Assembly (NCBI GenBank): GCA_015680685.1
Contig: MNCI01000651.1
Location: forward strand, 1,479,832 to 1,543,831
DNA length: 64,000 bases
From: Gnetum montanum
Lineage: Eukaryota > Plantae > Gnetophyta
Direction: 5' to 3'
In this document: positions 1 to 64,000 of the stretch, in pieces
Layout of the letters: the number at the start of each line of letters is the position of its first letter
Position numbering within the stretch: position 1 is the first letter of the stretch
The notes under the pieces: generated by a model
Told to the model about the DNA's origin: nothing
The model's input: the letters and a program-made list of their open reading frames with translations, nothing else
The model's database searches: none
Translations under genes and position numbers: made by a program

Positions 1-341
1 GGAGAGCATGAAGTGGTCAGTGTTGCGGCTATAGTTCTAGAATGGGTGGTTCTAAGAGAGAGACGACATGAATGTAATCGGCCATGAAGTTATCAAGCAG
101 TGCGTAACTGTGATCGTGTATGTAGAAATAGCTCACCATCATCACCATGTTGAATGGTAGAAAATAGATGTGAGCTTGCATTGGATCTTTGATCAAGAAA
201 GAGTTGTTTCCTAGCTCCATCTCATGGATGAAGTGATCTTTTGTTGTATATATGTTCTTGCATGACTTGTTGTGTAGCTACAAAGGCTCTCCTTCCTCAT
301 AAATATATATCTTAAACTACTTCTTGATCTCCTTGTAACTC
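1..341 (-). pseudogene. Exostosin-family (GT47) glycosyltransferase exon, decayed (in-frame stops, frameshift); continues off the left edge
   Basis: Minus-strand translation after an AG acceptor (343-342): (R)SYKEIKK*FKIYIYEEGEPL*LHNKSCKNIYTTKDHFIHEMELGNNSFLIKDPMQAHIYFLPF...FMADYIHVVS...F*NYSRNTDHFMLS, matching the plant exostosin motifs RSYxEMEKxFKIYVYxEGEPPLFHxGPCKxIY, DPxxAHxYFLPF and FWNRSxGADHFMLS. Confidence 0.85.
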
Positions 342-1260
342 CTATAAATTTTAATCCATTGTAAGAAACACACACCACCCATAGAAACTATGCTTTCCTA
401 GAGAGGCCATTGGAAAAAGTTTTCAATGGAACAAGATAAATCACATCACCTATAAAAGCTAAACTAGGCTAGAAATGCCAATAAAAAATTTCTCAATGTG
501 GATAATATGAAAGATGACGAGCCAAAAAAGAAGATCCTCCTATTTCTCATTTCTCTTTAACAATATTTCCTAATCATACCTCTTTCTACTCTACTCCCTT
601 CACTATACCTATCAATGCTAATGATATTGAGAGCAAGCATTTTTATAATCTATTTTTGAATAATGATGTAAGCAATCCTCACTTCTTTTTCATGAGAATC
701 CCACTCCCATGCCTACTACATTAGTCCCTTTAAATGAACATTAGATACAAGATATCTTTGAAGTAGTAGCAAATGACTACATCCAAAAGAAGATCTCTTA
801 TTCCAAACCTATATCTCTAAATGATGTTCTTCAAGCTACCAGATGAATTGAAGAAACTGCTCTTCAACTTGGACACCTTGAGTTCTTATCCATCAGGAAC
901 CAAGGATCATAAGCATTTAAACAAGAGAAGTCATCTTAGTCACAAACCATGCTAGCAATATTCCTTTATCTCCAAGCTACAATAGTCATAGTAGTTTCTC
1001 CTATCACTTCCGCTCCACAATTCCATTCTGAATCAAGTTAAACTATACCTCTTATAGCCACTCTAACAATAAGTAATGGTTAAAAACATTCTCCATAATG
1101 AAGGACTCCAAAGGACAAGTCTAAATATTTTATGTTTCCCATAAAATACTCTATTATTTTTAAATATTTACATAATAAATAGAGAATATAATGAAAGCAA
1201 ATATTAGATTAGATAAGAGCTAGATTTAGATGTATAAAGATCATTACTATGGATCCTTCC

Positions 1261-2128
1261 TAATGAGTAGTGAGTATACCCTATGCCTAACCATACGAAT
1301 TACAAGCATTCATGCACAATCTGGTTGAATTCTATAGATCTTAAGTTTCCATGTACACTGGTTCTAGGAAGTGAAATCTAATGATGACATTTGTTGTCTT
1401 CCCAAATACACTTGTGGCGCTTAGTTGTATGGTTAAATGTAATTGAGGTAGATGATTTTTATTATTTTATATTTTATTCGCCTATGATTAATAACAAGTT
1501 GAAACTTAATTTATGAACCAATGTAACTAATATGATTGCTAATTAATAATTAACTATCCTAACATAAGCATCTGGTCCCACTTCCTATACACATCTTGAA
1601 CGCATACAACACTATTATATTACCAAGCATTAAGCACTACTAGGATTACCAAGTGTCATATGTTACGCTTGAAGCAGTTGCACTTATGTGTTCAATTTAT
1701 TTAGCTTAATTAATTAATCAATTAAAGTTTAGTTTAGCTTAATTAATTACATAATTAATGTAAATAGTAAATGTAGAAATAAATCATTAATCTATTCCAA
1801 GTGCTACAATGTATGATCAAAAGGCTCGTCTTTATTACCATTCACATTAGTGTGCTCAGGTACATCAGTGCTCGAATAAAGATCTATACACTTTCTAACT
1901 CCTACTACAGGCACTTAGAAAAATATTCTAACTCTCAAATGATAAAACTGCAAGAGCTCTGCTACAACTATGACAAGACATATGTCCAAACTGTGTGCCC
2001 AAGCACTATATTTATAGGTTGACACACATCTTACAATATTAGATATACAACATCTCTTCTTGGGTCCTAATTTTGGGCATCCAATATTAGGGCTTTGATA
2101 TTGGAGCTAGGCAAAATATAGTTCATCA
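1261..2128 (-). repeat. 3' LTR of element A (~868 bp)
   Basis: Aligns along its length with 10318-11184; plus-strand ends TAATGAG (decayed TGATGAG)...TTCATCA. Confidence 0.9.
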
Positions 2129-4076
2129 TATCCACATGATAAAATGAAAACTTGTTCTTGAGTAAAGAAAAGGAGGAACAAGTCCCTTACAAAATATTAG
2201 GAAGGTATGGGATTATTAATTGACATGTAAACTAAGTCAGATGAAAAGATATATTCTAAGTGCCCAAGTGTATGAATTTATAATCTTTTACAAAATTGGG
2301 TGTTCATGATAATAGAATTGAACACCTTGGCCAAAATTGACATCCAACTCCTCTGGCAGCTGAAAAGTGAGGGAAAAGATTCAATGATCATGAAGGATCC
2401 TTGTTGCATGGTGTTGTTGCTTATTCTTTGGTGAAGATAGTCCTACTTCTAGTCCACATTTTCCATTGCAATCATAATAAAATCATAGATTAGTGTGCAA
2501 TGTGTAATGTATAGCTTTTAGGTACCTTGTCTCATCGATAGTTACACTTGGCTAGGTTGTGATTATGGTGGACTGATTCCTTTAATAGTGTTAGTGAGAA
2601 GACTAAAAAATATGGTGAGATGAATAAGCGATCCATTATTAAATTCTGAAAAGTCCAAACGTGATGAAATGCTTGAAGAGGGTTAAAGAATTCACAACAA
2701 TAAAAAGAGAATTTCACTGAAAAACATTGTGAAGATGCTCACATGTCATTAATAGAGCACACAAAAGGATTTGATTGTGAGAATGTCTAAAGATAAATAA
2801 CTTAACTAACCCAACCAAAAGGTATGCAAGTGGGTCCTTCCCAAAGCAAGCACATGCCCTTTTTTGTCCTTGCATAACCTCAAACCAAGGAGTCCATGGG
2901 CCCCATGGATGATTAATGGTTATTGACAGTTAAGCATGAAAACCCAGAAGAAACTACCCAAGAATTTTGACACATCAAACCAAGACATTGAATAAGAACA
3001 TGAACACTGGTAGTGAGGTGAGGCATGGAAAGCATAGATGGATGAGAGAGAAAGAAGAATGGAGTTTTTGTTTAAGGTTACATGAAGTCCCTTATGAATT
3101 TTTTGGTTAAGTAACATGATAAAATCCATCCTAAGTCTAGACCAAAACCAACTCCTTTCAGTGACTTTGCATCACCACTCCAAGATCGATCCATCCCCTT
3201 GAGACACTAGAGTGCTCCCACAAAACAACCACCATTCCTTACTTTAAGAAGAAAAGAGAAGCAAGAAGTGAGAGAGGGCCTTAGTTAGAGGGGACCTTTA
3301 GGCATGGTAACATATCTTTGTAGTTCCATAATTAGTTCTTGTAGCCCATTTATTTGTCTAAGGGGTGTGCTTTGAATTTCCATTGTGTGTTTTTTTTTTG
3401 AACTAGGAACCACACCATGCAAAGACTTATTCAACTTCATGTTATTGGTCGACATGAAACAGTAAGAAATCCATGAAAACAAACATGAAACTAAGGAAGC
3501 AAAATGGCAAAAAGAGTACCGAGTCCCCTTGAAGTCACACCCTGTTCAAACCTTTGAATCCTTTCCAAGTTTGGAAACTACCAAGGTCACAAGTTCATTA
3601 AAGTTTTATTAATGAAAAAGGGACCTCGTACTTCCAAAACAAAGAAAACCATAGAGTCTATGGATCGGTGGATGTCATGGACTTACTACCTATTTCATGG
3701 AAAAGAAACCATATCTTAGTTATTTGTAACAAAATTTAAATCTAGAATCCAGATGCCAACAATCAAATAACCAAATAGCACATGCCCACATTAAACAAAC
3801 CACAATGTACCCAGTTGGCAATAAGGCACATTATTATTAAAACACAATAAGAAAATCACACCAAAATAAAAAATATATATAAGAAATTGTAAAACATTTA
3901 AGAAAAATGAAGCATACTAATGATGTTGCAAAACAAAAATTGGAAAAAATTAATAACATAAAAACAAAAAGGTGTAAGATAAAGAAGGTGTAACATAAAA
4001 AGTTGTAAAAATAACAAGGTGTAAAATAAAAATGTGTAAAATAAATAGATGAAAAACTAATGAGCCACTTATATAG

Positions 4077-7000
4077 TTAGCATGGATGGTCATCTCCCCA
4101 ATGACTAAGTTGAAAGGAGGAGATCCAAAAAATTAAGTGTGGTTATACATTCGATGAGGTGTTTGTTGCACTGGCTTGCTTAGGCTTGTAGAAAGGTTTG
4201 ACTTGTTGTGTGTTGACTAGTTGCTTATTGTTTGAGCTCTCAGGTTTGTAGATCAACATGGCCCCAAAAGGAAAAGTTTCTTAAATAATATAATCTCCTT
4301 TCCAAAACATCTGGAACTTAGTTCGTTGAGGTATGTATGTGGGGTTTCAGTAGAGGACCTTATCTCCCAGTTGAAATTTGACGTTCCTAATTCTAAGGTC
4401 ATGGCATTTTTTGTTAAATGCCTTGTGCAACTCATTATATGATAGGGCCACCAATTGATTTTTGTCTAGCAGGTTGAGATTCATTAATCTTTCTTTTTAT
4501 GCTAGACTTAAGTCAAGGTCAAGATCATAGGCTATTGAAAGTGTATAGAGCTTGGGTTGAATAGGAAGAGTTGATAATTTTCTGTATATGAACTCATAGG
4601 GAGAGTAGCCTATAGGAAGCTTCCAGGTGGAGTGGTAGGCCCAAAGGGCATTGTTGAGTTTCATGCTCCAATCCCTCCTATATTTGCTAACTATTCTTGT
4701 TAAGTTCTTAGTGATTTCCTTAATTATGACCTTAGCTTGACCATTGGCTTGGTGATGATAAAGTGTTATTAATTTATGCTCAACCCCCAAGCGCTGCATG
4801 AGCTTCCAAAAGGTAGTGCCTATAAATTGGGTTTCATTATTAGAAATTAATGCATGTGGCACACATAACTTGTTTACAACATTTTTTTTTGTACAAACTG
4901 AGTAGCAGTAGAAGATGTACAATCAATGATATCTATTGCTTCTGCCTATTTTATACAATAGTCAATAGCGATTATGATGTATGTCTTTTCATTTGACATG
5001 GGCATGATGGGACCCATGAAGTTAATGCCTCAAATGTCAAAGGGTTTCAATGGTTAAATCCATTGCTGAGCTCCCTCCATTTGAGCAGTCACTCCACCAT
5101 CTTGTTGGCAATGTTCACAAGAGTGGACAAATTGGTGAGCATCCCTAAAAAGTGTTGGTCAATAATACCTTTCCATCAAGATTTTAATGGTCATGCATCT
5201 ACCAGCATAGTGGCCCCCACAAGAACCCTCATAAACATCCTAGAGAACACGCTATTGATCAGCATCAAGGACACACCAACGAACCAGGCCATCGGTGCAC
5301 AACTTGTAGAGGTGTCCATTGATGTCCATGAAGCCTTTCACCTAGTGAAGAAACTATTGTTTCTTTTAGTGGTTCAACCCTTGTGGCATCTTTTAAGTGA
5401 GAAGATCGGTGAGAATGCCATCGTACCATTTAGGCTTAGTGAGCAATTATTCAGTTATAGCCCTAGAAAAGAGGAGTTCATTAGGAAATTGATCAAATAG
5501 TGGGCTTTCCACCTCTTTGTTGACCCATTACAACTGAGACAAGTGGTTAGTGAACACATTCTCAGTTCCCTTTTGATCTACCATTATGAGATCAAATTCC
5601 TGTAAGATCACTAGCCACTATATAACATGGGGCCTTACCGTTGGCTTGATCATGAGGAAGCAAATGACAATGTGGTCTGTGTGAACAAACACTTTTTATC
5701 CAAGCACATAATGCCTAAAATTCTCTAGAGAAAAAACCACTACCATAAATTATTTTTTTGTGGTGGTATAGTTTAGTTGTGCACCTACAATGCTTCAACT
5801 TGGGTAGTGGATGTAATATGGATGTTTCTTTTCATCCAACTACATAAGTATAGCCCCCAAGGATTAATTTGATGCATCTTTCATGATATGAAATGGTTTG
5901 GACCAATTAGGTGCTCATAGAATTGGACTCTCTACGAGCTTCTACTTGAAGCTTTGGAATGCCTTTTTAAATTCCATGGTCCAAATGAAGGGAGCATATT
6001 TCTTTGTTAGCTCTCTTAGAAATTCTCTATAAATCACTAGTAGTAGATAGTGTGTCCAAGGAATGACTGAACATCTTTGATGGTTTTTGGTTAATAGGTG
6101 ATTCCTTGGATGATCCTTATTTATTTGGGGTCTACCTCGATCCCTTCCTATGAAATTTTGTGCCCCAATACAATGCCCTCCCTGACCATTAGATAACTCT
6201 TTTTCCAATTAAGCCAAAGATTAGTCTCCACACATCTTTTGAGTACTTGCTCAAGGTGATCCAGGGCTTGCTCAAATAGCTCCATAGGTGAAGAAGTCAT
6301 CCATGAAGACTTCCATCCCACTATCGATCTATTGCTAAAAAATACTTAAAACCTAGCATTTGAATGTAGTAGGGACATTGCATAGGCCAAATGGCATCTT
6401 TCAATATGCAAAAGTTCTTAAGGGACTCATAAATGTTGTTTTGGCCTAATCCTCTAGCATGATCTGGATTTAGTTATAGCCACTATAATCATATAAAAAC
6501 CTATAATAGCAATGCCTAGATATGGTGTCCAACACCTGATCAATGAATGATAATGAAAAATGATCTTTGAATGTTACCATCTTTAATAACAAAAAATTGA
6601 TGCAAACCCACCACTTGCAACCTTTCATTGGCATAATCACAAGTGAACTAACCCACTCACTATTCAAAATGGAATAGATAAACCTTACCTTGAGCAATTT
6701 TTCAATTTTCTCTTTAACAAGCTACTTCAATTTGGGGTTTAATTGCTACTGCAACTCTCTTTAGATTCATGGCTAAATCAATGTAGATATGATGTTGGCA
6801 TATCTTAGGGTCAATCCCTGTAGTTTAAGATATGACCAAGAAAATACTGTTGACCATTTATTGATCACATATAATAGCATCTATTTCTGTTCAAGAGTAA
6901 GACTTTCATTGATTATTATTGGCTTCCCATTTTTCAAGAATGCATATTCCATGTTGACAAGTAGAGTTTTTAACTCAAGGGGCTCTTGTTTAAAATTTTT

Positions 7001-10000
7001 AGGAATTTCCAACTCTCCCTAATAGGTATCATCATTTGCATTATTAGAGAGTTTGTGATGAACTTGATCCAATTCATCCATGCTTGCAACATAAGTACAT
7101 GTCAAGCTCTTAGTAGGTTCCATGCACATTATGCTATTGTCAGAATCAACTGTCAGCCACTGGGTTCCCTCTTATTTCATGGTTGTTGTGTATAGACACA
7201 TTTTAATATCTATTTCATGTGCACATTACCTACATGTAGAAATAGATGATCATTTCATGGACCAAAGTTTTTGCATGCAATCACACCTTATATCATTGTA
7301 CACGATGCATGAAACTCACTTCTTCTTGATCTTTTTGAATGCATTTTTCATAGATATTTCTAGTGAATGATCTCTGATGCCCATTCTTGGATGAATAGTG
7401 CTTAGGCATGCCCTTTCCATAATGATTGAAAAACCCTCTTTGTAGTTCTCAACATTAATTACTAGGAAATCAGTAGGATAAGATCACTCATAGATGGTGG
7501 TCACAATGTCTTATACCAATTCCAATGGAATAGTAATGGACTAATCTTTCAATTCTAATTGGATATTACTCTTATTGAGAGGTGGTAGGTTCCAAGTAGC
7601 ATACATCTCATGAGAACTCAAGTTAATACTAGAACTTAAATCAAGAAGAGCTTTACATGGTTCATTTCCAGTAATCCGTAAATAGATAAGAGAACTTCCA
7701 AGATTAGCTAATTTCTTGAAAAGGTTGCTAGCCTAGATCTAATCAAATATATCATGAGTGAGCATAACAGTATGGATTTTAGACAACATTTGGTCTGAAG
7801 GGAACCCGATTGAATGGTTTGTACAGGATGAGGTAGGAGTAGGATGACTAGTCTCCTGAGTATGTGAGGGCTTAGGAGGGCTTTTGGGTTAAAAGAATGG
7901 TCTTTTATGGGCATGGGGTTCCAAACCACTCAGATGATGAATTGGTTGTAGATTGATAGCCCTAGTAGTGTTGCATTGCTACAACTAGGCTAAAAGTTCA
8001 TCCTACATGGATGGAGCAAGTGGTAGTTGCATTAAGGGTAGAGGAACATGTGCAAGAATAGGAGGAGGATAAGGATAGAATGCAGTATCCCTCCTAGAAT
8101 GTGGAGAATGAGCTCTATAGTATTTGGGAGGGTCGTAGTAATGTTGGAAAGGAGAAACATGACTAGAAGAGTCATGTGGAGACAAGGATTGCTNNNNNNN
8201 NNNNNNNNTGAGATTAGCTTGATGATAAGGCAATCTTCTAGGTGTTTGTCTTTTTGCTAATCATGGATTCAAAGCATACATCCCAAACTCTTGTAAGTGT
8301 GACATGATGGGGTAACATCCCTTAGGATGTTCATATTGGCAAATCTCACACCCATCACCATCATCCAATTTAGTTTTTGTAACTTCCTCTACTATAGAAA
8401 TCTTGCCCTTACCTCTTTGATTGGCACATTTAGCTTCCTTTCACCTCCTGTGGTAACAATCACTACCTTGTTCTTTGAACTCTTTAGCAATTTTCAAAAC
8501 AACTTGAAATTTTCTATCCATAGAGTCCCATAACTAGTCTACCTTAGCTGAAATTTCAAAGGTAAATTTTTGAATCAGTAAGGTTTTCTGGTTCACCACC
8601 TCATCAAGTGATGATTTCTTTTCACTGTCAAAAAATCAAACCTTCCTCTTGTAAATGGAAGGATATTGGTTGTATTCTTCTACACTTTTGTGTTTCCTTA
8701 ACTCTCCTTATTCTTTTACTACTTACTTGATTAGCCTTTGGATCTGATGGACTCTTAATTCTAACAATCTTCCTTGGGCCTAGATCCCAAGAGTTCTCCT
8801 TGTTTCAGAGTGAAGCCCATCTATGATGTGGCAAAGTTGTTCCTACTGAGAGTAAACATGGCCAGGGCATCAATGTAATAAGGAATAATATCTATCCATG
8901 ATAGCATCCAAGGACTCATGTGTTTCTTGCTTCAAACCCTAGATTTGCCTTCTCAGATTGGACACTTAGGAGTACGTTTGATACTTGTCATTGAATAGTT
9001 CGAGCATCATACTCCATCTATGGATTGATTCTGGCTCTAAGGACTAGTACCAACTTTCTACTTTCTTAATTAATATCCTTGGGAATAGCTTAAGCTTTTG
9101 CCAATTTTTCTTCACATTTTGCAAGGCACATGCAGCATGAAAGGCTTGAAGATGGTTTTGAGGATCTAAGTTATATCCCCCTTCAAATTTGAGGATATTG
9201 TTCATGTCTAGCCTCTTAATTCAAATATCCTTTATGTGCCTTGTAGGAACTCTCACTACCTTTGCAATGTTTAGCATGGTTTGGGTGATGAACAAAAGCT
9301 CATCATGGCCATGATCCTGGTGCCTATGATGCCCTTGGCTATCCCTTTATTCATGGTGATGAGCCTCTCTTGAATGCTTGCACCCTAAATCTTGACATAC
9401 CCAATGGTTCCTACAATCATCTTGGTTTTGTCAGTTACCTCTATCATGATCGTGCCCCCTACGATTGTGTTCAAAGCCAAAAGAGGAAGAAGATGATGAC
9501 GAAGATGAAGAGGAAGAACAACTAGCATCATCACGATGCTTGCCCCATCCTCTTCAGTGGTTGTGGTCACAATGATGATCATGCTGCTTGCCTGCATCCC
9601 TACCATGACTCTCCTTCTTAGATCCCCTTTTGTCATGTGATTCGTTCTTACCAGAATCAAGATTATGTATCATGGACTGTAAGGTCTAGTTTTGACCTCC
9701 TTCACCAAAGTCAAAGAGAGGAGTCTCTCTATATGGAAAATCCCCAGAGAAGGGTTCTCCACCATCTCTTTGATACATCAAGAATGAAGAATCATTGGAC
9801 CACTTCCCCTTCACAAATTCATAGCACTGCTCTAGTTGTTGATCCCTTAGGTGTTGTGCATTGGTGGGATGATAATTCCTAGCATTGCTATCCTACACAA
9901 CATATTCAGCATGAAGCCCTTGGATGCCCAATCACATAACAGTTTGGTGGAGCATCGTAGGAATGGATCGATTGGGCAGTAACACAATGCTATTCTCCAT

Positions 10001-10156
10001 GTCTCACCATTGCAATAGTTCATCTTGGTGTAGGATGAAGGTGAAATTAGGTACATATTGATCAAGATGAGCATATACCACTCTGTATTGCTAGGGCACC
10101 TACTAATTTACTTTTTCAGACTTGGATGGAGAACCACTCCTATGAGAAGAAGACAT
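4077..10156 (-). pseudogene. Degenerate gag-pol of element A (gag, aspartic protease, RT, RNase H, integrase)
   Basis: ORF fragments: SEWVSSLVIMPMKGCKWWVCINF...KDHFSLSFIDQVLD (RT), YHHQANGQAKV...ALWAYHSTWKLPIGYSPY (integrase); colinear with element B gag-pol; many stops and frameshifts. Confidence 0.9.
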
Positions 10157-10298
10157 CTTGTATTAGAAGACAAAATGCAATGTGTTTTCTTAGAATTATT
10201 GTAGTTATTTTAATGTATGATATGACCGTAGGGTTTATTTCAATGAAGTTAAATAATTTTTCACTAAATCCTAGATAGTGCACGTAACAAACTAAAGG

Positions 10299-10316
10299 TC
10301 CCTAGCAACATCACCA
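10299..10316 (-). promoter_or_regulatory. Primer-binding site, tRNA-Asp type (decayed)
   Basis: Minus strand TGGTGATGTTGCTAGGGA versus the Athila consensus TGGCGCCGTTGCCGGGGA (complement of plant tRNA-Asp 3' end); directly abuts LTR. Confidence 0.75.
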
Positions 10317-10317
10317 A

Positions 10318-11184
10318 TGATGAGCAACAAGGATACCCTATGCCCAACCATATGAATTACAAGTGTTCATGCATAATCTAGTTGAATTCTGTAGACCTGA
10401 AGTGACCAGATACTATGGTTCTACAAAGTGAAATCTAATCATGATGATCGTTGTCTTTCCAACTACACTTGTGGAGCTCAGTTGTATGGTTAAGTGTAAT
10501 TGAGATACACGATTTTTATTATTTTATATTTTATTCACCTATGATTAATAACAAGTTGAATCTTAATTTATGAACTAATTTAATTGATCTTATTGCTAAT
10601 TAATAACTAACTATCCTAACATAAGCATCCACTCCCACTTGCCATGCACATCTTGAGCACATATAATGCTACTAGATTACCAAATGGTAAGCATTGCTAG
10701 GATTACCAAGCACCATGTGCATGGTAGAAAGGATTGTACTTATGTGTTTAATTTATTCAGCTTAATTAATTAATCAATTGAATTCTAGTTTAGCTTAATT
10801 AATTTCATAATTAGTGAAAATAGTAAATGTAGAAATAAATCATTAATCTATTCCAACTGCTACAAGGTTTGATCAGAAGGCTCATATTTATTGTCGTTCA
10901 CACTAGCGTGCTCAGGTACATCAATACTCGAATAAAGATCCATATACTTTTTGACTCCTACTATGGACACTTAGAAAAATATTCTAACTCTCAAATGACA
11001 AAATTGCAAGAGCTCTACTGCAACTATGATAAGACATATGCCCAAACTGTGTGCCCAAGCACTATATTTATAGGCTAACATACATCCCGTGATATCAAAT
11101 ATCTGACATTGCTTCTTGGGCCCCAATATCAGGTATCTGATATCAAGGATCTAATAATGAAGCCAGGTAAAATATGATTCATCA
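10318..11184 (-). repeat. 5' LTR of element A (~867 bp)
   Basis: TGATGAG...TTCATCA termini; followed on the minus strand by the PBS; TATA-like TATAAATA on minus at ~11064-11073. Confidence 0.9.
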
Positions 11185-11689
11185 CTTCCCAATGCATCAA
11201 GGGTGATCTTGGAGTGTCAAACTAGTATGATTTTTAAAATTTTTGGTATTATCATCAAACAATTGACCATTACATAAGCAACTATAATTCTCTCAAGGAT
11301 GATATACAAGATATGGTATCATGAGAGAAGAGAGTCTTCAACTTGCTAACATAGCTAGAAAATTAGGAGTTGCAAAATTTGCAAGATTGTTTAAGGACTA
11401 AGAATTTCATCTCTACTTTTAGGTTCAAGGGTCCTAAATAAGATGTTTGGGGGGTGGGGTGGGGGAGAGGGAAGGACAGCTAGACCAAATCAAGCTTTTG
11501 CATCATGTGAAGTATCACAAGCCATATTCCCTTGAGATCCTTCTTTTCCTTGTCCATCTAGATATTTGTATGTTATTGACTTAATACCATATTGAGATTC
11601 CCTTACATCTACTCCTATTAATCTTATGCCCATCATACTCCTATTACTTTAGTTTGTCCATGGACACCAAATTTGCAAGATTCTTTCTA

Positions 11690-13450
11690 AGTGTCAAGAT
11701 AGTAGCTACAAATTCTAAATGCCAAGACTATGCTCTCCACTGCTGGGACTACGCTCCAGAGCATAGTCAACACAGAAATGACCAATTTTGCAAATTTTCC
11801 TAAGTGTCACGCTAGTGGTTGCAAAGTGCAGTTAGCATGGAAGAAACAGTTTGGAAACAATTTTAAGTGCTGGGACTACACTTCCTACTATGCTCTAGAG
11901 TGTAGTTAGTGTAGTCTACATGAGGACACTAGTTTTGCAAAATTTTCTAACTGTTGAGGCTACGCTCTAGAGCATAGTCAAGCATAATCATGCAGAACAG
12001 CCTCTAGAGGCCTCTAGGATGCAACACCAGCATTCATCTCAGCTCTGACACACCTCCAACAAGCAGAATCAGCAAATTTCATCCTTTTTGCATCCCCCAT
12101 TTGTCCCAAAATTGCACCTATGCTCAACACCACTTGAGACATTGGACAACATAGTCCTAGAGTGTAGTCTCCAAAAGTTGCATTTTTTGCATTTTTTTCA
12201 AGTACATTGTGGTCTTTTTGGACACATGAATAGGTAGTTGGTAGTGTAGTCACAGTCTGGTAGTCTCGCAGAGTCCATTGGAGCACACCAAAGCCTAACA
12301 TTATTTACTTTAGTAGAGAGAAAAGTTGGGTGCAGCATAGTCCCAATTGTCTCTCTACCACATAACAGCAGATCCGCAATTCATACCATAACACTCTACA
12401 TTTTAGGGGTTGATATTTTTGGTTGGCATTTTGAGCATTCAGTTGGCAAATTTAAAAGTTGGCATTCTTGGCATTTGTCATTCTTGAAAGCATGTTTGAC
12501 ATTTTAGTGAGGCAAAGCACTTACACACCATCGGGGCTTGTCTCAAGGTACTGCAACCATTGCAAATCATTACACCCATGTAGTGGCCAACCCAGCAAGC
12601 ATAGACACAATAGCAGACTCTAGTTTTTCATGGCCAAACACCTCCAAACTATGGCTATGATGACCACTACACTCATTGTAAACTACATACCTTCTCACTC
12701 TCTTTGCAGTTAACTACGCTCTACCCCATTTGGGGTGGTGCCACCTTTTCTCTCGCTCTCTCCCTACATAATTTTTAGCATTTATTTGCATTTTGGCATT
12801 TTACTTGCAATTTTTGCAATTTTTACACAAACTCATTCATTGAAACCTCTATCTTTGGGGAAAATACCTTAACTATGCTCACCCCTGTTGACATCATTAA
12901 TGTTGCAAACATCACACAAGCACTTACAACGTTATGGCATTGCATTTTGTAAGTTCTTGTTTGATTGACAAAACCATTTAGGGCACCCCATCTCAGCCTC
13001 AAACATACCCTCACATAAAGACAAGGTTAAGCTGTATCCACCATGAGCCTCTTGGTGTTTCCTTCTAGTCACCAACATTTTCAGTCACTACAGTTTTCTA
13101 GTGCTAGAAGGAGGGCTGTGCCATTTTCTTCTTTGCACTTCATTGGTTGTCTTCTTGTGAGCTCTCTCCACCATCATTGCTAGCTCCAAGATAGTGTAGA
13201 TCCAACATCCCTATGGACCTGACATGGTAGTAGCTGGATCTTAGGCCAGTGTAGGCATTATCTACAAACCAGTTGGTGTAGATTGGACCTCGTCATCAAT
13301 TCCCCTAGAACCTTACGTAGCAACTTCAGAGCATACGTCCTACACTTTGCCAAATTCTAGGCATTCTCAGTAGAGCATAGCTAGCTCTATGTATAGAGTG
13401 TAGTTGGCTCTTAGCATAGAGAGCATAGTTCTAGAGTTAGCTAATTTTTT
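11690..13450. repeat. Degenerate CTACGCTCTAGAGCATAGTC-type repeat region, probably LTR/5' leader of the Tat-like element
   Basis: Recurring variants of actacgctc(c/t)agagcatagtc and related motifs at ~11750, 11890, 11960, 12160, 13370-13430; lies directly upstream of the gag remnant. Termini not established. Confidence 0.45.
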
Positions 13451-13699
13451 TGTACTTTCCAGAGTTAGTCATTTTTCTGTAGTTTTCAAACTTAGCCATT
13501 TTTAGACTTAGCTTTTTTGCATTTTTTAGAGTTAGCCATTTCTTTTTCTACCATTTCACAGAGTTAGCCATTTTTCCTTTCTTTGAAATTAGTAGCCTTT
13601 ACATTTTCCCTTTGCATCATGAACTCTTAGTAGCCTTCAACCTCTATTCTAAGCACACTCGTGGCCTTGCCCACCCAATAGGAAAATCATATCGACCAC

Positions 13700-16600
13700 C
13701 CTGCCAATCTTGCCATGGTAGAACAGAGGCAATCCCTTAGGTTGCATGGTCAAGATCTTGAATATACGGTGCTCAATGATGAGTAGTATAATTTCATTTG
13801 TACAAAACTCCAAGCATGCTTATGCATAGACCATGTAGGTATGGAGGAGAAGTGAGCTTATGAGCTCATACACCAAAACAAACAGGAGTATGTCCCTTCC
13901 TACGTTGACCTCATTCTGCACACCAAGGCCTATCAATGGATGCTTGATCAACTCATTTGACTAAATGAGTGTGAGGTAGGGATAGACTATGAGGAACCTC
14001 TACAAGAGGACCAAGATGAGTTTGAAGCTTATTTCAAGCATGAGAACTCTTTCCACACCTCTTTCTAGTAGACAACCGTTGGTTTTGTCCTCCCACAATC
14101 CTGTCAACCTGTCTTTCCTAAGATAGTTATAATCTTGGTGTCACCTCCTAGGTTAACACCCATGATGAAAAACCACCAAACACACTACACATGCCAAGAT
14201 GTACAACATTTTGTCAGCTTGCCCTTTGTGGTGCTAGCACATCCTGCTCACTCTTCCCTATAGACAGTCATCATTCCCACACAACCCTATGTGCACATCA
14301 TGCACATTTCTCAGTTGTAGATGACTTAGGCATCTTAATTCATGGTTGTCTCATTGGCACCCTCCATGGTAGTCCAACCCACTCATACATGGATGGCCCT
14401 AATTACCATGCCCATAGCACAACTGACACAGCAGGCATCGCACATGATCTCACAACCTATAGCTAGGTCATGGACCATAAAATTGGCATTGTAGGGGTCA
14501 CAACTAGCGTAGCCTCCTGCTACATCCCAAAAATTGGATTAGGTAGTCCAACTAATCCAAACATTAATAGAAGACTTCAAGCAGCTTAAGATGACCTCCT
14601 CTGAAATGGTTCATGTGATGGACTTTTACTAGGATGATCCAATAAGTCTTGTTGTTCCACCACTGAATTTGCTTGCTAGGGCCCCACTACCCTAATTCAC
14701 CAAATATAATAGTGAAGGAGACCCCAATGCTCACCTAGTGACCTTCTAGTCTAAATGCCTAGTACTACAAGCTTGGTTGCATGGCATCATATGCATGTTT
14801 ATCATGTCATTGACTGGTAAGGCACTTGATTAGTACTGTGCACTACCTAGGGCCTCCATTTTCTCTTTAGAGGATTTGCTAAGTCAATTTGTCATGCATT
14901 TCAAGTATAACTTGAAACCATAAATGACCCTGGATCAACTTATGCAAATTAAGCAAGGCCATTTAGAGTTTGTGCAAAAGTGCATACAATGCTAGAGTGC
15001 ATCGCTTAATGAAATCCATGAGTCAATTGCTGAAACACACCTGCTAGCAATCTTTAAGGGTCCGATGAATGACTTTATTAAGTCAAAGCTATATTATCTA
15101 GCCTTACAATCCATGAGCCAAGAATTTTCTCAAACTAAGAGCATTCAGGATGCGGTGAAAGCCAGCAAGGACCCATCCTATGTGGCCTACAAGAACCTCC
15201 ATGCTAAGAAGGACAAGGACAAGGGAAAATAAGCTATAGGTATGGCAACTGTTGCCAACAAGGCCAAGCCAACCATCACACGGCCAATGACCAGACCATC
15301 CAAGGTTGTGGTCAACAACAAGATGATTGGCCCTAGCACTACAGCAAGCAACTAACCTACATCTCGATAGCCGTGTGGCAAGCTCCCCCAAGGTCCAACT
15401 TTGAGTGCAAGGACCGCTCAAATTATACACTATTACCACTCAAACTGTCAAAACTCCTGGACCAATTACTCAAGGCTAGACACATCTAGTACAAGTAGAT
15501 GTTTAAGGACACTTGCAGAAGACATGATAGATACTGTGAGCTCCTAAGAAATTCCTTGGTTGCTACCCCAAATGATCCCCCAATCCCTAATAACTTTAGG
15601 ATGGACCAATTTTTCCACTATCATTAGTTGCCTAGTCACAACACTAACTTTTGTATGGCTTTGTAGGATGACATTTAGCGAATGATAGATAGAGGCAAGT
15701 TGCTCCTTGATGCCACTAACCTTGTTTAGCCTTAGAACTAATCAATGAGGGTCTACAAGAATCCTCTCAACACAAATGATGTAGGGAACATCATCAATGC
15801 TATTAGCTTTGATGACAACCTAGAACCTATGCAGTGGCCATTCATGGTCCATGCATCCTTTGGCAATGTAGGGGTCCCTTGGTCTCCACTAGTTCAAGGT
15901 CCTCCTTTGTTATCAAAGTTTCACCTTGAGCACCTATAGCACCCTTTGTGGTTAGGGTCTTACAACATGTTGCAAAAACAATTTTCTAGTCACCCTTTAT
16001 CGTCAGGGTGCTGCAACATGTAGACTCCGCATCTACCTAAATTCTGGTGGTAGGCAATTTATTAGTCCTTACTCATTCGAGGTTCCATCCTATAGGCAAT
16101 GCTAATAGACCATCCAGGTGGCAACTCGGTAGGCCTAATGAGCACCTTGCTGACAAGATGCTTAGGCAACATCAAGAGCAAAAAGCACGAGGCCCACCCA
16201 AGCCAGTACCCTTGTCCACTATCCCAATGGCCAAATCAACCGAGGAGGCCACCACTAGCAACTAGCAACTTAGCACTGAGGCTCTTAAATAGCCCAAGCA
16301 AGCTAAGCCCAACTCCCCTTCATGAGATATTTGTCTCTTGGACTACATGGAGGAGATTAAGGCCAACAAAATAGTCAATGGTAAGGACTTCATTGATGAA
16401 TTAGCCCAAGTAAAACAAGCCTTAAAATAGAAAAACATAATGCTAAGCTTATATGACCTAATAATGACCTCATCTACCCACTGTGAAGTGCTAGTCCAAA
16501 TGTTGACCTTCATTCCTATTATGGAGGACATCCTAGCTAATGAGCAATCCATCCATGTTGTGATGTTGCCACTTGCCCCTCAGGAATTAAGTTCAACACC

Positions 16601-19600
16601 CCTAGCATTTTGTGATTAGGCAATCAAGGTTGACTCTGAGAAGGGTTAGGTCATCATAGCTCCCATGTTTATTACAATATGTGTTGGGTAGTGTAAGATT
16701 AAGAGAGTGCATGTTGACGATGGGGCAGCAATAAACGTCATCCCATACACTATTGTTGACAAGCCAGGTCTGATCGATTATATCAAATGCACAAAAACAA
16801 CATGTCTAAAGTCCTTCAATGGGTCATTTGTCATTGTTAGGGGAACCATAACAATAGCCTTTGTGGCAAGGGAGCAATTCCCCACCACCGCAGAATTCAT
16901 CATTATTGAGAAGATGCTAGGCTTCAACCTAATCGTAGATAGGCCTTGGCTAGCCTAACTATGGACCATCTCCTCTCCCATTCACCAAGAAATCCATATT
17001 CCATACGAAGGTGGTGAGATGATCATTTATGGTGACAATGCAACCCCTCTAATCATCAACAACATAGACATAGAACAAGGGTCAGAGGTGGAGTTCCCTA
17101 ATGACATGCCTCCTATAAAGGACAATGGCAAAGCATGTGAGGTAGACCTACCTGAGCAAACAAAGAAGGTCAATGACCTCCTAAAGGATGCTTTGTGGAC
17201 AAAATTTCCCTTCAACATAGCTAAAAAAGGTCAAGGCAAGTACCACATAGTACAGTCTAGGCCCTATGCACCTCCTAATCCACATCGAGTTAGGAAACAA
17301 TTGCGCTAAGTGCCTACTAGTCCTTCATCTCTGCATATCTTGCTTGCTTGTATTTTTTATTCATGCATTTATGTTTAGCTTGGTTTTCTAAATTATGTAT
17401 ATTTTTCTTTGTTTTCACATTTGTTTCTTTTGTTTATGCATTTTTTCTTACCTAGTTACACATTTTCTTGTTTATCTTACCCTTTAGCAGTCATTAGTTT
17501 ACACAACATCAAAATACACAAAAAATCATAAAACTAAAATAGCAACACTAGGACCTAAAATGGCTTAAAACTACTTCTACAGCCCACCATGGCCTTAATC
17601 TAGTGACTCATGGCCCAGAATGGCCTTAAACTATCATAATTAATCCCAATGTTACGGCCCACCATGGCCTTAAACTAGCAACTCATGGCCTAGAATGGCC
17701 ATAAACTATTATTCCGTAATCCCTTCATTGTGGCCTAAAATGAACTTAAACTAGCAATCATGTGGTTCAAAATGGCCCTAAACTAGCATCAACCCTCCTA
17801 CTATGGCCTTACACTGGCATGGGGCTCACAATGGCCTAGTTGCATTCATTCGTTGCACTATTATCATAGTAAATACATAGCAAAATAATCACAAATGCTT
17901 ACACATCATCCACCATATATAGCAAACATATCCATTACATTTCACATGAATAATAAGTACATAGTGTGAGCATCAGTAGCATGTAGCAAAAACTACAAAA
18001 AAATGTAAAAGTTCCCAACAATAGGGATACATCAGAACATGCTCAACCAATGGTACTAGGTGGAGGTGGAGGTATTTCTTCTTCCGCTGGACTTCCGGGG
18101 CCTATAGCATCACCTAGTGCCTACCACCACAGAATAATGAAAAAATGAACAATCAATGAGCACATGTACAATATACAAAATAACATGAAAAGGCATAAGA
18201 ACAAACAAAAAACCAACCTAAAAAGGTCCCACATCGATCATGTTTAGAGGTAACCTATCAAGGCCATCCTCCAAGTGTTGAAGGATCTTTGCCTTAGATA
18301 GCTGTGTCTAGTCCTCTTAGAAAAAGTAAATCCCCACAAGGGTCTTACCTTTGTCCATGGTGGTCCATGCAGGCAACTCCATGGAAAAAGGTAGTAGATG
18401 AAGTCTCTCTTGAGGGGGTGACAATCTTCCCCTTAGGAGAGCCACTCACCATGGTATGCTGAGCAAACAACTTGTAGGATTTTCTCCCACATATCACCTC
18501 AAGAAACATCTCAAGGCAGTGGTGCTCAACAGATTCCTCCTTGTACCACCTAAGGTACACATCACGCTTGCATTTTTACTGGTGCTTATGGTTCTTTTGG
18601 GTCTACCCCCACCTATACACCTTAGTGCTGTAGTTTTTCAAGTCCTAGTTCTTCTGGGTAAGCAGATCCATCTGTAGTTGCTGCTTGATAATTTCTTGAG
18701 TAGCCTTATTTTTGCGATTGATAGCTAACCAGTACCTGGCATAATCTATCTTGGATGTTCTCTAGGTGCTATCTCCTTGTGACCTAGCCACCAAAAAATC
18801 ATATCAGGACTAAAGATCTTCAATCTTCGTGTTCTGGTTAGTCACTCTTTCTTGAAGCCCATGCACGCATTTCCACAGGTGCTCATTCAAGCGCTTGTAG
18901 ACCCACAATGCTTTTGCACAGGAAAGTGCACATTTTCTTTTTTTCTTGTACATACAATGAGACACCTAATAAATCTTAGGAGGGAGTTTAGGAAGGGCAT
19001 CTACTTTGGCTTCCCTACTCTAAATGTTTATCTCCATTCCTACTGTAGAGGACATCCTTGTCAATGAGCAATCCATCCATGCTATGATGTTTCCTCCTAC
19101 CCCCTTAGGAATCAAGTTTAACACCCCTAGCATTTCATGATGAGGTAATCAAGGTTAACCCTAAAAAGGGTTAGGTCATCATAGCTCCCATGTTTATTAC
19201 AATACATGTTGGACAATGTAAGATTAAGAGAGTGCATGTCAACGATGAGGCGACAACAAATGTCATCCCATACATTGTCATTGACAAGCTAGGTCTCGTC
19301 AATCAAATCAAACCCACAAAAATGATGTGCCTAAAGTCCTTCAATGGGTCATGGATCATTGTTAGGGGAATCATGACAATAGCCTTCATGGTAGGGGAGC
19401 AATTCCCCATCACTATAAAATTCATTGTTATCAAGGAGAAGCCAAGCTTCAACCTAATACTAGGTAGGCATTGGCTAGCCCAACTATAGGCCATCTCCTC
19501 TTTTATTCATCAAGAAATTCACCTTCCATATGAAGGTCGTGAGGTGATCATTTATGGTGACAATGCAACCCCTTTGACAATCAACAACATAGACTCAGAA

Positions 19601-21976
19601 CAAGGGATAGAGGTGGAGTTCCTTGATGATGTGCCTCCTATAAAGGACAATGGTAAAGCATGTGAGGTAGACCTACCTGAGCAAACAAAGGAGGCTAATG
19701 ACCTCCTAGAGGAAGCTTTGTGGGTCAAATTTCCCTCCAACATAGCTAACAAAGGTCAAGGTGAGTATTGCATAGTACAATCCAAGCACTATGCACCTCC
19801 TAATCCACACAAGGTTAGGAAAGAATTGCACTAAGTGCCTGCCAATCCTTCATATCTACATATCCTGCTTGTCTACATTTTTTATTCATGCATTTTCATT
19901 TAGCTTGGTTGTCTACATTATGTATAGTTTGCTTTGTTTTTTGCATTTATTTCTTTTATTTATGCATTTTTTCTTGCCTGGTTTATGCATTTAATTGTTT
20001 CGCTTACCCTTTAGTAGTCATTAGCTTACCCATGAAAAACATCAAAATACACAAAAAATCATAAAACTATAATAGCAACACAAGGGCCTGAAATGGCCTA
20101 AAACTACTGATATGGCCCGCCATGGCCTTAAAATAGCAACTCATGGCCTGGAATGGCCTTAAACTATCATAGTTAATTCCAATGTTATGGCCCACCATGG
20201 CCTTAAATTAGGAACTCATGGCCTAGAATGGCCTTAAACTACCATTCCTTAAGCCCTTCATCATGGCTGAAAATGGTCTTAAAGTAGAAATCGCATGGCC
20301 CAAAATGATCCTAGACTAGCATCAACCCTCTTGCTATGGCCTTAAACTAGCATGGGGCTCGCAATGGCCTAGTTGCATTCAATCATCGCACTATTAGCAT
20401 AGTAAATACATAGCAAAATAATCACAAAAGTTTACACATCATCCACCATATATAGCAAACGCATCCATTACATTTCATAGGAATAATAAGTACATAGTGT
20501 GAGTATTAGTATCATGTAGCAAAAATTACATAAAAATGCAAAAATGCACAACAGCAGGGCTGCATTAGAACATGCTCAACTAGTGGTACTAAGTGAAGGT
20601 GGAGGTATTTCTTCTTCCACTACACTGTTGGGGCCTACAACATCGCTTGGTGCCTACCACCACAGAACAATGAAAAAATGAACAATCAGTGAGCACATGT
20701 ACAATATACAAAATAACATGAAATGGCATAATAATAAACAAAAAAAACTAACCTGAGAAGGTTCCACATCAACCATGTTTCGAGGTAACCTATCAAGGAC
20801 ATCCTCCAAGCATTGGTGGATCTCTGCCTTAGATAGTTGTGTCCAATCCTCTTGGCCAAAGTCAATCCTTGCAAGGGTCTTACCTTTGTCCATGGTGGTC
20901 CATGTAGGTAGCTCCATGGAAAAGATAGTAGATGAAATCTCTCCTAAGGGGGTGACAATCTCCCTCTCAAAAGAGCCACTCACCATAGTATGCCAAGCAA
21001 ACAACTTGTAGGACTATCTCCCACTTCTTGCCTCATTAAACATCTTAAGGCAGTGGCATTCAACAATTTCCTCCTTGTACCACCTAAGGTACATGTCATG
21101 CTTATGTTTGTACTGGTGCTTGTGGTTCTTTTGGATCTACCCCCACCTATAAACCTTAGTGTTGTAATTTTTCCTATCATAGTTCTTCTAGGTGAGCAAA
21201 TTCATTTGTAGCTGCTGCTCGATAATTTCTCAAGTAGCCTTGTTTTTGCCCCTAATAGCTCACTAGTACCTGACATAATCTATCTCAGACATTCACCAAG
21301 TGCTATCTCCCTATGACCTAGCCACTAGAAAATCATATTAGGATTGAAGATCTTCAATCTTCATGTCCTGGCTAGTCACTCTCTCCTGAAGCTCATAGAG
21401 GTGTTTCCATAGGTGCTCATTAGAGTGACTACAGACCTATAATGCTTTTGAATAGAATAGCATGCATTTTCTTGCTATCTCATACATATAATGAGACACC
21501 TGATCAATCTTAGGAGGGAGTTTAGGAAGGACATCTACTTTGGCTTTCTTGCTCTAAATGTTAACTTTCATTCTGGTTGCAGAGGACATCCTAGCTAATG
21601 AGAAATCCATCCATGTTGTGATGTTGCCTCTTGCCCCTCAGGAATCGAGTTCAACATCCTTGGCATTTTGTAATGAGGAAATCAAGGTTGACCCTAAGAA
21701 GGGTTAGGTCATCATAGCTCCCATGTTTATTACAATACATGTTGGATAGTGTAAGATTAAGAGGGTGCATGTCAACGATGGGATGACAACAAATGTCATC
21801 TCATACACTATCGTTGACAAGCTAGAACTCATTGATCAAATCAAACCCATAAAAATGATGTGCTTGAAGTCCTTTAATGGATCACACATCGTTGTTATGG
21901 GAACCATAACAATAGCCTTCATGGTAGAGGAGTAATTCCCCACCATCGTAGAATTCATCGTAGTAATTCCCCACCA
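13700..21976 (+). mobile_element. Degenerate Ty3/gypsy (Tat/Ogre-like) gag-protease derivative lacking RT/RH/INT, with tandemly repeated protease+3' region unit
   Basis: Gag remnant P*FTKYNSEGDPNAHLVTF (~14690), gag Zn-knuckle-like FFHYH*LPSHNTNFCMAL*DDI*RMIDRGK (~15610-15700), retropepsin KRVHVDDGAAINVIPY...FNLIVDRPWL (16660-16960); no RT motifs seen. Confidence 0.75.
16498..21976 (+). repeat. Tandem ~2.52-2.53 kb repeat, two full copies plus one truncated copy
   Basis: Anchor GAGGACATCCT..AATGAG.AATCCATCCATG at 16524, 19048 and 21582; each copy has the protease, an ATGGCCTTAAACTA repeat cluster and an antisense ORF remnant; third copy stops at ~21976. Confidence 0.9.
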
Positions 21977-22941
21977 AATTTGTAAATATGTACATAGTGT
22001 TTCATAACTAATTTTTTTAATACTATTTACAAAGTAGAAGGTTAGATATAAAATTCATATTTCTATTAGTACATCAACAATCATGGTTGGGAGATCTAGG
22101 CCAACTGTAAGAAGGAGATTATTCACAAATCTAAAGAAAGGCCAAATTAAAGCAAGGCCTTTTATTCCATACTTATCTAGATGTTGTCCTGAGCATGTAC
22201 AAAGGATATATTATAGGGCCATCACTTATGGAGCATCTTATAATTATCCATTTATGACTTGGCTCTCTGATGAATTTTTGATTCTTATGAATGGGAAATC
22301 CATCCATGTTACAGAATGGATTGAGATTCCAGAATGTTCAAACCTCTTGCTGAAGGAAAATTTTAATGATAAGAGTCTAGTTCAAAATTTTATTTATAAG
22401 GATGTTTTAGTGAGTCAGCACAAGAATGACATTGAAGGAAGGCTCGAAAACTTGGAAAAAAAACATGAAGAAGATGAAATTTCAAAGGATCCCAAGGAGA
22501 TGTAAGAGTATAGTAATGAACTTCAAACTGCTATCCCTACTCAAGTAATAAATGAACTTGAATATGATGGAGCTTCAAACTAAAAAGTTTTGAAGAAAAT
22601 CATAATCACCGTATAGTGTTGACCTATACCATTAGCTTAGCTTTAGATTAATTTATTCAAAGCATTGTAGGACCATGGTTTTGTCACACCTATCTAACCT
22701 TAAGCTACAAGGATTCTTCCCCAAAAACATATTTCAGTTTGTACTAAATTTATCTGTGTCTGTACATAAACTTTCCAAGAAGGAGGCTATTTTTATTTGG
22801 AAAAATTATTATTGCAACAATATGTCACTTTCATTGAAAAGTCATAAAATTAGAATATCAAACTCAATTCTTTGTGTGCTACCACTAAAAGATTATTGGA
22901 AAATTATAAGCATACTCAAGCACTGCATATGAGCTGATATT

Positions 22942-25900
22942 TGTTGCATCCTATTTGCATACCGAGAAAGCCCTAAATAGAAATTATTTCAAAGGAGTAT
23001 TCTGCAAAAACACTTAAATATTTAACACATTCCAATAAAATTTTATTCACAAAATAAAATATTTTAGGGCTTAGGAAGAACTAGTTTGTTGATTATTTAC
23101 ACTCATGAAGTTTTAGCTAGTTTGATGAGCTAGGGTATCAAGCTAAGTCTAACATTTGCAGAAAATCGAGTTAGCTACCAAGAACAAAACCTAAGCAAGT
23201 TTGGCTCTACCTAGGAAAATGACTGTTTTTATTATCTACATTTATGGAGCATAAAGATTGTTTTCATCTCAAGAAGGGGTTGACATTACAACCAATGATT
23301 GGGTGTAAAAGAAGCCTATTAATTTCAGAAAAAAAGTGCTTGATCCAAGGCTAAATTGATTTTTAAAAGTCATTTTAGATAAGTGAAGTAAAAAAATAGA
23401 ACCAAATTGAGCTTGTGCATATATACAAAACTCAGCTTCAAAAAATGTTTTGAAATTGGCTCTACTAGGTCAGCTTTTAAAAAGTCAATGAATCCGTAGA
23501 GCTAAGGTAATCGGTCTTGGAAAGAGACTTTAAAGAGACCTTGCAATGTCAACTTCTAAGAAGAGCAAGTTCTTAGAACCAAACATAGGTTCTATGAAAA
23601 GGATCTACAAGGAAGTTTAAAATTAGTTCTACCAAGTCAACTTCATTCAAAGGGGAATATTCATAGGATTCAAAATGGTTCTACTAAAAGTACACTTTTC
23701 AACTCTGCCACATAAGCAATTATCCCTAATTCATAAAGCCAAAAAGAGGCTCTACAAAATGGTTGTATGAGCCACATCATAATTAGACCACATCATCTTG
23801 TAGAGGAAGCTCATAGAACCAAAATTGGATCTATAAAATGGTTCCACCTAATTTAGCTTCACAAGATTAGAAATATCAAAACTAGCTTTGATGTAGATTC
23901 TATGTGGTACACAAGCTATTATTGGAGAGGGTTTTTAGAACCAAAAAAAGGTTCTACAATAAAAATAGAAATGGTTCTACATGTCATGTCATCACTCAAG
24001 GAGAAAGCTTAATGCTAAGCTCTTTGTAGAATCAAAATATGGATCTATGAATAAGCATGGAAAATGGTTCTATCACATCAACTCTCTTAAGAAGGAAAGA
24101 TTTGTAGAACTGAAAAATGGTTCTACAAGTAGCTTGCTTTTTGGTTTTGCTAGATTAGCATAAGTTCATAGGACCAAAATTAAGCTCTACAAAATGCTTC
24201 TACAAGCCACATCAATAAAGCATATTGAAATAAGCTCATCTAAAGGATCAAACTTTAGCTCTACATGAAACTCCACTTTTACCTCTATCAAGTTAGCATT
24301 CAAAGTGATGCCAAGATCAAAACTAAAGTACATGATTTTTAGGACTAAAAATAAGCTTCACAAATAGCTTCTATATTAGTTCTACCATGTTAGCTTATAC
24401 GTAGAGCCAATTTGTGAAGGAAAAATCTAGCTTTACAAAAGGTATTGGAATTGGCTCTACCACATCAACATTCATCATGTTAGCTTCTTAATAGAATGAA
24501 TTCATAGAGTTGAAATCTAGCTCTAAAACAAGTTCACATTTTAGTTTTACCATGTCAGCTTCTAAAACGAACATCACTCAAAGAGCTTAAATTTGGTGCC
24601 ACAAACAAATTCTGCCACATTAGTTGTAGAACAAGTTTGTAAAGCTAGAAGTTAGTCCTATAAAAAAAAAGCTTATAATAAGCTCTACCATGTCAACATT
24701 TACATAGAATGAGTTTGTAGAACCTAAAAGTAGCTCTACGAAATGGTTCTTTGAGCCACATCAGGTTAGCAAATTTGCCTCAGCATGTCAACTCTTCAAT
24801 TGAATGAATTCATAAAACCTATAGGTGATTCTAAAAAATGACTCTATAAAGAATGGCTAAGAGTTCCAATAAGTCATGTCGGATTAAATAGAGTTACATA
24901 AGGTCCACACAAAAAAAGTTATGAGCTCAAATTATGTACATGTGCATTATATTTTTTAGTCTAGCCTAGTAAGTACAACAAAGGAATATGATGTAGCACG
25001 TACAGATGAAACTTAGTTCTACAAAGAGGGGTAAAAATTATTCTACATTCCACGTCAAAATTTTCCATGTCAACTTCCTTCATAGAACAAGTTCATAAGC
25101 CAAAAAATGATTCTACCAATAAGCTCTGTAATAGTTCTACAAGCACAATTCAAAGACTAGCTATGGGAATATATTGCCATGTCAACATAGGCGAAATTAA
25201 AATGCTAAGAGAAGCTCATTTGTAAAACTAAAGAATAATTCAAAAATTTAGCCTCTTTTCACAAGCCACGTTAGCTTTGTATTTTTAACCAATAGCTTAA
25301 AGATAGATCCATGAATTGATGAAAATGACACTACAAAGTTAGCATCTAAACCCATAAGCTTCAAATAACACTAGTATAGTAGCTCAATATCATCAAATCT
25401 TGTAACACATGTCAAAGAGTAATTTAAATAACCTATCGTCAAGCAAGCAAATTCTACTACGAAACTCTAAGCATTAACAAACAAGTCTAGGACAAATTTC
25501 AAGTTATAGAGCCATGGACAAGTAGAGCTGAGAATTGAAATAGAGGTATCATTAAATGTAGAAAAGCATTGACCAAGTTCTCCCATGATTCATTAGAAAA
25601 TTAGCTAAAATGCTTCACAAAGAGAGAGAAGAGGCATATCAAAAATTACAAGAAGAGAAGAGCATGGAAATTATTTTATTTCATGAGAGCTAAAGGAGAA
25701 CTACCACCTCAATATAAACAACACTTAATTTTTTAGAATATGATGATAATGATGATTACCAAAATTATAAATGAAACTTCCAAAAAGTTTGAATTGAGAC
25801 AAGTTTGTTCTATTGCAGGAACTTCATTAACAGAAATAACTAATTCTAAAACTAAGTATGGATGAAATAAGAGCTGAAGAAGTTATTAAGAAGCCTAATA

Positions 25901-26887
25901 ATGTTGAACTAGATTTAATAAATCAAGCTATTTACTTCTCATCAGTCATAAGAAGTTAGCGTAGTAGTTATCAATGGAAGGGCTCCATGTTCAAAGAATG
26001 AAGAAAATTTCCCAAAAACCCCAACAGTTGTCTAATAGCCTGTAGTTATATGAAGAGAACGTGAGGCATATGGAGTCTTAAATTTTATAACTGATGTAAC
26101 TACTAGAGGCTACTATCTAAAGCCCAGAGTAGATTTGTTAAAGGTATTAGAAAGTGGAAGAAATTTCTAGAAGAATTAGAAGAAAGCTTGTAAAGGTTGT
26201 TTTATGTAATGGCATGATAAATAGGTTCTATTTATTTCTTATAGCTTTCATCTCTTAACTATTATTTCTAGTTGAATAATTTTTCCTATTTTTTCTAGTT
26301 TAAGTATTTCATAGTTACACATGAATGGATTGCTAGTTTTGGAATAGGTTATTTTCTCTATGAGTGAAGGTTTAGCTTAAGTCTGCTATTCTAGTTGGAT
26401 GGGATAGCTTTAATAAGTGTGAGTCTTTAATCATTTTAACATAAAAATATTGTCATATTTATATAATTCTAAGCTTTATGAATAATTTTTTTCCTTGGTT
26501 TCTTACTCTATTTAACAAAACTTTTGCGATCTAGCTTCCAGAAGTCAGCTAGTAGATAGCTTAGAATTTAAGATTAACATTTTCTATAAAAGTGCCCATT
26601 TGTTGTGTGTAAATTTTAAAGCTAGACTTATAGGAGATCTATTCATTTTCTTTATTTATGTTAAGAGATAGCTAGAAGGAATAGTCATTAACTACATATA
26701 AGACAATAATTCAATAGATAGATCTTTCCATTTTGTAGATAACCTTATATTATTATCCCCACTTAGTCATATTTAGCTCATTTATAGTAATAGAAGCTAT
26801 TTGGAGGCATCCATGATTTGGTGATACCAGAGACCAGCAACCATCTAAAATGAGTAAATACAATAGAAGTTTCCCTTTGTAGCAACA
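22942..26887 (+). mobile_element. Probable long (~3.9 kb) LTR with degenerate internal repeats, related to the nested solo LTR at 31003-34249
   Basis: Inverted termini TGTTGC...GCAACA; 23.1-25.3 kb is built of degenerate GCTCTAC/GGTTCTAC/GTAGAACC/CATGTCAAC units; near its end it shares a ~50-bp block (26798-26849) with 34148-34199. Flanks ATATT/AGAAC do not form a TSD. Confidence 0.5.
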
Positions 26888-28329
26888 AGAACCAAATTTG
26901 ATTTTAAAAGAAGAAGTTTCTAACCATAGTCTCTTTAGAAATCAACCAATTTGATAGGAAAAACTCATCAAGTATTTTGGTTTCATGAAGCATGTGTATC
27001 TCTTTACTTTTCATGCCTTGATTCATAATTGTGTACGTTAATATTTTTGGTTATACAAATAAATGCAAAATCTTCTTCAAATTTAATTAATTGTTTTCAA
27101 CATGATTTGGATGTGTATATTTGAATCATTGTATTCTTTAATATGTTTTCTCTTTATTTCAAATAAGAAATATTTCCTTGATAATTTCCAAATAATTAAT
27201 TAACTCATAGTGATCTTGATAATAAAGCCTTAAAAGAAGAACAAGTAGGGTTTGGATCAACTTGGTGAAATGGGAAAGAAACAATGATAAAATGACTAAC
27301 CTGAGAATTGTAAAGTGATGTATTGGCATGATATTAATGATGGGTTAAAGGGAATGTGAGGGTAGTACTCTATTTCATAGGTTCCAACTTCTACCAACCT
27401 AGAGATGCAACATAAAGCATAATTTATCATTAATCTATTATATCATTTAAACATCTGCTAACTTTTTATTCTTATCTAATGCTAAGCTTTTTATGTAGTC
27501 TTAACTAATCTCACCTAGCAACTGATAACTATTGTAGCCTTGGCAATACACAACATGAGCTTACACATTCATCATGCATAGGCAATCAGTACTCCACAAA
27601 TTCAACATACATAGACAATGGATTATCTCATTCAATGTAAATGGGTACTTCTTATATCTATAGATTTATCATGCATAGGTAATAGATGATTACCACATAA
27701 CTTCCTTAAGTCCATGGATTCATTATGCTAGACATCAAGCTAGTTATCTTACCATTCAAAACCATGATGCTTTTGGTTAACTAATGATATTGTACCTTTA
27801 TCCATATATCTTCTAAGAGGAAGATTCTTGAAGGAAGAGGAGGACATCACACCTACGTATTTTCAAAGCTTATAATCAAATGAGTATCCTAAAACTAAGC
27901 TTTTATTAATCTTGTTAATACACGTTAACCTTTATTTTCCTTTGGTTTCTTTGACTTATTAGTTTTCTTGAATGACAAGTTGTGATTTTGATTTCTTAGT
28001 TTGATTCCTTTCACATTGCTTAGATTCCCAATCTTAACTTTGATAGTATGTATCAACATTAGAATAGATCTCTAATTATGTTAATTTTTTAAATATTATC
28101 AAGTGTTATGTGCTTCCTAGGTATATTGTTATTTTATTAGTTTCTTAAGTTTTATTCTTGTTTTCTAGCATGTGCATATTTCATCTTTTCTTATCGATAT
28201 GGTCTTATTTTATTTCCAAAAGCTTATTTTATCATGAGATCTCTAATTTGATGCCATGCACTAATATCTTTGATTTCATGTCAAGAAAATCTTGGATCAA
28301 TGCTTGGTATGCTAGTCATTCATTTTAAA

Positions 28330-29121
28330 TCTTAAGCAAATTACATTGCTCAAGCATTAGTTTGATTGTCTTGGATGCTAATTTGCATCTATGCCCATTT
28401 GTAATTAACTCATAAAGTTGTATTGTTTGATCATGAATCAGTAGGGCCATCCTTAGGAAATAAAAGGGAAGTATCATTTCAGTTACAAAGAGATATAAGA
28501 AGTGAAGAAGTGTATGATGTATAACAAAGATTGTGAGATAAGCAAGAATGTAAGTAATTGATATCCAATGAAGAAGAAGAGGAAGAGGAAAAAGATTAAG
28601 TCAACAAATTATCAAACATTGTAAGGAAAGAAAAAAAAGTTACGATGATCAATCATTATAATCCATAACAAACTTCATATCTAAATAGTCAAAGATATTG
28701 TCAAACATCATTTGCCACAGAAGTGAAAGTGCAAAGTAAATAAGACTCTAAAAAGAAACAAAATCCAAGTTCCTAAAGAGAAAAAGAAGATCCAAGTTGA
28801 GCCAAGCATCATTTTGATCTAGTTTCTTAAATAAGTAGAAAAGATCAATTGGGAGGCTTCACTGAAGAAGATGCTACAAGGAAGTGTAACTAAGTTATAC
28901 ACAAAATTTATACATTAACCAATTGGTTGGGAATGACAACGGTCTCCATCAGAAGCCCAATCATCAAGTTGTAATCTGTAATTTATGACATTCATAAAGA
29001 TTCTTAAATAATAAGAATTATTAAGAAAATATTAAGTTGAGTAGTTATCAAATTAACATCCTAACAACAAGATCCTTGTGCATATTAGAGTTTTCTAATG
29101 ATGTATAACGAAAATCTAACA
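28330..29121. repeat. Copy 1 of a diverged ~0.8 kb direct repeat (copy 2 at ~45568-46351) in an old unclassified element that element B inserted into
   Basis: Shared blocks TTAAGCAA.TTACA.TGCTCAA.CATTAGTTT, AAGTAATTGATATCCAATGAAGA.GA.GAGGAAGA, ATCTAGTTTCTTAAATAAG, TATACATTAACCAATTG, TTCATAAAGATTCTT, TTAGAGTT.TCTAATGATGTA. Confidence 0.8.
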
Positions 29122-29152
29122 CAATATCAAAGCATGATTATGGTTAAGAAAG

Positions 29153-30223
29153 TGATGAGTGGCGAGGTACCCCTACACTCAACCATACGAATACGAGCAT
29201 GTACGCGCGATCCGGTCGAACTCCGCAGACTAAATGCCTTAACGCCACAAGAAACACTTGGGGTTAATCGTTCGTTGTCTTCCCAGGCTTGCTTGTAGGT
29301 GTCACGGTGTATGGTTAAGCAAGTCTGAGGTATATGATTTTTTTGGTATTTTTCAGTTTATCTCCTAAGCTATGAGGGAAAGGGTTGAGAAACTAACTAA
29401 CTCTAACTAATGTCCTAAGTCTAAATTAACTAGCGTCAGCATCCGTTCCCACTTACCGGACACACCCTGAACTATGCAACTGCAGCTTACCAAACGCTAA
29501 TCGTTACTGGGATCGCCACACGTAACGCAAGTGCTCGAAGTGGTCGTACTGAGGCACCTATTTAGCCTACGTGTGATAAGCAGCCGATTCCTTAGCCAGC
29601 CGTACACACCCGTGGGTGCTCGTAACTAAGTCGTACTTATCACACGATCTAGCCTAGCAATGAGCAGCCGATTCCTCAACTAGCCGTACACATTGGACCC
29701 TGGAGTTACCAAGCGCAGAATCCTGGAATACGCTACTGGGTTACCAAGCAGCCAATGCTCGTAATTGAGTCGTACTCATGCATTGCGTCAAGCAGCCGAT
29801 TCCTTGACTAGCCGTACACGTCCGTAGACGCTCGTAATCAAGTCGTACTTGAACGCACTAGGAAAGCAGTAAATGAAAGCAATAAATGAAACCACGTGCT
29901 GCAAGGTTTATCCAATCAAGTTCGTCTTTATTGCCGTACACAACTTGGGTTCAGGTTACAAGCTGCTCGAATAAAGAGCCGTTCACTCTAGGACTCCTAC
30001 TGCGGGCACATGGGGAAAAATTCTAACTCTGGAGTGATCAATCTGCCAGAGCTTCGCTACACTAGCCAGGATTGGGAAATGAAGGGAGTGCCGCCTCTTA
30101 TTTATAGATATGGCGGCGGGACGCGATATCGCGTACGCGATATCGCAAGAGAAGACGCGATATCGCATACGTGATATCGCATGGGACGCGATATCGCGGC
30201 CTAGTGCAAGTCGCGTCTCATCA
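29153..30223 (-). repeat. 3' LTR of element B (1071 bp)
   Basis: TGATGAG...CTCATCA termini; minus-strand TATAAATA at ~30098-30105; minus-strand AATAAA at 29927-29932. Confidence 0.95.
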
Positions 30224-30236
30224 TACCCCCATGACT
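30224..30236 (-). promoter_or_regulatory. Polypurine tract of element B
   Basis: Minus strand AGTCATGGGGGTA immediately before the 3' LTR; same motif recurs at 30816-30828 and 35761-35775. Confidence 0.75.
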
Positions 30237-31619
30237 GAATGAAAACTCGTCCTCGAGTTCCTTACAATGATATCAGGTAGGTATGGGATTATTAGGGGAA
30301 ATGGAACTAATGGGATGACATGTGAACGGTCTTTATTACAAGACTTGACAAAACTGGTGTTCATGACAACAAGGGTGAACACCTTATTACAATGACATCA
30401 GGCCACATTTGGCAGCTGAGAGAAAAGAGGAGAGAGAATAGAAGAGAAGAAGAGAGAAGAGTCTTGTTGCTGCCAATGCCTAGATTGCGCCTTCCGTTGT
30501 CCATCCGTAAGCGCATTATCCATTCTACTCCTTGCATAGCTGCTTCAGCGCTGCTCCATTCCAAGTGTTTGCTCCAGATCCATTCCGTTGTTGTATGATT
30601 GCCATCTGCACACACAACACAATCATATATTAGCAAGGGTAATTGAATCATTAAGTAAAGAATACCTTGCCTCGGTTTAGGTTCATTGGCTAGGTTGTGG
30701 TATGGCTGATATGGATCTGGGAAAATGTAGATGATGACTACCGAAGGTGTAGGGGTTAAGGAGAAAAAACGAAAAAATCCGGGGCTTAGGAGAAAAATCG
30801 AAAAATCAGGCCCCGTACCCCCATGACTAATCGCGAACCTCCGGTAGCGTTAGAATGGAGAAAGAAAAGGAGTAAGAAAGATAGGTGAAAGGGGACAACT
30901 ATGGCATTGGTGAAATGGATGTCAAGATGGAAATGAACAAAAATAAAATTAATTGCAAAAATATTAAGGAAAAGAAGTTAACTAATGTTCCAAATAGGAA
31001 TGTGTTGGCACATTTTGGCCATTTCATGGAACAGGCTTTATAAGGTTATGGTGATTTTTGAAAAATTTAAAACAGATTGTTGAGATTTTATTTCTTCACC
31101 TTGAAGTCGACCATGTTGATTAAGACAAGCTTTTGCTAATTGGTTCACATCCACAAAGGCATGGTTGAATGTCCCAAAACAAAGATGGTGCGGACATTCT
31201 AGAGTTAAATAAGGTGACAGTTGAAGATGTAAAGAAACGCCCGGGGCAGCTTGCAAAGATTCGGAGCCTACTGTTTCACAATGAATTAAAAGCTAAGCAT
31301 CTGAAAAAAAATAAAATCAAAAACATACCATCGACTTTTCAAAAGGGAATATCGAAAACCAAACCAAGGTAAGGAGACCACGCTGCGCAGTTGCAGCCAC
31401 CGAGAATTGCGAGGTCGATCCAAAGAGATGGACGCGCAGAGCAATGGTGGCGGTAGCAGTGACATCATTAGCAAGAGTAGAAACAGTAACAGCGAGGAAC
31501 GACCTAAAGGCACCCACCATGGAAAATAGCCTTGTCACCGGCGAGGAAGCGCCCGCTCAAACAGTAGATACTATTTCAGCAATGTAAGACCGCTATGAGG
31601 AATTGGACACCCAAGCTCT

Positions 31620-32175
31620 GGTCGACGACGCCACGTACAGACACTGCTGCAATTTTGTGGATTCAAACCTTTGAATGGTGGAATCGCCCAGGGACCTGAC
31701 CTATTTATGCCAAAACCCTCGTATCCGAACTTGCACCTCGACATTCCGATCCTCCTTGTTTCACATGCAAATTTGAGCAGAAATTTAGAAAGCGGATGAA
31801 CAACTGTTGCTGCTGGCCAATCTCTGACAATGTAGGAAGCCATGCCTGGCATGAACAAGGAAATACTGAACAAAAAAAAAGGGTATGATTCCATCTTCTC
31901 AAAGAGGGACGGCAAAGACAGAGGAGACACACAGTTCGATGATTTCGTAATCTACAATCCTGATCAGGCTATTCCCAGGTACGTGGTTCATTACAAGAAT
32001 CTCAAATGTGACCCTACAAACTACATCCCCACAACCATCTCTTCTTCCTCTGACAATCTCATTTGAATCAAGTACGAGAAATCTCCAATGTTCTTAGGGG
32101 ACAGCCCTGAAGAGTACCATTTCCGGTTGGCAGAGTCCCAGTTTTTCAGAATGTCAAGCAGGCAAGAGTACAAGG
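31620..32175 (+). pseudogene. Fragments of a PARP/ADP-ribosyltransferase catalytic-domain gene captured inside the solo LTR
   Basis: QLLL...SLTM*EAMPGMNKEILNKKKGYDSIFSKRDGKDRGDTQFDDFVIYNPDQAIPRYVVHY resembles the PARP C-terminal strands (GYDS...[E]FVIYNxxQxxPxYxVxY); followed by FLGDSPEEYHFRLAESQFFRM. The H-G-T and Y motifs are missing; stops present. Confidence 0.65.
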
Positions 32176-32732
32176 ATCTCCAGCAGTTCTTGAGCTTCTG
32201 CACCGTCATGTGCATCAATGACCATTCTCTGTAAGCGTTCCTGGAACGACGCTAGTGGAGCCTGCTATGCTTAACAAAAAAAATCACCTGTTTTTCCAAA
32301 CACATCATTGGATCTTCCGTGGTCACATCAGGTTTCATACAGAATGGCATCCCCAGTGTCAAAGAGAGAGAGGCATAACGCGGCAAGTTGTAACCCTAGT
32401 TTCAGCGCCTACAACACGTGAGCCCGATAGATATGATTAAATATATAAAGTTTTCTGCAGCTTGGCCAAGGGGAGATAGATGATCAAATTTTATTTATTG
32501 ACCTTTATGTTATTCCTAAATATACATATATAAAGTTATATGTATAGCTATTTTATAAAAAGAGGGATTTATGGACATTTCCAACTATAGCTTTTATTTA
32601 TATAATTGTAACTTTATGTGGAAGTTGTAACTTCCTAGCCTTAATCCATGATGTAGGCCACTTGTCAACTAAATGGGCTACTTCTCAACCACCAAGGACA
32701 CGTGTCAACTGCAACTTGTTTCTCTCCATGGT

Positions 32733-32808
32733 GAACACTTGGCAACTGAGCGAAGACACTTGGCGACTAAGTGAAGACACTTGGCAACTGAATGAAGACA
32801 CTTGGCAA
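32733..32808 (+). repeat. 21-bp tandem repeat (GAAGACACTTGGCAACTGAGT-like, ~3.5 copies) in solo-LTR U3
   Basis: gaacacttggcaactgagc gaagacacttggcgactaagt gaagacacttggcaactgaat gaagacacttggcaatt. Confidence 0.9.
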
Positions 32809-32883
32809 TTACATGGGACACATGTCAGATGCAGCATTTTTATCTCTTTTGTGGTTGAAACCACCCAAAATTGTTGTAACTTA

Positions 32884-32950
32884 CCTAACTTGTTGGGCAA
32901 GTAACCTCCTAACTTGTTGGGCAAGTAATCTCCTAATTGGTTGGCCAGGT
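32884..32950 (+). repeat. 24-bp tandem repeat (CCTAACTTGTTGGGCAAGTAAYCT, ~2.8 copies) upstream of the solo-LTR TATA box
   Basis: cctaacttgttgggcaagtaacct cctaacttgttgggcaagtaatct cctaattggttggccaggt. Confidence 0.85.
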
Positions 32951-35744
32951 TACTTGGGAGAGAAGTTAGGTGAGATATTTTTGAATATGTAACTTCCCTA
33001 CCTACCTTGGAACCCTATAAAAAGGCTTCAAGGGTCAAGGAGGAAATCATCACATATCATCATAACATTGGGTCTCATACATCACACTTGGGATCAAAGA
33101 GCATTTTGTAAAGAAGAAAGTGTGAACGATTGCTTGCAAGATGGCTTGCTAGAATAAAGATTTCAGCCTCTTTGTCATGGTCCTGTGAGTTATGCATTTC
33201 ATTTTTTGTTTTGTTTAAATTGTTTAGCTAGTGGTTTAGATAGTATCATCCTTGGCAAGTAATTTTGGGATTTTTAGATTGCTCTTATTGTTCTTGTTGC
33301 CCGATAGAAATTTCTATTAAAATTTTGCCATAGAAGCGCTTGTGTTTAAAAGCCTTAAGAGCATTTTAGTAGTAAATTTCATTATTGTGCAACGTGTGGG
33401 AACTGCTATTGGGATTGTTGTAAGAGAGCCTCTGTTTGTAGTCACGCCGTTGAACAATTCAGTAGTCGAGAGGGTTCAGAAAATCTTTGGTATTTTGATG
33501 GGACCAGAATAGCTTCTTTTTATCTTTAAAGTGAATTCTCGTGGTATTTCAATCAGAAATTGTCAAGTCTTTTAAAGGTTCTGTTTGAATGCAATCGTTG
33601 ACATCTATTATCTAGTCAAAATGGAGTCTCGTACGTGGTAGTTTACGCAGCAATTTTTGGTAGCATAATAGGATTGTCTTGAAGATATTGCTTGTTTGAG
33701 CCTTGGAAGTTTGAACAATTCGTAGATATTGAATTTGGGATAGCTTTATTGCGAAGTGTTTACTCGTGTCATTTTACCTTGTTTAAATATTTGAGGTCTA
33801 CACAAATCTGCTTTCTTTTCTTTTCTGCTTATTTCCATCGAATCTTGCTCTATTTCTAGTTTTCTTGTGGAACTATCTCTTTCTCTGGGGAAAATTAGGA
33901 GTAGATTGCGGAGTTGTGCTCAAATGTTTTTGCAAAATTTTATTTGTTACAAGTAGGTATTATAAGGACCGCGTAGACTAGGCAAGTGAACAAAATAGAA
34001 AATTTTCAAGAGCTCACAGTACTTGGCAAAGTTGGCTGAATCTCTTTAAAGTAAGTCATTTGTAGTTCACACACAATGCAATTGTTACATTTTACACAAC
34101 CACACGCCGCAACAGCACATACACATACTCACATTAACTACTGAGTTTATTTGGAGGTATATGGGCCTTGGTGTTGCCAGAGACCAGCAGGCATCTAAAT
34201 CCTGTTCGAGGACACTTGTTGGCGGTCGCGTCCCAAACGGTCCCCAACAGAATGTCAGTGGGTCCTCCCCAAAGCAGGCTCATGCCCTTAATGCCCTGAC
34301 AATCCCACATTCAAAGAGTCCATAGGCTCTGGGAATGTCCTTTGGAACAAGAGTTAAAGTCTTAACCGTAAGAATTTACCAAAAAGAAAACAATGCATCA
34401 ACCAAAATATACACTAATGATACAACCGGAATGAGGTGAACAATGGGGAGAAGGATGGAAAGAAGAGAAGTGGAATGGAATCCCAAGAACAAGGTGGTGT
34501 ACAACCCCTTATGTGGTTTATGATTAATGTGGCTTGGCGAATCTCATTCCAACTCTGGCTCAAACCAACCACATCCAGTGACTTCGCATCAATGCATTTG
34601 GTTAGACCATCCACTTGGAGAATAAGGATGCATCTTCAAAGAGCCACCACCATTCCGACGAAACAACGGAGAGAATGGGAAGCGAGAAGGGCCTTAGTTA
34701 GAGGGAACGCTTTGGTTCCATAACCAATGCTTGTAGCCCAAATTTTATTTCGTCTAAGGGGTATGCTTTGAATCCTCACTTTGGTTTTTTTTGTTTTTTT
34801 TTTTTTTGTGTTTTGTGTTTTTATGCGTGGGGACCACACCATGCAAAGACTTCTTTATTTTTATTGTCTCAGCTTCCGAAGAATGGATAGCATCGGAACA
34901 GTAAGAAAACTCAAGAAGAAAACAACCAAGCACCCAAGTGAATAACCAACACAAGAGCACCAAGTTCCCTTGAAGTCACACCCTTTGCAATCCTTGAGTC
35001 CTTCCTTAGTTTGAGAAATGCCNNNNNNNNNNNNNNNNNNNNNNNNNNNNNNNNNNNNNNNNNNNNNNNNNNNNNNNNNNNNNNNNNNNNNNNNNNNNNN
35101 NNNNNNNNNNNNNNNNNNNNNNNNNNNNNNNNNNNNNNNNNNNNNNNNNNNNNNNNNNNNNNNNNNNNNNNNNNNNNNNNNNNNNNNNNNNNNNNNNNNN
35201 NNNNNNNNNNNNNNNNNNNNNNNNNNNNNNNNNNNNNNNNNNNNNNNNNNNNNNNNNNNNNNNNNNNNNNNNNNNNNNNNNNNNNNNNNNNNNNNNNNNN
35301 NNNNNNNNNNNNNNNNNNNNNNNNNNNNNNNNNNNNNNNNNNNNNNNNNNNNNNNNNNNNNNNNNNNNNNNNNNNNNNNNNNNNNNNNNNNNNNNNNNNN
35401 NNNNNNNNNNNNNNNNNNNNNNNNNNNNNNNNNNNNNNNNNNNNNNNNNNNNNNNNNNNNNNNNNNNNNNNNNNNNNNNNNNNNNNNNNNNNNNNNNNNN
35501 NNNNNNNNNNNNNNNNNNNNNNNNNNNNNNNNNNNNNNNNNNNNNNNNNNNNNNNNNNNNNNNNNNNNNNNNNNNNNNNNNNNNNNNNNNNNNNNNNNNN
35601 NNNNNNNNNNNNNNNNNNNNNNNNNNNNNNNNNNNNNNNNNNNNNNNNNNNNNNNNNNNNNNNNNNNNNNNNNNNNNNNNNNNNNNNNNNNNNNNNNNNN
35701 NNNNNNNNNNNNNNNNNNNAAAAAGAACTGAGGGCCCCATATGG

Positions 35745-38429
35745 TTAGCATAGGTGGCCATCTCCCCCATGACTGAGTTGTAAGGGAGAGATCCGAAATA
35801 GTGAGCGTGGTTGACCGCTAGTAGAAGCGTGACTGGCACTAGCTGGTGCAGATTCACGGAAAAGTTTTGTTTGTTGTACATTAACCAACAACCTTTTATC
35901 CATGCTATCAGGCTTATATATCATCAGGGCGCCGAAGGGAAAGGTAGTATGAATAATGTAAGGTCCTTCCCACAAGGTCTGAAACTTCATACGTTGGGGT
36001 ACATGTGTGGGGTTCCAGTAAAGGACCTTATCTCCTGGTTTATATCTAAGCCTCCGGATCCTTAGGTCATGCCGTTGTTTACTATGTGCTTTGTGCAACT
36101 CATTTAACGACAGGGCAACCAATCGATTCTCATCTAACACATTCAAAGTTGCCAGTCGTTGTTTGTGTGCTAGGTCAAGATCCAGGTGAAATTCATAAGC
36201 CATGGATAGTGTATGAAGCTCACTTTGTATAGGCAGTTTTGGAAGTTTCCCATACACTAGCTCATAGGGAGAATATCCTGTAGGGAGTTTCCAAGTGGAA
36301 CGATACGCCCAAAGAGCGTCATTCAATTTCGTGCTCCAGTCTCGCCTAAATTTGCTAATCGTTCGTGTTAATATTCTGGTAATCTCCCTATTAGTAACTT
36401 CAGCTTGGCCATTAGCTTGAGGATGGTAAGGTGTGGTCAGTTTATGCTCAACCCCTAAGCGTTGCATCAACTTTCTAAAGGTTGCACCTGTAAAATGCGT
36501 TCCATTTTTGGAAATAAGTGCACGTGGTACACCAAATCTATTAACGATTTGTTGCTGTACAAATCGGGCAGCTGTAGATGATGTGCAATCTATTACAATA
36601 GCTGCTTCAGCCCATTTGGTTAAGTAATCCACAGCAACGATTATATATGCTTTTCCGTTGGACATTGGTGTAATCGGTCCCATGAAATCAATCCCCCAGA
36701 TGTCAAAGGGTTCCAAAGGTTGAATCCATTGTTGTGGACCCTCCATCTTAGCAGTCATTCCCCCATCACGTTGGCAGTGCTCACAGGATTGAGCAAAATG
36801 ATGGGCATCCCGAAACAGCGTTGGCCAATAATATCCCGCCAGCAGGATTTTAGTGGCTGTTCGTCTCCCAGCATAATGACCCCCACAAGGGCCCTCATGA
36901 GCATCCTGGAGGACTTTTAATTGATCTTGATCGGGAACACACCATCGAACTAGGCCATCAGAGCAGACTTGATAGAGTTGTCCCCTAATTTCCATGAAGT
37001 ATTTGAGGTTGTGAAGAAACCGTTGTTTCTTCCTAAAGTCTAACTTTTGCGGCATTTGTTGGGAAGTAAGATAGGTGAGAATGATGTTATACCAATTTAT
37101 GTCTGTGGGTTGATTATTTATCACACCAGCAAAGAGGGTTTCATCAGGAAAATGGTTAGATACCATGTATTCGTCCTCTTTGTTGTCCCATGGCAACCGA
37201 GATAGGTGATCGACGATGACGTTCTCGGTGCCCTTGCGGTCTACAATAGTTAAATCAAACTCTTGTAGAATCACTAGCCAACGTATGATACGTGGGCTAA
37301 CCGTTGGCTTATTCATAACAAACCTAATTGCACTATGATCTATGTGGATATATACCTTGTAACCTAATACATAGTGTCTAAACTTATCCAGTGCAAACAC
37401 AACAGCCATTAATTCTTTTTCTGTAGTTGTGTAGTTAAGTTGTGCACCGGTAATGCTTTTACTGGCACAATGGATGTAATAAGTTCGTTTTTGTTCATCT
37501 AATTGTGTTAGTACAGCTCCTAAAGCATAATTGGATGCATCGATCATGATATGGAATGGTCTGGACCAGTCAAGTGCTTGTAGAATGGGAGTTTCCACAA
37601 ACCTTTGTTTGAGAGCCTGGAATGCTTGTTCACACTCCCTGGTCCATTCAAATGGTGCATCTTTCTTTGTTAATTCTACCAACGGTTTGGAAACTTTTGA
37701 AAAGTTCACAATAAACCTCCTGTAGTAGCCAGTGTGTCCAAGGAATGACCTCACGTCTTTAACGGTTTCCGGTTGTCGGGTAATTCCTTGGATGACTTTA
37801 TTTTTTTCTAGGTCAACTTCGATCCCTGATTGTGAAATTTTGTACCCCAACACGATGCCCTCTTGAACCATCAAATGGCTCTTTTGCCAGTTGAGCTTAA
37901 GGTTGGTTTCAACACATCGTTTCAATACTTGCTCTAACCGGTCGAGGGCTTGATCAAAGCTCGTTCCATAGGTGGAGAAGTCGTCCATGAAGACTTCTAC
38001 TCCATTGCCTATTTGTTGTTGAAAAATACTTAGAACTAAGCGTTGAAACGTGGCAGGTGCATTACACAAGCCAAAAGGCATTTGTTTATATGTGAACGTT
38101 CCCCAAGGACTGGTGAACGTTGTTTTGGCTTGGTCTTCTGGTGCAATGCGTATTTGGTTGTACCCGCTATATCCATCCAGAAAACTGTAATAGCGATGCC
38201 CGGCTATAGTGTCTAAGACTTGGTCCACAAATGGCAGTGGGAAGTGGTCTTTGAAGGTTGCCATATTTAACAGCCTAAAATCTATACATACCCTCCATTT
38301 ACCTCCCTTTTTCGGTACGATGACAAGAGGGCTAACCCATTCGCTGTCAGCGATAGGGTAAATGAACCTGGCCTTGAGAAGTTGTTCTAGTTCTTCCTTA
38401 ACAATTTTTTCAGTTTCAGGTTCAATCAC
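35745..38429 (-). CDS. pol: Pol: reverse transcriptase - RNase H - integrase (894 aa open frame; part of interrupted gag-pol)
   Basis: IYPIADSEWVSPLVIVPKK, LDGYSGYNQI, MPFGLCNAPATFQR, EVFMDDF, DASNYALGAVL, NYTTTEKE, HEGPCGGH...CEHC, WGIDFMGP, YHPQANGQAE, WEGPY; no chromodomain and no extra RNase H. Confidence 0.95.
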   Translation of the reverse strand: MIEPETEKIVKEELEQLLKARFIYPIADSEWVSPLVIVPKKGGKWRVCIDFRLLNMATFKDHFPLPFVDQVLDTIAGHRYYSFLDGYSGYNQIRIAPEDQAKTTFTSPWGTFTYKQMPFGLCNAPATFQRLVLSIFQQQIGNGVEVFMDDFSTYGTSFDQALDRLEQVLKRCVETNLKLNWQKSHLMVQEGIVLGYKISQSGIEVDLEKNKVIQGITRQPETVKDVRSFLGHTGYYRRFIVNFSKVSKPLVELTKKDAPFEWTRECEQAFQALKQRFVETPILQALDWSRPFHIMIDASNYALGAVLTQLDEQKRTYYIHCASKSITGAQLNYTTTEKELMAVVFALDKFRHYVLGYKVYIHIDHSAIRFVMNKPTVSPRIIRWLVILQEFDLTIVDRKGTENVIVDHLSRLPWDNKEDEYMVSNHFPDETLFAGVINNQPTDINWYNIILTYLTSQQMPQKLDFRKKQRFLHNLKYFMEIRGQLYQVCSDGLVRWCVPDQDQLKVLQDAHEGPCGGHYAGRRTATKILLAGYYWPTLFRDAHHFAQSCEHCQRDGGMTAKMEGPQQWIQPLEPFDIWGIDFMGPITPMSNGKAYIIVAVDYLTKWAEAAIVIDCTSSTAARFVQQQIVNRFGVPRALISKNGTHFTGATFRKLMQRLGVEHKLTTPYHPQANGQAEVTNREITRILTRTISKFRRDWSTKLNDALWAYRSTWKLPTGYSPYELVYGKLPKLPIQSELHTLSMAYEFHLDLDLAHKQRLATLNVLDENRLVALSLNELHKAHSKQRHDLRIRRLRYKPGDKVLYWNPTHVPQRMKFQTLWEGPYIIHTTFPFGALMIYKPDSMDKRLLVNVQQTKLFRESAPASASHASTSGQPRSLFRISPLQLSHGGDGHLC

Positions 38430-41400
38430 CTCTGGGGTTGTTTGTGAGGTTTCATAGAAGGATCTGTATAAATCCTATGTTGGCATATCCGAGGATCTAT
38501 CCCAGTTAGTTCAGGATACGACCAAGCAAAGGCGGCTGACCACTTGTTTATCACCCTTAGCAAACTTTCTTTTTGCGTGGACACAAGCTTTGCGTTGATG
38601 ATCACCGATTTTTCATTTTTGAGCGTCACGTATTCCAAACCGGTGGGTAACGGTTTCAACTCTAGGGGTTCTTGTTTAAACTCCTCAAGAATCTCCAACT
38701 TCCCCCAATTAATATTTTCGAAGTTAAGGGCTGGAAGTTGGCAGCGAACTTGCTCCAATACGTCTGCGCTTTCAAGGTAAGCACTAGTTATTCCCTCAGT
38801 TAGTTCCATGCAAGTAGTTGGTTTGCTATCTTTATCAGCCATCAGCCACTGAATGTCTTCTCGTTGTGTGGCTATTGTATATAGGCACTTTTATATATTA
38901 ATGTCCTACGCACACCGATTGCATGCAGGCAATGTTAAACTTCGCATTACCCATGATTTCTGCACGCAATGACACCCTGTGTCACTATATGCGATGCATG
39001 GAACTCTTTTCCTCTCAATTTTCCCAAATGTATTTGTCTTGGATATTTCTAGGGAAAGGTTACGAATTTCTAAGCGAGCGTCGATTGTATTTGGCCATGC
39101 CCTTCCCATGATAATTGGGAAATCCCCTTTGTCATTATTTATTTCGATCACTAGGAAATCGGCTGGATATGACCACCCACCGACAGTTGTGACGATGTCT
39201 TCAACCTGTCCCAGAGGAACAGTGATGGACTGGTCAGCCAGTTCAAGGCGGACGTTGCTCTTCTTGAGTGGAGGTAGGTTCTAGGTCTTATACAATTTTT
39301 GTGAGATTAAGTTAACCCCGGAACATAAATCGAGAAGAGCCTTATGGGGTTCATTCCCAGCGACTTGAAGGTAAACTAAGGGGACTCCTGGATCTGATAA
39401 CTTCTTTGGAAGGTGGCCAACTTTGATCCAGTCAGTTACTGTATGCGTTAACATAACTGTGTGCATTGGACGTGATTTCGCTACTGGAAGATTTCCCGAA
39501 ACCGCGTTAGGTGTGGGATTGTTAGGAGGCTCAACTGCTTGTGAGGGCGAAGGCTTAATTGGATTGTTGGTCCTAAGGAAGGATCTTTTTGGTGAACGAT
39601 TGGTAGAACCAACTGAGGTTGAAGGTTTAGGGGCCCTCGCAGTGTTGGGTTGTCGCAGCTAAGTGGGATTTACTCTAGGCCTTGTTGGGGTAGTGGATGG
39701 TGCAACCGTAGGTGCAAGAGATGCGGATGAACTTGGAGGACATCATGGGTATGGGACGTTCCCCGAAGGAGGGGGAGTCCGAAAATACTCCTGAACTTGG
39801 TAGTAACATGGAGGTTTTATGTGACCTATAAAGCTACCTGGAGGAACTGGCTGTTGCACATAATAACCGTAAGGATCAGGCTGCCGGTAAGGGTATTGCT
39901 ATTTTGGCAATGGCATCCCCCATGACTGTGGATATTGCCATTGCTGATGTTGTCTGATGGGCTGAGGTGGAGTTCCACTTGGGTAATACGTTAGTGGTTG
40001 GTGGAACTGCCTTGGGTTACCTTGTGGATAAGGTAACCTTCGGGGTGTTTGCCGTTGATTAAGTCTTGGATTTAATGCATACACCCCAGTCTCCTGCAGA
40101 TGTGAGATAATTGGACAACATCCTTTAGGATGCACATAGTAGCAGACCTCACATCCACTATCATTGTCTGAATTAGAATTTTCAGCCACATCGGAGTTAG
40201 TGATTTTTCCCTTACCCTTGTTATGTGCAGGGCTTAAATCTCTCCTCCTTTTCTTTCCTTTGTCACTACTTTGCTCAACCTTAGACTCTTCTACAATTTT
40301 CAAGACTATTTCTATTTGTGAGTCTAAGGAATCCCACATTTGGTCTACCTTAGCCGATACCTCCGTTGTTAACTTCTGGATCGGCACGGTTTTCCTGTTC
40401 ACCAACTCTTCGAGTGGTGACTCATCCTCCTCATCACAGAATTTCACTCCCTTCTTGCGAAGGGAGGGATCGCAGTTGTATTCTTCCGCACTTTCTCTCT
40501 TCCGTAGCTCACCCTCTTCTTGCGCTACTTGTTCCAACAAGCTTTCAACTTCATGGGCTCTTAGTTGGGAGAGTCTCCCTTAGGCGTAAGTCCCAAGAGT
40601 TCTTCTCATTTCATTCCTTAGCCCATCCACGATGTGGCGAAGTTGATCCCGCTTAGCGTACCCATGGCCCGGGCAACAATGTAACAATGTGTAATAGCGG
40701 GCCATGGCAGCATCCAAGGGTTCATGAGTACCTTGTTTCCAGCCTTGGATCTGCTTCCGCAAGTTGGACACTCTAGAGTACGTTTGATATTTGTTGTTGA
40801 ACAATTCAAGCATCGTACTCCACCTCCTGATGGTTTCCGGTTCTAAGGACCGGTACTAGCTCTCTGCTTCTTTGGTGAGTGTCCTTGGGAACAACTTGAG
40901 CTTCTGCCACTCACTATCAATGTTCTGCAAGGCACAAGCATCGTGGAATGCCTGTAGATGATTTTGCGGATCAGCATTGTATCCCCCTTCAAATCGTGGG
41001 ATATTATTTAGGTCCAAACGCTTGATCCGACTATCCTTTAAATACCTTGTGGGAATCCTAACTGCCTCTGTTATGTCAAGCATACTTCGGGTTGCGAGCA
41101 GGGGTTTGTCATGGTCATCTCTTTCATGACGTCTATGATGTCTACGTGGTGGTTCCCTACTTTCCCTATGTCCTTGCCCTTGTCCTAACTCCTCTCGACG
41201 TTCTTGTCGAGGTATTTCATCTTCCCTTTTACTTTTACTCTCTCCGTTATGCTCACGATGGTTGCGCCCAGATGTGGAAGGAGAGTGTGAATGGTGAGAT
41301 GAAGGAGAAGAGGAAGGGGATCCATCATCATGGCGATGTTTCTTACCTTCTCTTCAGCTGCTTCGGCCCCGATCGTTGTGATGACCCAATTGTCTGTCAT

Positions 41401-41965
41401 TAGTGTGAGTAGTTGTTCCTGCCGTGAACAGTTGGTGCTCATGGGGATCAGGGCCTGTAGCATGTACAGTTGATCGAAGGCCCTGATGCTTTACCTCTTC
41501 ACCAGAGTGAGGAGGAGGAACATCATTTTCTAAGAAACCCATTGTGAGGGGTTCCTCATCTCCTATTTCACTAATGACATGGGGAACCTTGCCCTTCAAT
41601 AATGAATGTTGGCTCTCCTGCCTTGCATCCCGAATACGTTGGGCATTTGTGGGATGATAATCCCTTATGTCATAATCATCCAAAACGTATTCCGCAATCA
41701 GTTCTTGCATGCCAGTCTGTGCTAAGGCACGGAAAAGCATGTTAGGGGCAAATCTATCTGGGGGTAACACGATGTTACCTTGCAGATCTCTCCATCGCAG
41801 TTGTTCATCTTGATGGAAAATAAAAGTAAAGTCAGGGACATACTCATCAGGATGAGTATATGTGACCTTGGATTGTTTAGGACCTGGCTGATCTGGGTTA
41901 TGCGTCTGATGCTAACCTTCTCCTGTGTTGCCCTTAAGTGAGTTAATTTCATGAGAAGAACCCAT
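38426..41965 (-). pseudogene. gag: Gag and aspartic protease of element B, interrupted by stops/frameshifts
   Basis: ATG at 41965 (MGSSHEIN...); capsid-like PRFEGGYNADPQNHLQAFHDAC...KLKLFPRTL, LLHCCPGHGY, CEVCYYVHPKGCCP; protease LSDPGVP...ALLDLCSGVNLI and PIIMGRAW. Confidence 0.9.
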
Positions 41966-42092
41966 TCTAATGGTGTGCTAACTTTCACCGTTATTTATGT
42001 TCTTGATTAACTGATTAACCCTAAGGTTCGTTTAAAGCTCACAACGATGTGAGTGATATCCCTTATGTTCAATTGGCGTGAAAAACACTTAG

Positions 42093-42110
42093 TCCCCAGC
42101 AACGGCACCA
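42093..42110 (-). promoter_or_regulatory. Primer-binding site complementary to tRNA-Asp
   Basis: Minus strand TGGTGCCGTTGCTGGGGA, two C>T changes from TGGCGCCGTTGCCGGGGA, the PBS typical of Athila-lineage elements. Confidence 0.88.
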
Positions 42111-42111
42111 A

Positions 42112-43170
42112 TGATGAGTGGCGAGGTACCCCTACACTCAACCATACGAATACGAGCGTGTACGCGTGATCCGGTCGAACTCCGCAGACTAAATGCCTTA
42201 ACACCACAAGAAACACTTGGGGTTAATTGTTCGTTGTCTTCCCAGGCTTGCTTGTAGGTGTCATGGTGTATGGTTAAGCAAGTCTGAGGTATATGATTTT
42301 TTTGGTATTTTTCAGTTTATCTCCTAAGCTATGAGGGAAAGGGTTGAGAAACTAACTAACTCTAACTAATTTCCTAAGTCTAAATTAACTAGCGTCAGCA
42401 TCCGTTCCCACTTACCGGACACACCCTGAACTATGCAACTGTGGCTACCAAATGCTAATCGTTACTGGGATCACCACACGTAACGCAAGTGCTCAAAGCG
42501 GTCGTACTAAGGCACCTATTTAGCCTAAGTGTGATAAGCAGCCGATTCCTTGGCTAGCTGTACACATCCGTGGATGCTCGTAGCCAAGTCGTACTTATCA
42601 CACGTTCTAGCCTAGCGATGAGCAGCCGATTCCTTAACTAGCCGTACACATTGGACTACCACTGGGATTACCAAGCGCAGATCCTGGAATACGCTACTGG
42701 GTTACCAAGCAGCCAATGCTCGTAGTTAAGTCGTACTCACGCGTTGCGACGAGCAGCCGATTCCTTGATTAGCCGTACACATCCGTAGATGCTCGTAATC
42801 AAGTCGTACTCGTGCGCACTAGGAAAGCAATAAATAACAATGAAATAAAACCATGTACTGCAAGGTTTATCCAATCAAGTTCTTCTTTATTACCGTACAC
42901 AACTTGTGTTCAGGTTACAAAGTTGCTCGAATAAAGAGTCGTTCACTCTAGGACTCCTACTGCGGGCACATGGGAAAAATTCTAACTCTGGAGTGATCAA
43001 TCTGCCAGAGCTTCACTACTTCTAGCCAGGATTGGGAAATGAGGGGAGTGCCGCCTCTTATTTATAGATATGGCGGCGGACCACGATATCGCGTACGCAA
43101 TATCGCGTACGCGATATTGCAGGGGATGCGATATCGCGGCGGCCGCGATATCGCATGTCGCGTCTCATTA
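42112..43170 (-). repeat. 5' LTR of element B (1059 bp)
   Basis: TGATGAG...CTCATTA (one terminal change); aligned to 29153-30223. Confidence 0.95.
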
Positions 43171-45567
43171 GAAAGTAATCAAGGATTTCATGAAAATGAT
43201 GATTAAGATTCAGTTAAGGAAAACTACCAATCAAAAAAATGTTTTACACTAATGAAAAGTATTAAAGTAATAAATATAGAATCATGGAATAGGAAAATCA
43301 AGGATGAAAAGAAAATTTTAAAAGTTTTCTAGAGGAAAGTGATATACTACAAGAAATGAAAATGGTTTGCGAGAAGCTTTTAAGATCTAGAAATGAAAAG
43401 TGATATACTACAATTGATAAAGCAATTCTATACCTTATGGACATGTATGAATCAACCAATAAATCCTTTCATGAAAAATCATCTGGGATATATCATGTAC
43501 ATGTTGCAAAGAATGGAGGATAAATTAGATCATCTTCAAATTAACTACCAAATATAAAAGAAAAAAGAAAGAAGCATTAGAATAACTTTGTCAAGACTAA
43601 AAATCAATATCATGAATAAAATATAAAACTTTGTAAGTAGTCACAAAGATTCATGAATAAGTTATGGAATTCATCTTTGAAGGTCAACCCAAAGTATCCT
43701 CAAAAGAAGCCCTAATCTTTCAATCCATCTTATTAAAATCCAAGATAGTTTAAAAGAGTCAAGTGGAATAAATTCCATCTTGTATTATTATTAGAATCAT
43801 TTTCAAGAGAAAAAAAGAATAAAAAATGAATCTCTCATGTTTACAAAACATTAAAGTGTACAATGAAGAAATTTCGAAGGATAAAATTTAATTAAGAAAA
43901 ACATAAAATTATACTTGTATAAATTGAATTTCCAAAGTGCAAAGAACATATCAACTAGGGCAAACCCTTATCAAGTGGAGATTGTACAAGAGTGAATTTC
44001 CCATCAAAATTGTGCGTTGTTGAGCTCAAATCTACAAGCACAAACATGAATCCTAAAAAGAAGGATAATTTTGAGGTGATTCTTAATAGAAAGGAGACAT
44101 TTGTAACCCAACAACTTAGAAAATCAAGGAAGAATTCAAAATAGATAAGACCATCATCTTCATCAAGAATTATCTATAATTAATGGTTAAGCTAAAAATT
44201 TAATAGCAATTTGAATAAATTGAAATAGAAGTATATGCAGTTACAACTTTACCACTTAAAGACCTAATTTCAGATGGTGACTTGCTACAGGCTCTCAAGT
44301 CATACAAAGATGGGTTATTTGAGCTCTTCAACGAAGGTAAGTCCATGCATGTTCCTACCAATGAAGAAATTATATGATTTGTATTAGAAGACAAAACTAT
44401 GTATTTTTCCTTTGTCAATACATGCAATGTAGTTAGAGATTATTTGACATGAGTGTTTCTATTAGAGAAAGTCTATCTAGAGAATAAGGATACCACTTTT
44501 GTAAACATCAATACTCTAAATGAACCCATGAAGTCTATTGTAAGGGTTTACAATAACTGGATTGACTATTTAGAGTACACAATTTCAATTTAGTGGAGTC
44601 TTCTAAAGTATCTATTCTATAGTACAACTGGATATGAATTTTTATTCATTATTTTTACAAAGCCCTAGTCAATATCAAGAAAGGTGCCTTATCTAGGTTG
44701 TCATTTTGGTATTTTTTATTCACATATGAAAAAGGTTGTCTATCACTAGAGTAGCCTCAACTCTACCAATCAACCTAATGATTTCTATTCTTTTATCTAA
44801 GACTGAAGTAAGAAACTTCAACAATTTAGAAATTGCGAAGTCTAGATCAAGTCCTATTATTTCTACAAAAGCAGTTGTCTCAGTCCCTCAAACTAAATAA
44901 ACTTCATGAAGAAGAAATTAGAAGAGAATTGTTACATCTACTTTCACTGCAAATACAACGAGGAAACTTTAGAAGATTGAATGGAGCAGTATGACAATGT
45001 CCAAGGGCTAGACTAAGAACCCATCTTTAGAACTTAAGGTAGAACATGAAAGGAAGAGGAAGTTGCAAGATATGTTATTCATTAACCCAACTCCTATCTA
45101 TGTTAATGACATGAATGAAGAAGATTATGTTGGTCTAGAGATATCTCATAAAGATGTTGTTAAGGAGAGCTGGGATTTATTGTAGGCCACAAAGAAGACA
45201 CATGATATGCATGCCTATTTGAAGATGCTATGATTGAATATTCAGAAAATGTTAGCTCATAATTACTCACCTCCAATCAAAATCCCATAAGTTCATGAAT
45301 GCCAGATCAATAAAGAAGTATAGGAAAACATCTTCAAGTTAGTTACCATAGTAATATAAGACCTTAATTTAGACTTATTCTTTAAGTTCATTTCTCATAT
45401 TTTTCTACAAATTCGTTAGTGAAGGGAAGTTTATTTACATGTGTATATATTATTTCATGACTAGCCATCATGAGGTGAATATGCACTATTGAACAATTAC
45501 ACTAATCAAATTCTAACTAAAATGCCAAATGAATTTATGAAACTAATGCTTGCAAAGAAGTATTAAA

Positions 45568-46351
45568 CCTTAAGCAAGTTACAATGCTCAATCATTAGTT
45601 TTGTCATCTTGGATGCTGATTTGTGTGTCTATCCCAATTCGTAATTAAAGTCATAAAGTTATAACCTTTGAGCATGAACAATCATGACCATCCTTACAAA
45701 ATAAAAGGGAGGCATCATTTGAGTTATGAAAAGATATAATTGAAGAATAACATGTATGATATATAACATAGAATTTAAAGTAAGCAAGAATATAAGTAAT
45801 TGATATCCAATGAAGAGGAGGAGGAAGAAGAAGGGTAAGTCAATAAATTGTCAAATGTCATAAGGAAAGAAGAACACCAATTTGTGATGATCAACCATCG
45901 TAACCCATGACAAACTTCATAACTAAATAGCCAAAGGTGTTATCGAGTATCATTGGCTAGAGAAATGTAGGCACCAAGTAAATAAAACTATGAAAAAAGT
46001 CAAGATCCACTTTCCTAAAGAAGAAGAGAAGATCCAAGTTGAGTCAAGCATGAGTTTAATCTAGTTTCTTAAATAAGAAGAGAAGATCACTCAAGAGGCT
46101 TCTTTGAAGTAAAAAAGATGCTATAAGTATAGCTAAGTTGCACACATAGTTTATACATTAACCAATTGACCAAAGATAACAAAAGTCTCCACTTTAAGAG
46201 TAACAATCAAGTAGTAAATTAATGTAATTTATGATATTCATAAAGATTCTTGAGTAAATTTTTTTAAAGAAAATATTAAATTGAGTAGTTATTAAGTTAA
46301 GATCCTTGACTAAATTAGAGTTATCTAATGATGTAAAATCAAACTCTAACA
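45568..46351. repeat. Copy 2 of the ~0.8 kb direct repeat
   Basis: Colinear match to 28330-29121 as listed above. Confidence 0.8.
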
Positions 46352-49147
46352 ATTCCTTTCATGTACTCTTATTTAGGTTTGAACTTGAAAACACTTATAA
46401 CTAATTGGATTTTTTATAATTTATTTTTATTTTTAGTTTGCAAGGTAATTCATATTTTTTTAATCCTTTGAGTTATTTCAACCCAATGCAAGATTCGATA
46501 TTTTATTTATTTTCAAGATTTCTCTCTCTTTCTACCCCAAACCTAGATCTTGTTATGTATAAATACTTGCCTAGGGTAGCCTTCAAAGCTATAGGAGAGG
46601 ACCTAATCTAAGATTTCAGTATGGGAGATTCCATCCTATTGCCTAGTGAGGAGGAGATTCAACTAAATCTATACCAGGAGAAGAGAGATTCACAATCTTA
46701 GGCTTCACTGGGTGATTGTTTGTTAGGGTTTTAATGCATCTTTTAATTTGGTTCATGCAAGCATTGATTATCTATTGTCTTTTCTCTCTATTCTTGCTCC
46801 AATTGGTAGATCTAAACCTATAGGCATGTACATTAAATGTAGAAAAAGGATCATCTCCTGAAGCCAAAATGCTCATCCTGCTCAATGGGGTCCTAAGAGG
46901 GTTGGTAGGTGATTAAAAGCTTGTACATTAAATATAATTTGTCAGATTTGGATGTTATTCCCTTATGTAGCATAAATTAAATAATTTGTTCCAATTGCCT
47001 TTTGATGTGGATCTTATGCTAATATATCTGAATTCTTATGTTTCTAAATAATTAAATCCAAGCTTACCTCTTTACCATTTGAATTAATTATTTGCATTTA
47101 CTGTTTAGGATTTTTGTATTTAGAACAATAAACCTTGACATCTAAACATCCAAACCACAAAGTTTCAAATCAAAGTTCCTCATGCATGGAAACATGCAAA
47201 TAGGATGGTAAAGTTGCTTTTTCCTCTTACCTGTATCATTGTTATGTTGATTCATCACTACATCTTCCTATTCCTACATTAATTTAGACATCATTTCCAA
47301 TCTACCTTAATAGCTTTTTATCATTCAAACACTTCTAGTTAAATGGCAATCTCCTATAGTTCAGATTTAATAACTAGAGCAATGTCTTCAATGAAATCAT
47401 GGGCAACACTAAACTAACTCTCAATGGAAAAGCAAAACCCTCAAAAATCCCTCCACAAAGCCTCAACAAACCCTTTTGAGAGCTTCGGAAAAACCCTCTA
47501 TTAAGCCCAAAAAGAACCTTTCAAAAACCCTTAGGAAATTAGTGTCATTATTATGTTAGGATTCAATATGCAACTAGACCTGTTTTTAATTCCGTACAAG
47601 TACTATGAATCTATCTAAAACATAATAGCAATAGAGAGATTTAAATACAACATTCTACTTAAATTCACATAACCATATAAACACAAGCACAATATGTCAT
47701 TCTTGAGGATGCATTGAATTCAAACTTACATTAATTGAATATGTAGCTCTCATGTGGATTAAAATGGATCAGATATAGTTTTTGGTGGTTTATATCCATA
47801 CCAAGCCCTAGGAACGCAAGAAATATTGCCTTTAGTAGGATGGCCAAGAAATATTGCCTTAGTAGGATGATGATGTTGGTCTTCCTTTAGGGGGCCAATG
47901 CCCGACTGCTTGCCCAATCATGCCCTTGGCAGGACAAAGCCTCCTTTGTCACCCGTTTTAGGAACCGTAACCAAAGGCCGCTTATCTAGATATTTGGTGA
48001 TCCGACGATTAAAAGAGTCGTGTGCTTCCCCGAAATGTCGTGCCATGATGCACCAATTGATTTTTTTTTTTTTTTTTTTGTTGGACGTTTTTTCTTGGAA
48101 TGAGAGTTAACCCATGTCCTAAATTTCAGGAACTACAAGACCTGATAAACTTTGACACACATACCATATTCCTAAATCACACAATTACTCAACATGTTAT
48201 GTATAGGAGACACAATGCCTTTGAAACGACCAGATCCAAGATGGCCAATTTTGAATTTGCAAATAGATGAAACACCTGTATGTACAGTATTATTGACCTG
48301 AAAATCCAACGTGAATCTCAATTCTTAGAAAATGCATTATGATTGAACATTATTGCCTGAGTTGCCATTGGTGCACCTGTGCCCAATAAAATGAGTAATC
48401 GACTTAAGGCTAAATATTTCAATTATAAAAAAAGAAAAAAAAATCTCTACAACCACATTATTGATGCTTTTTCAGTTGGGCAGGACTTGGAAAAGTACAT
48501 GCATGAAATATCACTCCATACAATTTTAGGATGATAAAACTTAGTTATGAAAAGATAACCTTCTTACAAAGTTGCAAACACTTGTGATACTTCATGCACA
48601 TATAAATAAAGTAGATATTTGCCCAAAAGAAAATGGAACTTTAACTTGAAGTTCATCTCTTTTGGCATGAAAATAGAGAATTTCAACAATCAATGATTTG
48701 TTCATTAATAAATATTTTTATAAGAATACTTATAAAGTTTGTAGATGTATCTTTTTGGCATTGCCTGTTCAACATTTTATTATCCCAAAAATTTTGTAAG
48801 TTCATGAGATCGTGCACTACCTTTCACGTAAAAAAATTCATTTCCATTAAACATGCATGTCATTCGACAATTTGCGGCACGTCTCATACACAACGCATTC
48901 TGCAAGACAAATAGCCAAAATGCATTTTGACCATGAAGATGAAACACATCGTAAATATTAACACAACACATAAACCTTGGTGTTCTGTAAATATTATCTC
49001 CTAGCCAAGTGTTCACGCATCTCAGGGTTGCAGGTTCTTATTTACAAAGCATACAGAAACAACCAAAGGAAGGATTCGAAACATATATTACCAGTTTAAA
49101 CTTTGTTGAAGTGTTCTAGCAAACATATTTCTATACAAAGAGTTTGC

Positions 49148-49428
49148 TCACTGGTGCGCTTCATTTCCAGTATTGGTCTTTCTTACTGGCTCTCTGATTT
49201 CTATGAACTCGCCAGACGGAGGGTTGTCAGAAATTGCTCCTTCCCGTCTTCCAGTTTCTATGTCAAATGTTGTATCATTTTGCTGAGAGCGCATCCTTTT
49301 GCTACTCCCCGTGTGTGCTCTTTCGGTTGCAAAATATTGGTGACGGTTTAGTGATTGCTGGCCACGACTTTCAGGCTCAAATGCATGTTCATCAGTTGTC
49401 AGTGCCGAGAATGGATATGGTAGCCATG
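49148..49428 (-). CDS. LPP: Lipid phosphate phosphatase (PAP2 family), terminal coding exon
   Basis: After TTTTGCAG acceptor, phase-compatible with exon 63120-63179: (A)WLPYPFSALTTDEHAF...NDTTFDIETGRREGA...EAHQ-TGA; W-x-P-Y start and DIETGRR match plant LPP C-termini. Confidence 0.78.
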
Positions 49429-49630
49429 CTGCAAAAGGTCAAAAAGAAATTAAAATAGTTAGGTTTCAAAAAGGGCACGATAAATTATTGATATTCAACA
49501 TAAAATAAAATTATTCCCGAGTAAAAACTAAATCAGAGCATTCCAAGTTACTAAACTAGTTTAGCTAGATATTTATGATACATATTCAAGAGCATCTTTT
49601 TCTTTTTCAAATTAATGAAATCCTAGAATT

Positions 49631-49722
49631 GATTAACTGAGAATTGATATTCATGTAAAAAAAAATCAAAACCAGTGATTAACTGAGAATTGATATTCAT
49701 GTAAAAAAAATCAAAACCAGTG
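49631..49722. repeat. ~46-bp perfect-like tandem duplication in the LPP intron
   Basis: GATTAACTGAGAATTGATATTCATGTAAAAAAAA(A)TCAAAACCAGT occurs twice back to back. Confidence 0.9.
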
Positions 49723-51099
49723 CTAAATAATTCTTTCCATGGCAGTTTAGTCTTAAATTTTAGGTGCTAATTAGCTGAACCCTGTGAAAAGTTCATCTTT
49801 TGACATCATGATGATAATTATTTATTTACAGTGACAGTCCAAACTGATGGCCCAAAAGAGCAAAGGCGCATTTATATACTAACAGAATTTACAAATTAAC
49901 GACCTACTGTAATTTGAGATAATTCATTTCTTACGAGCACAGCCCACAATGAAAGTTGCACGTACTAGAAACGTTAATAAAAAGCAATACTGTAATATGC
50001 AAATCACCCACTGTAATATGGAAACAAAGATCTGAGAAGCGCGTCATCCTAACAGGGAAAAAAAGCATTAATGTCACCTACACTAAAAATTCAGCAGACA
50101 AATAACATGATGACAACCCATAGAATTAGACTCCACAAAAACCTATGACAGTGAAAACAGCCAACTCTCCAGTGCCATTACATAAAGCAAACAAGCTGAT
50201 CGCAAGGCAATAAAATGCTTTCTGAACCTTAAAGATCCTATCCCTGGCATTGCACAGAAATGTAATGGTTAAAACCTCAGATGTTTCTGATGCCTTCAAT
50301 TAATGAAATTTTAAATCTGATAGAAATTTGGATATTTACGTCCATCAATGTATAGAAAGTAAATATTTTACCAACAAAGTGGATCTATACTTGGTGCTCA
50401 GCCCTTTGAAATTCAAAGGTGTATATATAATTGATCATTCTCACATTTGATTTAGTGCTATCAACTTCATGTCTATGAAATTATTTGTTAAGAAACCCCT
50501 AAAAATAGGTCCTCCACTTCAAAATTTTCTTATCTGAAAATAAGATCCTTTCACAATTTGACTTGAAGAATCTAACATGGTCAATACTTGAAGAATCTAA
50601 CATGGTCAATGCCTTTGCACCTATAAAAGGTATTGAAAGCACCGAGTTTAACCTTGACTATTGTCTTCTTTCATCACAATCTTTACTATCTTGTGTTTTT
50701 CAAAGTCATCCTAACTCCTACTCTATTGTCACTTCTTGAAACACTTCTTAGCTTGAATCTTTTATTGCACTTGCTTGCTCTGCCACTAGGTTTCCTCTTG
50801 AATATGCCTATTCCCTTTCAAACCCCCAAGGATGTTCTTCCCTATCTTCTCAAATGGATTTTTATTTGACTCCATCTTCGCATTTAGCACATAAAATCTC
50901 CCAAATAGCTTCAATCTTTAATATTATACAAGTAGTCATAGTATAATATTATTATATAAAGGTTAATTGAATCATGTATAGAATGGCTAAAGACATGCAT
51001 TAGATCAATGGAGATGTTGTATTATTACATGAAACAAAACTCTAGAACTTCCTATGGAAATCCTAGAGGAGTTAGATAGAGCAGCAGAGCCAATAGACA

Positions 51100-53812
51100 G
51101 GTGGAATAAAGATGTTGCTTTTCAATGGTGAGATTCCCTCTCCTTATGTTTGTGCAATAGAGATGATTACATTTTGATTATCGAAGGCTGTTGATCAATT
51201 CCATGTTTTCGTGTGTTGTGTGTTGAAAGCTGAAAATGGAAAATTGTGTTTCACTGGTTTGTGCATCTGTGTAAAACCAAGGAAGCAACGTGGGAAGACC
51301 ACTCAAGACATGAACTTTCCCAAGCCTTTCCAGCAATGATGCCCAACTCATGATGGAGATTTAGAATTGAGAGTCAAGTTAAAGATGAAGAAGTTTCTAA
51401 GTTTGTGTTGAGGACATGGAACTGGGAGCAAATTTGGAATCAAATTGCAGCCACAAGACTCATGACCAATGTGATTGGATGATGCCAAGATGCATAACGT
51501 CATCAACCCTTAAAGCAAGATGAATGTCCTAGACATGATGGATGCCCACCCAGAGAGGAAGTTAAGCGTGGCCATCCCAACAAAGGCTTGGGAGAGCCCA
51601 GCCAGAAGTAGCAGAAGCCCAGAATGACTGTCCCACTCTAGGGTGGATGCCCCAACTTGGACATCTTAGCAGAAGCCTAGGAATGCTCAAGCTAAACATC
51701 TTTCATTTTCCTAGACGTCCAAGCCAAGCTGAAGTAGTGTGCAAAGTGAATATCCAAGCCTCGAATGTGACATCCCAAGCAACCATTGTGGAAAAATAAC
51801 AAAAGTATTTCCCTTCTTGTTTCTGCACTCCAATTCTACTGTAAGTTGCCAAGCAGAGTCATGGAAGGTTGGTTTACTTGAGCTTCAACCTCATATTTTT
51901 TCTGTAACACTTCATTCTTGGAAAACCAATTGGAACGGCTACACAATGCTCTCTCAACTCTGCACACTCTTGATGATGTTGGATCAAGGTTTATCTTCTC
52001 TTCCTAGGAGCTCAACCACTACTATACATCTTCTCCCAAGGTTTGAAATGCATGTACTTTATTGATCTCCTTCCTCACATAAACATTTCTTTGTTTCTAG
52101 GGCTCATTGTTCATTTGTGCCCTAGCATCTGTGCCTATTGTGTAGATCAAGTTTTTGTAGATCATTCTCTACACACTTTACCTATTACTTGCTTGACCTA
52201 TTACTTGCTTGGTCTAAGGAGCTTTGGGTCTTCTCTAAGGGGAAAATTTCAACTTAAACATTGATATCCTGAAGGGTTTGTACCTTGGTGAATTCCAAGG
52301 GATTGCCATAGGTTCGTTGTTTTGTCCTAAGGGGTTTCAATGTGTGTGAGAGCACCATTGATTTCAGCCTTGAGTAGTTATTGAGAGTCCTAAAGGATAC
52401 TAAGCTCCATATGGTCTCAAACAAGCTCCACAAGCTTGGTATAAAAGATTATCGAAATTTCATATCCATAACAAATTTGTAAGGGGCACAACTGATCCTA
52501 CATTTTTTATTAAACATTTTAAGGATGATATTTTTGGTGGTTTAAATTTATGTTGTGGTTCAAATGGAGACAAACTAGTGGTGGCCTATGCAACAAAAGT
52601 ATACCAAATAAACTAAAGGAGAAATTTTAGAGGATAACAATCCAGCTTACTCTCTTATATGGTGTTCAATGTTGGGCAGTATAAAAAAAGCATAAAAAAC
52701 AATCAATGTGCCAAAAACGTGAATCTTCAATCAATGTTAAATGTTACAAAAAGCAATAACCTGCACAATACAGACATTAGAGGAAGGCTTGGAGTTGCTT
52801 CTATTTCAAATCAGCTATAGGAATGATAGCTTAGATAGTTTAAATAGGTTGTAGTTTAAATAGGTTGCTACATCATTGTTCCAGGAAAGCCACCGAAAAG
52901 AAGATCAAAAAAGACATAGGAAAAAATAATCAAAGATGATCAAAAGAAATTGTCAATAAACAAGGAACTAGCTCTTCATAGAGATAAAAACTCATGTAGC
53001 CAATCCCATTTTGTTGGAACAAGGCTAGGATGATAATGACAATGATATAATTTTTAAAGCTCCTCATCAAAATGTATGCAAGAAATTTGCTAAGTTGATG
53101 CATAATGAATTGAAGATGAGCATGATGAGAGACATCAACTTCTTTCAATTGCAAGTGAAACAAAGGAAGGAAAAAATTGCCATATCTCAAACAAAATATA
53201 TCAAAACATCTTCTTGTGAAATATGGAGTTGAAAATGCAAAGATCAAAGTAACATCCATGGCTCCCCATACAAAGCTAGATACAAATCCCCAAGGTAGAA
53301 CTGTAAATGAGAAGTTGTATCAAGGTAGGATAAATGGTCTTTTATATTTAACTACTAGTAAACTAGATATTATCTTAAGTAATCTTAACCGTGTGGGATA
53401 TTGTAATGCAGACCATGCAAACAATCAACAAGCAAATATAGCTACTTTCTTGGACACTGCATTGTTGCTTGGAGTAGCAAAAAACAAAGCACTATTGCCT
53501 TATCCACTACAGAAACATAGTATGTTGCAGCTGCCAATTGTTGTGCACAGCTATTGTGGATGAAACAAACTTTGAAAGGTTTCAGAGTTAAAGTTGGGAC
53601 CATTCCTATCTACCGTGATAGCAAAAGTACAATAAACATAACTAAAAATCCAGTTCAGGATTCAAAGACAAAGCACATGAAGCTTTGACATTACTTCATC
53701 TGAGAGCATGTTGTAAACAAGAACATCCAGGGTGGACATTAGGTGGAATGTCCCAGTAGAAGCTTAGCAATGCTTAGGCTGGACATCCTACATTTTCCTA
53801 GATGTCCAAGCA
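51100..53812 (+). mobile_element. Rearranged Ty1/copia remnant (possibly SIRE-like): LTR-like segment plus RT/RNase H fragments
   Basis: YGLKQAPQAWYKRLSKF (~52410), DDIIF, LLYLTTSKLDI, TKNPVQDSKTKH (~53640); GGACATC/GATGTCC-rich motif block repeated at ~51640-51725 and ~53725-53811. Confidence 0.7.
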
Positions 53813-53813
53813 G

Positions 53814-55295
53814 CAGTGTTTAAGTTGTTGTAGTCAAGTCGTAGTCGGCATCCTCATAAAGGCGTCGGAGTCAGCTAGTCGGCAAATAATCGGTCAAATA
53901 GTCGGTCAAAGAGTCAGATTTAAATAATTTAAAATAATTATAAATATAGTTAAATATACAAAAATTCATGACCAAGTAGTTGATTAAAATAGGTTGGGTT
54001 AAATAGTTGGTAACTATGTAACAAGTATCATGGCCAACAAAACCTTAAAGTGGCACATACACAAACTCTGCAAAACCTCCAAATAGGTAAATTTGATTGA
54101 GTAAATGCATATTAAATAATTTATTGAAAAATTTCAATAAATTGGTAGTTAACTGCTCTACAACAAAATGAGATTCATTAAGGATGGATGTTTAATTATT
54201 GTGCAAAAACTATTTAACTAAATCACAAGTTAAGAAAAGCTCTAAAAACAAATTGAACTATTTCAAACCAATATATGGTAATGTATAAGAAACAATTTTA
54301 TATCTTCTCATACATATTTTTAGTTCTAAAACATTGTTACTTTTTGCAAGAAAAAAGAACATAGAAACAGATACTCCTATTTAAAAAAGAACTGAAAATA
54401 TGAAATTCATACAACATTGTATTTTGGATTGCTAAAACTAGCATATGTTCTATGCTTTTTTTTGTTTTTTTTTTTTTTTTTACTTTGATAAACAGTATCA
54501 TTAGGATTTTTTAATCCTTGCTCATCATGTGATTCTAAATGAATATCAAAAGGATCTCTAACTTGCTCTTGCACATGTGAAGTAGATGCATCCACCTCAT
54601 TCAAATCTTGACATTCATTTTCATGATGAATTGCCTAAGATGACATTGATCTCACTACAGGTAATGCATTTACAAGAGCTTGACATCGAGTAAACATTGT
54701 AGAAAGAGGCATGTCATCAAGGAATTCATCTAGATCATTTGAAGGATCAACTGCAACTCCATCATTATCAGTAACAAGTTCATCACCAACCCATTCTATA
54801 GCAGGCAAAGAGGGATGAATATCATCTATATCCAAGTCATCCTGATTAAATGTTCCTAGCTCTTTCAAAGAAACTTTTAAGTTGTAATGTACATAGACTA
54901 AATCATTTAGCCGTTGAGATGTCAACCTGCCACGCTTTTCTGAACAAGGCATACAATGTTAAGAATCCTCTGGTTATTTACAATAATGGGCTCAAACCCT
55001 CTCAAATTTTTTAGTTAAGAATACATATGCATTTTTGTAGATAAGAATTCTTGTTTATTAGAAATTTCCTAATCAGCTCATTAGTCCAAGAGCTTGACAT
55101 CGAGTAAACATTGTAGAAAGAGGCATGTCATCAAGGAATTCATCTAGATCATTTGAAGGATCAACTGCAACTCCATCATTATCAGTAACAAGTTCATCAC
55201 CAACCCATTCTATAGTAGGCAAAGAAGGATGAATATCATCTATATCCAAGTCATCCTGATTAACTGTTCCTAGCTCTTTCAAAGAAGCTTTCAAA
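53814..55295 (-). mobile_element. hAT DNA transposon 3' fragment (terminal sequence + transposase dimerisation domain)
   Basis: Terminus CAGTGTTTTAA with subterminal TAGTCGG repeats (53814-53920); EKRGRLTSQRLNDLVYVHYNLK at 54635-54952 is the hAT C-terminal dimerisation motif. Confidence 0.85.
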
Positions 55296-55309
55296 GATTA
55301 ACTGTAAAG

Positions 55310-57250
55310 ACGTGAGAGCCATTTTCAGAAAATCATGAAGGGGATTCACCCAAAATTTGTGGTCCTCTATATCAATCTTCAAGCCACACAGGCCTACTCC
55401 ATTTTGAATAGGCTGCTTTGGGGGTTTCCCTCCCCCAGCAGAGGGCTACATCAAGGTGACCCCCTTTCTTCCTATTTATTTATCAATGTTATGGATACTA
55501 TGAAGCTTTATTGAAGGGTGAAGAGGGTCTGAGGGTTAAATATTGAGGGGGTTTATCTGCATCACTGAACATTATGTTGATGACATGATTCTTATGACCC
55601 AAGCAGCCATGCTCAAGCCCTAGCTATCAACAAGGCTCTGGCCAGGATGACAAAAGAAATCAGCCTGGAGCCTAATCAAGGAAAATCTGCAATACACTTC
55701 TTCCACACAAAGGGACCAGTTAAAAGGCAAGTCAGTTAAAAGCTTGGGATTTTGCAAGGTATGATGTAGGACTCATATATGGAAGTCCCCATGTTTGCCT
55801 GGGATTGGCAACCTAGACTTGTTTGATTCAAAGGCTCCAATCTCGAGTTGGTCACTAGACCGCACATTTTCTGACAAGAAAAGGGAAAATCATTTTGGCC
55901 ATGTCCGTCCTTTTGGCCATTGCTAAATATGTTACCTTCATTGCTACCCCGCCAAAGGGCATCATCAACATGGTCAACCAATTATACAAACCTTCATACA
56001 AGCTAGAGGAAAAGGGCGGAACACTTGCACCTAGTCTACTAGGAAAAGGTGGCCATGCCTAAGCATGCTGAGGATTTGGAAGTTCAAATGTTTGAAGATG
56101 TCATTCTAATGCAGTATCAAGGAATTATAAACAGGTTCATACAAGATGACAAGTGCCAACTGCAGTGGGTGTGCATCCTTGCTAACAAGTACCAACCTTG
56201 GACAATGGCCTCCAGGGACTCGTACATGTGGCAAAACCTCTACAATTACACCCACAAGATAACCCAATGGGAGATGATGGGGACCCAACCACACAAACTC
56301 ATCAAATTTAAATATCCAACGGAACACGGTTGGAGGAACATTTGGAAGGGGTAGCTCCTAGAGAAAATCAAATGCTTCTACTGGCTTTTGCTATAGGGTG
56401 TGCTGCTCATTCATGCCTACTTAAAGGCACAAGGAGTAATAAGTATTGACAACTGCCCCCTTTGCAGTGTTGACATTGAAACAATACAACACGTATTCTT
56501 GTTATGCCTCTCCTCTTTGGACATCTGGCACACTACCACCATTCCTCCATCTCTATAGGTGCATGGCGATTTGCCTACCACAATTGTTCTTTGGTGCATT
56601 TGGAAAGCTAGGAACAAAAGAATTTTCTGCCCAAGGCAGCTCCATCCCCTGGTGCAAACGACGCTCTCAGCTACACAGCTGTGGAAGGAGGCTACCGCAA
56701 CAATGGGGGTGACACCAACCTACAAGCTTGACATGGACAAATTTTGAAATAATCGGCAATGATGGGATATGGTCGTGCAAGTGAGGTGGGGTGATCTGCC
56801 ATTGTTGTTAGTGGGGGATCCTAACCTCGCAGATGCTAATTTCTACAAGCAGTGGAGGGGATTTTAACCATGTTTCATGGGGTACACATAAACCTCACAA
56901 GATCTACTTTGGTAGGGTCCTTAGGGGTGCATGCACCCAAGGAGGTGGCATTGTCGATTGGCAAAGGGTTGCAAGATGAGGAGGGCTTCTTCCAAAGGCT
57001 AATGCCAAAGATTGGAAATGGCCATGTCTTGAATTTAGCGCTCCTACCACTCTGGCAGGAGACCATGAAGCTCATTGACAGATATTTCATTCAATTTGGG
57101 AATGTCTAGAAGCTACAAGGGGCTTATGCTGCATGTGCTTGGGCCAAAAGGTCAACATCACTAAGTTCTTTTTGGCTTCCCTCCAGTAGGAGTGACAAGG
57201 GAGACACTTTGGGCTTATCTTGGCTCTCTAGAGGGTAGCACAGCTACTTG
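55310..57250 (+). mobile_element. Degenerate LINE (L1-like) ORF2 fragment: RT and zf-RVT
   Basis: RGLHQGDPLSSYLFI (~55440), HYVDDM (~55570), W..IWKG*LLEKIKCFYWLLL...NCPLCSVDIETIQHVFLLC, LWCIWKARNKRIF. Confidence 0.85.
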
Positions 57251-58000
57251 ATCCAGCACCTATCAAACCCTTGCCTTTCACAGCTATTTGCGAGTGGCAT
57301 CGGCCCATCATCAAGGGGGCCTCTTCCTCCCCTGCCACTACATTGTGAAATGACATAGTGAAGGTGAGGAAGGGGTTGGGCTCGGCTGCTAACCAACCAC
57401 CACACTTGTAGGAGTAGATCCTACAAGCTTAGAAAGTCATGCACTAGGAGCTGCAAGCCAAATTCTAGGAGGACCTCGCAAAGGCGATGGTTGAAGTGGA
57501 AGCAAGGGTGCACATAGAGAAGCAGGCTAAGTGGGAGGTGGAGCTACTCAAACGGGACCAACAGGACCAAGCAAGGGCAATGGAAAAAAGTCAACACCGT
57601 AAAGAAGCAACTGAGGAGTATAGGAGGTAGAGAGGCCTAAAAGAGGCCACGATTAGGAATGAGCTGGAAGACCAACTGTGCACGTAGATAGAGGAGGATT
57701 TGCTCAGGGATGAGTGGGAAAGGAAGCTACATGACGACGAGGACGAGGATTAGCAAATGAGGGGTAGCCAGGACACTACAAACGAGTCAAATACATGTCG
57801 CTGGCTCAAGAATGGTAGATGCCCATACGTTGTGCTCGGTATCAACTAAAATGCTACATCCAGATCACCACCACCAAGCTTCACCCTAATAGGGCCAAAA
57901 CTCTACCATCCAAAGACAAATAGCAGAGTGAAGACAAGTACAAGGAATTCCAAGAGGCAACCACTTTTATGACAACTAAACACCACATGGCTATCCCAAA

Positions 58001-61000
58001 TGTTGTAAAGTGATGTTTATGTGGAGATGTGTTTTATCCCACATGAGTTAGGATTGGGGTTTGGCCCTAATGTTTCCTTATAAATATATGTGTGTGGTTT
58101 TGATGTAGGAGTATCGTATTGAGGTTTTAACTTAGAGACGTGAGTCTTGTAGATGTTGATCTGAGAGCTGTTGGAGTAATACATTGGGTACTTGGGAAAG
58201 CTATAAGGATGGCTTGTGTCCTTAAGATTTGAGCAAAATATAATGTAGATCAGCATTTTCGTGGAGTGGAACTCTCACTTTTGATCATAACAATTGGTAT
58301 TAGAGCTAGATCTAAAGACATGGAGAGGTTGCAAACAACAAAAAGATTGGTAGGAAGGAATTAGGACGTCTGGAGCATTTTGATGAAGGCTATTTTAGCA
58401 CAAAAGAAATACTAGGAGGCCCTAGAACCCTCTCAACCAGTAGGAATGTCAAATGTTGATTAGAAAAATATTACAACTAGAGCATTATCTTTCATTTATC
58501 CAACCCTAAGCAATGGGATCTTGGCGTCAATTAAACTTGATATGGATCCGCATAATCTATGGAAAATGTTGAAGAATAGGTTTGATAAAGCATCAGGTTT
58601 GAATACCTTTCACATTTATCAAACAATTTTTAAATGCAAGAAGAGATATGATGTGTCTTTCCAAGATCATTTGGATAAGATGATGGGAAATCTAAATAAG
58701 TTGGAAGAATATAAAATTGTTATTCCAAATTTAGTTAAATCCTATGCTCTGTTAGACTTCTTACCTGATTCCCAGTCTACAGTTGTGACATCTATTACTA
58801 CTTCTATGAGTGCTTCATCTATGACATTTGAACAGGTCATGTCTACCCTTCAAGATTCAGAAGGAAGAATAGATGAGTCTTCTGGACCTGGAAATGTTCA
58901 TGTAGCAAAGGAATGAGGGAGAAGTAGGAGACATATCCCAAGTAGGGAGAGAAGCAAGAGCAGAGGTGTATCATGTGGCAAAACTCAAACTCAATAGTGT
59001 TGGTTTTGTAAAAAGAAAGATCATTTGAAGAAGGACTACTTTGCATGGTCAGCACAAAAAAATAAAGAAAAGAAGAAGAAGTTGGAAGAAGGAACATTAG
59101 AGGTAATTGCAGCTAAAGAAAACATTAGTTTCTTGATTCAAGAACTATGTACAATGGTGGCAGATGGACGTAGCATTGACATCCGGTTGATTAACTGAGG
59201 TGCCTCCTTTCATATTTGTCCAAATATGTCTTATTTTGCCTCTTATCATGACATTGAATCTAGTCTTGTATGTGCTACTAATGGAAAAGCTTTAAAAGTT
59301 ATTGGAATTGAAAGTATAATTCTGCAACAAGCAAAGATGTCAAAGGTGACAATAGATAACATTAGGTATGTTTCTAAAGTCACAAAGAAGTTGATTTTAG
59401 TTCCACAGCTAGATGATTTAGGTCTAAATTTCAATAGAGGAGGTGGACATTGGAGGATTTCCAAGGGAATCATGACCATTCTAAAAGGAAAGGAGGACAG
59501 CTTATATACGTTGATAGCAGATTCATGTAACTCTATTGTAGCAGTTTCTGATGCAGAAAATTCTGAAGTGTGGCATAGATGTCTTGGACACATTGGTTGG
59601 TCAGGCTTAAAGGTACTTCAAAATCAATCTCTCATTCCTGTATTTTCTTATGCCCAAACTAATTGCAAAGACTATCTAGTTGGAAAATCTAGGAGAGTAA
59701 ATTTTCATAGGGATTTGGACAGCAAAAAGAAAAATAAGTTAGAATTGGTTTATTTTGATGTTTGTGGTCCTATGACTCCTATTTTTCTTTTTGGATCTAT
59801 TTATTTTGTGACTTTCATAGATGATTGTACAAGAAATGTTTGGGTTTATATGCTGAAATCAAAAAATGAAATGTTTTCAATTTTCAAAACATTTGCTGCA
59901 AGAGTAGAAAATGAAACAGGGCTGAAAATAAATTGCCTACAAATTGATAATGGTAGGGAGTACACTTCCAAAGTATTTGCTGATTTCTACAATAGCAAAG
60001 GAATTAGACACATTTGTACACCTCCTAGTACACCACAAGAAAATGGAGTTGTTGAAAAATGCAACAAAACATTGCTAGATCATGCCAAAACAATGGTTTC
60101 AAGTGCTGGCCTACCTAAGACGTTTTGGGAAGAGGCAATTAAGACTACTGCATATTTGGTGAACAAGTCTCCACATTCTTCAATTGATAATGCTATTTCA
60201 AAAGTTGTTTGGAGGGGTAAAGACATTTCCTATAGTCATTTAAAAAATTTTGGATGCAAGGCATTTATGCATATTCCAAAGGAGAACAGAACTAAGCTGT
60301 AGGACAAGGCTAATCGTTGCATATTTGTTGGATATGGAGAAGATGAGTTAGGATTCAGACTTTGGGATCCTGAATTGAAACATGTAGTGAAATCAAGGGA
60401 TGTTAAATTCAGAGAAAATATCATGTTTAGTGAGCTGCAAAAGAAAGACAAGGACAACAATGACTCAGACAACATGAGGACTCCTTTTAGGGTGACTAAA
60501 GAAGTTGAAAATGATGAAATTCATGGATTTTCCAAATCTAGAAACATTGGACAGCATGCTGGAATTGGAGGGCAGCAAGCTAAGAACTCAAGATAGCAAG
60601 GACATGAGGTAGAAGATGATGGACAACAAGCTGCAAATGTGTCTCATTGGGTTAAAAGGTCAACAAGAGCTGCCAGACCTCCTGATAGGTACCCTCCCTC
60701 GTTGAATTATGAAATTTACAATGATAATGGTGAACCAGAAACAGTGGAGGAAGTCATGACATGTGCTAACCCCACAAAGTGGAAGGCAACTATGCATGAT
60801 GAATGGGAATCACTCCAACAAAACAAAACATGGGAGCTGGTTCAATTGTCAAAAGGGAGAAAACCCTTGGAGTGTAGATGGCTATACAGAATTAAAACAA
60901 AGGCCAATGGGGAAAAACGTTTCAAGGCTCAGTTGGTGGTGAAAGGCTATGCACATAAACTAGGTATAGACTTTCAAGAAATTTTTTCTTCAGTGGTGAA

Positions 61001-62470
61001 ACACTCTTCTATAGTTTAGTGCTATCTTTGGTTGCTTGCATGGATATAGAGCTGGAACAGCTTGACATAAAAATAGCATTCTTGCATGAAGATTTGGATG
61101 ATAAATATACATGAAACAGCCCTAAGGGTATGAAAAACAACAAGGTTCAGGTCTTGTTTGCAAACTGAACGAGAGCTTATATGGTCTGAAACAAGCCCCT
61201 AGGTAGTGGCATAAAAGGTTTGATACCTTTATGAAGAAGCTAATTTATCAAAGAAACAATCTGGACAACTGTGTGTATTTTTCTAAAGATGTTTCAGGTA
61301 AGTTTACAGTGTTGTTGCTATATGTTGATGATATGTTAATTTCTGGAAATGACATGGCAAAGATAAAACATCTAAAGCTAGAAATGGGCAAAGAATTTGC
61401 AATGAAGGATTTGGGATAGGCAAAAAAAATTCTTGGAATGCATATTTACATGGACATAAAAAGGAAGAAGATGTGGCTAAGTCAGGAAGAATACATTGGA
61501 CAGGTTCTAAAACATTTCAACATCAAGGATGCAAAACCTATAGCACAATTTAATTTATCAAAGAAGGACTGTTCAAAGTCAAAGGAGGATTTTGAAAAGG
61601 TAAAGAACATCCCATATACTTTTGTTGTTGGGTCATTGACGTATGCCATGGTTTGTACACATCTTAATATTGCGTATGCCATTACAATCCAACCAGAACA
61701 TGTAGCCCTCACAGAAGCATGCAAGGAGATGTTATGGATGAATAGATTCTTGCAATCTCTTGGATTAAAACAGCAAAGGTATGATGTGTTTTGTGACAGT
61801 TTGAGTGCAATCCATCTTGCAAAGAATTTTTCCTTTCATGCTAGGACGAAACATATAGATGTCTAGTTCCACATCATAAGAGAAATCATAGAGGACAACT
61901 TGGTGCATGTTCAGAAGGTCCATACAAAGCTTAACATTGCCGATGCTTTAACAAAACCAGTGATAGCTGAAAAACACAATTTTTGTAGGAAGAAGCTTGG
62001 GATAGCTGAAGCTTAATCAGAAGTGTGCATCTCTTGAAGGCTGGTTGGATTTGTCTTCAAAGAGAGTTTGTTGGAAAAGTGAAGACAAATATGTTACTAT
62101 TATTTGTTGTATTTCCTCTTATGTTTTTAAAGGATGTTGCATTAAAAAAAAAGGTGACTTTGTAAAGTGATGTTTATGTGGGGATATGTTTTATCCTACA
62201 TGAGTTAGGATTGGGGTTTGGTCCTAATGTTTCCTTATAAATGGAAGGCTAAGGGTACCCTTTATATGTGTGTGTTTTTGATGCGGAAGTATTGTTTCAA
62301 GGTTTTACTTTAGAAACGTGAGTCTTGTAGATGTTGATCTGAGATCTGTTGGAGTAATAGATTAGGTGCTTGGGAAAGCTATAAGGATGGCTTGTGTCCT
62401 TAAGATTTGAGCAGAATAAAAGGCAACTCAACATTGTCATGGAGTGGAACTCTCATTTTCAATCATAACA
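58001..62470 (+). mobile_element. Near full-length degenerate Ty1/copia LTR retrotransposon inside the LPP intron
   Basis: LTRs ~58001-58292 and 62069-62470; PBS TGGTATTAGAGC (tRNA-iMet, 58295-58306); gag (UBN2-like), GAG-pre-integrase WHRCLGH, integrase DVCGP/FIDD/PQENGVVE, RT (LLLYVDDMLISG), RNase H (CDSLSAIHLAKN..FHARTKHIDV); no matching TSD because the 5' LTR start is missing. Confidence 0.92.
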
Positions 62471-63119
62471 TACAGTGCCCTTAGTTTCTAGGTTATAGAT
62501 TTGCATATTTTCTACAAAACTTCCAGCACCTAGTTCCACGCCAGGCAATTTTCCACAACTCAACTTCCAACATTTTGTTTGTAAAAGCATTTTACATATT
62601 TAAGGCATCACTGATCAAAAAATTTCCAAATTCTAAGGCATCATTGATAAAAAAATTTCCCTGTAAAAATCTGCACCAATCAAGTTCAGCGTTTCTCATA
62701 GTGATTTGATTAAACTTTCCAAATTTAGCTATCTTCCTACAAGACCTTCAATGGTCTACCAGCTTTAAGCATATCCATTCTAGTGGATAAACATTTTATA
62801 ATTTAATGGGCAAGGTCATCAGCTTCAGTTTAATTAGACCTAAAAAGTTGAAACCCCAAAAGGTTTCATAACACATTTGGTATGTTAAGCCATTTGGCAA
62901 CTCGCTATTTTAAATGTTAAATTCAAGATATCATCCAATCGTCATACGACAAAGCAAGTATTAGCAATTCCCGTAAATTGGGTGACCATGTTCTATTTTG
63001 AGAGCTATGCTATTTAGCAAATATTCAATTAATGTATATATGTTGACAGTTGCTACTACCAGTATTAAAAATTGAAGTGCGCTAATTGCAACAAGAAGTG
63101 TGAGTATATGCATTCCTAC

Positions 63120-63179
63120 CCTCTTCATGGTATGGAGCTGGAAAGAACTGTCGGTAACACAAGGCTGACACTATAAAGC
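63120..63179 (-). CDS. LPP: Lipid phosphate phosphatase, penultimate exon
   Basis: AG/GT-flanked 60-bp exon encoding (G)FIVSALCYRQFFPAPYHEE, matching LPP GLxVxxFCYLQFFPPPY. Confidence 0.9.
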
Positions 63180-63307
63180 CTGTTATCAAAAATGGCAACA
63201 ATAAGCAAAATCAGCTGAACAAGTTGAATGTGCTCTTAAAAATCTCATAAAAATAATAGTAATAATTGTCATCGTGACTGTTGTAGTTATCAACGGTGGG
63301 AGAATAC

Positions 63308-63496
63308 CTAAAAGGCCTCCTGCAAAAACATCTTGCCAATGGTGCCAATAATCATCTACACGTGAAACGCCAACCAAGGCAGCTACTAAAAGTGGAAAGA
63401 ATACAATGCAGAGCTTTGCAGCATGGCCTCGACGATCGAACAAATTTATCTTCCCCGCCAGATACCATGAAAGATATCCCAACCCAGCAAAGCACC
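63308..63496 (-). CDS. LPP: Lipid phosphate phosphatase exon with C3 catalytic motif; upstream exons lie beyond the window
   Basis: (W)[62 protein letters not shown]; PAP2 motif SRxxDxxHxxxD; GCAG acceptor and GT donor. Confidence 0.95.
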
Positions 63497-64000
63497 CTGC
63501 CACAAAAACCAGAAATTCAAAATTTTGCCCCACTAGCAATAAACTTAGCTATCCGGATATTGCTTACAGTACTTTGCAACATAACAGATAGATGAAATAC
63601 ACTTATCAGGAACCTCCTTATAATAATATATCCAAGCATATAAGTATGAAACGACAAAAATTGTTACATGTTAACCAACTGCAACTAAAAAATAGTTGGA
63701 TTGTAATAATTTCTTTTGAATCCAAAGAATAGCACTCCCTTTCACTGTTGTCATAACATTTCTGCTCCCCTGTGCAACCATGAAATATTTGCACTTTCAG
63801 TTTAAAATATTCTAATTTTTGACTGTTCTAATTTTTATTGTTCCTCTTTTTTAACTGGACTAACAAGAACATCAACCTTCGTATTTTTCACCCACCCCCA
63901 TTATTAAATAAAGCCAAGGAAACTTCTAGCCTCCCTGCTCATGAATATTATGTGCAAGCATTTTGAAACCACTTTTCATGTGAACTTTCACAGTACATGG

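Follow-up and report, generated by a model that had tools for sequence, protein, structure and literature searches.

The LTRs of a Ty3/gypsy element in Gnetum montanum carry, in what would be the leader of its RNA, a series of hairpin modules that repeat the same internal loops between different stems. This raises the question of whether the modules form a selected RNA structure and, if so, what reads it. Within the window (the whole 64,000-nt stretch of DNA analyzed here), the element, hereafter element B, covers 14.0 kb on the minus strand and bears modules in both LTRs. Its main features are the following.

29153..30223, minus strand: 3' LTR of element B, 1071 bp, 91.7% identity with the 5' LTR
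42112..43170, minus strand: 5' LTR of element B, 1059 bp
29148-29152 and 43171-43175: TSD of element B, GAAAG, 5 bp at both ends
30100..30106, minus strand: TATA box TATAAAT, kept in all four LTRs of element B and of a second family, A
42093..42110, minus strand: primer-binding site (PBS), 18 nt, directly abutting the 5' LTR, which we take to be of the tRNA-Asp type
38429..41911, minus strand: gag-protease frame, stop-broken, with a Retrotrans_gag domain and one Cys/His knuckle-like motif, the latter within an unbroken stretch at 39899-40579
35745..38474, minus strand: pol (RT, one RNase H, and integrase)

Based on structural features rather than a labelled phylogeny, element B fits an Athila-like assignment. 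Its domain order is GAG-PROT-RT-RH-INT, as in Athila, and with a length of 14.0 kb and a 5-bp TSD on both sides it lies within the range given for Athila in the available part of PMC6317226 (7.3–22.8 kb, 5-bp TSD, and a tRNA-Asp primer site in 72%). Neither an extra RNase H nor a chromodomain was found in the element B pol, where a 697-N gap follows the pol stop, and the extra RNase H family was seen in none of the 120 pol relatives listed; Tat lineages without it exist (Z1 and Z2, according to the part of PMC10508981 at hand). The pol matches that span most of the query reached only ~47–50% identity. Gag has a basic region and, at its N terminus, a long extension that includes a charged, Arg/His-rich stretch. 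The extension before the Gag core (40856–41911, minus strand; ~350 residues, in frame, with one stop) is not basic in net charge, and a homologue search with it found none, only weak atlas leads.

The element B LTR was detected in 20 of 24 listed public runs (nine organism labels); a single run contributes 130,586 contigs that map on it, which points to a very high-copy family. Upstream of the TATA box, U3 holds an array of GCGATATCGC palindromes (30118–30198 and 43086–43155) that recalls the palindromic U3 region of Sireviruses, and CpG observed/expected is near 1 throughout both LTRs. A stop-broken PARP-domain fragment of a host gene (31650–32230, plus strand) lies antisense within the 3' region of element B; its best matches are gymnosperm PARP-helicase proteins (54–58% identity), and it is likely a captured gene piece and the chief pointer to a probable gymnosperm host. 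An older repeat pair flanks the element (28325–29121 with 45563–46351), and elsewhere in the window there are a 2.5-kb tandem duplication (16491–21961) and a Ty1/copia element (58003–62470).

As the preliminary description had it, five modules are found in both LTRs, the stems named there pair, and the array lies downstream of the TATA box of an Athila-like LTR. Transcription probably starts ~30 nt downstream of that box. The modules are listed below.

29925-29977 (29921..29985 with the flanking inverted motif), minus strand: M5, stem UCUUUAUU/AAUAAAGA with loop 2 inside
29785..29856, minus strand: M4, outer, middle, and inner stems, two loops, and a c(UACG)g tetraloop
29657..29781, minus strand: M3, M4-like core and an apical sub-domain with two UGGUAA hairpins
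29570..29646, minus strand: M2, M4-like core and a c(CACG)g tetraloop
29433..29555, minus strand: M1, a diverged module with two apical hairpins, common to family A
42392..42937, minus strand: modules of the 5' LTR (M5 42884-42937, M4 42746-42817, M3 42615-42744, M2 42529-42603, M1 42392-42515)

Read on the sense RNA, M2–M4 run from an outer stem through loop 1 (CGA / GAAUCGGC), an 8-bp middle stem, and loop 2 (CGAG / UGUACGGC) to an inner stem, and each core module measures ~72 nt. Invariant loops, which had been claimed for all five modules, hold for M2–M4, but not for M1, whose loops are diverged (GAA-CGGA and UGUCCGGU), nor fully for M5, which has only loop 2 in normal orientation. An inverted copy of the loop-1 motif lies outside the M5 stem, and the M5 motifs are in a two-fold arrangement; when folded without constraints, the 3' LTR copy forms this inverted motif, which is degenerate in the other three LTRs (the 5' LTR of element B and both family A LTRs). 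A sub-domain with a second hairpin had been assigned to module 2, where it does not occur; it belongs to M3 (29657–29781) and M1, each of which has two UGGUAA hairpins there. Using a two-loop descriptor, we counted 9–10 motifs per LTR, one of them inverted, and none elsewhere in 64 kb. All 23 descriptor matches in 64 kb fell on the sense strand of the element B LTRs, a result in which only the absence elsewhere is informative, given that the descriptor was built from element B sequences. The recurrence of the motif, including the inverted copy, suggests that the motif itself has been under selection, rather than just a hairpin that was duplicated. A model built from the six M2–M4 copies detected M1, which was outside its training set, in both element B LTRs (E 3e-7 and 5e-5), and gave E-values of 0.06 and 0.11 for M5 and of 0.08 and 0.21 for the family A M1. 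The best 12 of its 17 matches were all on the minus strand, in the four LTRs.

Two LTRs of family A, which is also present in the window, have a shorter array.

1561..1881, minus strand: modules of the family A LTR near 1260-2140 (decayed M5 1829-1881, M1 1561-1691)
10618..10941, minus strand: modules of the second family A LTR near 10315-11185 (decayed M5 10889-10941, M1 10618-10747)

A hairpin had been noted as common to both families; it is indeed present in A, but this was too narrow, as the whole M1 and M5 modules are shared, and both are kept across A and B, two families that are ~70–75% alike. M2–M4 are absent from family A (two modules in A and five in B). Since family A has M1 and M5 only, the array has grown or shrunk. 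At the place of M3/M2, family A carries short AT-rich palindromic hairpins with similar linkers (1700–1770 and 10745–10815, minus strand). Among public-run contigs, ends at 29639, 29660, and 29849 hint at sub-families with other outer stems, and the same loose ends, where a module is fused directly to the U-rich tract or the U5 tail, hint at fewer modules. We also considered a sixth module, at the 5' end, but rejected it because a local hairpin there is better supported.

To describe pairing and sequence change, the M2–M4 copies were compared within and between the LTRs. All stem cells of the six copies are paired (108/108), and in 8 of 18 pairs both partners have changed; none of 500 shuffles matched this pairing, a count that is not a probability as the six copies are related sequences, and slid-register controls paired at 17–42%. 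Of 128 stem positions, 17 differ from one LTR to the other and touch 11 pairs (six double changes, five single changes, and none broken), compared with 1 of 69 loop positions (Fisher p 0.004), as had been anticipated for loops more conserved than stems. Random scatters gave at least six double changes in 5 of 200,000 cases, and four of the six double changes are, by eye, away from CpG. The proposal of co-varying modules stands for M2–M4.

Common family alleles were taken from public runs (20 listed and 3 from the 40 shown of 189). Thirteen of them lie in stems and one in loops (p 0.022), despite a larger number of CpG positions in the loops (24) than in the stems (6). Pairs are kept by 10/13 alleles when read on the sense strand and by 6/13 on the other strand, although this single-site test is weak alone (10/13 against a null of 0.55, p 0.10). 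In two of the three pair-breaking cases, the 5' LTR carries a compensating partner. One common allele changes the tetraloop from CACG to UACG, presumably a member of the same tetraloop class. Taken together, the G-U wobbles, the c(UACG)g and c(CACG)g tetraloops, and the allele pairing bear out the earlier reading of the fold on the sense RNA; a fold at the DNA level was disfavored by weaker folds and C-A mismatches. Joints that skip modules reach a depth of at most 465, compared with ~1e6, in the public-run contigs. These results support the modules as a real, selected modular RNA structure on the sense transcript, with covariation that appears in a small set of sequences (six related copies and two LTRs).

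Divergence between the LTRs is uneven (26/295 in M4–M2, 29565–29859 versus 42524–42820, and 6/277 in the U5 tail, with the TSD intact), and many of the differences equal common family alleles, a pattern that points to gene conversion, a recombinant element, or a mosaic in the assembly. In the RNA run X19, 93 contigs cover 29/29 M2–M4 bins; without a DNA control, these were not counted as transcription.

Predicted stability differs among the modules. M4 and M2 alone form stable folds on the sense strand (z -2.6 to -5.0), whereas M1 and M5 alone are not significant (z +1.1 to -1.6), and the whole 581-nt region does not exceed shuffles in stability (z 0.27). Within the whole leader, the M5 stem has a probability of 0.01 and is not the favored fold; similarly, the constrained fold of M1 lies 2–8 kcal/mol above the minimum and is not its own minimum-energy fold. 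The cognate arm is the best partner for each module strand in 8/8 rows, and different stem sequences mean that each module folds with its own arm. A predicted dimer of the M4–M2 array, ~12 kcal/mol below two monomers, was left unused because any hairpin array gives this. Two other candidate roles were set aside: splice donor, because the GGUAAGU-like words in M1 are not kept in family A, and small-RNA precursor, because there is no invariant 21-nt stretch.

The region between the modules and the PBS holds three further features that bear on function.

29863..29893, minus strand: U-rich tract after AAUAAA, by its sequence likely the poly(A) region
29282..29330, minus strand: further U5 hairpin, its loop holding AACCAUAC
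29186..29205, minus strand (also 42145-42164): U5-terminal segment, whose sequence complements three of the four invariant module strands

The AAUAAA at 29927–29932 sits in the 3' arm of the M5 stem and, with the U-rich tract after it, would place M5 in R and M4–M1 in U5, an R/U5 boundary that we infer by sequence alone. If the poly(A) site follows this AAUAAA, M4–M1 would be present only in the leader of the full-length RNA. The same AAUAAA pairs either upstream, in the M5 stem, or downstream with 29878–29885 (minus strand), and both pairings hide the signal, like a poly(A)-signal hairpin. In the U5 hairpin, 6 of 12 pairs are double-changed between families A and B (two families only), and its AACCAUAC is complementary to GUAUGGUU near the U5 end (29180–29187); both words are kept in A and B and could form a long-range pseudoknot. 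AAGACA (29276–29281 in the 3' LTR of element B) comes after this hairpin in all four LTRs.

The U5-terminal segment lies ~35–55 nt before the PBS, and its complementarity to the module strands amounts to 7+7+5 bp. A double 7-mer of this kind occurred in 24 of 20,000 Markov controls, which is a post hoc figure, and the two copies of the segment rank first and second among element 22-mers outside the modules, with a lead of ~1 kcal/mol. Neither GAAUCGGC nor CGGC has a partner in the segment. For M4 and M3, pairing with the segment is predicted to be 5–7 kcal/mol weaker than the self-folds (-22.6 vs -29.9 and -43.6 vs -48.6), so that a chaperone would be needed. In the 3' LTR, M1 is predicted to be invaded via U5-terminal segments, with a joint fold 5.5 kcal/mol better, whereas the joint fold with M1 of the 5' LTR uses other segments. 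The common alleles at 29199 (80–100%) and 29202 (81–100%) keep the RNA pairing, one via G-U, and create an 8-nt self-complementary word near the U5 end; a palindromic hexamer was not found in any module hairpin loop.

As the best explanation of these observations, to which we give roughly an even chance, we propose that the modules are a docking array for the Gag/nucleocapsid of the element, used in packaging and dimerization of its full-length RNA. Fixed loops, exchangeable stems, variable repeat number, and the U5 position all favor recognition by Gag, a protein with a basic region, a knuckle-like motif, and a charged N-terminal extension. The protein would select, dimerize, and package full-length RNA through the array, of which M4–M1, as parts of U5, would be carried only by the 5' leader of that RNA, upstream of the PBS. 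Each rod would show the same motif twice, 6–8 bp apart (5'-CGA-3' opposite 5'-CGGN-3', with a predicted 2-nt bulge), while the individual stem sequences would keep each module folding with its own arm, and more modules may confer higher avidity when sub-families compete for a shared Gag. As a later step, pairing of the U5-terminal segment with module strands, in one RNA or across two, might be enabled by a chaperone and would link the array to dimer formation and priming; it leaves GAAUCGGC unaccounted for.

Several points speak against docking by Gag. M1 and M5 are not favored folds in the leader, the N-terminal extension of Gag is without relatives found and not net basic, and the modules lie upstream of the PBS, unlike most retroviral packaging signals, which are mostly downstream of it. 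The gammaretroviral core packaging signal, which comprises twin tetraloop hairpins and dimer-initiation palindromes, resembles the array in having duplicated hairpins with conserved loops in the leader and a palindrome near the primer site. However, the modules conserve internal rather than apical loops, and the array is upstream of the PBS, inside the LTR, and varies in number from two to five. Dimerization and packaging signals have been invoked for a plant LTR element in the available part of PMC3735527. An unlikely extension of the docking array is an address system in which identical loops are read by Gag or by the PBS-side segment, stems serve as barcodes, and module number rises with competition, with a new catalytic RNA at the far end of the same range of ideas.

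The main rival, which we regard as improbable, is that a host factor recognizes the loops and either exports the unspliced RNA or aids ribosomes past the leader, in the manner of the retroviral elements CTE and PCE. The ~930-nt leader contains 7–8 upstream AUGs and hairpins of -27 to -45 kcal/mol that should block scanning, and the two-fold arrangement of motifs in M5 would also suit such a reader; however, extra stable hairpins hinder translation unless a helicase is recruited, and plants, to our knowledge, have no NXF1 orthologue. The module layout is as in the MPMV CTE and the PCE (PMC7551171 and PMC2657110, each in part), but there is no sequence likeness to either (no Rfam match). Like the modules, the MPMV/SRV CTE is described in the accessible text of PMC7551171 as a rod of RNA in which stems hold two conserved internal loops; the modules differ in loop sequence, lie in the LTR leader, and form four to five rods in tandem. 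The gamma-CTE loop word AAGACA, from the same part of that source, is absent from the module loops and occurs once outside them (29276–29281). The PCE likewise consists of redundant stem-loops in the R-U5 of a 5' LTR (available text of PMC2657110), the R/U5 assignment being inferred in our case; that text does not describe it as repeats of one fixed internal-loop motif, and the host here is a plant.

A rather doubtful proposition is that the loops are fixed by pairing with the U5-terminal segment itself, as an RNA-RNA switch that times dimerization or reverse transcription with no protein reader. Such a switch would draw on the 7+7+5 bp complementarity, on the alleles at 29199 and 29202 that keep pairing and make the 8-nt palindrome, and on the predicted invasion of M1 in the 3' LTR (5.5 kcal/mol better). 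The complementarity is, however, a post hoc finding, the energy model makes the exchange unfavorable for M4 and M3, covariation between tail and loops is absent, and the joint fold of M1 in the 5' LTR uses other segments. Moreover, GAAUCGGC and CGGC are left without a partner, and part of the tail has other conserved partners.

It is highly improbable that each module is an unrecognized self-cleaving or self-ligating RNA that works like the hairpin ribozyme, with its two internal loops docked against each other. A pair of conserved internal loops set between stems that can be exchanged is a small-ribozyme layout, and ribozymes are known in the LTRs of plant retrozymes and in Penelope elements (both from the available part of PMC6765202). 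The two loops of a module are nevertheless coaxial and 6–8 bp apart, M5 has one normally oriented loop, and in an element that is autonomous, cuts in U5 would detach R from the primer site. Catalytic RNA is the least likely of the four functions that the preliminary description listed without choosing among them (packaging/dimerization signal, IRES, protein-binding array, and catalytic RNA), because repeated U5 cuts would separate R from the PBS. The earlier remark that the modules do not match hammerhead, hairpin, or twister ribozymes held, in that the core words as we know them are missing from the modules, and NGUC occurs only in stems or at diverged positions. Rfam models, ribozymes included, likewise left the module regions of both LTRs unmatched at E up to 10; outside the modules the search gave only weak miRNA-type and sRNA matches. 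Retrozymes and hairpin ribozymes share with the modules a structured RNA in a plant LTR and two internal loops (PMC6765202, in part), and differ in that the modules have no hammerhead or hairpin core, are multiple, and belong to an element that is autonomous in layout.

The least probable reading, that a hairpin without function was tandemly duplicated and its stems matched by template-switch or palindrome correction, is already largely refuted: M2–M4 are clearly duplications and, being absent from family A, are not required by every family, and template switching can yield double changes, but such correction should also erase the asymmetric loops and G-U pairs, the CpG-rich loops are fixed while stems vary, M1 and M5 persist across two families ~70–75% alike, and module-skipping forms are rare.

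Pattern scans of viral contigs gave one chance match and then none, and searching viral contigs with pol likewise turned up no relative; 17 matches in metagenome contigs included none with paired stems or similarity to element B, and prokaryote genomes gave 0 matches. The modules do not fit a kink-turn, in which two helices flank a 3-nt bulge beside tandem G-A pairs: tandem G-A pairing is feasible in loop 1, but by eye its extra bases are on the wrong strand, and there is no C/D box word. The literature that was covered, which included the available parts of the supplements of PMC3762812 and PMC6317226 and of bioRxiv 10.1101/2024.04.02.587720, with subscription journals and repeat libraries outside this scope, contained no description of the modules that we found. 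Gymny and other Athila-like elements of gymnosperms are likewise Athila-like Ty3/gypsy elements of high copy number (PMC2633040 and PMC6317226, in part), and Gymny was compared by description only, as the accessible text of PMC2633040 describes only part of the LTR and the term 'secondary structure' is absent from it. The modules appear to be undescribed. Most likely they act in cis as a signal for replication; elements of that kind are known, but the motif is new and the expandable layout is unusual.

Whatever their function, the modules would enter Rfam as a new RNA family. Athila-like elements make up a large part of big plant genomes, and almost nothing was found in the literature on the RNA signals by which plant LTR elements choose RNA for packaging or translation. 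The ~72-nt motif is naturally replicated with a built-in compensatory series, which would make probing, binding, and cleavage tests direct. If module number does track amplification success, the array would offer a molecular handle on the expansion of families in genomes of gymnosperm size.

Follow-up and report, generated by a model that had tools for sequence, protein, structure and literature searches.

In this study, we report a solo LTR in Gnetum montanum whose putative U3 contains a mosaic block from several host genes, composed of at least five pieces, only one of which is a PARP fragment. The LTR lies in a 64,000-nucleotide stretch of contig MNCI01000651.1 (the window), and its features are listed in Table 1. 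The block is probably a non-coding patchwork, assembled by reverse transcriptase template switches onto co-packaged host mRNAs and later propagated as passenger sequence in a minor sublineage of the LTR family. A sequence-only reading of the window had proposed host-gene capture inside the LTR itself, and this was supported; the block, which includes UTP14 and PARP donor pieces, is shared by other copies. It had also described ~31370-32440 as an intronless block encoding PARP-type sequence; PARP proved to be confined to 31806/31815-32175, the remainder coming from other sources and starting further 5', with UTP14 at 31173-31349.

Table 1. Positions in the window of the solo LTR, its surroundings and the pieces of its U3 mosaic.
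Feature	Position	Strand	Evidence
Host full-length Gypsy element	29153..43170	-	LTRs, TSD, RT-RH-INT
5' target-site duplication GAATG	30998..31002		Repeat match and empty-site joints
Solo LTR (TGTTGG..CCAACA)	31003..34249	+	Terminal repeats, TSD, empty sites
U3 5' start common to relatives	31003..31179	+	Two contig records match, then diverge
Piece A: UTP14 coding fragment	31173..31349	+	Pfam PF04615; loose-ended poly-A reads at each edge
Piece B: expressed host transcript fragment	31380..31492 (5' edge approximate)		Poly-A reads
Piece B2: other genomic source	31490..31660 (3' edge approximate)		DNA contigs
Piece C: expressed host transcript fragment	31691..31814		Poly-A reads
Piece D: PARP domain 1 end, linker, PARP domain 2 start	31815..32175	+	Homology, poly-A reads
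Piece E	32176..32452		Joined at donor exon's 3' boundary; DNA depth
U3 enhancer-region short tandem repeats	32659..32977	+	Repeat analysis
TATA-like box TATAAA	33016..33021	+	Sequence motif
3' target-site duplication GAATG	34250..34254		Repeat match

The solo LTR and its setting

The unit is 3247 bp long, is capped at both ends by the 6-bp inverted repeat TGTTGG/CCAACA, and is flanked by a 5-mer TSD with a chance of matching of ~0.001. Empty-site contigs skipping exactly 3252 bases (3247+5) were found in four of four DNA runs: 30997 was joined to 34250 in 9, 9 and 6 contigs of runs X3, X6 and X8, respectively, and one contig of run X13 had the joint at the equivalent offset. The ends, the 5-bp TSD and the related empty sites agree with the TG..CA, TSD-flanked unit described earlier. 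A search of the window found no second LTR copy, PBS or internal domain attached to the unit, the TSD adjoining it directly; the unit is a real solo LTR, as had been claimed. Its internal region would have been lost through LTR-LTR recombination.

The solo LTR is inserted into a minus-strand Gypsy element, towards the 3' side of that element's internal region. The Gypsy element has LTRs at ~29153-30223 and 42112-43170, the TSD GAAAG, and RT-RH-INT at 35748-38474. The 3' half of the solo LTR is conserved and of high depth in DNA contigs. The block had been placed upstream of a TATA box, and a TATA-like box does lie downstream of the block, with AATAAA following at 33153.

Composition of the U3 mosaic

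Four separate pieces were covered by host poly-A reads, which run into other sequence at the junctions. In run X24, 242 of the 317 reads fit the window only partly, with loose ends at 31173, 31349, 31492, 31691, 31815 and 32175 (24-41 reads each); 38 poly-A reads have a loose end behind 31492 in piece B and 41 before 31691 in piece C. The four RNA-covered blocks have a similar X24 depth (about 25-50), a pattern that one longer chimeric transcript would be able to produce as well. Run X21 contained 26 reads only, none of them on the PARP piece and too few for assignment. A search of sequencing runs listed no RNA run as a holder, which argues neither way. Short overlaps were seen by eye at 31153-31179, 31490-31492 and 31815, and the longest stop-free run across the mosaic in any frame is 126 codons.

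Piece A matched PF04615 (E 1e-8; 34.8 bits, cutoff 30.2) and the yeast Utp14 chain (E 0.046), and its frame is shifted by one base at an A run near 31304. Piece B gave no match in Pfam or to the PARP donor family. Most of the length of piece B2 is without poly-A reads, and in each of two runs one DNA contig enters it at 31490 from unlike sequence. Piece C, in which two frames fit equally, may be antisense; frame +1 of 31315-31824, which may be the wrong frame, had no match among 1.84 billion representatives. The likeness of piece C may extend back to ~31660. DNA depth carries on across 32175 into piece E, X24 reads are absent from 32208 onward, and none crosses from D to E in the 26% of one run that was read. 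Piece E had no Pfam or Atlas match, and the best score for its 72-aa frame in the Atlas search (0.76) is no evidence.

Piece D is a fragment of a gene of the ZNFX1-like SF1 helicase family with two C-terminal PARP domains (P0003, P0005, P0006), a family present in conifers, Ginkgo, ferns and a moss. The PARP match covers ~120 codons (31806-32175) and is 56-61% identical to gymnosperm members from conifers and Ginkgo; the window carries only these ~120 of 1800 residues, broken and without the catalytic triad. The best homologues (E 1e-37 to 6e-30) belong to this family and include gymnosperm proteins, the homology is colinear (E 8e-48), and the X24 reads continue at 31815 and 32175 into residues that belong to the donor, upstream of the piece and in the next exon. 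The profile check against Pfam PARP (PF00644) stayed below the gathering score (14.6 bits against a cutoff of 26.7), so that the PARP identity, which stands, rests on the homologues (E 1e-37). In a 25-row tree, the window fell with the gymnosperm rows, had a long branch (0.67) and belonged to no starred set. A PDB search with the piece returned two matches, both with E > 0.3.

The PARP C-terminal peptides read earlier, with Asp for the catalytic Glu (31941-31943) and with stops (31833 and 32064), were found in frame +3, and the second of these peptides corresponds, as had been thought, to the beginning of PARP domain 2 in the donor. The proposed internal deletion was not upheld, the piece being instead cut at both ends: it spans P0003 residues 1566-1691, with His1510 and Tyr1541 preceding it and His1725 following. 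Judged by its sequence, the piece cannot be an enzyme, since the triad is incomplete (first-domain His and Tyr missing, Asp for Glu), two stops interrupt it, and it ends before the His of the second domain. Reading the whole of 31370-32440 as one deleted PARP gene was rejected; against the donor family, the flanks scored no better than shuffles (upstream 37.0, shuffles 29.6 +/- 4.5, maximum 40.7; downstream 25.7, shuffles 24.6 +/- 3.2), and one of 36 block-frames matched. A metagenome locus (L001, one from 126 candidate stretches), with no BLASTN match to the window and no match to the donors, was set aside as a chance match in what appears to be a fungal gene.

It is very improbable that the family carries a working ADP-ribosyltransferase, toxin-like or for counter-defence, of which the window holds a decayed copy. 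The PARP-frame stops are absent from most other copies (147/163 and 492/639 depth units in run X5), and some DNA contigs leave at 31806-31811 or continue past 32175, so that longer versions may exist. Against this, two of the three catalytic positions lie outside the fragment, the third is Asp in most copies, the domain-cutting C/D junction is common to other copies, PARP makes up a single piece among five or more, the bulk of related LTR sequence is without the block, and the block is ~1000-fold rarer than the R/U5 of the LTR.

Genomic ORFs of the donor family (P0007, P0008, P0020, P0025) start and stop at intron sites, one near 31829 and one at 32175. Donor residues are matched by the window to either side of the site near 31829, with only ~8 codons upstream; piece D crosses this one donor intron site without the intron and ends at an exon end (32175), the introns being known from other, conifer-like sources and not from the species of the window. 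These two features suggest that the pieces passed through RNA; intron loss is no proof of mRNA capture, because introns are also lost after DNA-level capture.

Spread and proposed origin of the mosaic

The junctions and derived changes, the UTP14 frameshift among them, recur in other genomic copies under four species labels, and the mosaic was thus multiplied after capture. Junctions A/B, B/B2 and C/D are spanned by contigs that differ from the window by 6-13%; among the contigs listed (16 of 1228; 32 of ~253,600), none bridges 31173-31180, 32175 or 32453. A 3-base difference at 31872 was present in 28/35 RNA reads against 0/345 and 0/101 DNA depth units, an A-run difference at 31304 in 40/47 against 9/1745 and 108/536, and Glu at the catalytic site in 44/44 against 31/109 and 9/172.

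The block is not fixed in the LTR family, and most related LTR sequence lacks it: between 31180 and 32452 the relatives have different sequence, not an empty site, and depth over the block is ~1000-fold below that of the R/U5 part, contig depth not being equal to copy number. The block is also no single occurrence, since other copies share it. In run X5, depth was lowest in the block over the PARP piece (~340-920, against 1000-2300 elsewhere in the block); in the low-coverage run X13, 7 of 30 bins over the block were empty, a hole proving nothing. C-to-T or G-to-A changes in the window account for 27 of the 36 listed differences from the reads, and the copy may have decayed via deamination of methylated C. 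The ten PARP-frame sites among the differences listed comprised 3 synonymous, 5 replacement and 2 stop changes, a count that is no dN/dS test. The mosaic is presumed to be without selected function.

We consider it probable that reverse transcriptase switched template repeatedly, each time to a co-packaged host mRNA, and would thereby have stitched the pieces into U3 in a stepwise manner, and that a minor LTR-family sublineage would then have copied the mosaic as a passenger. The U3 of the 3' LTR is the template for both LTRs, and the cargo would therefore have been duplicated to both in each round; the other mosaic copies would likewise be located in LTRs. A replacement pattern, such as that between 31180 and 32452 in the relatives, is described for template switching in the available part of one account (PMC5131818).

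It is unlikely that the mosaic is instead a separate multi-copy element, of Helitron-, Pack- or other chimeric type, inserted into U3 of this LTR or a close ancestor. Several donors per block are given as typical of Helitrons and Pack elements in the accessible text of PMC2774510, a small hairpin accompanies a CTAG at 32252, and none of the contigs listed connects another copy with LTR ends; but the block edges lack direct or inverted repeats, none of four joints represents an empty site between 31179 and 32453, depth does not step up after 32255, the relatives match up to 31179 and then have other sequence, and a donor intron site is crossed. A Helitron (A|TC start, hairpin and CTRR|T end, empty site) was rejected, the best hairpin having -3.3 kcal and lying 3 nt from CTAG, with depth and contig ends that do not fit. 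A Pack-MULE or GingerRoot element was also rejected: long TIRs (100-150 bp in GingerRoot) and a TSD of 6 bp or longer are given in the part of PMC6839031 available, whereas a 6-bp inverted repeat and a 5-bp TSD are present here.

In animals, ZNFX1 has a part in antiviral and small-RNA pathways, and the ZNFX1-PARP donor may serve RNA-based defence. The mosaic might have been kept by selection as RNA, its U3 transcripts giving small RNAs or a decoy that dampens the donors; we regard this as improbable, although siRNA action against the donor gene is possible. Spread to many copies under four species labels would fit, as would the higher methylation of donor genes of captured fragments in Platycladus, given in the text available of PMC13477047; on the other side, X5 depth within the block is lowest over the PARP piece, further donors, UTP14 for one, look like random choices, the likeness of present copies to donor reads is mostly 90-95%, and in the part of the run that was read no X24 read passes from D into E. 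Equally doubtful is a broader proposal, in which the middle of U3 in this very high-copy gymnosperm LTR family is a swappable cassette ("Pack-LTR") of subfamily-specific host-mRNA mosaics, doubled per transposition and left in solo LTRs, with small RNAs directed at donors, one of them a ZNFX1-PARP gene for defence in non-flowering plants. As a lead, the donor gene, which encodes the ZNFX1-like helicase with its two PARP domains, may be of greater interest.

Comparison with known systems

Gene-fragment capture is already common in gymnosperms, and the mosaic is a variant of known capture, not a toxin. The available text of PMC13477047 reports ~400,000 fragments per genome, two or more in 13.68% of host TEs, and Gypsy and Copia among the capturing elements; that portion contains no statement on location inside LTRs. 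The literature searched yielded no example of several donors placed in U3. Because cargo in U3 is passed to each LTR and persists once the interior has been deleted, host-exon look-alikes would spread faster than through internal capture, and surveys confined to internal regions would miss such cargo. As a dated case with many copies, the mosaic is suited to testing the idea of epigenetic conflict in gymnosperms.

Foreign sequence within the LTR, duplicated along with it, is known from Cassandra TRIMs (5S rRNA-like sequence) and BARE-2 (Wis-2 sequence); as far as the sources available describe them, these hold an RNA gene or another element's sequence family-wide, whereas scraps of protein genes in a minor sublineage are found here. 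Soybean TRIMs such as GmaRetroS15 resemble the mosaic in having exon-only pieces from up to three host genes, a 5-bp TSD and several copies, but their pieces are internal, between two short LTRs, according to the part of PMC4717578 available. In maize Bs1, as described in the accessible portions of PMC13317346 and PMC5131818, partial exonic pieces of several unlinked host genes likewise lie in one LTR element, and the copies share switch points and were multiplied after capture. Pieces from at least two host genes are present here too (UTP14 and the PARP donor, with two more expressed pieces). In Bs1 the pieces lie between the LTRs of the element and make up a chimeric gene that is translated, whereas those described here are inside the LTR, persist in a solo LTR and have no long frame. 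The mosaic is therefore best read as Bs1-like in mode but placed differently, with its cargo within a single TSD-flanked LTR rather than in the internal region.

Boundaries and setting of the solo LTR

The window holds one copy of the solo LTR, set into the internal region, toward the 3' end, of a minus-strand Gypsy element that is itself full length. The sequence-only reading, which described a TG..CA unit flanked by target site duplications, was borne out by GAATG on both sides and by contigs joining 30997 to 34250, i.e. without 3247 + 5 bases (9, 9 and 6 contigs in three deep DNA runs). One contig of a low-coverage DNA run showed a skip at the equivalent offset. These contigs represent insertion-free copies of the host element elsewhere, and their skip fixes the exact ends of the solo LTR. 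The solo LTR is younger than the host element, whose own LTRs differ by K2P 0.086, which corresponds to about 20-60 million years at conifer substitution rates. A TATA-like box and an AATAAA motif lie downstream of the block of foreign sequence, which was therefore assigned to the predicted U3.

Features of the solo LTR, its U3 block and other elements in the window
Feature	Position	Details
Solo LTR	31003-34249	TGTTGG start, CCAACA end; GAATG on either side
Piece A	31173-31349	Loose read ends before 31173 and behind 31349
Piece B	about 31380 to 31492	Loose read ends behind 31492
Piece B2	31490 to about 31660	
Piece C	31691-31814	Loose read ends before 31691
Piece D	31815-32175	Loose read ends before 31815 and behind 32175
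Piece E	32176-32452	
TATA-like box	33016	
AATAAA	33153	
U5-like stretch	26798-26849	52 bases, 79% like U5 end of solo LTR
Host Gypsy	29153-43170 (-)	TSD GAAAG; PBS-like and PPT-like sites; stop-free RT-RH-INT frame, 909 aa; very high copy judged by depth
Second Gypsy-like element	1273-11184	Interior 68% like host Gypsy; own LTRs 84% alike
Repeated 2.5-kb unit	16491-21961	About 2.2 head-to-tail copies, 84% alike; possibly tandem LTRs
Copia-type pol fragment	59199-60302 (+)	Protease, GAG-pre-integrase, integrase
Assembly gaps	35023-35719; 8194-8208	N runs, the cause of low GC and false long ORFs here

Composition of the U3 block

From the 26% of a poly-A RNA run (X24) that was read, 317 reads matched the unit, mostly 90-95% alike, and 242 of them fitted it only partly. 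The reads span four blocks with sharp exits (24-41 reads each). At 31815 and 32175 the loose ends consist of the donor's upstream residues and the donor's next exon, respectively, so the reads on piece D are donor mRNA; none in the portion read crossed from D into E. The first read-covered block, piece A, was identified as UTP14 by a score above cutoff against PF04615 (E 1e-8). Pieces B and C are expressed and pieces B2 and E are without reads; Pfam and homologue searches named no source for these four. The block is a multi-gene mosaic, which corrects the sequence-only reading, where the UTP14 piece had been overlooked.

Against the PARP profile (PF00644) piece D gave a weak match (E 0.023, below cutoff), and its identification comes from homologues instead. 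Six of 50 candidates passed. Five had E values between 1e-37 and 6e-30 (two from Cryptomeria, one each from Taxus and Ginkgo, and one further protein); the sixth was a moss protein. Judged by these nearest homologues, the window comes from a gymnosperm, likely a conifer, and the tree gave no finer placement. The long homologues are ZNFX1-type SF1 helicases with two PARP domains. Piece D is colinear with residues 1566-1691 of one gymnosperm member, P0003 (56% identity), and reaches from the last part of PARP domain 1 across the linker through the first helix of domain 2; the start of a second domain had been rightly recognised. A PARP-derived part of the previously proposed 31370-32440 block is real, but the DNA on either side is without donor-family match (1 of 36 block-frames matches). 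His1510 and Tyr1541 of domain 1 (P0003) precede the piece, His1725 of domain 2 follows it, Asp occupies the catalytic Glu site, and stops interrupt the frame at 31833 and 32064, the Asp and the stops as first described. Judged from these residues, piece D cannot form an active site, and the suggestion of a working ART cargo falls, being very improbable.

The donor family (P0003, P0005, P0006, P0027-P0033, P0036, P0042, P0088) consists of ZNFX1-type SF1 helicases with two C-terminal PARP domains. Members come from conifers, which have several paralogues, from Ginkgo, ferns and a moss, and also from cnidarians, a chytrid and a cryptophyte. Of 139 matches 120 were listed, many without an organism name, and none of those listed is named as a flowering plant. 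The His-Tyr-Glu of domain 1 is kept in gymnosperms and lost in the moss member. The two literature titles listed for the family both concern Aplysia. Three poly-A reads omit 155 bases with GT..AG ends (31975-32131), which probably reflects a less common splice form of the PARP donor.

Genomic ORFs of the family (P0007, P0008, P0020, P0025), from sources other than the window's species, begin at an intron end near window position 31829 and enter an intron after the residue matching 32174. In the window no intron separates the donor-like residues on either side of the first site, although only about 8 codons lie upstream of it, and piece E begins precisely at the second (32174/32175). This is moderate evidence that points to splicing in a putative RNA stage; the crossed intron is compatible with both mRNA capture and DNA capture followed by splicing, and does not tell them apart. 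Four contigs of DNA run X5 continue past the exon end after 32175, with low consensus agreement (0.69) and some resemblance to the exon that follows; there may be longer processed copies in addition to the gene with introns.

Copies and origin of the mosaic

Summed contig depth in the three deep runs was 0.2-1.8 million over 32796-34236, approximately 10,000-21,000 at 31093-31223 and 32534-32664, and approximately 250-1900 over 31224-32402, where single listed contigs had 5-35. As summed contig depth is no copy number, we read this as tens of block copies against a vastly larger LTR family. The derived states of the window copy are shared by most DNA copies, and departures from them prevail in the RNA reads: a 3-base difference at 31872 (28/35 RNA reads; 0/345 and 0/101 DNA depth units), an A-run difference shifting the UTP14 frame (40/47; 9/1745 and 108/536) and Glu at the catalytic site (44/44; 31/109 and 9/172). 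The block depth therefore comes from sister copies, not genes. Diverged DNA contigs bridge junctions A/B, B/B2 and C/D, and the block is covered in sequencing runs of four species labels. Absence of the block from other copies of the LTR, as after a single secondary insertion, had been named as speaking against the capture; sister copies share its derived states and junctions, although most related LTR sequence lacks it.

Relatives match 31003-31179 and then diverge into other sequence, others join at 32453-32459 coming from unlike sequence, no empty joint at the block occurs among the joints listed, and no repeat flanking the block was found; the middle of the U3 has therefore been exchanged rather than merely interrupted. 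Nesting of a separate mosaic element within the U3 is accordingly unlikely. Lower DNA depth on D than on A-C, with some contigs exiting at 31806-31811, suggests stepwise gain or loss of pieces. Among the few dozen pieces listed no contig bridges 31173-31180, 32175 or 32453; that the other mosaic copies also lie in LTRs is inferred.

The stops at 31833 and 32064 are mostly private to the window copy, which argues against a simple passenger history. We consider it improbable that the mosaic is under selection as a decoy or small-RNA source. At 27 of the 36 listed differences between reads and window, the window carries T for C or A for G (12 CG, 7 CHG, 8 CHH), as expected of methylated repeat DNA.

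Host-gene capture inside the LTR stands, and we consider the following course probable as a whole. During copying of the U3 portion of the element RNA, reverse transcriptase would have switched repeatedly to host mRNAs packaged with it, and the altered U3 would then have templated both LTRs. A minor sublineage carrying the mosaic would have multiplied, the window copy would have inserted into the Gypsy element, and LTR-LTR recombination would have removed its interior, leaving the solo LTR.

Comparison with known systems

Retro-capture of pieces from several genes has been described for Bs1, for soybean TRIMs and for LTR retrocopies of animals (PMC13317346, PMC4717578, PMC5131818), where the cargo lies between the LTRs, whereas in the window unit it lies within the LTR; extra ORFs of plant elements are likewise described as internal (PMC7264820). 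By the criteria of a maize survey, no element combined pieces of two or more genes (PMC2774510). Gymnosperm genomes are credited with approximately 400,000 captured fragments each (PMC13477047), and the figure and supplements of that paper may contain LTR-located cases. A partial literature search found no title on protein-gene mosaics within plant LTRs. Foreign sequence within LTRs, as in the window unit, is already known from Cassandra and BARE-2. The kind of capture is thus known already, and the multi-gene mosaic within an LTR is a variant that, within that search, is apparently new.
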